Below, piece after piece: positions 1 through 64,000 of a stretch of DNA of 64,000 nt. This DNA is from Nageia nagi (Eukaryota; Plantae; Pinophyta), in contig JBITNC010000001.1 of NCBI GenBank assembly GCA_050084985.1, forward strand, positions 80,538,001 through 80,602,000, given 5' to 3'. A program made the translations under genes and the position numbers. Each line of letters begins with the position of its first letter. Within the stretch, counting starts at the first letter, position 1. The notes below the pieces were generated by a model. That model ran no database searches and was not told the DNA's origin. It saw only the letters and a program-made list of their open reading frames with translations.

Positions 1-683
1 AGGGACCTTCCATTCCTAGTTGGTTGCTCTACCAATTTAACTAATAGTTCTTTCTGAGATCAAGATTTTTTTATTCATCAGTAGCTTTCAATGAACTCAT
101 GTTGTCCTTGTCAACATTCATCCTGGAATTTAAGCAGCTTAAAATTGGAAAAGGCTTGACATTGAATTTCCAAAGTAGGCTTTGTACTGTTTCAAACACA
201 AAATCAACTTTGAAAGTCTGTTTTATCCTATCTTGCAAACTAATGGAGGTCACTAAGTATCATGGAAAACACAATTCTAACAGAGAATGGCAATATTGTA
301 AAAGTCTTCAACTTTGAAAAAATAATGAAAAAGAATGAAGCTACTTGTACAGCAACCATGAAAAGAAGTTCAAGCTAAAGCAGCTACTTACATAATTGAA
401 AAATAATTTACAAAGAAAAACTATAAATTGACCTAAGATGAAAATTTATATAGCAACTCAAGTTTGAACAAGACAATTGCGAGCACCAAATGGAAAGAAT
501 ATTGCACATGTCAAATAAACCCAGTGTTTCTACCACACAAATCAAATAAACATGCAGAAACTAATAGATATCAAGCTAAAAATTGCCACAAGAATGTTTT
601 AAATAAAATCATCTCCACAGATCCACAAACATACAACCAGGTATGGGTTTCGATCTATTCATCAACACGCTAAAGACATTCAC

Positions 684-749
684 CTCTCGATTGAAGATGC
701 CACCAACTCCAGATAAACCCAGAAGAATATGTGGCTTTACTTTTTTAAC
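684..749 (-). CDS. NAD-ME2: NAD-ME exon 12 ([22 protein letters not shown])
   Basis: TAG|GTT ... GAG|GTGAAT; 66 bp. Confidence 0.94.
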
Positions 750-3700
750 CTAAACACCAAAAAAATTTCAGAAATCCATTAAATGCAACTTTTATTAAGG
801 CATACTTTAAACAAATAGATGAACAAATAACATAAATTAAATAAAAGCTTCTCTGAAAATACCTTAGAGGCTCAATTCGTTAACAGATTTTTGTGCTAGC
901 ATAATGAAAAGTTATATAAAATAAAATAAACATACTCCAATAAAACCTCACAAAGGACATAGGACCAAATATTCACATATGCTGAATGAGTTAAGAAGAA
1001 CAAGGAACAGACCACTTCAAGAAGACTGGCACCCTCATACAAGCCCTCGATCTCTTCAGGTCCACTACCTCTAGCAAAAGGTGCTGCTTCAGGATCAAGA
1101 TCTTTTCGAGCACATGTAACCAGTCCCTATTTCCAAGATAGAGATACAATTAATCAAAGACATTGTAATCTAGCATAAATAACACATATTTGCTTCAAGA
1201 GAATGAAAAACACAAAAGACATTTTTAGATCATTTCAGTACAGAAATCCAGAAGATGTTAAGAGTTTCATAGTATTAGAAGCAACACAGAATATTGATAA
1301 CTATAGTTACAGGATTGAAGAAAACAAAAAGAAATAACTCCTTATTTCCAATTTCAATAATGATAAATCTATTCATTTACAAACTTTATTTAACGACATT
1401 ATTGTTCTTATGTTTGAAAGCAGAAGTTTTTCATCATGTCAGGCAATAACAAAGCATCTGAGTGAACTGCGAATCAACAATTTTAAAGTTGTGCAAATCT
1501 AACAGGCAAAGGCTTGCACTCACTTCCAGAGACGAGGAAATTACCAGCGTACAGCTTAGTTGCACAGGGATGTTGGTACACATCGAGTATGACAATTTCA
1601 GATAATAAGTGTAACAGGAATTAGTGGTAGAATCTAAGTACTAAAACCATAAATGTTTGAAAATGTCCAAATTATAAATATGCCAAACAAAGATTCAAAA
1701 GGATAAACAAAGAAAAAAATTCAGTAATAAATATGCCAATAAACATAAAACTATGTAGAATGCAATGTCAAACTCAACGTAATACATAATGATATATCCT
1801 GAAACAAACATTCAAAAATAAAAAGTATGCCATGAAATTGGCATTCAAAAGTATAAATGATGCACAACTGACTAACTTGCATTCAAAAATATGTCTTTTG
1901 ACTCCTTCCCACATGTCCTTGTCTCAGACTCATGTCCCATGTAACGTTGGAATGATGTTGAGCACAACACAACGGACCAAGAACTTTGTTTCATCCCTTC
2001 CAGTCCTCTCTACTCATGTCTTCTCCATTAGCACAGAGAGGGGTCTGATGAAATAAAAAACTCAACAAGCATTTGGTAAACACAAATATAAATGATCTTT
2101 CAATAAAAACTAAGCAAAACTCCTGATTTCACACAAAAAACTCAATCATGAACTGCATCAAGTGAAAAAACTCACAAGTCAAGTGCAAGTTATTCACTAG
2201 TATCAAGTTGGTAATTATATACTACTCATCAAGTCTAACCAGTACGGATCTTATGATAGCAAGTAACCACAGTTTACTCAGGTCCATGACTTTCTATTGA
2301 CTTACCCAAGAATGTGGACCTACACCTAGAGCATGTTGGATCAGGATGAATCAAAAAATATTTTTGCATAATAGTTTCTTTGTATACTGCCAAACAATGT
2401 TTGTATTCAGCTTTGCATGAGGGAGTTCATCATCCCAAACGATTTTCAAGATGCGCAAGCTGATTTTGAAGTTGGAAAAGAGGAACTACTTGATTCAAAA
2501 TGCGCTCTGATTGAAGCTAACCATGTGACAAATGCCAACATCAAGATGATAATACAGCATTAATATGTGGGTTCTCAAAACCATTGTACAGCAAGAGGCA
2601 TTTGTGTAATCGGGTGGAGAATCAAGCAGGCATATAGTTTAATGAACCTAATAAACCAAAGAAGTTAATACCAACACAGAGGAAGCCAGATTACTCGCCG
2701 AGAAATTGCAAGTAATCATCAAAAAACTGGAGTAGATGCCGATTACACAAACGGCAGAACATAACATTTGACTGTTAAAAGAAAACAAAAGACTTGTTTT
2801 TCATTTTTATTGCTGCTGCAAACAGGAGAAGAGGAGAAGAAGGCTGCCAGACCAGAGAACATGCAAATTTACCAATTTTTCTCACCATTCACTCCATTTA
2901 GTAATTTGCTAACATCTGCAGTCTAGGTTTGTAAGCTGTTTATCGTTTTTTTTTTTTTTCCATTTCAAGTTTATTTTTTAACTATTTTGTGCTATTTTGA
3001 AGGCCAGGCTTCTATATTGAAGGGAACCACTTGTTACTATTAGAAAGTCCTCTATTTCACTGAGCTTACTTATAGAAAGTTCTATATCGAAGGGCACCAC
3101 TAATGCTAGCCCCCAACTTAGTATTCATGGACAGGTGGGCTTAAAAATAGAAAATAAGAGATAATTGGAGCAGATGCGTTATCGGTTGGAGCGGCAAAAG
3201 ATATTAAAACCCCAACAACAGAACAAACCCTCCGTATATTATTATTGAAAAGTAGAAGAATATAGTCCAGGCTGAGAAGGATTTCATTGACTTTCACCAC
3301 AAGCCTCAGGTGCCATGCCACGGAGCTCAACCAAGAGAGTTCAATCATCGAAATATTCTGTACCACTGCACCAGATTACTCCCCCACAACCTGTTTAAAG
3401 TATAAACAAATTTTGAAATTGATTTTTATTTTGTGCATACTGTTTGATTTCAAGTGTCAAAATTTGAGGTAGAAAACATACCACGCTTACCTTCATTCCC
3501 AACCAGGGCATCTGCATTTTATCTATTTTTGAGACACGTCTCACTTCAGTTCAACACCAAATTAACCATTCATTCCCTCCCCTCTCTAATGAATTATTTA
3601 AATAACTTGATATGTTTATTGCTTTCATGATACACAACACATTGTTCGACAAACCAGAATCCATTCCCTACACCAAATCTAGAAATTGACATTGACTTAG

Positions 3701-6700
3701 CACAAAAACCTTTAGCCTTAAGTTTCAATGTCCAGTAAGCGCCAAAACATCATGTTCTCAAATTCTTTGCATTACCTTTTTGTCTAATTTCTTTATCAGG
3801 ACAAAGCGTAGGTTGAATTAACTAAAACATCTCATCTGTACAATAGGCATAGAGTAAAGGAACCTGGCAATAACATATATGCATTTCCATGTAATCGAAA
3901 TGTCTGTTAAACTTCTTGTCTAGACTCCACATATATAGAATCAGATGAAATCAAACAAAATATAATGGAATCACCCAAAAAGAACAGCATAAGCAAGAGA
4001 TGCATCAGTATAGGAGGAAATTATAATCTCACATTTTTATCTAGAAGCCAAAATTGATTGTTTGCTGATGAATGATCACAAGAACTAAACATGCTTGACA
4101 TTGCTTTTTGCAACATATTGAGGACTCCAAGACCAGCACTGCAACATTTCATCCCCATCGGTAAGGAAGAACATAAGTACAATTTCTTTTTGAGAACAGC
4201 ACAGTAATAAAACACAACATGAGGTCTATAAAAATAATTGTACCAAAAGGACAAGGCCTAGTTTGGGCTGTCAGAGAAACACTTCCAAATACCTGCCAGC
4301 ACCAACAATGACAATTTTCTGCTTTACAAAATCAGTCAATGGACAACCCTGAGCTCTAACAGCACCAAGTAACCCAGCAAGAGCAACCCCTGCAGTGCCC
4401 TGCCAAAAGAAATAAATGGAAAATAAAAAATCCTGGGATTGACTTGATGTTAGCCATAAGTATTGACTTGATGTTAGCATAAGTATTTCATGAACATACT
4501 TGATAAAAAAAATTCAAATTTTACATGAGAAAAAATGTAATCCGGAAAATACCTGAACATCATCATTGAACATGCGAAAACTATTACGGTATCGCTTCAA
4601 AAGTTCAAATGCCCACCTGCTTTGGAAGTCTTCAAACTGCTCAGTGAAAATTGATGAGCAACAGTGAGACATTTGTTGGAAGATCATATAAACTAAGGAA
4701 ACCTTCTGGATTGAAACTAATTAAATTAATTAAAACTCACCTGCACAATAACCTTTGGCCATCGAGCAAACACGGCTTCCATAAATTCATCAAGTACTGA
4801 CAAGTACTCATCTCCTTCTAGTCTAGGTTGTCGCAACCCCAAATCTACGACAAGAAATCATATAACTTGTTAGAAACTTAGAAATCATTGCTTGGTATGA
4901 GGAGACTAATACGTTCTTTCTCAACTCGGGCTTTATGAATTGTGGATCAAAGAATAATGTGTTCAAAGAAAAGAAATTCAAATTATAGAGATACAATTCT
5001 AACCAGATGATTTGATTGGTTTCAAGGACATTACTTCTGAGATTTAAGGACACGAGGGCTCAGTTTAACAAGTCATTTGAAGTGACAAATCCTGGTCTAT
5101 TGCATTTCTTCTCGGGGATGCAAGTTTTGCAACTTGATCTGAGATCACCATTCCTAACCTAACTATGCCTTGGATTTGGCAAATTTACATACACAGGCAT
5201 ATCATCATCATCAAATATGTCTTTCATGTTCACTTCTTTACCCATCAATAACATGTACTTCTGATCTCTAAAGCTGACTCTTCCTCTGACAGGTCCTTCA
5301 TGTTCAATTATCTACACAAATTCTGTACTTTTTCTTGTTGATTTTCAAGTCTTCCGACACTCACTCACATGGGCAAAAATGTTTTTACATAGACGATGAT
5401 GATTACACTTACACAGTGGTTGGCTAAATATATGACAATTATGCTGATGATAAATGACAATTCAGTTACAAGTACACACAAGAAACAATCACAAACCAGA
5501 GGAGAAGCATGCACAAAACAAAAATATGACCAATAATCTTCTATGCAAATATTTAAGATTATGTTATTGAGAGGGTAACATGTGGGGTACAAGAAATTAA
5601 TTTAATCAATGAATTAGTCTGATCATTGGATGAAGAAGAAAATGGCTTTTATTAGATTGCAGAACTGGAAGGGTATGCCTCCAACCATAGTATATTAATA
5701 CAGCGTTTAAAAGTCAAATAAGACGTTTTTTCCGTTTTTTGAATTTTCCCGCACATCGGTCAAAAAAATGGAAAAAACACCGTTATCCTCTTCAAAATAC
5801 AGGCCATTTAAACGGCATTTAAACGCGGAAAAGAAGGGAAAAAACGTTGAAAAAACGCAGTTTTGGCGATGTATTTGTAAGGCCATTTAGACACTTTTTT
5901 TAACCAAAAAATTGTCATTTGTAAGCAAAAACGCCCAAAAAATATGACTTAACCACCCACGCCATACCCACCGTTTTTTCCTCAAAAGACATTGCTTAAA
6001 CGCCAAAAAGACACATTTTGTGACCAAAAGACGCGGTGTGATAGGGGCAAAACACACGCCAAGGAGGAAAAGACATGTTTTCCGTCTTTTGGGCGTCTAA
6101 ACGCCGTTTAAAAGGCAAAAAAAAGTAGAAGATGCCGCAAAAATGTGGAAGCAGCCAGGTGGTAGGGGAGAAGGAATATTGGGGGGGGGAAAGGATTTTT
6201 CCCCTCATTTTTGCATTGTAGAGTTTGGAGAAACTAAAAGAGAGAGAAGCTAGAGAGAAGAAACTGAAACTGAGGGAGGGTGTCCAAGACTCCAAAATGC
6301 CGAAAGAGTTGGATACATTTTGAAAATATGTGACTCAAATTGAGGGGGTTCGAGGCAATTCTCAGCATTTTAGGTGCAATCTATGTAACAAGCCTATTCG
6401 GGGAACAATTACAAGGTTCAAAGGGCATCTTTCCGGGAGGCCAAGGAGCGATGTGGAGAGTTGCCCAAAAGCAACTCCAGATCTTGCTTTGGACGCAATT
6501 AGAGCCTTGGATTCTATTATTGATAAAAAAGAGAGGAAATGAGCAATTCGAATGGAGCTAGGAGGGATGAGCTCTTCTACAACAAGTGGAAATGTTTCTA
6601 GTCCAAGTGTAGGTGCAAGTGCAAGTGCCAATAGACCTAGTGGAAGTGGATACCCTGGAAGGGTTGGAGTCCATTCCTACTTTCAACCCCAGACAACTCC

Positions 6701-9700
6701 TGGATCTCAACCATCCATTATGAGTATGTTGAAGAAGAAGGAGAAGAAAGAAGCTGATTTGATGTTGGCAAAATTGATCTATTATGGAGTTCCAATCCAC
6801 ATTACCAGGAGTGTATTTTGGCAACCAACGATCAATGCAATGGCTAACGTTGGACCTGGGAATGTGGGCCCTTCTCATGCAGAAATGCAAGGGTCTCTCA
6901 TGAAGGATCTCAAGCAGGAAGTTCGTGACAAGTACGTAAATAGTGATATCAAATTTCAATAGGCTTAAGGCAATATGTATTACATTTTTAAAATTACTTT
7001 TTCTATTTAGTTGTTTTATAATTTATTTTTAGTTTCATTTTACTATTTTTAGAATGGTTGATATTGAAGAATCTTGAAAGTTATCGGGTTGCACAATATT
7101 ATCTGATAGGTGGTCGGATAGTAAGAGTAGAAGCTTGATTAATTTTTTGGTATACTCCAAATATGGGACAATATTCAAGAAATCCATTGATGCATCCGAT
7201 AAGACAAAAGATGCAAACTTGTTATGTGACTTATTGGATCAGTTTGTGAGGGAGATGAGGCCGAAGCATGTTGTTTAGGTGATCACAGACAACGCTTCTA
7301 GTTATGTTGCAGCAGGTAGCAAGCTCATGAATATGTATCCCTCCTTGTACTGGACTCCATATGCTTGTCATTGCATTGATCTTCTTTTGGAGGACATAGG
7401 AAAAATGGCTTGGGTGAAAGAGGTGGTTGACCAAGCAAGGACAATCACGAGGTACATCTATATTATCTTGTTTTATCTTATCGTATTTTTTTCTTTTCTT
7501 ATATTCTTACTCTTAGACTATGTTGGTTCTTACTTTCTTATCTTGTGTTACCAGGTATATTTATAATAAAACCACTGTTCTTAGTATGAGGAGGAGGTAC
7601 ACCAACGGTAGGGACTTGTTGCACCCAGGAGTTACACATTTTGCCTCCAATTTCATCAGCTTTCAGTCATTATTTAGGCACATGAATGAGTTGCGTTCCA
7701 TGTTTGTTTCTAGAGAGCGGAGTCATACAGCCATGAGCACGAGCCCAGAGGGTATGATCGTGTCTTCATTGATATCCACGGATGATTTTTGGGCGACGCT
7801 CAAAGAGATTTGTAGCGTGATAGCACCACTTGTATGAGTCCTTCGTCTGGTTGATAGTGATAGGCCCACTATGGGCTATTTGTATGAGGCTATGGCTAGG
7901 GCCAAGGAGGCCATAATGCATTATTATATTGACCACCCTAATGAGGATAATGAGTTTGGTAACTAGCACATAGCGTTTTGGGATTTCATTGATGAACGGT
8001 GGTGGAATATGTTGTATCGCCCTATTCATGGAGCAAGGGCCATCTTGAACCCTATCTTGTATTTTGCACCAAAATTAAAATACAAGACTGATAGTCATGC
8101 TAACTTGTGGCTTACAAAATGTGCAGCTGGTATGGTTCAGGATCCCACCACTCAATCCAAAATCTTCAAGGAGCTTGAGTCATACAAGCACTCCCGAGGC
8201 CTCTATGGGTATCAATTTGCTAGAGAGGCACATTTCATGATTGCTCTAGGTGAGAAAAATTCAAAGTTCATGCATTATTTCCAACTTTCCAAGTTTATAC
8301 ATTTAGGCATTTAAATATATTTAATGTTTTCTGATTTGATATTACTATTTACTACATTTTTTAGAGTTGTGGTGGGCGAATTTTGGGGGTGAAACACCTA
8401 AGTTGCAAAGATTTGCCATCCGCATCCTTAGTCAAACGTGTAGCGCTTCAGGATGTGAGCGCAATTGGAGTGCATTTGAAAAAATTCACTCCAAGAAGCG
8501 CAATAGGTTAGTAATTTGATTCATTTCAATTGTGATTCTTTTCAACTTTCAAAATGCAATGGAAATTTCTTCCTTCACTCTCAATTCTCAATTTCTCATC
8601 ATCTCATTTTTTTGTGTTAATAGATTGACAACACAACGCTTGAATGATATTGTGTACATTTATGTCAACCTACAATTGTATGTGAGGCAACTGCAAAAGA
8701 AGGATGAGGATGAGCCCATTAACTTGACTACCATTGATCCCTCATATAGGTTATCTTCTTCGTTTTTACTCTCACAGCTCACCTAACACCCCCTACATGT
8801 GATTTTTAAAATATCTTGATAGGTCCTATAAAAGTGTATTTGTTGACCTTTTTTTTTGCTTTTTTGACAGTGATGCACCTCCAGTGGATGTAGTGGCAAA
8901 TCCAAAGGAGTTACATGAAACATTTCGAGAAGAATGGCTTGACATGGAGCAGGAGATAGATGAACTTGCAGATGAGGGCGAGGAGGAGGAGCATGCAGTA
9001 GATGAGGAGGGGGAGGAGGAGGAGCATCAACGTTTTGATCCATTTTCTCCTGTGGAGATTGATCATGGTGTTGGACCTCTCCAGGTTTATGAGCGTCAAG
9101 TTTACCGAGACATGGAGAGTGAGCCTGACGATGATGAACCACTCGTTCCGTACCAAAGGATTAGGCAAAAGCCCCGCAAGAGTGTTGGTGGCAATTCTAG
9201 TAGTTAAGGATTGCCTCCTCGTAGTGCTCCTACCCCTACAAGACCACCTCCTCACTCTCGGTCTCCTACTACACCTATTAGTGGAGCACATGGTACTAGT
9301 ACTGGTACTGGTACTACTAGTAGTGGCACTGGCGGCCAATTGATTAGTAAAAGGGCTAGAGCCCCAAACCGCACATATTGATGAGTCCCCAGGGCCCACA
9401 CATGGAGTAATTACTCATGAGACATTGTATTTAGTATTATTTGTACTTTGTTGGTGCTTGACAATGGACACTTAGTGGCATTATGAGTGTATGGGACAGT
9501 ACTAGTAGTAGGAGATTTATAACTTATGATATGATAGAAATTTTGTAGATGTCTTTTATTTTCATATATCAATGATATTATTTATGAAATATGAATGTGT
9601 TGGTAGTTGGTACTTCGTAGACAATATGATCGTTTATGTGAATGATTTAATCATTTATGGCAATTAGATAAGCATATTGTATAGAAAAAGTTTTAAAAAT

Positions 9701-12700
9701 TGCATTTTTTTTATTTTTCAATGCATCACGTTTTTTCCCCGAATTTTCCATTTTTTCCTTGTCTTTTGTCCGTTTATTTGCTGTATTTTCCATTATTTGA
9801 TCAAGTATTTTTCCCGTATTTTCCGTTTTTTGTTATTTTTTCACCGTTTTTTTTGTATTTAAGTATTTTTAAAGAAGTGAATTTTTGTCGTATTCAACGT
9901 ATTTTGATCGTTTAATGGCCCTTTTTTCCGTATTTGGCCCTGAACTGTGTTTTCAAAAAAACGTCTTTTTATTCTATGCCTCCAACTATAGAAGCAATTT
10001 GATAGCATAGCATTGATATGATGGATTTACTATAACAGTAGATACACAAGAAAACCTTACATCAAACAATCTGATAAATTACTAAAGATTAGACTCACTG
10101 AAAAGAGGCAACAAAAAAAATCATCTTGCCAAAAAAGCTACTAAAAACATTGCAACAAGACTTGGTTAGCATCAACCAAGATATTTCAGATAGGAAATTG
10201 TATCTAATCTTTAAAATCATCAATAAAAAAATGAATGATTTGAAAAAGCAGAGAAGTGCAATGAGGAACTATAGATTGCAAAACTATAATCAAGTCAACG
10301 TCATGGAAATTATAAGATATAAAGATGAAAAAAAGACAATTCATCCACACAAAAAAAAACTAGAAGTAAAAGAGTTGGAAAAACAGGGGAGACTTGATAA
10401 AACAAGGATGAAGATATATCCAAAAAATGAAGACAATAAATCATCAAACAACAATAGTTCAATGTCAAACGATCTATAGATCATTTGAGGGCGAATCCCA
10501 AGAAGCTTGTGGAAAAAGAAGGAAATCACTAATCTAAGGAAGTAGTACCACAACTGATCTGGATTTGGTGGGCAAAACCAGATGGGCACACACTATACGC
10601 CTATATCACAAAAAAGTCAGCAAATACACTAGAACAGCATGTGAGGCGTTGTTTTCAATTTCAGCAAGAAATAAAAAATAGTATGCTACATAAGTTTTTA
10701 ATTACAAATACATAAATTATACAAATGTACTTAAAATTTGTATAGAGATATGTCACTAGATCCTCCCAGATCAAAAACCGATTCGATTTATGAGGTCAAA
10801 ACCATAAAAGAGAAAATGACAAGGCTTCATAAGCATGAACGCTAAATTCCGATCTACAATTTATAACTAGGACAAGCAACCAAACAAACATGGCCCTTGT
10901 TGGCATCCCAAGTATCATCAAACACATTGAACAAATGTGCAATATAAATATCAAAGTTTGAATGCATAAATGATCGAGTAAATAACCAACTGAACTTAAA
11001 ATTAAGATTCAACCACATACTCTGAACTTGAAATTATATGAGCTGTGGAATATTGTCAAATTATTATAAATATGTAGGTAACAATTATGAATATTGCCCA
11101 AGAGTAGGCTGCTTAAAGATTAGAAAGAAATTCGTAAAGGAAGGATAAGAAGTATAATTCAAGGAAAATATATTTTGCATCTCCTCCTCATTTAAATATG
11201 TGACATAAAGAACCCTTCTTCCTGTGGTGTTCGGCTTGTACAAGGGTTTGGAACCCTAGATTTGGATGTGGATATCCTCATTGTACTCCATTGTTATTCC
11301 ATGATATAATACAGCTTGTGTCTCTCTCATCATTGTGTTGTTCCCTTTGTATGCATGTGTTGTGATATATTGGTGTTGGAAGCTTGTTTTGGCTCAGTTT
11401 GTGGTGTGGCCCCATCATGGGTATTTCTGTGTTGTACAAAGTTGTTGTATTGCATTCGTGTGGTTAGCTTAGTGTTGGAGAAGCCCTAGGGGCTGACGTC
11501 ACAACACACCTAAAAGGTGCATTGAGGTGTTTGTATGACCTAGAGGGCAATCGTTGGATGCTTGAGGGTTATAGAATCCCTAGCTTGGTTTGTTTTCGTT
11601 GAGGGTGATTTTAGATCATCACTAATCACCATTTCATACTAGGGTGCACGAATTCAGGCATGTGCTTTTCCATCTACCGCAAAGCATGCGCTTCAGATTT
11701 TTATACACACTAAAAAGAGAATGAAATACACCCGATAATGATGTATACTTAGCCAGATTCCTAGATCTGGACATGGGTGCATCGTTTCGGATGAGTCCTT
11801 GAAGCACTAGTGTGAAAGCATGCACATAGGTCATCTTAACGTAAGCCTTGTCAAAAAGATGCAAAGTGAATTACAGAAAATGGACCTTGAGATCTAGCTC
11901 ACCCTCTTCGAAAATGGCTACTAGCAGTTCAGACACCTCAAACCCTTATTTCTCCTAGGCGCACCGATTTAGGCATGTACCAAAAATGGTGCGATTGGGA
12001 GACTTGGCCCATAATGAAATGAAGTGGTAGAATGATGCAAGTGTGACTTGATATAAATAGTCTTCAAACATACCACATGTCACCTCTTGGTTGGTTGAAA
12101 ATGAGGTCAAATGACGAAGCCAAAATGATGGGCGCACATTTTAGGGTACGTGCAAAAGCATGTCCCGGAATGCATGCACCGACCAACTTGTATGCCTAAA
12201 AGAACTTAGTCAATTTTCATTACACCTAAAAGCTCTTGCAACTTGGTCACACCTTTTGAGGGGGGTGCAGAAGCATGTCCCAAATTCCTTGCGCCTACCC
12301 AAGCAAGCACCTTGAAATACAAACTTGAAAATGCTCCAGAATATTGGGCGCACAAATTTGAATGAGTGGAAAAGCATGAACTAGAAAACATGCGCCTGGG
12401 CCCCTTCACTAAATTTTATACTTAGTCAAAAAAATGCTCCTGGGCTAGGACATCTGGAAATTGGTGCACCGATTTGTGTGAGTGCCTAAGCATGTTCCAA
12501 AACCCATGTGCACAGACACTCTCCAATGCAATGGATTAAAAATTAATGAAAATGACTTGAAATTCACCATCTAGAATAGGGTGCACCATTTATGGGACAT
12601 GCTTTCTAGACTTATAACAACATAGGGCTCCGAATTCAACCAAACAAACTTAATGCTGAGATTGACTTTCCTTTTATAGACTTGCTAGGGTGGACAAGTG

Positions 12701-15700
12701 TCATGCAAGGATTGGCGCGAGTGAAGGTCCAATGCATGTGGACACACCTATCTTTCTAACAATGGACGGCCAAATTCAACACTTAGCCAAATTTTGTACT
12801 TGAAATAGGGCGCATCATTTTGGGTACATCAAAAGCATGTCCCCAAAACCTTACGTTTAGACAACTTTACCAATTTCTCCGAAATGACTTAGTGCTGATA
12901 ATGCTTCTCTATTACGAGCGCACCATTTCAGGTACATGCAAAAGTATGTGCCAAAACACATGCACTCAAGCTGTCCTAATATTTACCTTAAAAATTTTCT
13001 AAGTGTTGGGATACCTCTCTTGCCCAGGGCGCACCGATTTGGGTACATGCAAAAGCATGTACCTCAAAACATGTGTTCAGACACAAAATGTAATTTTTTC
13101 TACCAAAATGACCAGAATGACCCTCTATAACACAATGCAAAGGAGGAAATGCAATTTCCACAAAGATGACCAAGTGAAATGGGGCATGAATGATACAATT
13201 TGAGGCTGAAAATGTAAGACTTAACCCAAATTTAGCAGTATGAAGGAGGGCACATGTTCCATGGTACATGCAAAAAGCATGTCCCTCAAAACATGCACCA
13301 TAGGTGAAAGGACCAAATTTTGACTTGTTTCATCATGAAGATGCAAATTTGTTAAGTTCTCCTTCCTCTAGTCTATGATGCATGCATTTACTTAGAAAAA
13401 TTTACTTCATGCCTTTACGTTTTAAGTACAATGAGGGTCCTCAAAAGTGCAATTTTTTTGGGGGGTGTTGTGCAGGCACAACAGGTACTTTAAGGAACAC
13501 CAAGACAAGCATCTTTAACCTTGGAGGAATTGCCAAAAGATCAAGCATCCTCACTTGCAAGAGAGGTCTTCATCATTCTTCACCAAAAATACAAGCAATG
13601 TGACGTCTCATTTGGACCAATGATGAATTGCATCATGGTCACTTTGTATTCTAGTGTTGTTCATGTTCATGTTGTGCTTGTGTAACTCAAGCAAGAGCTT
13701 ATGGTCTGCGGACCCCACTATGAGTCTAGCAACAGGACGTCTCTCCTTGAGTAGTGGTATGTTTAGTGTAATGGGTTATCCTAGATTGTGGGAATCCCTA
13801 GGTAGATGTGTGTCATGTATGTTCAAGGTACACAAAGGAGCATGTCAGCATTGGGAGGACCCCACGTTGGCTCATGAGGCCATTTGGACCCCACGTCAAC
13901 CTTGAGGGCCTTTATGACCCCCATGTTGGCATACTAGGCCAATGGGACCCCCACGTTAGCATACTGGGCCAATATGACCCCACATTGGCACTATTGATTT
14001 GTTGACCCCAACATTGGATTAGAATTGGCTTAGGGTGATAACGAGGCATGACTAGTGTACATGAGAGGCTATATATTGAGGATGGAGCTCCATGATGAGA
14101 TTACCACTTATCATATACTTTCTATACCAGACCCAATCGGGCAACCATGTCTTGGTGATGCTGAGCAAATATTCCTAGATAGAATCTAGAGGAGTGGCAA
14201 GGTTGGGAGCCTACCATTCTACAGCTTAGGTGGGTGACCTAGCCCATCCGATGGAATTTCAAGGACGAGCTTCTAACTTCATTGGTCACCAAGGTTCGAG
14301 GAGACTCCTTCGTAGGAGGGTATTCGGATACTAAGGGAGTTAGTCTATCCTATTGTGTATTCGGCTTGTTGAAGGTTTGGAACCCTAGATCTATGTATTG
14401 TAATCTCCATTGTACTCCATGATCTCATCATAATAAAAGACATCTCATTGTGTCTCTCATAGTTGTGTTGTTCTTGTGTATGTTCCGTGTGTTCCATATA
14501 CTAGTGTTGGAAGGTTTGTTCTAGTGTTGTATCAAGTTGCATTGCATTCGTTGGTGATCTTGTGTTGTGCATTGTTGATAGGAGGCATTCGTACGGATTG
14601 CAAGGTGTTAGGGAAGCCTAGAGGGCTGACGTCAGGTAGTGGGTGTTGCGTGGAGGCCTTAGGAGGCTCAAGTTTGCATTGTGGGGTGTTTGGGGTGCCC
14701 TAGGGGCCCAACGTTGGGTGTTGGGGGTTGTAGAAGCCCTAGTTTGGTTTTTTTTCACAGAGGGTTATTTTGGATCCTCACAAGCAAATGGCTCAAAATC
14801 ACCAAAACAACTCTCAAATTTGCGTAAATGGCCCGAATTCCTCTGTATATAGCTTATATCATTGGTGGAACGAATATGTTGCTCCCACAACTTGAATTAT
14901 AATTTTATTTCAGTTTGCAACTCAAAACAAAAAAAGATTATAAATAGACCATAAGGGTCTCATTTTGGACAGAATGTTTGTAAAGCAAATTTGTGGAAAA
15001 TTGGCAAATTGATGTATCTTTGTAATTTTTTTGCACAAATTTATACAAAGTGGTGGAATACTTGAAAAAAAAGGATTTTTCATTTGCGGGATTGTGGACT
15101 GCTTTTTTAGATGATTTAAAATCTTCCACGCTTTGCCTTGAAAATTTTTTAATTTTAGGAAAAACTTTTTGAAAATTTTTAAAAGTTCTTGAATCATTCC
15201 TAGATCATTGCCCATCCATAACTTGCACAATAAGTGAACATATTCTAAGATTTTCTTTCATTCTATGACATCAAATTAGAATTTTTCATTTGAAAAAAAA
15301 TTTGTGCACGCTTGTTGTGTCGTGTTTTCTTTGATAGCTTATCGATTACACTTGTGTATCGATAGCAGCTTTGCTCCCCGCTCCTCTTACAGATAGATTG
15401 GACTTAGGTTATTTTATTTTTAGGTTGAAAGACTTCGAATGAGACTTCTTGATCGATCTGGAAGTAAGAAACCTTAGACACTACTTCATTGTGACTGCTT
15501 TGTCATCTCACCAATAGTGATTCATTCTTGTCCCCTTTTTCTTTTCTTTATTTTACACTTTCTTTAAAATCCATAGCAACTTTCGAACTATTGCATGATA
15601 AACACCTCGATCCCTATAAAAAACATGTTAATAGTTACTACCTCTACTACACAACTCAACTGATTCCCAAATAAGAGCTACACCCATTTAAGCTTGTATT

Positions 15701-18700
15701 AACAACAAAGGCTTCATGAGAAACCTTGGGGTATCGATCCTTACAAGAGGAGTTCAGTAATGTGTTCTCACCTACTGTTGGGTTGCTTTCCTGTCTTGAT
15801 CATCTCGTGGTGATTGTCGAGTAAGAGGAAAAATTTCCTTCCCAACAGGTTCCAAAAAGAAAATGTTTCCATCATGAGGGTCTATTGCGGTGCTACTTTA
15901 TCAGGTACTAAGTTATGTATTCTAGTAATTTGAAGAATCACTTTCTTTTCATAGCTCAAGTGATTAAAATTGTAAGGGAAAACACAATGTACATAACATG
16001 TGATTTAATGAAGAGACCCCATGTTGCTTTGATAGTGTATTCATTACATGTGAAATTGTTAAGTTCGTGTGAAGAAAAGTTGCATATAAGTTTCTTGAAC
16101 TTGATAACCTTACCAATACTAATGTAATAAACATTATTAAAAAAAATTGTGGAGAACATGCAAAGAAAGAAAAATGTGTGCTTACAAAGGTCACTTTTGA
16201 GAAGTCTTTCATTGTTGGTGCCAACATCCAGCATGACAGGGAGTATCTGTGTATACATATGCCAATTATATTAGAGACAATATGATCACATCAATCACCT
16301 AATGAAGCTAGTTTGTAGATAAATTTCAAAGCAAATGGTCCACAGCAACTTCAAATCCAAAGCTTCCCTATACCAGAGTTGAATGCTCACCCATGCTTTT
16401 TGCAAGCATGCATCTGAAGGGGTAAAATGCTTATTTAACATAGCATGTACACAGACAATACTTACTTTTTGAGGATTAATTCCAGCAGCAGCCACATACA
16501 TATCAAGCTTCCCAATAGGTATAGCAATGCCCTGGACTCCTAGATCCCCAAGGCCTAATATTCTGCTTCCATCAGTTACAACAATCATATCCACCTGTCC
16601 TCCATAGAAATAAAATATATATATATATATATAAGCATTTCAATCAATTTTTGGCAAGAACTTTGTAAACAAGGTTCTAGAAAACAATAAAATAGTTTCC
16701 AAAGGCTATACAATTGACTTTGAGATAAAAAAAAAACACTTAGCAAATGTTGCTAGAAAATAAATTATTAGGAAATCTCCAAAACTGTTGTATACATGAT
16801 TACATGATTATTTCGAGTCAAATATTAATGTCAAGTAAAGATAGCTTCCTGGTGTTGCATTCTAATACCGTGGACACCATACTGAAATTATATAGATAAA
16901 GAGATACCAGTTGAAACTTCTTGAAGAACTAGACCACTTTAACTAGAATCTATCAATATTCAACTGCAAGAGCACTTTTAATATCAGATGAAAAATCTCA
17001 ATGGCAATTATAACGTTTGTTTATGGAGAGAAACTGTTGGAGATTGATCGACCCTAGGATTATGTATTTGTTCCATGCTCACATTGTTTATTTATTCCAT
17101 TTGCCTCATTTTTAGTCATATATCGCTAATAGTTTTTAAACTCATGTTATCTGTATTTATAATCTTGGAAAGTTGCATTCTCCAACTTGATTCACAGCTT
17201 GAAGCTACTACAGGGACAAGATATAGTATAAACCTTGCAGTAGAGAAATTAATCAAACTTGAGTGCACAAGCCAGGGACAAAATGTTATTAAAACAAATC
17301 AAAGCAGAAAGAAATATTGCATTGTGTGACATCCCCCATTGTACTTTTAGTAGGACCAGTCTGGTCATCTTGTATTATACTTATTTGATGTACTTGCATT
17401 ACATTATGTAACTTGGGATAGGAGACTTAATGGGTCAAATGGACCCCATTGTGAGCCCCAAGTGGGATGTCTCCGTCCTAAGTAGTAAATTAGGCATATA
17501 TTGCATTGGAGATCCCGAATTGTGAGAATCCCAAGGTACATTTATACATTAGGCTGATGGATGGCCACCAACATGCTAGCGCCACACTAGTGAGGGCCCC
17601 ATACCCTACGTTGGCTTATTAAGTGATCATGAACCCCACGTTGGCACTTTAAGTGATTGGGCCCCCCAAATACCCAACATTGGATTAGATGGGCCTAGGA
17701 TGACTCCTAGGTGAGTTCCGGACACAAGTAATGTATAAATAGACATTGGAGCTTCAGTATTGGACAGCCATTATTGATCATTACTACTACTTCAGTCTTT
17801 CAGATGCAAGTCTTAGGGGTGCCAAGCATACCATTCCTAGGTGGAGTGTCTAGAGGGTAGTCAGGCATTGGGATTCTGGTTATCTACGGCATTGGTGCGG
17901 CACCTTTGCCCATCGGGTGGCATCCCGAGGGTTTACTTCTACCATTCGGTCGGTTAGCCAAGTTTCAAGGAGGGCTCCTTCAATGGAGAGGATTCTGGAT
18001 CTGAGGGAGTGAATCTATCCCATGGTCCTACAATTGTTCAGTATTGAAGATTTCATAGTATTATGCCCTAGTTGGCTCCCTTGAGGCCAACGACTACCCA
18101 TTAGGCTTGGTATTGTATTAGCTATCATTGTATATCATTCGTATAGCCAGAGGGCATTTGAATCTCATGCTTATGTGTATTGCTTCATCTTATGCATGTG
18201 TTGGATCTTGATGGTTGTATGTGTTTGTGATTATCATTCAAAGGTATCTCAATGTGTTAGGGTTTGGATTATACTTGCATATGCTAGACGTTGGCATTTT
18301 GGGTATCTGAAAGTTTAATGTTAATGCTCTAACCCTGACGTTGCATGCTTGACGGTTTAAATGTGTATTGGATGCCCTAGACCTGACACTAGGGCTTGAT
18401 GATCCTGTATTGCTAGTTTGTGGCTGAGTTTTAATTTTGGATCATCACACACTGCTGACCAAACAGACAAAAAGGACCATAATTCCAAACTAAATGCCCA
18501 AATGGACGATGGAAGAGACAAATGTTACTTATGAAGGAGGAAAAAAAACCACCCCTTTGTCAATTAAGATTTAATTCTTTTTCAGCCTGACACAGAACAT
18601 ACTGCAATGTTTTCTTTCTTAATTTTGCCTAACACAGGATATACTGCAACATTTTCTTTGTTAATTTTCTCTTTATTATTGCTTTCATTGTATAAGGGAA

Positions 18701-21700
18701 AAAGTTGTAAACACAAGCAAATAGAAATGTGTGGTAACATACTCGACAAGAAACAACTAAAGCATTCTTACAGAACTTTCTGTGCAATCCATTTTCAGTG
18801 ACAGTTCTCTACTCAAATTAAGAATATGGAGCAGTTTGAACACACCTTCATTTTGGTGAAATTTAGTTGTAGTTTCCTGATACAACAAATACCATTGCAC
18901 AGTGCAGGAAATGTGTGAGAATTTACATATTCTTTTCTAGCAATTGTTTTAATTTTTCCAAGGGTGGACAGAGAACTGACATATGCATGCATGTGTGTGA
19001 AGCTTATAGATCCCATTTAAGGATATTTATGGAAATGTTGGATCGCTTAGGGTACCACTGTTTTATTTCTACAATCTCTTAAAAAAATTTTACAAGTAGA
19101 AGAAACAATCTACTTAATTTTCAAGATAAAGAATGAAAATCTTGTAAGTTTTAGCCAAGGAAAGACATATATTGCACATTTAAGTACAAACAAACATCAA
19201 TTGGTGGCGAAAAAAACTTTTTAGATACTACGCAGCCAGTTCAAATTGTCCATGGTGCCAGAAATTGTTGGATTTGTTTCGCAAACCTGCTCAGATGGCC
19301 AGTTGTAAATCATTGGAAGCATTTCCCCTTTATCCCTTGCAGAAAAATACATTCCACGTGGACGGCGGAAGAGACCACTATAGTTTTGGCAAACCAATCC
19401 AACTGTTGGAGTGTAGATTATTGGAGCAAATTCTTCAATTTGATCTATCAGAACCTGTCAAAGTTTAATAAAAGCTGTGAAATGTCAAGGATCTATCTAT
19501 ATTTCCAATGGTTTAAAACCCAATAGCAACAAAAAATTCTGAGTTTGAAAAGTGAGATCTGTGAATAGACTTCACATGCATGGCTGTCCAGACGACAGAC
19601 CAAGTTCAAACCTTGTAATACAGTGTTTCATTTCTGTCATGTAATCTATTCAGAATCCTCCACTTTGCTAGTGCAGTTGAATCAGCTGGACCATCTCGAG
19701 TGTTATGTTCTAATGATCGAAAAGAATCCACTGAATGAAACAATGCCAGAGTTAGCGATCAAAAATGTGTTACTGCATTTAGTGTTCGAGAGTAATTTTG
19801 ATGGTAAAAACATTTATTGCTGTACTTCATATATTTTAGGAGGTAGCAAAAAATTGCGACATACAAACATAAAAAACAAAAGGTGTGCACACACAAATTC
19901 ATAGGTCAAAAAAGAAATAACTTATTTTAATGCCTTCAAGTGACCAAAGTACTTTAGTGGGACTCAAAAGTGCATTATACCATGAACTCACAACAATGTT
20001 AAAAAAACTTGTTATAAACTCATGAAGAGCCCACCGAAAGCCGAATATCAAGGCTATCATTCAATATCAATTGCTAAAGGATAGATATGATCATCGACCA
20101 ATGTGAAGGACGGTGCAAGATCTTCTGATGTCCATTAGTGAACTAAGAGGACCAGGTTGGGCAATCCTCAGAGGGCATCAACAAAGTCCTCCGTCAACTC
20201 TCCTAACATCCAACGCTGATTATCCTCCAAATGCAGTAAAGAATCTGGTAATACATGTCTATTTCAGTTTCAACTACAGGCAATGGGGCAGGCAATGGGG
20301 GCTAGTATATGATCTTAGACTGAAGAGTGATATCTCTATCAAAACAAAATCTCCCAAGGAAGTGAATTCCACGGTGGTTTCTCATTGAAGGACATGCTCC
20401 TACATTTATGAAACATCACTGTGTGTGGCAACATTATCCAAAAAAAAAATTCTCACTACTACAAGAAATAGGCAAAAGAGGAAGATTATAAGGCTAGTAG
20501 TCTGTCAAGGATCATTCAATGCCTAATATCTAAGAGTGACAGCTCATTGCCCGTATAAGCAAATTTTTATAGACAAAATCATGAAGGAAATTAGCAAGCA
20601 ACAACTTGAGAATCTATATACACAATTATCTTCTACTAATGTCTTAAGTAAATACAACATCTAACAATAAAGTGCCCCTTCGCCTTCACTTCCTATAGAG
20701 GACATAGGAGAAAATATCTTTCACATCAGAGAATGTGGTGACAATCTCAACTTACAGCTGATGGGATCATTTTTTAATCTGACAAAGTGGTATTTTAAGG
20801 CTTTTTTCAAATAGAATTGAAGATGGTCAAAGAAGAATCTAATGCCATAAACAATACGAATACGAACTTGAAATGGGACACAATATTTGGATCATGAGAC
20901 AAGAGGTTGTGAAGGAGACAAGCAAAAGCATTATTTATGACCTCCAAGTAACCTGAAAATATCACTAATAGATATAGACCACAAGCTCTTTATTTATTAT
21001 CCTTTTAACTGTAACAGCCTCATTGCATTCCCTTGGAATGCCCCCTGAACCTTGGTCGATGATCATTACTAAACTTGTGCATGAGGCCCAAGTTGTTCAC
21101 AATTCTGGACTACGCTTTTGTTTTGATGAGTTCATCTACTTGAATTCATCCATTAAGACTTGAGCAACATATGCCTTTGTTACAGGTATTTAGTAGATGT
21201 TAGCCAAGCAACTTTCATACTATTTGAATCATCGATAGTACTTATTTTGTATGAGCAATTACAGATATATATATAGAGCATTTATCAAAATAAAGACTCT
21301 AAGTTCCTTATCAATACAATGTACACCATATAAACCAAAATAGAGAAAGTTAGTCTATGAAGATGGTGATGGATTGGAAAAGCAAAATGGTCTTACCAAC
21401 ACCATCTTCAACCTAAATTATTCATGGAAGCTAATCACATTCTAAAGCAAAGGGCTACATAAGGAAGAGTATTATTTCAAGACACTTGAGATTGCTTTTT
21501 AATTATCTAAAATGATTTTGTGTGTGATTTACTTGATCAATCCAAAATAGCAGTTTCATCAATTTTGGGATATTCTAGGCTTAGGCAAAATATTTGAAAT
21601 TAGCGTTATCTTATATGCACATTGCTTTAGTTGGGTTCACCTAGAATCTGATTTGTCGAACCTATATAAAGCAACCCCTACTTATTGTCATAAGACAAGA

Positions 21701-24700
21701 AAGAAAGCAATCACCTTCATCATGGCAACAAAATCATCAAGCTAAGGCATCTGCCCCTTTCACCTTGACTTGACAACTATATAGTCTACGCACAAGATCT
21801 GCAAAGCCACACAATCCAATGGCCATACTCACCAAAGAACTAACACTTTGGCACCTCGTCCCAAACTACCTAGTGCTCTATCACCACCATCTCAAAGCAC
21901 GAGCATTTTTGTCCAAACGTTTCATGACCTACATTGATCTGATTGCTCCAGAGTGTCTATGTGCCAATTCTAGCTTCATCCAAAGGTAGAATCATTTCAA
22001 AAAAAAAAATCATCTATTTGCATATAGGCTTCAGGTTCAACTCAAAGATCACGAGTTGTTCTCTAACAAGCATGCAATCCAAACCTCTCCAAAAAAGTCT
22101 TCTCTATATCTCCAACTATGCATATTGCTATAAATTTAGTTTTCATTTTGTTGACAAAAGAGATGTATATATTTTAGTATGTTGTCTTTTATTATTTTGT
22201 CTACAATATTTTTGGTATGAATGATCATCTTAATTATGGGAGACCCATTTTGGCAGCATATGTTGAGGATGGGAGTCGCTCAATGAACTTCAATTAGGCA
22301 GCGTTAAATTATGGTTTTCTTTGTCACCAAAAGATTAAGAGTGCAACAACCGATTTGCAATTCAATTCCCAGCCATTGATCGATTTTATTTTCCTATCTA
22401 CAAAACTTGGCTCTATGTAACTATTTAATTTAGTTAAAGTTATTAAATTCTAGTTACATTACACAATATATATAAAATAAAAAATAGCAATGAATGTATA
22501 ATAAGATAGGTTCATCCTCATTTACTAAGACAAATAAATATACATGATGGTGATAGTGGTTTTAAATTTTAATTATTTTTTAATTTATACTATTGATTAT
22601 TGTAATCATATAACATGTTTGCCCAAAGTATATTTTGAAAAGGCTTTTCAATAGTATGATTTTTCAAAAGAGACAAAAAATGGAAAATTATAAAAGATAA
22701 ATGCATGCAAAAGGTTGGAAGAAAAGGAAGCTTTCCATGTAATTAGGGTTTTCTTATACAACTCACTTTTTACAAATTAACAAGTTACCAAAGAGCCAAG
22801 TTTTATGGATAGTAAAATAAAATCAACCCATGATTGGGAATTGAATTGCAAATTGATTGTCATATTGTTAATCTCTAGGTGAAAAAGAAACCCATAATTT
22901 AGCACCAACTGATTGAAGTTCATCGAGTAGCTGTCATCCTCAACATATGCTGCCAAAATTGGTCTTCAGAGATGGCTTTGCAAGGGCCCCATTCTCTACA
23001 TATACCGCCAAATTAGGTCTTCCAAGATGGCTTCACTATCCAAAGAGAATAAAAATATATTGCAATCTTGAACAAGCTTTCTCTCCTTTCTTTATTGTGC
23101 ATGTTACTTTACAAGGTTTCCTTTCCAATCCACTTATGTACCATGTTTTCGTCCATCAAGCTTGGCCTCACCCACAAGCCAAAACTCATGTAAGAGCAAA
23201 CCCTTCCAACTCAGTCACATAATCTTCCCTCAAGCCCTCAAAGAAACTTCATGCCAAATCCAAATCCAATTAACTTGCATTGTACTCCTCTTCATTTGAA
23301 AGAACATGGCCAAAACAAAGAGTAGAGTTCCAAGGAAGAGCACAACTGGTACAAAAAGGTAGGACGATATGTGTGGAGATGGAAGTGCAACACCTGCATC
23401 GGCACTAATGGTGGCATAGACTTCAAGGACAAAACCTAACCACTTTAGGCCTGGAATTGATTCCCTCAGACAACCTTATGCTCAAAGATATGCATCTTAC
23501 AAGATGACTTCTTCACACAATTTAGATAGGTAAAACTTCATCAATTTGTATTACAGTTTAACCAAACTGTGGTATAGGTACTTCTCCATATGTATGGTTC
23601 ATTATTTTGAACTACAATAAGTTATTTTCTCTTTTCTGTTAATTATTTGGATATTCTAATATATTTGATTGTATTTCAGGTTGTAGGTGTTGGAATATTA
23701 CTATTGCTGTAATTTTTTACTCACTACTTTTTTGCAAGTGCCTAAAATTTGCACAAGTATTGTGAAAATGTCATAACAGCTAATTTCACAGTCTGGGTGA
23801 GAAGCAAATGAGAACTTTTCTCTTGACATTTCTCTGTTCCAGGAACTAGTTGCACAAACAATTGGCGCAAAAGCTGGTTATCCCAGACCTCCACTTTTTC
23901 AAATTCATCACTCAATTTCAATTTTCAGATTTGGAGGGTTTGGAAAGGGTTTGTGAAGAAACACGCTTAAATTTCAGTACAAAAGTATTGAAGTGTGGGA
24001 CAAGAAGGCTGAGATGTCAAAAAGCAAGAAGATATGTGCTCACTTGCAAAGGACAAATTGAGGACAGAGGGAAAAAAAAAACCAAAGGCATATGGTGATG
24101 CGATGTATTAGCCATTGGAAGGACAATTATATAGATGGTGGATGCCCACCAAAAAAATGAAAATCCCTTAGTTGAGAAACAAGTACAAGCAAGTGTTCAC
24201 TGTGTAGCAGTTAGCACCAATGCTAGTGTTTGCTAAGAACACTAGGTTATACTTCTAAGTCTTTGTGAACTCAACTACAGTGTGTAGAAGTCCATATTCA
24301 TTCTCATCGAGTGTGGATACAGATTCCACGTTTAGGTCAGAGCTCAAACGATATTAAGGCAAGGGAATTTCAAAATTAATGGAACACCTATGGAATGATA
24401 GAAAGTAAAGAAAGATATCAGATCCATCATATCTGTAGCACTAATTAGATCAAAAATCAGCTCATCAAGGTACAGGATAGTTGCAGGATACAAATTGTGT
24501 GTTTATGCAATGAAAAGTTTTATTGTATTTAGAAGTTGTGCAGTCAACTCCTGTTCAGGTTGCAATTGAAATTGCTGGTAGTGAATTGGAAAAAATGTTA
24601 GGAGTTTGAGGCATGTAACGATGGCCAAGATGAGTTGTGTTGCAAGAATAACCATCATGCCAACTGTTTGTGATGGTAGCCACTACGTCAACTACCCAGA

Positions 24701-27700
24701 GCATGTGATTGACTTGTTGAAGCAGAGAGTTGCTATGATTGGATAGATGTTGAGGATGTCATAGCATAATCAATAGCTATTTTCACAGTACACGTTACTA
24801 TGGACATTGGCATATGATGGGATAAAACATTACCTTTATATGCAGTGTCCCAAAGTGAAGAGTAAAGATAATGTTTATAAGGACAAAAGGCATACCCCAA
24901 TAGAAAAAAATTAATAAAGTACAAATAGTAATCATGTATATAAGAAACAAATGCAAGGCCCAATTTGAATCCCCATACTGATATAAATCACTTAAGTTTG
25001 TAAAATCATTCAAGAATTGAGGTTGGATTCACTCTATTTGTAAAAAATACATCAAACATGCCAGGACAAAAAGTAAAGAAACAAAAAGCATGACCAGCAC
25101 TCAATATGCCCCTAGCAGAAAAAAACTCAAAATTCATTAAGAGAATGAACAAATATATAGACATTGTGCCCGTGAAGAAATGCTTACAAAAGCGCTGGCA
25201 TTGCTGCTCAAATGAAATGATACGAGGTGGAAGAAGGCCACGAAGTCCAAGCCTGTCTCTTTCTGTCACTGGAAAAGCAGTTTCCTGCCCATTAATAGGA
25301 GGAGTTAAATACAAAAACATCCTTTACGAGAAAAATGGAGACAGTTCAGCATAGAACAGGAGGCCTTACAGTTTTCCTTCTTACATTATGGAATACAATC
25401 AAATTAGCGATCAACTTTCAAAGAGTCTGAATCCTTTCATATCTCCTAACACATTAGTTTTAAAGATTTGACATGGTGGGTAATAACCCCTTCATATACC
25501 CTTTGATCACAACCCTTTAAAAACAATAAATGATCTCATTTAACTAATCTGAACGTTTTTCTAATTTGGCCCTTTGGCTCAAAATTACGAAGAAAAGACT
25601 GGATGAATCATGCTAAACTGAATTCCCAGTCATCATCTTCTCTGCCTCTGGTTATTGTAGAATTTTTTAAACTGTGCCACTGTTCAAAAAAAACTGAAAA
25701 CATAAAACAGCCCATAGCAGTTTTATACAGTTGACTAGCTACATAGTACAGTCTAATACTATAAACTAGAAAAGGATGCTTGAAAAACAAACCACACCAA
25801 CATTTTACTTAACATGCCACAATACAAAAAAAGCAATATGATCAATACAAAGTATAAATACAAGCTGCAAAATCATGAGATAACATTGCTACTAAATATT
25901 ATGGTGGTAAAAACCCCAAAAGATTAGTGAAAGAGTATGAAGAAATGTCAAAGTTTTCTTACATTCAAGGAAAAATAGATTGTATGTAAACATGTGCCCT
26001 ATATGTTGATGTCTGGCCTTTCCTAGCCAATCAATCAAATTCTAAGTAGTTATGTATTTTGATGTCCTAAATTCCTAATAGATCAATGTTATTCTATATA
26101 GCAAGCTCTCTGAAGCGTTGATGATTCCTCCACCTGGTATTATATTGTGAATGAGCCAATACCTGGTATTATATTATATTGGACTAAGAACTGTGAAACG
26201 AATTCTTAGGGATCAGTTGACTTAGGCTTAAAGGATTTTACAACATAAAAGTTGTAAGCCGGGTGTGTTAAGTACCTCCAAAGTCGCCTACAGAGATACC
26301 CAAATCAGACATGAAAACCATGTAATGTACACACTCAAAGAGTCAACATAACCATCTTCCATATTAGATATAAGATGACCGAACCTATAATTGCTAAAAT
26401 TTACATAGAATGGTTTGATAAAAAAGCCTATACACTCCTGCATACCGGATTGGTGGATTAGATGTGTGGGCAACATTAACACAAACAGGCCACACAGGAA
26501 AAAACGCTAAAACAGATCCATAAAACACCTCAACACCTTTAGAAAAACATTCAATTCACAAAAGAAGTTGAAACTGGTGGCAACTATCTACAAGCCTCTT
26601 CACATGTACTTAACAGCCTAATGACTTGGGTGCCCATGATTTCAAACAACAGCTAGATAGGGAATGAGAAACTTTTCATAAATGTCCTCAAAGCAAATGA
26701 TTACTCATGAAAAGTGATCAACAATGCATCGCATAAAGTTGAGAAAGGATGAACTGATAGAGAACCAACCATGAGTCATATACCTCCCATATGTAAGGAG
26801 GACCTTGAAACAACTAGCTAAAATTATCAAAAGAGCACATATCAAAAAATTATTTCTACCTCAAAACTAGGAATGCATTTACATATGTCAAAATCATATT
26901 GAACTACATCAACACAAATACCTACCATATGTAAGAAGGATCATAAAACAAATAGATAAAATTCCCAAGAGAGCACATATCCAAAAAAAAAAATCTACCT
27001 AAAAACAAGGAATGCATTTACACGTCAAAATCATGTTCAACTACATCAACACAAACGAGTTTACAAAATCATGTATGAGTGTGTGTATCTGGTACATCAC
27101 GAAAACTGAAAGGCCTATACAAGCAAGACATAAAGAAGATTCTGTGTATTGGAACCACAAGGTTGCCAAATCAGCAATTGGGGAGTAAGTTAAAAAAAGC
27201 TAAGTGTTATACTTTCTTGAAAGAAGGATCAATTGGAAATCAAAATTCATCCTTGTAATGTTAATAGGCAATCACAACTGAACATTAATAAAGCCTAGTT
27301 CCCTATACTAGATATTATTTGCAATCAAAGGGAAACTTTTGGAACATAACTTTAAAAAATAGGAAGGATAAAATAAAATTGCACTTTAGCTATATAAAAA
27401 TAATTTTATTTAAGTGATTTCCTTTATATATGCAAAATATCATTTTAAGGTTCTTAAGTGAATTTCTGAAAATTAACAATACATTTATGCACATTCTCTT
27501 TTAAGGTTTTTACATGGGTCCACCTAGGTAAACTCAAAATCCAATTTGTGATTCCTTTATAAAGCACTCTCAAGTGCTTATCTCAAATATGATAAGACAA
27601 GAAAAATAACGCTCAATCATCAAGAATTTGTCACAGTTGAATTCCAAAGGCATCTAAGGAGCAAAAGCATGCCTCCAAAAAGAAAAGCAACTGAAACAAG

Positions 27701-30700
27701 CATCCAAGTCCCTAGCACCCAGGTGTGCAGGCGCACAATGCCCAACACTCTAGCATCACAAGCCAACCCATGGTCGAATCAAGTCATTTTGGAATGTCCA
27801 CACATTTGTTCTAGCATCATTCAAAGCAAAATTATCTTCAAAATTATCATTTTCAGAACCATCATTTTAAAATTATCTTCAAGATCATCATCTTTAAAAA
27901 GCTTCCAATCCTCCACCTTCCAAATAAGTTTTCTCTATATCTCTTTTTGTAGAACTGCATTATCCTATTGGCTAGTCCATATACTACATATTTGCTATAA
28001 AGCTACGTTCATTTCGTAGACAAATAAATGTGCATGATTTAATACGTTCTTCATTATTTTGTGTCTACAAAAAACAATTGATTGAAGACAATGAAAATAA
28101 AAGTTAAACTTGGTCTTCCCAAGGCCATTGTTTTTTTATAGTCAATATGTTTAGCATGGTTATATACAAAGTAGTCACAATCGGAATCAGATCGGAATCG
28201 TTTGGATGGAGGATTCAGATTAATTGAGAATGAGATTTGAATCAGCAAAAAAAGCGGAAAAAAAATCGAAAGAATTGTTGATATGCCATAAAGCTTCTTG
28301 TTAGGTTTAAAAGTAAAGTCAACATTTGACATCCTTTACACCTATTGGTTTGTAGGACCTATCAAGAGTTTTTAAAAACCACCAATGTAAGGGGTGGGAG
28401 TTGAACATGGGACCTTCAATATGGGTGCTTTCACACCTCATTTGTCTCCAAACTCCCCTAACAAGAGGTGATGTATTAGGAAACATGTTTGTGCATATAC
28501 TTCATTATTTATTAATCAAAAACAAAGATTATTTATTCAATGTAAATGATAGAAGAGACCTTAATAACCTTTACACCTATAGTGAGAGATAAATAATAGA
28601 AGAAAGTTGGCTCAAGTCAGCACCTAACCATATGCAACAGCTTATTAGTTGATACTGCCACTTATGTCTTGCTACCTAACCTTACTCGCAATATTTACTG
28701 GTCAAGATCAAAAATTTGTAATATGAATTGAGTATTTTGAATTTTCAGCACTACCCCATCAAATGCTCATTTACTCTATGTGCACTCATAGTCAAAAGTC
28801 TTGTCTTATTATAAAGCACTCAAAAAATACATTAAAGAAGTTAAATCCTACAGTTAATAAGAAATCAAAGGTTAGCTGCAGAGAATTGCTCAAATTCATC
28901 ACAGATGTAGTATGGTCCTATCCATAAGAATAAAAAGGTAGCTAAGCTTGTATCAACCTAAGTGAAATGCTGCTCAAATGTATACATTCTTATATGGTAC
29001 AGCTCCAATTCAGGTTCAAAATCATTGAAAAGATTACAATGAAATTATGGATGAAGAAGTTGAATTTCTTCTAGGTCCATGAATTCATTCTTGAGAGTGC
29101 CCTCTAACCATATTTAGTGATCTGCCCATGATGTCTCTAATTGTGTGTCATTAATAGCCATTAAAACAGTATCTAAAGCACCAAAAACAACCCAAGCATT
29201 GTCCTTTTCTTCCTCATAATGAATGACAGTCCACTCAACGTCCAATGTAGCCCTTAGTATATAGATAACAGCTTGCAAAAATACAAAAACAGTACCTTCA
29301 TCATATGCAATCCATAGTACATGGGAAACAGCTCCTACTCGCCATCCAAGTGCAGCCAACAAGGGTGGCTCATGTCTCCTGTAAAACTCAGCCACTAATG
29401 TTCCAAAATCAGTCATATACATCTCATCGACAGCTTCTTCATTTACTGCCCACTTAGTCAATACTTTGCCTTTTAAAGTTGGCACAACTACAGCCCAGAA
29501 TTTGGTGAGATTCGCAGCTTCTAAAGTTTTCAGTTATGGATAATCAGCAGTCACTAAGCCAACCTCCAGAATCTCAAGAGCAATCTCCTCATTCGCAGCG
29601 GTCCATATGTCCCCAAATGCAGTTCATATCTTCTTCATGACATTCCAACTGTGAGGAATTATAGCCTCTCTCATGTGCTCAGAGTCAAACAACAGGTCTG
29701 AAATGTTACCAATAACAGCACCCTTCTTCTTTCGTGATTCAGTCCATATTGAGCACAAAATGACAACAATCTTACTTTTCTTCAACACACCATTAACTGG
29801 AAAATCGAAATTGGCAAAGCTCTCACAAAAATCAGCGAGTGTAAAGCTCGAAATAGGGACATTGGGGCTGCAGATGTATAACTGAACCAAGTGCATGAAA
29901 TTTTGATCAAACCAGTCATCTCCAAAACCAACTTTGGGGTTTTCAGGGCCAAGGATCAATTTCCTCCATGATGGGCTACCATCCTTATTCTTGTCGTCTT
30001 AGCTGCCTATGAATGCCTCAATGGTGAAATTTCAGGAACATAATGGCCACAAAAATTAACAAGTGTACCTTCCTTCTTCTTCACGTTTTGGCTGCAAGTA
30101 AATGTGTTATAAAAAAATATGATGCCCTTCTTATGCTCAAATCCTTCAAGAGAAGCTATGGATTCCTGCAAACACACAAACAACCAAAGTGAGTTAAAAC
30201 AAGTTAGGCCATTGCACCATGTCATGTGCCAAGGATCCAAGTGGTTCCAAGGACCACCAAGTCTTTCATCATAGGCTACAACTATTCTTCCTTTCTCCTC
30301 TAAGGCTGATTTGAAAACCTTCAAGCTTTCATTTTCATTCCTCATGATCATCTTCAATCTTCTTAATCTCCCATTATGTGCTAACACACCCGGATCCCGT
30401 GGAGCTAGAAGACTATTGCAATTCACATGAAGAATTGATTTTTTCCACACATCACACTTTGAAACCAAAGACATGAAACTAGTATGTGCATACTCACAAG
30501 CTGATTGAAAACTTTTAACATTCACATCTACATCAAGCTTATTGTTCTTCACTACATTCTCAACAAACTGGGGTGATTGCATTTTGAAGGAAATATTTTG
30601 TAGTTCTACTTGACATACCTCATGTAATGATACAATAATTCATGATTTTCCTCCATCATTTTTGCATACCTCAATTTGTAATGGAACTACAATTGTTGAT

Positions 30701-33700
30701 TGTAATTCTCCTTCTTTGCAACTTTATTTTCTTCCCTGCTAGGCTCATGCTCTTCTCCTTTCTCATTACTATCTCTCAAAACCAAATCTGAAACAAGAAT
30801 GGCTATTTCCTCTTTCTTTTCTGTATTATTACTTTCAACAACACCATCTAAAATTGCTGAGTTACTGTCATACAAATCAGAATTACTTTCATACCTTTTG
30901 TGGCTGATCCAAGTCTCACAATGATGCAAAGGATGTTGTAGAGAGTGTGCATTCTCTTTCCAAGAAATTCATGATGCCTCAATCTTGGTCGTAGGGGTAG
31001 ACCTAGCCTCCTCCTTTTCTTCGCAAGTCTCCCCAAACTCCTTTGCCAACTCATATGCCCCTTGACACAAGAGACCCAAATAAATCTCAAAACTTATTTG
31101 TTCCCTTAATTTGTTGGAAGTCCCTTGATAGATTTGGGGTAGAAGTTTTATCCTTAGTGGTGTTTCATGTGGCCATGGTGATGGGAGTGGAATTTGAGAT
31201 TCCTCCTTACTCCCCATAAGTCCTTTCTTCTTCCATCTTTCTCTTTCATAATACGCATTGAGATGCCATAGTAGTTTATTTGTTTCATTGTGAGAAACAC
31301 CTTTCTTGGCTAGCTTGATGGCCAGATTCTTCACTAAAAAATTTCCCAATTATGATTTCTTAATGCGGAATGTAGATCTGGCTGGAATATCTTTTTCCAT
31401 TGGTGCCAATTCTAATTGCTTCATGCGAAATGCAGATTTGGCTGAACTTTCAAAAAACCCTAGCACACAATCTGAAATCTTCATGTTCAATTTTTCTTAC
31501 TAGTCAGGATAATAGATCAAGACTTTTTATACCTGAAAACGGCCTTCAAATCTGAAAATATATTTTCCAAACCCTAGACTACTTAGTCTAGGAATTCAGA
31601 TTCTTCAGAAAAAAAGTCGTTTAGACCCCAAAACTAGCTTTTTAAGTGCAAAGCCTCCCTATCCACCGATTCAATTTGTCTCTAGCTAAATCTTAAACTA
31701 ACAAGTTGGCCAAAACTTGGTTTTGATACCACTATAAAAGTCTAAATGCAATTTCAGTACAATTTAATCAAAATCACACAAGCATGCTCCAACGTCTAAC
31801 CTAGGGCATCCAGATTAAGCCTCAACAATGCAATAATGCCAATGTCTAACCAAGACTAGTAGATATCAACATACACAAGCTCACAATGCCAACGTCTGGA
31901 TACAACATGCATTAAATAGGAAATATACCACAATGTTGCAATATGAAAGCATACACAAGACAAACACTGAGATCAAAATGCCCAACAGTTGTATAGAAGA
32001 TAAACAATGAGAGCCCCTAGGGTTGGGCATTGGCCTCCAAGGAGCCAACTAGGGCACAACGTGTGTCTCTCACTGTTGGACGAACGAATGATGTGTGGGA
32101 TAGTCATGCTCCTTCAAAATATGAAACCTCTCCACCAAAGGAGTTCTCCTCAAACCCTAGAAACCACTGAAAGTAGAAGCTCAACCTCGGAATACCATCG
32201 TATGTGCTAGGGTGCTACACCAAAGCCGTAAACTAAGAGGATCCCTCAACCTGCTAATCCTCCTAAATGTTGCACCTAAGGGTCTTGCATAGCGCTATGC
32301 TAAGACTTATGTCCTCTGGACGGTAAGAGTGATAATAATAATTTTGTATGTCCAACAATGATGCTCCAAGGACTAATATAGCAAAAGTCTGGATCTAGTA
32401 CATCACCTCGGAATCATCCATGTCTGGACTACCCAACGTTAGCCTCCTAGGGGCCCTCCAATGCCTCAAACATGTCATAAATGCCCAACATGGGATGTAG
32501 AGCCTCCCTAAACATGTCATAAACGTGGGCCTCCTGGGGTGATGGGATGCCTCCAAGTCCAACGTTAGGGTCCTAGAAGTCCCCCCCCATGTCATGCGTT
32601 GGGTTTTTAGGAGTCATACATGTGCCTAGATCCTATTTACATGCTCATACAAGGCCTTGGAATTCCCACAATCTATTCTCAAGATCTTCAAGTACATAAA
32701 ATAAAATTAAATCATGCTAGCCTACACTTGGGAGGAAGACATCGCACTTGGGGCTAATAGTGGGGTCCAACGGACCTTTATAATTTCTATCCCAAGTACT
32801 AACAACTAATGCATAATTAAATAAATAAATATTTACAAAGGTGAATCCGTAGGATTTCATAATTAATTATATTTTGTAAAAGGGGACGTCACAAAATCTA
32901 CGTTATGGTGCCAAACATTTCGGAGAAGAGGGTGATGTTTTTGTTCATGGAGGGTTTGATGGAGCCATGAGGGGCATGGTGAAGGTGTTCGCCTGTTGTC
33001 ACTAAATTTTTCCAGTAAATGTATAGTATCTCTATGTAGATGTTATTTGTCATAATGATGGAAACAAAAGAGACTAAGATAATTATGTTTGAGACTATGT
33101 TCATTTTTGGAGACTGTTACTGCTCTTATGATAAATTCTGAGGATGTGTCTAGATTGTTTTTTGTGGCACTTGAGGCAGTGTGTTTGGTGAATATCGGGT
33201 CTGCATTCTTGGTGTTGTCCTCTGATGCATCCCTAACCTTGCGGGCAACATTTCTGCTGTTGTACACTGCTGTTTGGACTTTATTTTGGGAGATGTTTAC
33301 TGCTGTCCTTTTAATGACATTTAGGGCAGCACTTTTGTTAATAATAACTGATTTTCTTCCTGTGTTTGCTGCTGCGTTTGGTGTTTTTTGGACTGAGTTT
33401 TCGATATTGCTCACTGCTGTTGTAATGTTGATATCTGGGACTCATCTCAACACAATTAGGGACCGCAGACCCATTGAGAACAGCAGCATGTTTCATATGG
33501 TTTGGAGCTGCATTTGTGTTGATTTGCATTGCAGACTTGATGGTAATATGGGCTGCAATGGTGATGTTTGGGTTTGCGTCTGGGATAACAAACATAAGGT
33601 TTGAGGCTGCCTTGGAGTTGAGGATGGTTGTGTTTTACACAAAGTTTGGGACTGATGTGCGCAAGAACCAGCTAGTGGATTCATGTATGATTATTTGCAA

Positions 33701-36700
33701 GACATGAAAGTTATGATGAAGAAAGGACATTGAGGTGGTGTTGGGTGTGATGTTCTTAGCTAAAACTTATATGATGTTTTACCTTTGGGCTCATGGGGCA
33801 ATAGCTGCTAGGATGGAAATGCATGCACATGAGTTAGTAGATTTTGTATTTGCTGATGATCCTGATATTGAAGACCTTGTTGCGGTGAATGGAGTGATGC
33901 ATCTGGTCTAGCGTTGCTTGAGGACACGCAATCTCAAGCAAGGTGGACTTGTAAGTTGTAATGTTTCCATTTTTATGTCCATTCCATAAAATATATTTTG
34001 AAGATGATATGGCCTATTTGGAGGAGTACGTCCCACATTCAAGAGAGATGTGTCATGATTTGGAAGAGACTTGGAATCTTGAGGGTGATTTTGGACACAT
34101 TGGAGCTTCTAATGAGGTTCATGGGGCCAAGGGGGAGTTTGGAGACTTATGGAGGACTATCCAGCTATGCACACATGGAGTGCTCCACTCATTTGCTTAA
34201 TTATGACATATTTGACCACCAAGGGTGGGACATCCCTCTTCTAGAGATATGTGATTGCAATTTAATTAATTTATAAGTGTTTTATTTGTATTTAGGAGTG
34301 ATTTTTATATTTTAAATAATAATGGGAATTTATGAATAATTGTGAGCCCAAAAGAGAATTAATCCTCTCTAAGTGGGGTGTCCCATATCTAGGAGTGATT
34401 TTGATATTTTTGAGGCATTAATTTACGTTCTCACTTGTAATCTTGTAGCATAGCTCTCTAGGTGTGATGTTTACTCTTCCTAAGTGGTATTGTGAGATCC
34501 TAGGCGAGGCGTCCAGTTGTGCATCACTCCAAGGTGAGATCTAGACAACCAAAATGTGACTTCTAGCTATATGACGATGTGGTGCGTCAATTGAAGGATA
34601 GCTTTTGCTATCTATCATCATCTTCGTTGAGACTTAGCCACCAAGCTAGTTTCTTCCCTTCCTATGGACGAGAACCCGCAATAAGGAGGTTTATTTAGGA
34701 CGAAAATCCTAAAGGAGATTTTGTGAACCAATGACGAAAACCCTTGTCTTCATAGGAGTGGATCTCTCACAAGCTTCACGAGGTGCTCTAGAGCAATTGT
34801 GTTCCAAAGATTAGACCCAACCTTCAGATCCAATCATTTAAGCCTTTTGGAAGGTTCACCTAGCTTGACAACGTTTGTCCAGCTTGTGGGAGTGGTGCAT
34901 CCAACCTGAAAGGTCAATTTTCAGCACTTCTCAATCTTGTAGTGGTTTGTTTAGTTCTAAGGAGCATTGTAAGCATTTTGAGGTGTATTAGATCCAATCG
35001 TTTGTGGCTTGGAGTGAGACGGTTATCCCTTGGACGAATTTTGAGCATGTTTCTTGGTTGCAAAATTCTCATTAATTGCAGATCTGATTCATTTTGGCTC
35101 AAACAAAATTTTTGTCGTTTGGAATTTGCAATTTTGAGTTAAATCATATTTTTACTAATATGGGATATTACATAATACTAAGTAAATCATGAAAACTTGG
35201 GAATCACTTTCGTTGGATTTCCTACAAGGGTTGCCCATTACTGAGCACGATAATAATGTCAATTTCTAGTATCAAATCAATTTTCAATCGTCATAAGTCA
35301 ATTTTGGTTTTGTGCGGAACAATTAGACAAGGACAATCAATTGCTTAGTAGCTTTTAGTCCAAACCTTGGTGCATGGACACAAAACTAACCAAGCCCATT
35401 TCCTTCCAATCACAAAAAAAAAAATGAGCAAAAAGAAAGAATAATATTAATGCCCACGAGTGACAATATAGGTTAAAGGCACTTAGAAGTACGACCAAAG
35501 AAATAGACATGAATTAGGAGAAAAAGCCTAGAGAATGAAAGCTAGCCAATAGATAACAAAAGCGCATGGAGGTAAGGGGAGAAAAGCCCCAAACCCTAAC
35601 CCTTAAAGTTATATAAGCAAGAGGGAAGGATCCCTTTGAGAGTAGTGAAGAGAGAAAAACAAAAGATGTTGAAAAAGAGAAACTAAGAGTTATCAAAAGC
35701 TTGGAATGAAGCCCAATATGAAGAACCAACATCTGAGATGTTGATCATTACAAAAGATCTTATGCAAGAACTAAGAATGGTTGTGAGAGAAAGCCCTAAA
35801 CTAAGAATGGTTGTGGGAGGAGACTAGAACCTATCATTCGACACACTGCTAATTTCCAAGGCCAAAGGTTGTCATTTGAATAATTTTGCATATTCTCAAA
35901 ATGTACAATTCAAAATATGCATGCACATGTAATAATAACCTACCTTACATCAAGAATTCTACATCAAAGTTGTGTATAACTCCATTGAACACAACCTAAT
36001 GTGTTCTAGATTCCACCCTTTTGCAAGAATTGATGTGATTTTTATAATCAAAAGGAATGAGAGAAGGCAAAAAACTTCATTGAATAAAATTGTAAAGATC
36101 CAAATACAACTAAAGTGCTATTAAACCCAAAAACACAAGTATACACCCAACGACTAAGCCAGAAGAGCAATTACAAGCATACAAACCCTCAATTTACCAA
36201 CGTTAGGGTTAGGGCATCCACATAAAGCATAATCAACATCAAGGTGCCAACATCTAGCCAATACTAGCAAATAACAATGAACCACAACTCACAATGCCAA
36301 CGTATGGCTTACACAAGCGTACATACACAATAATACTCCAACGATGCACAAGACAAGTATACACAACACAAAGTATGAGATCCAATGCCCCAACGGTTGT
36401 ATGTATGATATAGAATGACAACAATACAATACCAAGCCCAATAGGGCTGACATTGGCCTCCAAGGAGCCAACTACGGCATAGTCGAATGTCTCACACTAC
36501 TAGACTAATAATGGAACCATGGGACAGTATCGCTCCCTCAGAATTTAAATCCTCTCCACTGAAGGAGCCCTCCTCAAACCCTAACTGACCACTAAAGGTA
36601 GAAGCTATACATCGGAATACCATCGGATGGGCAAGGGTGTTGCATCAATGTCATAAAAGATAAGAATCCCTTGACCTGAAAGCCCTCCTTAATGTTGCAC

Positions 36701-39700
36701 CAAGGGGATTGCTTAGCATGACTAAGTCTTGTGTCCACATGACGGTATCAAAAGATGATTGTATAATCAAGTACATCCAGTAATGAGGCTCCAATGTCTC
36801 TTTATACACTTAACCTTATCTAAATCTCACCTAGGAGTCATCACTTGTCTCCTTAATCCCAACGTTAGCCTCTTGGGAGCCCAAAATGCCCAACGTGGGT
36901 GCCTAGGGGTCAGGCATGCCAACATGGGGCCTAGAGTGCATTAAGTGCCAACGTGGGGGTCTAGGAGCCCTGTGCATGCCCACGTGGGTCAAAGGGTCAT
37001 GCATGGGGCCTAAGTGTCATGTTGGGCCAATGTGGGGGTATGGGAGCCTCCCTAAGGCTAGCACATGCATATATGTGCCTATCCATCCATCTAAGTGTAG
37101 TAATAGACCTTGGGATTCCCACAATCAAGATTGGGATCTCCAAGTACAATAAGAACGCCTAATCTAAGCTTGGGTGGGAGATGTCCCACTTGGAGCTCAC
37201 AATGGGGTCCATTGACCCATTAAGTCTTTTATCCCAAGTTACAAATATGAAAGTACAATGCTATAATAAAATATATTACAAGAGGAACCTATTGGATTCC
37301 TTGATTAATTACGACCATGCAAGGGGGACATCACAAGAATCAATATGTTCAACAAAAAGTTTATGATAATCTACAAAACAAAAATGCCTTATGCAAGCAA
37401 AATCATGAAAAGTCAAGTATAACACCAATAAAAAGTTAGTGATGTTAAGAGGTGAAGTGAATATCTAGACCTCTTATGTTCTTTTGTTTTATTAATAGCA
37501 TGCAACTATTATTTTTAGCATGCTTTATTAATAGTGCGAAATTATAATTAAAAGAGGTTATTTTTAAGCAACTATTTTTAGATACACAACTATTATGGGA
37601 TCTTCCTATTTTTCAATAAAAGGGGAATGCCCCTTGGCATTATTATAGTACGAATTTTTGAGATTAATAAAAGATCTAAGTTGTCATTGCCATGTGTTTA
37701 TTCCTTGCACATTGCAACGTTTCCACGTAAAGATTTGTGTTATTTTTAGTTTATCTTTTTGTTGCTATTTTCTTACAGTTTGCTTGTTGTTTTCTAATAG
37801 TTGGTACTAAAGCTAGTTATTGGTTTAATGTTTTGGGTGAGTGGGAGTTGCAACAATGCCAAGTGGTGTAGCTAGGATCAAATTTAAGAATTTTGAAGGC
37901 AATAACTTTGCCCTATGGAAGATGAAGGTGGAGAATTTTTTGGTTTAGAATGACCAAGCCCTACTCTCAAAAGGAGTTGCGAATAAGCCGAGTAGCATGA
38001 GAGATGAAGAGTGGGAAAAGCTAGTTAAGAAGGCAATTTCTACAATTCGTCTTTGTCTAGCAAACTCTGTCTTGTTCAATATTACTAAAGAGAAGATTGC
38101 AGAAGCCCTTTGGGAGAAACTTGAGAAGTTGTAAGAGATTAAAAACAGCTACAAACAAAGTCTTCTTGAAGAAGCAACTCTACATTCTGAAAATGTAGGA
38201 GGGCCAGACCATGGTAGATCATCTAAATATGTTTAATACCCTAGTCAATAAATTGGTATAAAGCAATTGGTCTACTTTGTTCCCTTTCAGATACTTGGCA
38301 TCATTTGGTGATGACCATCAGCAATGCATCATCAGAAACTCTAAATATTGATGATCTGATAGCCACTCTGTTGGGCGAAGAGTTGGGATGGAAATTATCT
38401 TTGGAATCCTCTATCAATGAAGCTCTAGCTATGCAAGGGCGATCATAGTAAAGATCTAAGTCAAAAGGACAAAAGAAGAAAGGGAAGTGTTGGCACTATG
38501 GAAAGCCAAGACACTCCAAAAAAGATTGTTGGCATTTGAAGAGGGAACAGAATGGTGAAAAGCATAATTAGCATCAGTTGAGGCCAATATTGTAGAAGAA
38601 ACGGTAACCTATGAGACTTTATGTATCAGTAACAACGGATATGTTTTAAATACTTAGATTTCAAACTTGGGTGCATCTTTCCACATGTCTCCTCATAAAA
38701 ACTGGTTTGTTAAATATCAACCTTATAATGGTGAGATGGTCTACTTGGTTGATGATCATCCTTTTGTAATTGTAGGAAGAAGGGACATAAGGATCAAGTT
38801 GGCAGATGGTGAAGAAACAATTTTGTGTGATGTACAACATATGTGTGGTTTGCGAAAGAATTTGTTTTCCATCAGGATGATGAATAAGCTTGAGTATCTT
38901 ACCTCTTTTGGTAACAATCCTTGCAAAATTACCAAAGGAGCCTTAGTGGTAGCAAAAAGAGAATCTTATGGGACCTTGTATCGGTTATGTGGCGATACAA
39001 TGACAAACCATATAGCAACAACAACTTCTACTAATGTTCAAGATGCAATGATATTTTCAAAGATTTTGTAATTTAGGTTTCTATGAGCATTGTATTCTTG
39101 GTAAACAAAAGAGGGTTTGGTTTATTGCATGCAGTGGTAAAAGTTATCTTCTTCTCAACTAAGGAGACACAATAAAGGGGAATAGATTGTGGGTCCATAC
39201 TACTTTCAATGAAATTATTAACCATGATGTTTTTATTAATGTAAAATCCATGCAAAGGAAGGAGAAACAAACACCAAAGGTTGTGTTTGTTGAAGAAGAT
39301 ATGAAAAAGGATAAAAATAAATATAAAGCATGTTTGGTGGAAAAAAGTTATGTTCAAAAGCTAGGTATAGACTTTAATGAAATCTTTTCACCAATTGTAA
39401 AGCTAACGACTATTAGAGTTTTACTTGCAACATAGAACCTAAAGTTGGAGCAACTTGATGTGAAAACTACTTTCCTTCATGATGATCTCAAAGATGAGAT
39501 TTTCATGGACAAGTGTAAGGGTTATGAAGAAAAAGGCAAAGAGAATTTAGCTTGCAAACTCAATAAATCTTTGCATGTTGTGAAACAGGAGCCAAGGATG
39601 TGGTATAGAAAATTTGATACCTTCATGAAAAGCCAAAGTTTCAATAGTAGTGAAGCTAATCGTTGTGCATATTATAAGAGGTTTGATTATGGTAGTTTCA

Positions 39701-41125
39701 TTATTTTTCTATTGTAAGTTGATGATATACTAGTTGCAAGCCCTAGCATGAAGAAAATTAATGATCTCAAGGCTCAATTGGCTAGAACATTTGATATGAA
39801 GAATTTAGGAGCATCAAACTTAATTTTGTGGATGTGGATACACAAGGACAAAATAGGAAGGAAGATCTTGTTAAATCAAAATTCTTATGAAGAAAAGTTA
39901 TTGCAACACTTTCTCCACACATCAAATTGTCTTATGAAAAGAGTCCTAGTACAAAAGCAAAGAAGACAAGGATGTCTCATCTATCAAACTCATCAAAAGT
40001 AGGAAGTCTCATATTTGCCATGATAAGCACCAGATCGAGCATTGCTCAAGTAATGGGAGTTGTCAATTAGTTCATGGCGAATCTTGATATGGAGGATTGG
40101 ACTACAACAAAGTGGATATTCAAATATATAAGGAGCACTTCAAATGTTATTTAGTATGACGAGAAGTTTGATTGGTGCATAATTTTTTTAAAAACGTGAT
40201 GAAGGCAATATTGGGCAATTGGCACTAGGATGAGAAACATAATCACAGAATTCCTATATATAAACTCCAAGTGGGAGAATGTTAAGAGGTGAAGTCAATA
40301 TTGAAATATTTGATGTTCTTTTGTTTTACTAATAGCGTGCAACTATTATTTTTAGCATGATTAATTAATTGCAAGCAATTATTATTTATCACAACTATTA
40401 TTAAAAGTGACTAATTTTAAGAAACTATTTTTAGATACACAATTGTTGTGGAATCTTCCAATTTTTCTATAAAAGGGGAATGACCCTTGGCATTGTTATA
40501 GTGCAAATTTCTAAGATTAATAAAAGATATGAGCTACCATTGCCATGTGGTTATTCCGTGTACATTGCAATATTTCCACATAAAGATCTATGTTATTTTT
40601 GGTTTATCTTTGTGCTACTACTTTGTTACAGTTTGTTTGTTTTCCAACATGTAACACGGTGAGGTTGCATTTGCAAAATACAAACTTGTAGGTTACAGTA
40701 GGGTGAATAAACCTGTTTGTTACAAGCCTTTCACAACCAACAAAGAGGTTGAGAAGAATGTCTTTAGGCTTAATCTTCCAACCTACCTTTGTCTACATCG
40801 TATCTTCAATGTCTTTGTCCATTTTTCCACTCTTCATCGACACATCCAATGTGGTAAAAAAGCTGACCGTACAGTATAGAATCTTGATTATGAGGCATCC
40901 ATAGAACTAGAATTAATACCATTGCATAGGGTTGTCAAAGCAGGACACCTCATCAACAAAGGAAAGTATTCCTTAGGAATCAAGCTCACAAGACATTTTC
41001 ATAATATATTATACAATGCATAGAAGGTTGCAATAAAAATTCCAAATTACAAACTAAAAACTATTTGTATGACTTAAAATTCCTAAAAGTTTATTATTTC
41101 CTTTTGTTCTTCAATTATCATGAAA

Positions 41126-41185
<60 letters not shown>

Positions 41186-44100
41186 TATGTTGGGTTGTTA
41201 TATGCAAAACAACATTCAAAATATTAGAATGTATGCTAAGATTTTAATCTTATATGTTTTACATATGAATTCCTCTTTAGTTTGTGATATTCCTATTTTT
41301 TTAACTATGGTTAAAAAATCAATGTAATAAGACTCTATACAATTTAGTATAACTTGTAGTATTATAAATCATTGTAACATGTGACTTCTATATTATTTTT
41401 GCGATATTAGATTATTTTTGCTTGGAGGTTTGGAAGTCTCGAAGGCTTGAAGTTCTTGGAATATTTGACGCTTCTTATGAATGCTTTGATGCTTCTATGA
41501 TGCCAAATAATACCATTTTTGTGAGAACAAGATTTTATCCTTTATATGTTTATTTTTACATTATTTGCTCGATTCAACCTATATTTTTATTAATACCTTA
41601 TATTGTATAATTGAATTTTATAATAAAAAATACAATAATTACAAGATAGCAATACAAAACTAATTTCATAATTAAATCTAAAACCTAATTAGAAAGATTT
41701 TGATACTTAATTGTTTTTTGAAATAAGTTTTTAACATGAAATAAAAATTATTAACTGATGGGCAAGGATGGTCGTGAAATCTCTACCCTGTTCGCAAGGC
41801 ATTTACAGTAAACATACTTCGTTCAGCAATGGCATGTCGGACAGGGACTTGTGATGCAATATTGAGAAAGCACATGCTTTCAACAAAAGCAACAAACTAA
41901 ATACAAAGAACAAATATTTATTGGTATAAAATGCCCTAATTTCTTAATGTAGAAAAAGATATTAATGCGGCACCTTCGTAAACCATGGATCATGGAGAAC
42001 ATCGCTGCCCCGTTTGTGGACAACGGAGGGGCGGGTAACAACAGATTTGTGCGCCATCCTGCTTTGATTCAAAAATCCTATGCCTCCGCCATTGCCGGAA
42101 TTCAGTATTCGCTGGCAGCCGGATCGGAAGACGGGCCACATCGTCTCCTATTTTCGCTCTGATGTTCTATGAGAGTATAAATATATTATGTATTCAAGTG
42201 GATCGTGCTTTTTGGTTGATCGCTTACGCCTCGCCCTCCTCTAGGAATTCAGAAAGGGCAAACATAGGGTTGTGTCGTCTGCCTCGGTTTAGTTACTGTA
42301 ACCGTGGCTTCTTAATCTCCCCAGTGTGAATAGAAAATTAAGTTATTTTTTATTTATTGGATGCCAGGAATCTTTGTCAATGTGCTCGACTGACATGGGG
42401 TCCCACCCTTTCATCTATGAGAGATGGGAAGCATGCCCAGCAGGCATCCGCTTCCCTTCTTCCTTCTATTTTTGAACGCCACTTGTCGTTCTGAAATAAA
42501 GTCCTCCAAAGGATGGGAGGTAGGGCCGTACCTAAATCGATGGTGAATTTTATGACGTCACTAGCCTGGGTCCGAACAGGAGCACGGCAGGAAAAAGGTT
42601 CGGTCTGTGAAAGAACAATCACGCTCTTGTGGACTTATTACAACCGACAAAAGAAACCCAAAACCATGGGCCATGCTAAGAGGTTTGTCCTGTACAATGT
42701 AGCATTGACATTGATTTGAAAGAAACACAACCTGATCTACAAAGAAAGCTAATGTTTTTTTTTTTTTTTTTTATTATTATACAGAGGTTCGGTAAAGTAA
42801 GTTCATTTTCTATAAAGTTTTAATCTTGTTTAGAGTTTGTTAGTATAATTTCATTTGACCCAGAATCCGGATTGAAAGCTTCATTCCACCTGGTAGGTAT
42901 TTCGAGGGTTCCATAAAAATAGAGAATCAGATTTCATTCTACACCTATAACCTTAAATCTAAAACTTAACATATCTATCTTTACCCTAAAATCTAAAAAC
43001 TAACTTTTGAATCTTCTCCTAAGTAAATACCTTCTTTTTACCAATCCACACAATCTTGGGACTAACTTAAATATATTTTTTAAAATAGAGAATCCTGAAA
43101 ATTTCTAAGAAGAGACAGATCTAGCCTCCAAAGTTGCATATAAATCTTACTGATAAGTCCTAACACTGTCACATAACCCTACTGTACGAATTCAAAAGCC
43201 AAGGAGCTTCATTTTCATTCCCATCCAATGAAAAATAAGCATATATAACTCGAGTACGCACGACAAGACTTTAAGACCATATTCAAAACACTTTCTGATT
43301 AATGGCAGGAGTCGATAACAAATATAACACACAATCTTATTTTTAAAATAACGTTTGATTGATAGTAGGACGAATTTAGGACCAAATGTAGAGCCTGCTT
43401 TTAAAAAATGGACTCTGGCTGAAAAAAAATATTGACATAGATTATGAAATACTTAAACCCCGAGAAAAGAAGAGAGCGATATTGTACCTTGTTGAACCAC
43501 GGATCATGGAGAATGTCACTGCCTCGCTTGTGGACAATACAGGGGCTAGGCTTGCAGGTTCTGTGCGTTATCAATCTTCGCCACTCAATGCCAATACCAG
43601 AATGCCGTACACGACGGTAGCCAGATAGGAGGATTTGCCACATTATTTCTCTGTTCTCTTAAGCAAAGAGCAAGCGCGAGTTATATTGCTCGGCCCTTGC
43701 TAGCTCCGTGGAGAGCTTACAGTGCGTTCCTGCCTTCCCACCTTACAATTCCAGCGCATTATCCCTGCCTGTATAAAAAGGCATAATGAAAATAATATAA
43801 TAAGGTAACAAGAATACTGTTTTTCAATTACCTACAAAAAGGTTAGGGCCCGCCCGATCATTCCAGGACTTGTCAGTTTGTTTGCATCTCTGGCAGGAAG
43901 CCGCGTACGCAGAATTCAGCGTCTGGTCTTTCCACGTGGCGTTTTGAATGGCAAATCCGAGAGTGCAGGGTACGATGCCAGCGAGCTCCACTTGGGTTAC
44001 GACGCCACTTTTGGTTTTGGGAATTAGATTTGGTATCGCAATGAGGGAGGAGGATCGATTCGCTCATAACCGCATTTATTAAAAGCAACGGTATAGGTAG

Positions 44101-47100
44101 GTTCGCAGCTTCGTGGCATAGGGTTGGAACTTGGAAGCTCTGATGGCATTGCTTTTCTTGTCTGGGGCCCCGACTGAATAGTTTAATAACGATATTATGT
44201 TTATGCCCTATGCCCTTCTTTTAGTACTAACTTGGAAATACGTTTTTGACCAGTCCATGTTTACATATTCCCATGGACGCATCAAAGAAGCTGGTTGTTT
44301 TTCACCTGCTTTAAGAAGATGATCTGAGCCATGGAAGTCCAGAAAGAGATCCATACCGGCATCTCCTTGAAGTGGAGAAGGAAAAGGCACGGTGGTGACC
44401 CACTAACAAGATGGATAAATAATTGGCTGTTGAGGCTAAAGTTAATTTTATCATTATGTTTTTGCTTGGAAACCATCTTTAGTAAGCTCTCTAAAGTAAT
44501 GATATTGCATTCTCATCTACAGTAATTCAACAAGATCTTTTTTCATATTATTCCATTCTCATCTACACAAATTCAACAAGATCTTTTGTGATATTATGCA
44601 ATTCTCATCTATAGTAATTCTAACAGGAATATATTTGAATCTGAAGCCTCCTATTAGCTAGACATTTCGACAACCATTCTTCTCAAAAATGCCTACATAA
44701 TGTTTTTGGTTAAAAATCATCTTTGGTAAGGTTGTCTATAGTTAATATGGTGCATTCTCCTCTCCAATAATTCAACAGGATTTATCATATTATTGCATTC
44801 TAATGTACGGTAATTCAATATGATCTTTTATCGTGTTTTGAGTCTTAAGCGTCCTATAAGCGATACATTTTAACAGCCATTTTTCTCAAAATTGCCCTTG
44901 ATTAATTAATGTGGGCACCTTGTTAAACCAAGGATCGTGGAGAACGTCGCTGCCCCGTTTCTGGACAATGCAGGAGCCGGAAACGGCAGCTTCGTGCGTC
45001 ATACTGCTTTGACTCAAAAATCCGATGCCGCCGCCATTGTTGGGGTCCAGTATTCGCCGGCAGCCGGATCGGAAGACGCGCCACATCGTGCCCAAATCTC
45101 CTGGTCTGGTGTTCTATGATATTATGGATATACCACGTATTCACAAAGATTGTGTTTGTAGTTACTCCCAACTGTGGCTTCTTAACCTCTCCTGTTTGGA
45201 GAGAAAATTAAGTTATGTGTTATTAGATGCCAGTAATCTTTCTCGATTAGCTTGAGTAACAGGGAGTCCCTCTTGGACAGAACTCATCAATTGCTGATGG
45301 GAAGACGGAGTGATTGTTGTAATTAAAATCTCATGGGATGCCATGGCAGGCAGCTGCTTTCCTTCTACCTTCTGTTCGTTTTTAATACCATTGTCATTCT
45401 GGAAGCGAAGTCCTCCACGGGATGGACAGTAGGTATCTACTTAACATCAAAGGCGAACTTTATGACGCCATTAGCCTGGGTTTGATGTATGACATTCACG
45501 TCGAGAAAAAGGACGAAAAAGGTCCGGTTTGTCAAAAGTATAATGGACTTATTCCGAGCGACCACAGAAATGCAAAACCATGGGCCGTGCTAAGAGGTTT
45601 GTGCTGTAGCATGCACGTTTTTTGACAAACACTGCGGAACCTATGAAGAAAGTTAAATGCATTTTTTAATTTGCAGAAGTCACATCTAGAAAGTTCCGAT
45701 TTTTCCGAAGAAAGCCCGGTCTAGCCTAGCAAATCGCATATAAATCTTACTGATGAAATATATATTGAAATGTCAGCTACTGTGTAATATTTTCCTGTAG
45801 ACGTGATTGGATTTTTTAGAAATTCCCCAACAAACCTTGAAATTCAAGGCCAAGAAATGTCGGAACACTGTCACCTTAACCTACTGTAAGAATCCAATAA
45901 CCCATGAGCTTCGCATCTATGTCGGATCCGATGCAAAAAACAGCATATATCGCTCAACTATGCAGTAGGCTTGAAATTTGACGTCTACCCCTGCGCGTCG
46001 GTAAATTTTCTCTGACGGTTTCGATATTTTAATGCCCATCAAATTTTTTATGCCCTTCCAAATACATTAATAATACAATAAAATTATATTTTTATGTGAT
46101 TTAAATTTAAATATTTTTAATTATATATAAATATTTTTAAATAAAAATATGTATAAATATTAATAGATAAAAATTTTAAAAAATCAATGAATTTATAATT
46201 TTTTATTATCAATATATATATTTTTTGAAGGTAATAAAGAATATATACCCGTTTTGTGTGACGGGTAGAAAAGAAAAACATGATGTAAAAAACGTTTAAA
46301 AAGCCTAAAAACGTTCAATACGGGCGTCAAATTTCAACCCTGCTATGCAGTAATTGATAACAAATAGAACACAAAATTTCATCTTCTTTGCCTCCTTGAT
46401 TGACGGCAGGACGAATTTTGGAGCAAATTTTAAACCTGTGTAAATAAACAATCAACTCTGACTGACGAAAAATATTGAAATAATTTATGATCTTAAACCT
46501 TGAGGAAATTAAGAAGAGAGTGATATTGTACCTTGTTGAACCATTGATCGTGGAGAATGTCGCTACCTCGTTTGTTGACAATAGAAGGGCTGATTTTGGA
46601 TAGTCTGTGGTGCGTCACCCATCTTCGCAAGTCAATGCCGGCGCCGCAGCCCGCCTGCACGACCCGATGACTGCCAGATTGGAGGACTTGCCACATTTTA
46701 TCCATTTTCTTTCAAGCTAAGCGCAGACGTGTGTCGTATTTTTGTTTGCCTACGCCCGGCGCTCGTTCGCTCCAAGAGGCAAACAAAGTATCCGCCTCCG
46801 AGCTTTAACGCTAAATGAAAGGGTGTGATGAAGATGCAGTTACACGCTACATTCCTCCCTCAAATACAGTTATAACGTCTGCCATTATTCGTCCTTGTTT
46901 CATTTCGCGCCATTTGTCATTCTTGAACTAAAGCCTTTGAAAGACTTGGAATTTGGCCAGAAATTCGACAGGTATTTGCCCTAATTTATTGCATTTCCCG
47001 TCCAACTATTCATTTTACGTTAACGGAGACTTGGAATTTGAAGTATCCCTCATTCTTGCTAGTGTTTTTTCTGACTATCAGTACGAGTTTCATATATTTA

Positions 47101-47850
47101 AGATCTCGTTTATCAAAATATATGTGTAGAACTCTTAAATTAGCACATAATAGATAAAAATTTGTCAATGCATTGGAAGAACAAGAATTTCATGGACAAA
47201 AAAAGAGGATTCGAAGCAAGAAAAAAATTCGGAAATTCTAAAGTTCTGTATTCTTCGCTGTATTTTTTTTTTTATTGAGTTTGATATTCCACCTTCTTTT
47301 TGCCTCCCAGTTATTATTAATTTTATACTTCTGCTTCGGAAGTAGGAGCTGTCATTTACTGTATAATAAATTTCCAATCACAACAGAACGAGATTTTCAT
47401 GTTCATGTCATTGGAAATTCCCCATACAGTAGCCATCGGTACCCAATTTCAAGTTATCAACATCTGTAATAATTCCGATTTCGAATTCAGGCTATCAACA
47501 TCGGTAATAATTTCATAACTTTGCAACTATGAACTTCAATCAATCAATATATAAATGCAAAACATTATTTTCTTCCAGTCTTGCATCATTGATTGAGACT
47601 CTTCAAAAACAAAACATTAGCGTGAATGAAAATAATCGGCTGAAATATTGCTGACAAAAATAATTGAAACAATTTATCAATAAATTCTTGATACCTTGTT
47701 GAACCACGGATCATGGAGAATGTCGCTGCCTCGCTTGTGGACAATGAAGGGGGTGGGCTTGGAGGCTCTGTGCGTTATCAATCTTCGCCGCTCATTGCCA
47801 ATGCCCGATTGCCATACCCGACGGCAGCCACATAGGAGGATTTGCCACAT
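684..47850 (-). CDS. NAD-ME2: Mitochondrial NAD-dependent malic enzyme, beta-subunit type; spliced gene with five candidate alternative first exons and 11 constant exons in the window; 3' end lies beyond position 1
   Basis: Manually assembled exons with GT-AG ends and matching phases give a stop-free protein with plant NAD-ME motifs: [95 protein letters not shown]. Beta-type features include [23 protein letters not shown] and [10 protein letters not shown]. Confidence 0.95.
1013..1126 (-). CDS. NAD-ME2: NAD-ME exon 11 ([38 protein letters not shown])
   Basis: TAG|GGA ... GTG|GTCTGT; 114 bp. Confidence 0.92.
4033..4138 (-). CDS. NAD-ME2: NAD-ME exon 10 ([36 protein letters not shown])
   Basis: CAG|T ... 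AAT|GTGAGA; 106 bp; completes the GAGSAG nucleotide-binding motif. Confidence 0.94.
4293..4399 (-). CDS. NAD-ME2: NAD-ME exon 9 ([35 protein letters not shown])
   Basis: CAG|GGC ... AG|GTATTT; 107 bp. Confidence 0.95.
4553..4636 (-). CDS. NAD-ME2: NAD-ME exon 8 ([28 protein letters not shown])
   Basis: CAG|TTT ... CAG|GTATTT; 84 bp; metal-binding FED and FNDD motifs. Confidence 0.96.
4741..4844 (-). CDS. NAD-ME2: NAD-ME exon 7 ([35 protein letters not shown])
   Basis: TAG|AT ... CAG|GTGAGT; 104 bp. Confidence 0.95.
5075..5180 (+). mobile_element. Short remnant of a Copia reverse transcriptase
   Basis: Translates to [19 protein letters not shown], resembling the Copia RT segment FEMTDLGLLHFFLGIQV. 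Confidence 0.5.
5686..9978 (+). mobile_element. Full-length degenerate hAT DNA transposon in NAD-ME intron 6
   Basis: Perfect 8-bp TSD CCTCCAAC (5678-5685 and 9979-9986); CATAG...CTATG termini; subterminal CCGTTTTTT-like repeats; internal transposase remnants. Confidence 0.9.
6297..8760 (+). pseudogene. hAT transposase pseudogene (BED zinc finger, DUF659-type RNase H fold, C-terminal dimerisation domain), with introns and several stops
   Basis: Motifs [51 protein letters not shown] and [46 protein letters not shown]. Confidence 0.88.
11220..11622 (+). mobile_element. Truncated LTR (3' part) of the TGTGAC...GATCATCACA family
   Basis: Visibly similar to 14355-14782 (ttcggcttg...ggtttggaaccctagat...cattgtactccat); ends ttttagatcatcac. 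Confidence 0.6.
11630..15847 (+). mobile_element. 5'-truncated LTR retroelement: repeat-rich non-coding internal region, G-rich PPT and 3' LTR (13466-15847, TGTTG...CAACA) interrupted by a solo LTR
   Basis: GGGGGG directly precedes TGTTGTGCAGG at 13466; the LTR ends CCCAACA at 15847; the internal region has many degenerate GGGCGCACCGATTT...CATGCAAAAGCATGT units. Confidence 0.55.
13599..14782 (+). mobile_element. Solo LTR (TGTGAC...GATCCTCACA family)
   Basis: TG...CA termini with perfect 5-bp TSD AGCAA; internal GACCCCACGTTGGC repeats. Confidence 0.85.
16186..16246 (-). CDS. NAD-ME2: NAD-ME exon 6 ([20 protein letters not shown])
   Basis: CAG|ATA ... T|GTAAGC; 61 bp. Confidence 0.95.
16466..16594 (-). 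CDS. NAD-ME2: NAD-ME exon 5 ([43 protein letters not shown])
   Basis: CAG|GTG ... AAA|GTAAGT; 129 bp. Confidence 0.96.
17325..18449 (+). mobile_element. Solo LTR (same family) in intron 4
   Basis: TGTGACATCCCC...GATCATCACA; TSD CATTG/CACTG with one mismatch. Confidence 0.82.
19287..19454 (-). CDS. NAD-ME2: NAD-ME exon 4 ([56 protein letters not shown])
   Basis: CAG|GTT ... CAG|GTTTGC; 168 bp; contains the catalytic YTPTVG motif. Confidence 0.95.
19612..19730 (-). CDS. NAD-ME2: NAD-ME exon 3 ([40 protein letters not shown])
   Basis: Acceptor CAG|TG completes the phase-1 codon; donor AAG|GTTTGA; 119 bp. Confidence 0.95.
22238..22968. mobile_element. Foldback or MITE-like element with long (~190 bp) imperfect terminal inverted repeats, in intron 2
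   Basis: GGAGACCCATTTTGGCAGCATATGTTGAGGATG...TTGCAATTCAATTCCCA...AAAACTTGGCTCT is mirrored at 22775-22967; AT-rich core; no TSD identified. Confidence 0.75.
25188..25284 (-). CDS. NAD-ME2: NAD-ME exon 2, first constant exon ([32 protein letters not shown])
   Basis: Acceptor CAG|GAA in phase 0; donor T|GTAAGC; 97 bp. Confidence 0.95.
26781..27056. repeat. Tandem duplication of a ~138-bp unit
   Basis: TACCT.CCATATGTAAG.AGGA...GAGCACATATC...GGAATGCATTTACA...AACTACATCAACACAAA occurs twice head to tail. Confidence 0.85.
29100..32893 (-). mobile_element. LTR retroelement of the same LTR family: 5' LTR (32893-31733), tRNA-Met-type PBS and an internal degenerate orphan ORF; no 3' LTR found
   Basis: Minus strand begins TGTGACGTCCCC at 32893; PBS TGGTATCAAAACC near 31731-31719; long stop-interrupted reading frames at 31349-29114. 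Confidence 0.7.
32894..35949 (+). mobile_element. 3' part of a Gypsy-like element (internal 3' region, PPT region, LTR 33950-35949) with a further LTR (33957-35172) nested just inside it
   Basis: GCTTGAGGACACGCAATCTCAAGCAAGGTGGAC precedes TGTAAG; terminal pairs TGTAAG/CTTACA and TGTAATGTTTCCA/TGGGATATTACA. Boundaries are tentative. Confidence 0.45.
36091..37335 (-). mobile_element. Solo LTR (same family as 13599 and 17325), inverted
   Basis: Minus strand reads TGTGATGTCCCCC...GGATCTTTACA; TSD AAAAT/AGAAT with one mismatch. Confidence 0.8.
37443..40649 (+). mobile_element. Ty1/Copia (Tnt1-like) retrotransposon, degenerate and internally deleted
   Basis: LTRs at 37443-37799 and 40280-40649 (TGTTAAGAGGTGAAGT...); degenerate PBS TGGTACTAAAGC; PPT AAGTGGGAGAA; gag [13 protein letters not shown]; protease [13 protein letters not shown]; [13 protein letters not shown] and DMKNLG; integrase core missing. 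Confidence 0.9.
41129..41183. repeat. (TA)n microsatellite
   Basis: Uninterrupted TA run of about 27 units. Confidence 0.95.
41974..42141 (-). CDS. NAD-ME2: NAD-ME first-exon copy V5 (type A): [56 protein letters not shown]
   Basis: ATG at 42141, 168 bp (56 codons), donor AAG|GTGCCG in phase 0. This is the copy closest to exon 2. Confidence 0.88.
42142..42720 (-). promoter_or_regulatory. Putative promoter/5'UTR of V5, paralogous to the region upstream of V3 (45087-45640)
   Basis: Conserved non-coding blocks are shared with 45170-45610. Includes TGACGTCA (42553-42560) and a site II-like TGGGCC (42667-42672, paralogue 45581-45586). Site II motifs are established features of plant nuclear genes for mitochondrial proteins. 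Function here is inferred. Confidence 0.5.
43488..43643 (-). CDS. NAD-ME2: NAD-ME first-exon copy V4 (type B): [52 protein letters not shown]
   Basis: ATG at 43643, 156 bp (52 codons), donor AAG|GTACAA in phase 0. Confidence 0.9.
43644..44350 (-). promoter_or_regulatory. Putative promoter/5'UTR of V4, paralogous to the region upstream of V1 (47851-48440)
   Basis: Shared blocks CCTGCCT.GTATAAAA.G.CATAATGAAAA, GGTAGGTTCGCAG and CCGACTGAATAG...TATTATGTTTATGCCCT; G-box CCACGTGG at 43932-43939. Confidence 0.5.
44452..44897. repeat. Nested tandem repeat: two ~200-245-bp units made of ~45-bp subunits (ATTGCATTCTCATCTACAGTAATTCAACAAGATCTTTT)
   Basis: The subunit recurs about five times between 44500 and 44830; unit ends GCCTCCTATTAGC...CTCAAAAATGCC and GCGTCCTATAAGC...CTCAAAATTGCC match. 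Confidence 0.75.
44919..45086 (-). CDS. NAD-ME2: NAD-ME first-exon copy V3 (type A): [56 protein letters not shown]
   Basis: ATG at 45086, 168 bp (56 codons), donor AAG|GTGCCC in phase 0. Confidence 0.88.
45966..46342. mobile_element. Non-autonomous hAT-type MITE (377 bp) between V2 and V3
   Basis: TIRs TAGGCTTGAAATTTGACG / CGTCAAATTTCAACCCTG; perfect 8-bp TSD CTATGCAG (45958-45965 and 46343-46350); AT-rich core. Confidence 0.9.
46532..46705 (-). CDS. NAD-ME2: NAD-ME first-exon copy V2 (divergent B-like, type C): (MDK)[55 protein letters not shown]
   Basis: In-frame ATGs at 46705 and 46696; donor AAG|GTACAA in phase 0; ORF track 46493..46705. Confidence 0.88.
47695..47850 (-). CDS. NAD-ME2: NAD-ME first-exon copy V1 (type B): [52 protein letters not shown]
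   Basis: ATG at 47850, 156 bp (52 codons), no stops, donor AAG|GTATCA in phase 0. Too short to appear in the ORF track. Confidence 0.9.
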
Positions 47851-48500
47851 TCTCTCGGTGTTCTGTTAAAACAGGAGTAAGACCAAGCTATATTTTGCGG
47901 CCTTTGAAAACATCCCTCCCCCAAACACCTTAGGAGTCCAACGTATTAACCCTGCCTCGTATAAAAGGACATAATGAAAACAATGTAATGACAAGAATTA
48001 TCAAAGAAGACAAGAATAATGTTTGTCAACTGCACATAAAAAGAGTCGGTCCTGCACGAAAATAATCATTCGAGAAACATGTCATTTTGTTTCCAGCCAT
48101 GGCGTGAAGCCGCATCCACTGAACTCTACTTTTGGTCCGAAAATACTTGATGTTATTCGACATTGCTTGGGAATGAAGTTTGGAATCGTAATAAGTGAGG
48201 ATGGATTCGCTAATCACAGCATTTATGAAAAGCGGGGTAGCAAATCCTCAATTTTGGTAGGTTCGCAGTATGGGGTTGGAAGGTCGGATGAATAAGCCAT
48301 GGCGCCGCCGACTGAATAGAAACAAAATATATTATGTTTATGCCCTGCTTTTGGGAAGAATTTGGAGCACTCAATGTCTACAGATTCCCATAGCGGGAAG
48401 CGAAGAAGCTGTGCAATGGAAGACTGGAAAGAGATGGACAGGAATGTCAGATTAGAAACTACGCAAAGAATATAATTTAGTTTTTTTGTAAGCTATAAAA

Positions 48501-51266
48501 CTAGCAATTCAACATTCCGCCATGGGTAAGCCGAGAAAGGCAAAAAAAAATATTATTGCATTTAATTAAATATCATAGATTTTTTTATAGATTTAAAAAT
48601 AATAATAACGAAAGGAAATGTAAATTTGTAATATGTAAAATAGTATAAATAATTAAAAATCTAAGTTTTAGAAGTATTGGTATATGTATACATTTAATGA
48701 TTTTATATGGATGTAATTTCAAAATTAAAAATGTAAGTTTTAGAAGTATTGGTATATGTATAGATTTAATGATCATATAATGATGTAATTTCAATTTCGA
48801 AGTTTGAATAAAATGTAAAGTAAATTTGTAATATGCAAAACATAAACTATAATTGATTTATTATATAGTTTTAAAAATACATAACAAGAAATAGTTATTT
48901 TTTTAATTTTTAACAACAATAATAACATTTGAAGTTGTAAATTTATATTAACAACAAAAATAATTTTTGGAATTGCAAATTCATATTTCCAAATTTATCA
49001 GATGTTTTAATGATTACATAATGAAAGAATTTAAATAAGAAAATGGAAATGTTGGCTACATTTTAAGAAATTCATAAAAGTTTTAGAAGCAAAAATTAAT
49101 ATTTAAAAAATAGTTGTCAAATGAGTAATATCTAAATTTTAGAATTGCTACATGATTACACAATGATTGAATTTCAATTTAGAAATTTGAGTAAAATATA
49201 AAGTAAATTGTAATAGCAATGCATAAAGTATAATTGATGTATTATATAGTTTTAGCAATATATAACAAGAAATAGTAAGTTTTTTTTTTCTTTTTTTTTT
49301 TTAACAATAACATTTGAAGTTGCAAATTCATATTTCTAAATCTAAGAAATGTTTTAATGATTACATAATGAAAGAATTTAAATAAGAAAATGGAACTAAA
49401 AATTAATGTAAATTTGTAATATGCAAAACATAAAATATATTCGATGTATATAAATTGTTGGTAACATTTAAAATATTCATAAAAGTTTTAGAAATAATAA
49501 CTATTGTTTGAAAAATAGTTGTGAAATAAGTAATATGTACATATCAAAATTTTGAAATAAATTTTTGAAACAACTCTTTATATTTGAAAAAAAAAATTGG
49601 AATGACTAATATGGTATGCATAAAGAAGTGAATTTTCATTAGTTATAGCAAAAGCATGTTATACAATATTGAACTAAATCTTTTAAAAGAAAATTGTTGC
49701 TTATTAATGTAGATTTTGAATGGTTTTCTTTCCTATGTAATTATAATCTTCATGTGAGTATTCAATTTTTTTTATTTTTAAAAGTTTTCAAAGTCTTTGA
49801 AGAGTTGTTCCTATAAGTTATGTTGGTGAAGCTCATCTGTCTTTCTCATAGAATTTACAAGCTTTTCATTATCTTTCTTTCTCATATACGATTCTATAAA
49901 TTGCATGCAAAGGTGTGTTGGCATAAACTTTTTGTAGTTATCCATGATGATATCATGTCAAACGTATTATGTAAAATAAGATGTGTATTATAATTAACAC
50001 CGAGAGGCATTCTCTAGCTACATCATGAGGGTGGAGTGGAAAGCCAAATGTAACATGTGAGTCCATCCATTAAATGTCAGCTTTAATATATTTATAAAAA
50101 TTAATCCACTTTATTATTTAAAAAATAAAGTTGGCTTCAAAAATATAATTATAACATTAGAATAACATAAAATAAATAATATATAACATAAATAAATTAA
50201 TAAATTAACATTAAAATAAATACCAAGAAATATCAATAAATGAGATAAAAGTGTAAGGAATGATATCTCTAATTATTTTTTTGATATATAGGGAGGTATA
50301 TCAAAACTAGTTTTATAATTTACTTATAGAGTGAAGACTTTCAAATAAATAAAGATTAGCATAATTTTGAAAAAATAAATATTAAAAAATATAAACACTA
50401 AGCACATAATCCAATATATTAAAATTAAATGTATATATTAAAATTTTAAGTGCTCACAAGGTATTTTTGAAATTACTATTAGCATTGTATTTATTTAGTT
50501 AAACATATATTTCATTGAAAAAAAATTCTCAAATTACACTCCAATTGTCTTCAATAGCAAATATTATTTTTATTAACTCAATTTGCACTTAAGTTGTGAT
50601 AATATTATCTCAAAATAATAGAATTGAAGAGTATTATAAGAATAATATCACCCACGATAGTTGAACAAAAGCATATATAATAAATCAACTAGTGCATTAT
50701 AGATAAACATTTGATTTCGAAGAGGAAGTATAATTTGTAATTGCATTTGAAAATGAAAATGATTTTATTTATGTGTCAACATTTGATAATGGCGTCAAGT
50801 GTTCCTCTTCTTATTAATATTGGTTAACATTTGAGTTGATTTACATGCATACATATCTTTCAAATGCGAAACCAGGTTGTATACGTAAATATTATAGTTC
50901 ACCAACTCTTGAAATAATTGTAAAAGTAAATCCTTATCAATTAATTTTGCTAGTATCAATAGTTGTTTTTTCATGTGTAAGCCTTGTGATTTGTGTATTG
51001 TTAAGGCCCATGCCATTTTGAGTGGGATTTGGCATAGTTGTCCATAGCTTATAGGGCATATATGAACATATTTAGGGTTATTTTGATCTCAAAATGGGCT
51101 TATGTAATTTTGCAATTTAATAACAACAAAAAAGGAAGTTGTGATGGCTTTTTATTTTGCTTATAAATAATTGATTTCACTTGTCCAAGTGCATTATTGA
51201 TAAGCATTCTTTCTACCCATAAATTTGAACACGACTTCTTGGTCAATACAAAAGAGCAATTGTGAT
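48501..51266 (-). mobile_element. Probable Helitron remnant: PIF1-like helicase C-terminal fragment (~50800-51266) plus an AT-rich, internally repeated 3' region
   Basis: QIPLKMAWALTIHKSQGL matches the PIF1 helicase motif. A candidate 3' end CTAG|T at 48501-48504 coincides with a sharp change in composition. The end is tentative because no strong hairpin is seen. Confidence 0.6.
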
Positions 51267-51899
51267 CATTACTACATTTTAGTCATTTTACATCATTTAA
51301 TGCATCAAAAAAAGCTCTTTGATGCTTTGAGCATTAGGGATTCCAAGTTTGCATCAAAATAAAATTTTATATGCATGTTGATGCCTTGATTGATGCATTA
51401 CATGATGCATGTATTGACTCATTTTCCAAGGTATTTTTGACATTTTGATTGATACATTAGTTGACATTTAATCAAGTAAATCTTGACATTTTGAATGATG
51501 CATTTTCATAATATACATTTTACTATATGGTCTACAATGCTAATGTTACATAAAATTGATGAAGAATATCTCATGTCCATCCTATGCTCTCTACTTCCTA
51601 GTTCCCATGTTGACACAAGAAAATAATGATCTTTCAAGTCAAAGGCTAAGCAAAGAACCCTAACATGGTATGCCAATATTAAATTAACCACCACAAGCAT
51701 GTATATACATTTTCACATTTGAAATGATTGCAGATGGAATTGATTGAACATCTTAAACATGAAAATACATGTAATATGTGTAATATATTAATGAGTAATT
51801 GATTGGAAGTAATTTACAAATTACAAAACATTCAAAAAAATACTATAATTCAAATTCATATGAGAGTCAACCTCAAACCACTAAAGATATCAATATATA

Positions 51900-54800
51900 T
51901 AATATTTGATTACTCAAATGTACATGTAATATTTTAATCACCATTGTTATCATTTTCATCAAGAAGACATATAACATGTTTCCCTTTTGGATTACAATCA
52001 ATTACAAATAACATCTTTTCATCTAGTACATCTAGACAAAAACATATTTGACTACAATGTTGTAGTAAAACATATGGCTCTTTTTCTTGAGGTAAAAATC
52101 ATGTAGAGTCGATTTCATAATAACCACTAGGTATGTCATGTAATATTGATCTTTTGTTTACAAATCCTTCAAACCATTTACATTTGAACGATCTAAACTT
52201 CAATTGTATGATTTTTTATATTTTCCCAACATATCATATTTTTCCTTCTATCAAATTTGTATCTTTTATACTTGTACGACTTGCTTGATCAAAGTCAACC
52301 ATCACTCCACATTCAAAGGTCATTCCATTACTATCTTTCTTTTCAATTATGAAGTGTTGATCATATGCCCACATTGTAAGAAAAGATAATGCTTGCACAC
52401 ATTTTTGTGTAAATGTTATATTGGTGCAAGTATTATATCTATATTATGAAAAAATTAAACTTAGGTCCATAAGAATTAATGAATAATTACTTCATAATTA
52501 CATCCATAAGCTTTATGTAAAGCATCTTCGTAGGTTTTTTCTTTTACACCTTCAGCTAATTTCTCTTCAATTGCTTGCTTTATCCATGGCCTTGGACACT
52601 CTTTTGGCCAAATTTTCATCTCTTAAATGTGGAGGTAAAGGTGTACTCCTTAAATGTTCACTATGAAATAAAATACATTGTGCTAGAATTGCATTTCTTT
52701 TGCTTTCATATATTTCAATCCATTCTTTATAACACTCCATATTCATCATGATAAAATGGTTTATGGATTCATATATGTCATAATCTGTAATTTTTTTGAA
52801 TACATAAAATGAACTTATTAGTAATTATTAATTAAATTAAATAAAAATTACATGTACATAGTACTTATTATAAATTACTATTATCTAAAATGTAGTTAGT
52901 ACCTTTATTAAGAGCATATGATCTCTCGTTTGTTTTTAAAACCTCCCCTTCTAATTTATCATTATCTTTATCTGCTTGTAACCATATCTTTGGAGTTGAA
53001 TCATGAATTTGAGATAGAAAATCACTTACATAAAAAAAATATTGTTATATAATAAATCCTTCACACATAGATCCTTTTGGTCTTGACTTTTGTCTAATAA
53101 ATCCTTTAATTACTTTCAAAAATATTTCCATAAAAAATATGCTTCTAGTACTTATAACATCTACTATTTCAATATTATCTACTAGGTGGATCAATATATG
53201 AACTTGTATATCCATAAAAGCAATAGGCATTTCTTTTTCAAATTTAAAAAAAAATTCTCTTCGCCATCTAGGGATTTCATTAACATGTATTTCCTTTAAA
53301 GTCAACCACCTAGTTATGAAAATATAATTAATATCGTAAGATGTATTTAAAATATATTGAAACCTACAAAATAATAATAAATGCACTATATATTTTCATT
53401 GAACAATATCGTAAATAGCATGAAATACCTTAGAAATAATGATAGTTGACCAATTTCATATCTTAAATCAATAAGTAAAGTTGTACATCCACGAATTGCA
53501 AGTGAATAAATAGTCTATAGCAAAATTTATATTAATCAAAATATAGATGAATAAAATATATACAAATACAAATGTTTTTAAGGTTTTTGATATGCATATA
53601 ATATGAGAATAACTTCAATAAGTTATCATAATCATGAGACTTCAATCCTATCATTTTTCCATAAATTATGAATGCTTTTCTTAGAGATGATGCATATCTC
53701 ATTGGTATTTTAATAGCTCTAACAAGATTTTGTAGAATGTTCACTTCATCTTTGGTCATAAGCCATGACGCTAGAATAGGTGCATTTATTGTTCCATCTG
53801 TATTTTTTGTTACCCAAAAGGTATATTTTATTTTGGTATCCTTTAAGTCATATCTTAGTTGAATATTTTTTGATTCTTTATTTGTTGTATACTGGTATAA
53901 AGAAGATGCAATAATATTTACAATATGCATATGATTCAATAAATATGTCACTAATAAATCCTTCTAGTATTCCAGATTATAAAATATGAACAATCTATTC
54001 ATACCTGAAAACATATGCAAATGTCAATATTTAATTGATAAAATAATTAAATTAATGACATGTTAAAAAGAATGTTTGATATAGTATTTTATTAAATTTT
54101 ATCTTAAGGTAAGTCATATTTTTTAATAATAACATCCTTTAGGTATTTAGCAATACCTTTCTTAAAGGCTTTTATCCAACATTTTTCTTCACTTTCTTGG
54201 TAATTTTTCTACCAATCCTCAAGAGATGCATATTTGGGAATTTTAGTGTGATCAATTTGACCATTAAATTATGATTTCATATTTCAAAACTCATGATCTA
54301 ATGGTAAATATTTTATGTGGCCAAAGTATTCCATTTTCTGTAAGTGTTTTGAATATCATGCTGTGAGATAATCTGCACACCATGGACAAGCATGATAACC
54401 TTTTGTACGCAAGCTTGCAATACATTTTTATTAGAGAATAATTGCTATATATAATTTTAGAAAATTAAATATTTATAATTAAATATTTTAATATAAATTT
54501 AAATGTATTAAAAATTATATATACGTAGTTGAATAAACACTAAGACCTGGATAATCATGTATAGTCCAACATAGTATGCCATACAATGTGAATGATCTTT
54601 GTTGGATGGGTCTACTTATGTTAATCATATTCTAAATTCCATTCCATAATTGCATTAGTTCATCAATTAATGGTTCAAAGTAGATATCCATATTTTTCAC
54701 TTGATTTGGTCTAGGAACTAAAAATGTTAACATTAAATATTCTTTTTCCAAGGACATTGATGGAGGTATATTATAATTAACTATAACAATGAGCCACACT

Positions 54801-57800
54801 AAATAATTAGATGATTGTATGGAATATGGATTGACACCATCAATTGCTAAATCCAACCTAAAACTTCTAAGTTGATCCTGAAATTTATCGAGCCAAATAT
54901 TTTCTATATGTTTCATTGCTCTGGAATCTTTAGGAACATGTAATACACCATATTCACTTCTATTTTTTACATTCTAATCCATATATTGTGCAAGGGAATC
55001 ACACTTATACATTCTAATGAATCTATCGATAATTGGAAGATGGCGAACAACATTCAAAGGAACATGTTTTTTTCTATAGTTCTTAGATGATATCTATTTA
55101 CACCACACTTTATACATACACTCAATTTTTCATATCATCCTTTATATAATATGCAATTATTAACACAAGCATGGTATGAAACACATGGTGTTAGAGTTAG
55201 TTAAGCTTGCTAGGTTAGGGTATCTAACTTTAGAGTCCCTAAGTTAGTTATCATTTAATATTTACGATCATTGAATGTTTACGATCATTTAATGTTTACC
55301 GTTGTTTTGTAAAACCATGTGCACAATACCATGTGCTCAAACCATGGTATTCGTTCTTGTAAATGCCTATTTATAGGCATGTCTCATTGTATCAATATAA
55401 GTTTTTCCTATTTCCTTTCATGGTATCAGAGCGGGTCGACCTCTGAATCTCCCTCAATTTGATCAGCAAATCTGTGAGGGGGGATTGGCCTCTTTACGCC
55501 AATCCCCCCCTCATCTCCATTTTTTTTTTGCTACTTTTTGATGTGTGGTACCCGGCTCTCTTCTAGCTTTTCTCTTTCAGGGGAATTGCTGTGTAGAGCC
55601 ATTGTAAGCATTCAGTCTTGGAGTCTTTGGCATCGGATCTTCATAGTTGGGTTCTCTCTCGCATCCTTATCTTGACGGATCTGCATGCATGCGTGTTTTT
55701 CAGCCTATGGGTTCAGGATCCCCACTCCCTGTGTTTGAGTTTTTTCTCACGCCTTTCACAGCTGACACCTTTGTCCTGGGAACGTTTGCATGAGGCTCGT
55801 CTCCCCGCCTTCGTCGTTGCTGCCTCGCATCGCCGCTTCATTGCATAGGCCTCGCATTTTTCACCGACCATCGCTGACTACAAATACGTCCAGATCTAAT
55901 GCGCATCTTTCACTCAACTCCTCGCGCAACCCTGCTCGCGGCCCTCCTATCTGCTGCTTCATTTTCGACCTTCTTAAGCTGCTTGCACGTGTTTTTGACT
56001 ACCTATGCTCCTCCCACGACGGTTATGGCTACCTCATAATTTTTTCCCCGCATCCACGATGGCGTTGACTTTGCCTAGTCTTCGTTGCTCAGTTTCGTCG
56101 CATTTTTCTCCTACGTAGCCACTCGAAAATGCCACGTTCGTTCGCTCGTTCATCTCGGCATTTCCTGCGTAGCCTGATGGTGGTCGTCGTCACCCTTCCA
56201 CGACAACGTTGACCTCCATGCTGTGCATCGTCATCTGCACATTATCGTTTGCTGTTCATCTATGGCCTGGTCATCGTTGTTTGTCCATGAAGCTGCTGCT
56301 CATTGCACCTAATGAGTGTTCCTCCAGGCGTTTTCCTACGTAGCCAGTCGTCGCTCACAAATATGCCGCTCAGATTACCTATTTCTTGGCATTTCCTACG
56401 TGGCTATTCTTCTACTTCGCGTTCCCTACCACTGCTCTGTCCTTACCGCTTCGTGGTTGGTCGCTAGTTGACCTCCCTTCATGCTGCATGTTGGGCTCGT
56501 GTCGCTCTTTAAGGGTTGGACATGCTGACTTATTTCCTTTCACCAAGAATTGGACCCCCACCAATTTCGAATTTAATTGGGGCAGCTTGTGTAATAGTCA
56601 CATTTTTCGAGATTATGCTTTCATCGGGGCTCTTTTTTGGGAACGGACACTTTCATGATGTTCCTCATTCCATTCCGATCGTTTTGAGTAGCTGCATGAC
56701 CCATTTTGCCTCCCCCATCAATCGTGAATCACAATTTGAAGTTCTGCCATTTAAATTTAATTAAATTCACTGTTTTTAATTTAATTAAATTTTTCTAATG
56801 TTTTGGGCATTAAAAATTTAATTTTTGCTCCAAAATGAATTAATTCTATAACTTTTGCAAACGGACTTCATTTTGAGTGCTATTTTTTGCATTATGGAGC
56901 AGACTTTGAATAGTTTTTGATGAATTGGTTGTAAGCCTAATTTATAAAGGCAAATTTTAAGGGGGGGCTTTATTTACAACTTTGTTTTGATAGGTTCCTA
57001 GGAGACACATCATGAGGATCAAACCTTATTGTAGTCTTGAACTTTTGTTCAACATCACTTTGGTTGATGTTTAGTACTGCATTATCATTCCTCATGCTCC
57101 CGTCGATTTTTTGACAGTCGTAGTTAGTGGACTTGTTCTCTACTAAGTTGTGTGGTCATCAACATCTTTTATAGGGGATTACTTCATGTTCCAGTTGGGA
57201 GGACTTCTATTTGTATCCAATTTTTTGCATCTTCCTCGTGTTGCATTCTCTTCATCGTGTTGAATCTTGGCACAATGAGTTTTGGTGATCCATCTTCTTC
57301 GACAGTGTTCCTGAGTTCAACATCGACTTCCTTCATGGATCCTTGTACCATTTTTGGTACAGTGTTAATGGGTTCTAGGTACCATTTGGTGTGCCTTTTG
57401 CATCATCAACAAGCTCTTCAAAGAAAAGTTCGTGCCCTCATTTCAGGTTGAGGGACTCTCTTTGTTTGTGTTGATCGAGTAGTGACTCTTTGATCCAGCT
57501 TTTGTTGGAGGTTCTTTGTTCTTCAGTTGCACATGTTCATTATCTTTGGTCACTCTACAACTTCTTTGTGCTTGATTCATTTTGTTAATGGGTACCTCAT
57601 CAGGCCTTGTTGGCGGGACCCATATTGTACTAGTTTGCTTCTGTCTACTACCTTCTAACCTCGCTTAAAGGGGGGTGTTAGAGTTAGTTAAGCTTGCTAG
57701 GTTAGGGTATCTAACTTTAGAGTCCCTAAGTTAGTTATCATTTAATATTTACGATCATTGAATGTTTACGATCATTTAATGTTTACCGTTGTTTTGTAAA

Positions 57801-58352
57801 ACCATGTGCACAATACCATGTGCTCAAACCATGGTATTCGTTCTTGTAAATGCCTATTTATAGGCATGTCTCATTGTATCAATATAACTTTTTCCTATTT
57901 CCTTTCACATGGTACCCCTACATCCTTCAAACATTTTCATGCTCTTCTACATGAAGAAGGGATGATATTGTCACTTGGAAGCAATTTTTCATTTAGTAAC
58001 CTATAATACAAATAAAATCGTAAAATTATTATGTATATAATAAAAAAAGTTTGAAAAATGTTCAACAAAATTTATAAAAAAAGAAAAAAATTGTAAAAAT
58101 AAATACATACTTCAGAAGATCATTGACACTTATATTTGACCATCCATTTTTTACCATTATATTCATGATAAGTAGGAGTGCTTCCAACTTGGAAATAGAT
58201 GCTCCATTGTATAAAGGTATTTTGGTAGTAGCATACATGTTATCATTTTCTAAATCACCTCCTCTTCCATCATCATGTGCATGAGGATTATCATTCATGT
58301 CTACATTTGTATCATCTTCATGTGTATAGATTGATTGAAATAAATCATGCAT
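51900..58352 (-). pseudogene. TNP2/TnpD-like (Transposase_21) transposase pseudogene with DUF4218- and DUF4216-like segments, interrupted by an LTR element
   Basis: Motifs PLYNGASISKLEALL, YHACVNNCILY, LAIDGVNPYS...YNIPP...MDIYFEPLIDELMQLWNG, GLKSHDYDNLL, DIQVHILIHLV...RPKGSMCEG and FKCKWF. Confidence 0.88.
55189..57907 (+). mobile_element. Young non-autonomous LTR retrotransposon (TRIM/LARD-like, 2719 bp)
   Basis: 232-bp LTRs at 55189-55420 and 57676-57907, differing at one base by eye; TG...CA; perfect TSD CATGG; PBS TGGTATCAGAGC (55421-55432); PPT AAAGGGGGG; no gag/pol motifs inside. Confidence 0.95.
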
Positions 58353-58877
58353 TGCATTTTGTTATTGATCATGAGAGTTATAATGTCTTTCATCATTTTC
58401 ACTATCTTAATTCATGATTTGAACAAGAGCCACTAGATATGGATTTGTAATGAATTCTACATATGCATCCCTACTTAATATATTCTTTAGTTGCTTCCTT
58501 TTTTTCAATGTAAGGTTAGCGTATAAGATATTGCATTCGACTCATCTTGTGTGTCTATTGCAGTATGATGTGCTTGTGAAATTAGTTATTACAAATAATT
58601 AATATAATTAAAAAAATAACTTTAACAAGTATTTGTAACATTCGATAAGTATATGTCAATAACATTAATAATTACATAAGTTTAAGTAAAAATTGAACAA
58701 ATAACATGAGTTTAAGTAAAAATATATAAACAATTCCAACAATTATGTTCTTCAACAAATAACATCCCTTAAGGATCTTCAACAAAATAGCAAATAACAT
58801 AGTTTAAAGTCATAATTGCATGCCTAGCACTATAAATATTACTCATTTCTACTACAATATCCTTTTTCTTTATGCTT

Positions 58878-59390
58878 TTATCCTATTTTAATAAATACAT
58901 TTGGATCTCCTAAATCCATACATCTCTTACATTCTAGAATATGTTTATTGATGTTGTAATTCACTAAGATCTCATCACTAGGGTTAAAAGTTACAATAGG
59001 AACCACACCTACAAAAAAATTTATTTTTCTAGGCATAAAGTCATATTTATCGTTTGCATATTCCAAAAAATCACAATTTGTTGGATTGCCTATGCCTTTG
59101 GAGCTATTTATATATCCTATAATGTTTCCATGTATCTTTGGTCAACCATCAATGTACATATGTCACGCATCTTTTATTTGTGATGTTGCATTTCCACACA
59201 TACCATATTTAGCCATACTAAAGAAATATGATGTTATCATCCTCCAGTCCATAATATTATAGATTGGCCCACAAAATCGCATCAATGCTTCTTTTTCAGT
59301 GAATGGATGAACTTGTACATTTGATAATATAAACAAACCCATACTTGCATTAGGTATATTAGAAGGTTTAATCATATATGAATGACCACA
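58878..59390 (-). pseudogene. SET-domain-like ORF (degenerate) inside the CACTA element
   Basis: One frame with two TGA stops: IKPSNIPNASMGLF...FCGPIY...YIDG*PKIHGNIIGYINSSKG...NCDF...TFNPSDEILVNY. The order and spacing match SET motifs (GxGLF, N-x-S, NC, GEELxxxY). Confidence 0.7.
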
Positions 59391-60519
59391 CTAAGTGAAT
59401 TGTTCATAAGCTTTTGGAAAAAGGTTTTTCGATTGGCCATGCACCATGTGCCTTGTAATCATAGGTAGACTTGTATAAATGTACAACATTAGGTGTTAAA
59501 TGCAAATCACCAACACTATCATCTGGTAGCTCAATTGGATCAACATTTGGTAGTTGTAATCGAAGAAATCATCCTTCATTTCTTATTCTTGTACATTATT
59601 TTGCTCTATCTTCATCTGATGAATCTACATATTCTAGCATCCTAACCTTAACATTCTCTTTTAGATGTTCAAAAATCTACTAGGTTCAACTACAACAATG
59701 GGATATTTCTTAACCATAGTAGGTAATGCTTCCTCTATATTAGGTAGACCATCATTTTCATAATAATGTATTTCTACATATCCCCTTTGATATTTTTACC
59801 AACCCTTACATCTTGAACAACCACATACAACAAGTGCTTTATACTAAAGAGTGATAAGTTCACTAAATCCTTCTATCATATTTTCATCCATTGGTTCAAC
59901 TCTTGGAAATGCACATCTTGCTGGGTACAACTTTGTGGATACTTTATCTCTTCTAATTGATGATTTAATTGAGGTTAATAAGAATTTTAATCGGGTCTAA
60001 TATAAACATCAATACAAATAAAAAACATCCTTCATGAAAAAATTGAAAATTAAATTAAAAAGTCATGCATGCTAATTAATTACCTCATGATCATCATCAT
60101 CCTCTAAAGATGAAGATTGAAGATGATCTTGTAACATTATCCAAATATTGAATAATTAATAAAACCATATAATTTTATAAAAGTGAAAATTTAATTAATT
60201 TTAAATGTCTACTTATCTAATAAAATTTGAGTATACATTCATAATATATACCTCATTTTTATCTAAATATATGTTTGTCCTCCTAGTATGAATGTTTGGT
60301 GCTATCTATTCTTCATCATCTGATGATGAAATATCTATCCTTTTCTCATGAATTAATAGTGGTATAGGATCATCATTAGATGAGACATCATCAACCCTTC
60401 TAGCCCTCAATATATTAATCACCAAGCCAATGATGATGTTGATAATAATGTCATTAACCTACTTCAACATTAAGTAATACAATTAGAAATAATGAAATTT
60501 AAGTTAAAATTTTAACTCT

Positions 60520-62045
60520 AAAGGTTTAGGATGAAGGGTTTAGGGTTTAAGGTTTAGGATGTATGATTTAGGCTTAAGGTTAAGGATGTATGATTTATAT
60601 TTTAAGGTTTAGGATGTAGGATGTATGGTTTAGGTTTTAAGATGTAGGATTTTGGATTTACATTTAGGATTTAGGATCTAAGGTTTAGGTATTAGAATTT
60701 AGGGTTTAGGATGTAGCATTTAGGATTTAAGGTTTAGGATGAAGGGTTTAGGGTTTATGATGAAGGGTGTAGGGTTTAGGATTTATGATGAAGGGTGTAG
60801 GGATTATGATGAAGGGTTTAAGGATTATGATGAAGGGTTTAAGGAATATGATGAAGGGTTTAAGGATTGTGATCAAGGGTTTAGGGTTGTAAAAAATCAA
60901 GGGTTGTAAAAAATCAAGGTTTAAAAAATTCGAGTTGTAAAAATCAAGGTTGTAAAAAATTATGGTTTAGGATGTAGGGTTTAGGGTATAATTTATATGG
61001 TTTAAGGTTTAAGGTTTAGACTGTAGGGTTTAGGGTATAAGTTTTACGATTTAGAGTTTAAGGTTTAGGGTGTAGGGTTCTAGATTCAATATTTAGGATT
61101 TAGGGTTTAGGGTTTAAGGTTTAGGATGTAGGGTTTAAGGTTTATGATAAAAGGTTTAGGGTTTAGGATATAGGGTTTGGGGTTTAAGTTTTATGGTTTA
61201 GGATGTAGGGTTTAGGGTTTATCCATTAAGGTTTAATATGTAGGGGTTAGGGTTTAGGGTTTATGATGCAAGGTTTAGGATTAAGGGTTTATGATGAAGG
61301 CTTTAGGGTTTAGGATATAAGATGTAGGGTTTAGGGTTTAAGATGTATTATTTAGGGTTTATGATAAAGGGTTTAGGGTATATGATGAAGGGTTTATGGT
61401 TTAGGGTTTAGGATGTAAGGTTTAGGGTTTAAGGTTTACAATGAAGGGTTTAAGGTTTATGATCAAGGGTTTAGGGTTTATGATGAATGGTTTAGGGTTT
61501 ATATTGAAAGGTTAAGGGTTTAGGGTTTGTGATGAAGGGTTTAGGGTTTAGGATGTATTATTTAGGATTTAATATGTAGGGTTTAGGGATTATGATGAAG
61601 GGTTTAGGATGTAGGGTTTAGGATGTACGGTTTAGGGTTTATGATGAAGGGTTTAGGGTGTAGGGTTTGTGATGACGAGTGTAGATTTTATGATGAAGGG
61701 TTTAGGGTGTAGGGTTTGTGATTAAGGGTGTAGGGTTTGTGATGATGGCTTTAGGATTTTAGATGCAAGGTTTAGGATGTAAGTTTTAGGGTTTAAGGTT
61801 TAGTATGTAGGGTTTAAGGTGTAAGGTTTAGGTTTTATGATGAAATGTTTAGGGTTTATGATGAAGGGTTTATAGTTTAGGGTTTAGGATGTAGCGTTTA
61901 GGGTTTAGGATGTATTATTTAAGGTTTATGATGAAGGTTTTAGGGTTTGTGATGAAGGGTTTAGGGTTAAGATTTAGGGTTTAGGGTTTAAGGTAGGGTT
62001 AAATATTAAAGGTTTATGTTTAAATATTTAGGGTTTAGGGTTTAA
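60520..62045 (+). repeat. Degenerate interstitial telomere-like (TTTAGGG) array
   Basis: Many TTTAGGG heptamers in phase with variants TTTATGA, TGAAGGG, TGTAGGG and TTTAAGG. Confidence 0.9.
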
Positions 62046-62814
62046 GAATTGAACAACCTATATTTCTACTTAAGAAAATATAATATTTATCTTTATTATT
62101 ACTTTACAAATATATATCAAATAATCTATATGCCTAATTACTTTATCATGCAATGCGATATGGTTATCTTTTTTACAACTTCACAAATTGATTAAATCTT
62201 ATTAATGTGAGTGATGTGAAGATTATAGTTAAAGTTTTTAATTCTCCTAGAATGTATACTAATTAAGTGTTAAAATAAGGTAGGTTAGTAAAACTATAAG
62301 CTAGGTTTACCATATCTTATCAATGAATCACATAAAAATATATTGGAAGTGGTCATTACAACTTTGCCTCCATCATTGATAATCTATCCCTTGCCTAATC
62401 GAAGCGGGCTCCAAGCTCAATATGGTGGCCAAAAATGATTCGAAGGACTAACTCTTGACATGGTGATTAAATGTGTCCCCATTTTGCAATGGGTAAATGG
62501 GAATACCATTAGGCGAGTAGTTAGTGGCTTGCCAAGAGTATCAACCCTCAATAACGTAGCCAATGGACTAACTAACCCATTGGTGTCACCCATGCAACTA
62601 TCATCTCCTTTATTTATAGTCATTCGATAGAAAGTAACAAATCTTATCCTAAGGGAAAACTACCTTGGTAATCAAATCCAAGTGTAGCCCGCTCTATGGC
62701 TCAATAATTATGGTGGTGGAAACTTAAGAAAATTAGAATTAATGGTTGGTCATCACCTCCAACTTATTGATGTTCATTTTAAAGGCATCATGTATATGCA
62801 TCTATGAAAAAAAA

Positions 62815-63570
62815 TAACTATATTAACATTGCACTAACATTAACATTAACATCATATTATTTATATTAACATAACATTAACATCTAGTTATCTAAATTAG
62901 CAATCCATTAACATCAAATGAACACTAACATCACATTAACTATATTAACACAACATTAACATAACATTAGCATTGCCTTAACTATATTAGCTTTTCATTA
63001 ATACTAATATCACATTAACTCTATTAACATAACACAAACATCACCTTATCCATATTAGCATGGCATCATTATAGCATTAACAATAACATAACATTAAAAT
63101 AATATGAACATAATATTAACATCTAATTGTATCAAATATTGATATATAACATTACCATATCTTACCAACGAGTCACATAATGGTATATTGGAAGTGGTCA
63201 TTACAACTTTGTCTCCGCCATCAACAATCTAACCCTCTAATTAACGCGGGCTTAAAACTTGATGATGTTAACATTAAAATTAACTTATAGAATTGACATT
63301 ACCATAACATTATCATTGATATAACATTAACATACCATTACCATTAACATTGATATTAACAATCTAACATTGATGTATAGCATTCACATTGATGTAACAT
63401 TAAATGTCACATAACATTAACATTGACATGATATTAACATATTTGAAACTCATAAAATCAAATCCTAATCCAAAAACCCTAACTTGACTCATAACCTTAA
63501 CATTATAAATGTATATATTAACATAATTAACATTAACAAAGCATTAATGATATCATAATATTAAAATTAC
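62815..63570. repeat. Low-complexity (TAACAT/CATTAA)n-like array
   Basis: Repeated attaacat, taacatt and cattaac units. Confidence 0.75.
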
Positions 63571-64000
63571 ATTTTATTAATTTAATGGTATTTATAATTT
63601 AAGTTTTTTATGAATCAATCTAAAATATTTAATATTTTTAAAAGTAAATATTTATGAATTTAATATAATATTTTTATCTAAATTTGATTGATAATTATTT
63701 AATATTTCGAGTATTTTTGAAATTATTTAATATTTTAAGTATTTTTAAAATTATTTAGTATTTTAAAATTAATTAATGTCAATTTTTATATTGTCTAATT
63801 TTCATTATGATGACATGATGCATTCCTTGATGCATCAAGTAGGCCATGCAATATTAAAAAATAAAAGGGGCATATCCCATGTGCCCCATTAATCATTTTT
63901 TTAGTCGAATATCACGAGAGGGACAGGGTAGAGAGTCTTTGTCTATGGAATAGGGAGACATAAGGGTTAGATTTGGACAAAATCTGAAAGTTTTCCATTA

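What the first reader, a model, noticed from the sequence alone, without database searches (positions are those of the whole stretch)
41974..47850. Five intact, divergent alternative first exons in tandem above one set of constant exons: a UGT1A/protocadherin-like variable-constant layout in a plant malic enzyme gene
Seen in sequence: five same-strand copies of NAD-ME exon 1 (47850-47695, 46705-46532, 45086-44919, 43643-43488, 42141-41974). Each has an MW start, no stop or frameshift, and ends ...WF(N/T)K AAG|GT in phase 0, matching the single exon-2 acceptor at 25284. I found no other NAD-ME exon between the copies, so this is not a tandem gene cluster. Established: vertebrate UGT1A and clustered protocadherin loci use promoter choice plus cap-proximal splicing of one variable first exon to shared exons. 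Inference: one locus may make up to five NAD-ME beta isoforms from separate promoters, gaining paralogue-like regulatory diversity without copying a >45-kb gene. I do not know of this arrangement in plant NAD-ME genes, but I cannot search to confirm novelty.
Basis: partly seen in the sequence, partly recalled or inferred. Interest (0 to 1): 0.95.

Follow-up and report, generated by a model that had tools for sequence, protein, structure and literature searches.

The report
Tandem alternative first exons, plant NAD-malic enzyme
A plant mitochondrial NAD-malic enzyme gene has five diverged tandem copies of its first coding exon; public RNA assemblies show at least three of them spliced to the same second exon, a multi-promoter layout well known in animals but rarely described in plants.

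Summary
Five intact minus-strand copies of NAD-ME exon 1 (52-58 codons, each ending AAG|GT) lie at 41974-47850. There is no sixth copy in the window, and every downstream exon in the window is single-copy.

RNA evidence is new here. In four runs from four studies, transcript contigs stop exactly at the donors of V5 (4 of 4 runs), V4 (junctions listed for 2 runs; a contig ending at the donor in a third) and V1 (1 run). They continue with 26-30 letters found only at the exon-2 start (25258-25283). V2 and V3 had no coverage.

The copies are old: flanks differ by K 0.29-0.42, while exons differ by K 0.11-0.30. Polarised with a relative's transcript, the unseen V3 is the most conserved copy, and the widely expressed V5 changes at about the flank rate. 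V2 lacks the upstream block shared by V1 and V4 and has P->Q at a site invariant in 176 homologues.

The variable part encodes mostly a mitochondrial presequence plus about 20 residues, so the diversity is mainly in promoters and import signals. Arabis alpina PEP1 is a two-copy plant precedent. The scan also noted, unchecked, two other promoter-plus-exon-1 arrays elsewhere in this genome.

Verdict: real, RNA-supported for three of five, and a new member of a known kind.

The parts
47695..47850 (-). V1: exon-1 copy, 52 codons, donor AAG|GTATCA. Used as a first exon, at low level, with a long leader.
   Evidence: Intact ORF. In run X1 a loose end at 47694 carries the exon-2 letters, and a separate 550-nt contig begins at the donor (47695) and runs upstream to about 48244. 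90% identical to V4.
47851..48244 (-). V1 leader and promoter region. It is homologous to the V4 upstream region and holds a TATA-like TTTTATAC block near 47955-47968.
   Evidence: The X1 contig reaches about 48244. The first 383 nt of this leader (to 48233) hold 10 upstream ATGs. 47692-48137 aligns to 43485-43928 at 72%.
46532..46705 (-). V2: exon-1 copy, 58 codons (MDKMW start), donor AAG|GTACAA. No RNA seen. It has P->Q in the invariant HDPWF motif.
   Evidence: Intact ORF. Zero depth in four runs. Homology to V4 ends about 30 nt upstream of the ATG, so it lacks the upstream block shared by V1 and V4. P is 176/176 in homologues.
44919..45086 (-). V3: exon-1 copy, 56 codons, donor AAG|GTGCCC. 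No RNA seen, yet it is the copy closest to the outgroup.
   Evidence: Intact ORF. Zero depth in four runs. It has 12 of 72 nt and 4 of 24 aa differences from the relative L001, the fewest of the five. Only 3 lineage-specific changes in the last 72 nt, against 11 in V5.
43488..43643 (-). V4: exon-1 copy, 52 codons, donor AAG|GTACAA. Used as a first exon.
   Evidence: Intact ORF. Contigs in X2 and X3 end at 43487 and continue with the exon-2 letters. An X1 contig covers 43488-43730 and an X4 contig covers 43578-43763.
43644..43780 (-). V4 leader (about 90-120 nt) and a TATA-like TTTTTATAC block about 30 nt upstream of the contig 5' ends.
   Evidence: Contig 5' ends lie at 43730, 43737, 43739 and 43763. 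The sequence was read. There is one upstream ATG.
41974..42141 (-). V5: exon-1 copy, 56 codons, donor AAG|GTGCCG. Used as a first exon in all four runs. It has N->T in the WFNK motif.
   Evidence: Intact ORF. Contigs in X1-X4 end at 41973 and continue with the exon-2 letters. In X4 it is the end of a 2314-nt contig. N is 175/176 in homologues.
42142..42384 (-). V5 leader (about 165-243 nt), with an A/T-rich box (AATAAATAAAAAATAA, about 42342-42357) 25-40 nt upstream of three of the four contig 5' ends.
   Evidence: Contig 5' ends lie at 42306, 42314, 42317 and 42384. The sequence was read. The upstream region aligns to that of V3 at 66-73%.
25188..25284 (-). Exon 2, the first constant exon (97 nt). 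It is the single acceptor shared by the first exons.
   Evidence: Acceptor cag|GAAACT. The 26-letter loose end of the RNA contigs occurs once in the window, at 25258-25283. 93% identical to the relative's transcript.
681..19730 (-). Further constant exons, each present once. Approximate positions: 19609-19730, 19284-19457, 16466-16597, 16186-16249, 4741-4842, 4552-4639, 4295-4402, 4033-4146, 1010-1132 and 681-750. The gene continues beyond the window start.
   Evidence: tblastn and blastn with P0018, P0181 and L001.
45964..46344 (.). 381-bp MITE-like insertion in the V2-V3 spacer. It is not part of the array's function.
   Evidence: 20-nt terminal inverted repeats, 90% complementary. Pieces of it match unrelated transcript contigs that run on into unlike sequence.

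Best explanation
This is a multi-promoter gene for the beta-type (NAD-ME2, 59-kDa-like) subunit of mitochondrial NAD-malic enzyme. Old local segmental duplications copied only the promoter, leader, first coding exon and start of intron 1, giving five units within 6 kb. The rest of the gene (over 47 kb) stayed single.

How it works: transcription starts at one unit. The donor of that cap-proximal exon is joined to the one exon-2 acceptor, across a 16.7- to 22.4-kb intron that contains the downstream units. Those units have donors but no acceptors, so they cannot be included as internal exons.

Shown: V5, V4 and, weakly, V1 are used in this way.

Inferred: the isoforms differ in promoter, leader and mitochondrial presequence, and in a few residues of the mature N-terminus. 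The benefit would then be regulatory or import diversification without copying a very long gene. V3 is probably used in a tissue or condition not sampled, because its sequence has stayed constrained. V2 is the weakest candidate.
For: Anatomy: five intact copies and single constant exons.

Splicing: contigs from four runs of four studies stop at 41973, 43487 and 47694. They continue with letters unique to 25258-25283. There is no coverage of the spacers apart from MITE pieces, so the records are transcripts and not DNA. The contigs break 26-30 nt into exon 2, as expected where several isoforms share it in a de Bruijn graph (inference).

Separate starts: the V4 and V5 contigs have their own leaders, which end 25-40 nt downstream of A/T-rich boxes.

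Age and constraint:
- Flank K is 0.29-0.42, against exon K of 0.11 (V1/V4) and 0.18 (V3/V5). The exons have no indels, while the flanks have 36 gap events in 1369 nt.
- The last 15 codons have dN/dS of 0.02-0.19 in the pairs that could be scored, with dS of about 0.14-2.9.
- P(intact by chance) is about 0.03-0.07 each for V2 and V3, for a per-lineage K of 0.15-0.20.
- V3 has only 3 lineage-specific changes in its last 72 nt, where about 11-13 are expected from flank divergence (P(<=4) = 0.004-0.017).

Family: the best matches are named NAD-ME 59 kDa or NAD-ME2.

Presequence: all five N-terminal parts carry a net charge of +2 to +6.
Against: V2 and V3 had zero RNA coverage in the four runs. V2 lacks the inherited upstream block. 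V2 and V5 each carry a change at a near-invariant residue.

V1 was seen in one run only, at depth 8. Its leader is at least 383 nt long with 10 upstream ATGs, so it may be poorly translated.

The records are Logan contigs, not raw reads. There are no true start sites, no strand information and only rough levels. The runs are labelled 'RNA?'.

No functional difference between the isoforms has been shown. The selection tests rest on few sites and a single outgroup sequence. The physical order of the units was not confirmed by long DNA reads.
Confidence: 0.8

Rival explanations
1. Only two or three units are live (V4, V5 and marginally V1). V2, V3 or both are silent relics of the duplications that happen still to be open.
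For: V2 and V3 have no RNA in four runs. V2 has no inherited promoter block and P->Q at a 176/176 site. The V2 exon has diverged from V4 as fast as the adjoining intron, K 0.30 against 0.29. V3 has the least positive presequence, net +2. By eye, its counterpart of the V5 A/T box is degraded.
Against: Intactness of both is unlikely under neutral drift, about 0.03-0.07 each. The indels of V2 relative to V1 and V4 are all in frame. V3 is the copy closest to the outgroup, with almost no change in its last 54 nt since it split from V5. Contigs show presence and not absence, and only five holder runs exist.
Confidence: 0.35
2. The array is a selectively neutral by-product. Partial tandem duplications are common in very long plant genes. 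The extra promoters still fire, but the isoforms are equivalent and give no benefit.
For: Species-specific partial duplications are frequent in long plant genes (PMC10487979). The N-terminal parts evolve at dN/dS of 0.45-1.4. V5, the best-expressed copy, changes at about the flank rate, 11 changes in 72 nt. In the 90% cluster of the relative's protein, the 13 of 15 listed members (of 60) that reach the N-terminus share one N-terminal type, so a single exon 1 suffices there.
Against: The duplicates have survived for about half the divergence from that relative: flank K is about 0.35, against dS of 0.70 between the species. All ORFs, ATGs and donors are kept. The mature-protein codons are strongly constrained in all pairs. 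The V4:V5 contig depth ratio varies from about 0.2 to 5 among runs, which hints at separate regulation, though depth is a poor measure.
Confidence: 0.25
3. Assembly artefact, or the first exons belong to separate NAD-ME paralogues elsewhere that share an identical exon 2.
For: No DNA run or long read was available to confirm the order of the units.
Against: The copies differ by 10-38%, each with unique leaders, and the RNA contigs match three of them at 99% or more, leaders included. No other NAD-ME exon lies between or upstream of the copies. The joined letters are identical to the only exon 2 in the window.
Confidence: 0.03
4. The exon-1 fragments were captured and spread by a transposon (Pack-MULE, Helitron or CACTA), not by unequal crossing-over.
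For: The genome is rich in transposons, and earlier scan notes mention a Pack-MULE and a CACTA element nearby.
Against: No terminal inverted repeats bracket any unit. The only such element is a 381-bp MITE in one spacer. All units lie in the same orientation, directly upstream of their own gene. Spacers are homologous in register: V2-V3 matches V4-V5.
Confidence: 0.03

Closest known systems
Vertebrate multiple-variable-first-exon clusters (UGT1A, clustered protocadherins, GCNT2)
   Same: A tandem, same-strand array of paralogous first exons. Each has its own leader and 5' donor, and each is spliced to one shared set of downstream exons (PMC1885805 abstract). Here this is shown for V1, V4 and V5.
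   Different: The variable exons here are only 52-58 codons. They encode a targeting presequence plus about 20 residues, not the domain that sets substrate or binding specificity. There are only five units. Cell-specific or stochastic promoter choice was not examined. The host is a plant.
Arabis alpina PEP1 (FLC orthologue), exons 1a and 1b
   Same: A plant gene in which a partial tandem duplication copied the first exon and adjacent sequence. Both copies are spliced to the same exon 2, from separate start sites, with different expression (PMC3527215).
   Different: PEP1 has two young copies that encode identical proteins in the reference accession. Here there are five old copies (flank K 0.3-0.4) that encode clearly different N-termini, in a central-metabolism enzyme gene.
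Type I alternative first exons in Arabidopsis and rice
   Same: Mutually exclusive first exons with shared downstream exons. They are found in about 5% of expressed genes and can change N-terminal targeting (PMC2174465).
   Different: That survey has no mention of duplication, tandem arrangement or homology between the alternative exons (0 occurrences). Here all the alternatives are paralogues from tandem duplication.
Angiosperm NAD-ME2 / 59-kDa (beta) subunit genes
   Same: The same protein family, with an MW(R) start and the motifs ...[16 protein letters not shown] and ...[21 protein letters not shown].
   Different: The listed angiosperm homologues each show one N-terminus. In the nearest retrievable relative clade, the listed members that reach the N-terminus all share one type. 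I did not examine their genomic loci.

Membership tests
Multiple-variable-first-exon gene organisation (UGT1A / protocadherin type) | Tandem same-strand array of paralogous first exons upstream of one set of constant exons | tested here: met
   Five copies at 41974-47850. Constant exons are single and all below 25,300.
Multiple-variable-first-exon gene organisation (UGT1A / protocadherin type) | Each variable exon is spliced directly from its own donor to the first constant exon | tested here: inconclusive
   Met for V5 (4 runs), V4 (junctions listed for 2 runs) and V1 (1 run). There is no coverage of V2 or V3.
Multiple-variable-first-exon gene organisation (UGT1A / protocadherin type) | Each variable exon has its own promoter and start site | tested here: inconclusive
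   V4 and V5 have separate leaders that end 25-40 nt downstream of A/T-rich boxes. The V1 leader is long. V2 lacks the inherited upstream block. Contigs cannot show true start sites.
Multiple-variable-first-exon gene organisation (UGT1A / protocadherin type) | The variable exon encodes the specificity-determining domain of the protein | tested here: not met
   The variable exons encode 52-58 residues. These are a positively charged N-terminal part followed by a conserved ...KRGSD.LHD.WF.K tail.
Multiple-variable-first-exon gene organisation (UGT1A / protocadherin type) | Regulated or cell-specific choice among the first exons | not testable with these tools
   Only contig depths are available. 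The V4:V5 ratio differs among runs, but the tool warns that depth is unreliable.
Plant mitochondrial NAD-malic enzyme, beta / NAD-ME2 type | Homology across the malic-enzyme N-terminal and NAD-binding domains (PF00390, PF03949) | tested here: met
   The window exons align to residues 55-453 of a 617-aa relative and to P0018. Homologues carry both Pfam domains, precomputed. Against the relative's transcript, dN is 0.057 and dS 0.70.
Plant mitochondrial NAD-malic enzyme, beta / NAD-ME2 type | Beta-type and not alpha-type sequence signatures | tested here: met
   The window has KRG (not KRS) and [18 protein letters not shown]. The best-scoring named homologues are '59 kDa isoform' or 'NAD-ME2'. 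No tree was built.
Plant mitochondrial NAD-malic enzyme, beta / NAD-ME2 type | Cleavable N-terminal mitochondrial presequence | tested here: inconclusive
   Net charge is +2 to +6, acidic residues are few, and most copies have Arg near a plausible cleavage site. No targeting predictor or import data were available.
Partial tandem duplication giving overlapping transcripts with duplicated exon 1 (Arabis PEP1 type) | The duplicated segment holds exon 1 and adjacent sequence only, and the copies share exon 2 | tested here: met
   Unit homology covers the upstream region, the exon and the start of intron 1. Shared exon 2 is shown.

The most novel reading that the evidence does not exclude
All five first exons are live and kept by selection. 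V3 would be the ancestral, tightly constrained exon, used in a tissue not yet sampled. The array would be one instance of a general route in this large-intron genome. Genes too long to duplicate whole would gain paralogue-like regulatory and import diversity by amplifying only the promoter and exon 1. The scan's unchecked notes of similar arrays at a PAE gene and an SCPL gene would then be further cases.
Probability: 0.25. Interest if true: 0.75.

Novelty: new member of a known kind. Interest (0 to 1): 0.6.

Why it matters
It gives a concrete, RNA-supported plant example of tandemly duplicated coding first exons that share one gene body. It sits in a core mitochondrial enzyme gene and has apparently been kept for a long time.

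If the units are regulated separately, this shows how plants with very long genes can diversify expression and organelle-import signals without duplicating the whole gene.

It also warns annotators that a single gene model at this locus hides at least three N-terminal isoforms.

One paradox is worth following. The copy not seen in RNA (V3) is the best conserved, and the most widely seen copy (V5) evolves fastest.

Tried and rejected
1. Short-protein searches with V3 and V4 found nothing from this organism. V3 had no candidates and V4 only two angiosperm-like fragments.

2. A profile of the five copies against 1.84 billion representatives returned 61 hits. Those I read are mostly angiosperm-like exon-1 read-through calls, and none is close to V1-V5.

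3. A full-length homologue (P0018, region 1-80) returned 745 hits, of which the 120 listed are angiosperm proteins. None matches the window closely. All three protein searches are now used.

4. So the full-length V1, V4 and V5 proteins, which should exist among Logan-derived proteins, were not looked up. Ks against the relative was computed exon by exon without joining.

5. The metagenome scan gave one useful locus, L001, a relative's transcript. No genomic DNA of a relative could be reached, so conservation of the array in other species is untested.

6. A search for further or degenerate exon-1 copies in the window found none.

7. Transposon capture is rejected, because no terminal repeats lie around the units.

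8. Exon against intron divergence for V2/V4 is uninformative (0.30 against 0.29). V4's exon and upstream region resemble V1, while its downstream resembles V2, so V4 is a mosaic.

9. Literature searches for this layout in plant NAD-ME genes found nothing.

Full report
**1. Observation**

On the minus strand, five stretches each translate into an open 52-58-residue peptide: 47850-47695 (V1), 46705-46532 (V2), 45086-44919 (V3), 43643-43488 (V4) and 42141-41974 (V5). Each begins MW (V2: MDKMW) and ends KRGSD(I/V)LHD(P/Q)WF(N/T)K. Each is followed at once by GT.

The next NAD-ME exon starts at 25284, behind ...gggcag, in phase 0.

tblastn with an angiosperm NAD-ME2 (P0018) and with a 617-aa relative (P0181) finds exon 1 five times. 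Each exon for residues 55-453 is found once, all below position 25,300. The gene runs off the window start. Relaxed searches with the five copies find nothing else in the 64 kb.

**2. RNA evidence**

The index found five runs, from five studies, that hold 6-10% of the words of the 6-kb stretch. That is the amount expected if only exons are present. I laid four of them.

- **Coverage.** Their contigs cover only the V5, V4 and V1 exons with their leaders, plus short pieces of a MITE. The spacers are bare, so these are transcript assemblies.
- **Junctions.** Loose ends are listed at 41973 in all four runs, at 43487 in X2 and X3, and at 47694 in X1. An X1 contig also ends at the V4 donor. The loose letters are 26-30 bases long and occur once in the window, at 25258-25283. 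That is the start of exon 2. V5, V4 and V1 are therefore each spliced directly to the one exon 2.
- **Full-length transcript.** In X4, V5 is the end of a 2314-nt contig, the size of a full transcript.
- **Break points.** The contigs break 26-30 nt into exon 2. This is what a k=31 assembly graph does when several isoforms share that exon (my inference).
- **V2 and V3.** Both have zero coverage. The tool stresses that contigs show presence and not absence.
- **Depth.** The V4:V5 ratio varies from roughly 0.2 to 5 among the runs. This is suggestive only.
- **Variants in the contigs.** Three are synonymous changes. Two are replacements in the N-terminal part, V5 R11Q and V1 G16S.

**3. Starts and leaders**

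The V4 contigs begin at 43730-43763, about 30 nt downstream of a TTTTTATAC block that V1 also carries. Three of the four V5 contigs begin at 42306-42317, which is 25-40 nt downstream of an A/T-rich box.

The V1 contig runs to about 48244. The 383 nt of leader scored (to 48233) hold ten upstream ATGs, so this low-depth isoform may be poorly translated.

True start sites need CAGE or 5'RACE.

**4. Structure and history of the array**

- V4-spacer-V5 is homologous in register to V2-spacer-V3.
- V4's exon and upstream region are closest to V1: exon 90%, upstream about 70%. V4's downstream intron is closest to that of V2, at 76%.
- V2's homology to V4 ends about 30 nt upstream of the ATG, so V2 did not inherit the V1/V4 upstream block.
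- No terminal inverted repeats bracket the units. The one such element is a 381-bp MITE in the V2-V3 spacer.

The simplest origin is repeated unequal crossing-over or segmental duplication of the promoter, exon 1 and the start of intron 1.

**5. Age and constraint**

- **Flanks against exons.** Flanks of the youngest pairs differ by K 0.29-0.42, with 36 gap events in 1369 aligned nt. The exons differ by K 0.11 (V1/V4), 0.18 (V3/V5) and 0.30 (V2/V4) and have no frame-breaking indel.
- **dN/dS.** The last 15 codons, the start of the mature enzyme, have dN/dS of 0.02-0.19 in the pairs that could be scored, with dS of about 0.14-2.9. The N-terminal parts evolve at dN/dS of 0.45-1.4, as presequences often do.
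- **Neutral simulation.** It used flank-derived substitution and indel rates. For a per-lineage K of 0.15-0.20, it gives about 0.03-0.07 for V2 or V3 to keep the ATG, frame, open reading and GT by chance.
- **Outgroup.** A metagenome scan recovered L001, a spliced 2536-nt transcript of a relative. Against the window's constant exons, dS is 0.70 and dN 0.057. The youngest duplications are thus roughly half as old as that split.
- **Polarised changes.** Using L001 as outgroup, V3 is the copy closest to it, with 12 of 72 nt differences. V3 has only 3 lineage-specific changes in its last 72 nt, and 1 in the last 54. V5 has 11, about the flank rate.
- **Rare residues.** V2 has P->Q where 176 of 176 homologues have P. 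V5 has N->T where 175 of 176 have N.

Overall, V3 looks constrained although it is unseen in RNA. V5 looks relaxed although it is seen everywhere. V2 is the weakest candidate. All these tests rest on few sites and one outgroup sequence.

**6. What differs between the isoforms**

The exon-1 peptides carry a net charge of +2 to +6 before the conserved tail, which fits mitochondrial presequences. I had no targeting predictor.

If cleavage falls near the Arg residues that precede the conserved block, the mature proteins differ by only a few N-terminal residues (inference). The main differences would then be the promoter, the leader and the import signal.

**7. Comparison with known systems**

The layout matches vertebrate multiple-variable-first-exon clusters such as UGT1A, the protocadherins and GCNT2 (PMC1885805). 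One defining aspect is not met: the variable exon does not encode the specificity domain.

In plants, Arabis alpina PEP1 has duplicated exons 1a and 1b spliced to one exon 2 from separate start sites (PMC3527215). Mutually exclusive first exons occur in about 5% of expressed Arabidopsis genes, with a similar share reported for rice (PMC2174465). Partial duplications are frequent in long plant genes (PMC10487979).

I found no report of such an array in a plant NAD-ME gene. In the 90% cluster of the relative's protein, the 13 of 15 listed members (of 60) that reach the N-terminus share one N-terminal type.

The scan's own unchecked notes list two other promoter-plus-exon-1 arrays elsewhere in this genome, at a PAE gene and an SCPL gene.

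**8. Limits**

- Both are used.
- All three protein-database searches failed to reach this organism's own proteins.
- No long DNA read confirms the order of the units. The 10-38% divergence between copies and the three distinct RNA-matched leaders still make misassembly unlikely.

**9. Verdict**

The feature is real and RNA-supported. At least three tandemly duplicated first exons feed one NAD-ME gene body. Use of all five is unproven.

It is a new member of a known kind of gene organisation and uncommon in plants. It is of moderate to good interest, mainly as a model for regulatory diversification of very long genes.

Noticed in passing
window 45964-46344: A 381-bp MITE-like element with 20-nt terminal inverted repeats sits in the V2-V3 spacer. 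Its ends match several unrelated transcript contigs (up to 4143 nt) in the RNA runs, so copies of this element lie in other expressed genes.
   Followed up: partly
window 44493-44840: Five copies of a roughly 46-60-nt unit lie in two clusters (spacing 43-46 nt within a cluster) in the intron just downstream of V3. They are absent downstream of V5.
   Followed up: no
window 47851-48244: The V1 transcript leader is at least 383 nt long and holds ten upstream ATGs with short uORFs. The V4 and V5 leaders have one each.
   Followed up: partly
window 38667-39717 (+): ORFs inside intron 1 that look, by eye, like Ty1/copia gag-integrase and reverse transcriptase fragments, on the opposite strand to the gene. 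No family search was run.
   Followed up: no
window 6552-8314 (+): A run of ORFs that look, by eye, like a hAT-type transposase lies in the 11-kb intron between the exons at about 16186 and about 4842. No family search was run.
   Followed up: no
window 41127-41186: A perfect (TA)n palindromic microsatellite of about 60 nt lies in intron 1, just downstream of V5.
   Followed up: no
P0001 (representative-library hit, another organism): A 108-aa gene call reads ...[11 protein letters not shown]... twice, 23 residues apart. This suggests a partial tandem duplication of the exon-1 end and donor in an unrelated species, so this junction may duplicate recurrently.
   Followed up: no
L001 and its protein cluster (P0181-P0195): The relative clade has the N-terminus MSQVRSAYR... 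in place of MW.... Two 604-aa members (starting at an internal Met) and one 558-aa member look like truncations and not alternative first exons.
   Followed up: partly
same genome, about 35.6 Mb and 54.5 Mb beyond the window end (scan notes s1-861007, s1-855863): Earlier first-stage notes claim other tandem promoter-plus-exon-1 arrays, at a PAE gene and an SCPL gene. If real, this may be a genome-wide pattern.
   Followed up: no
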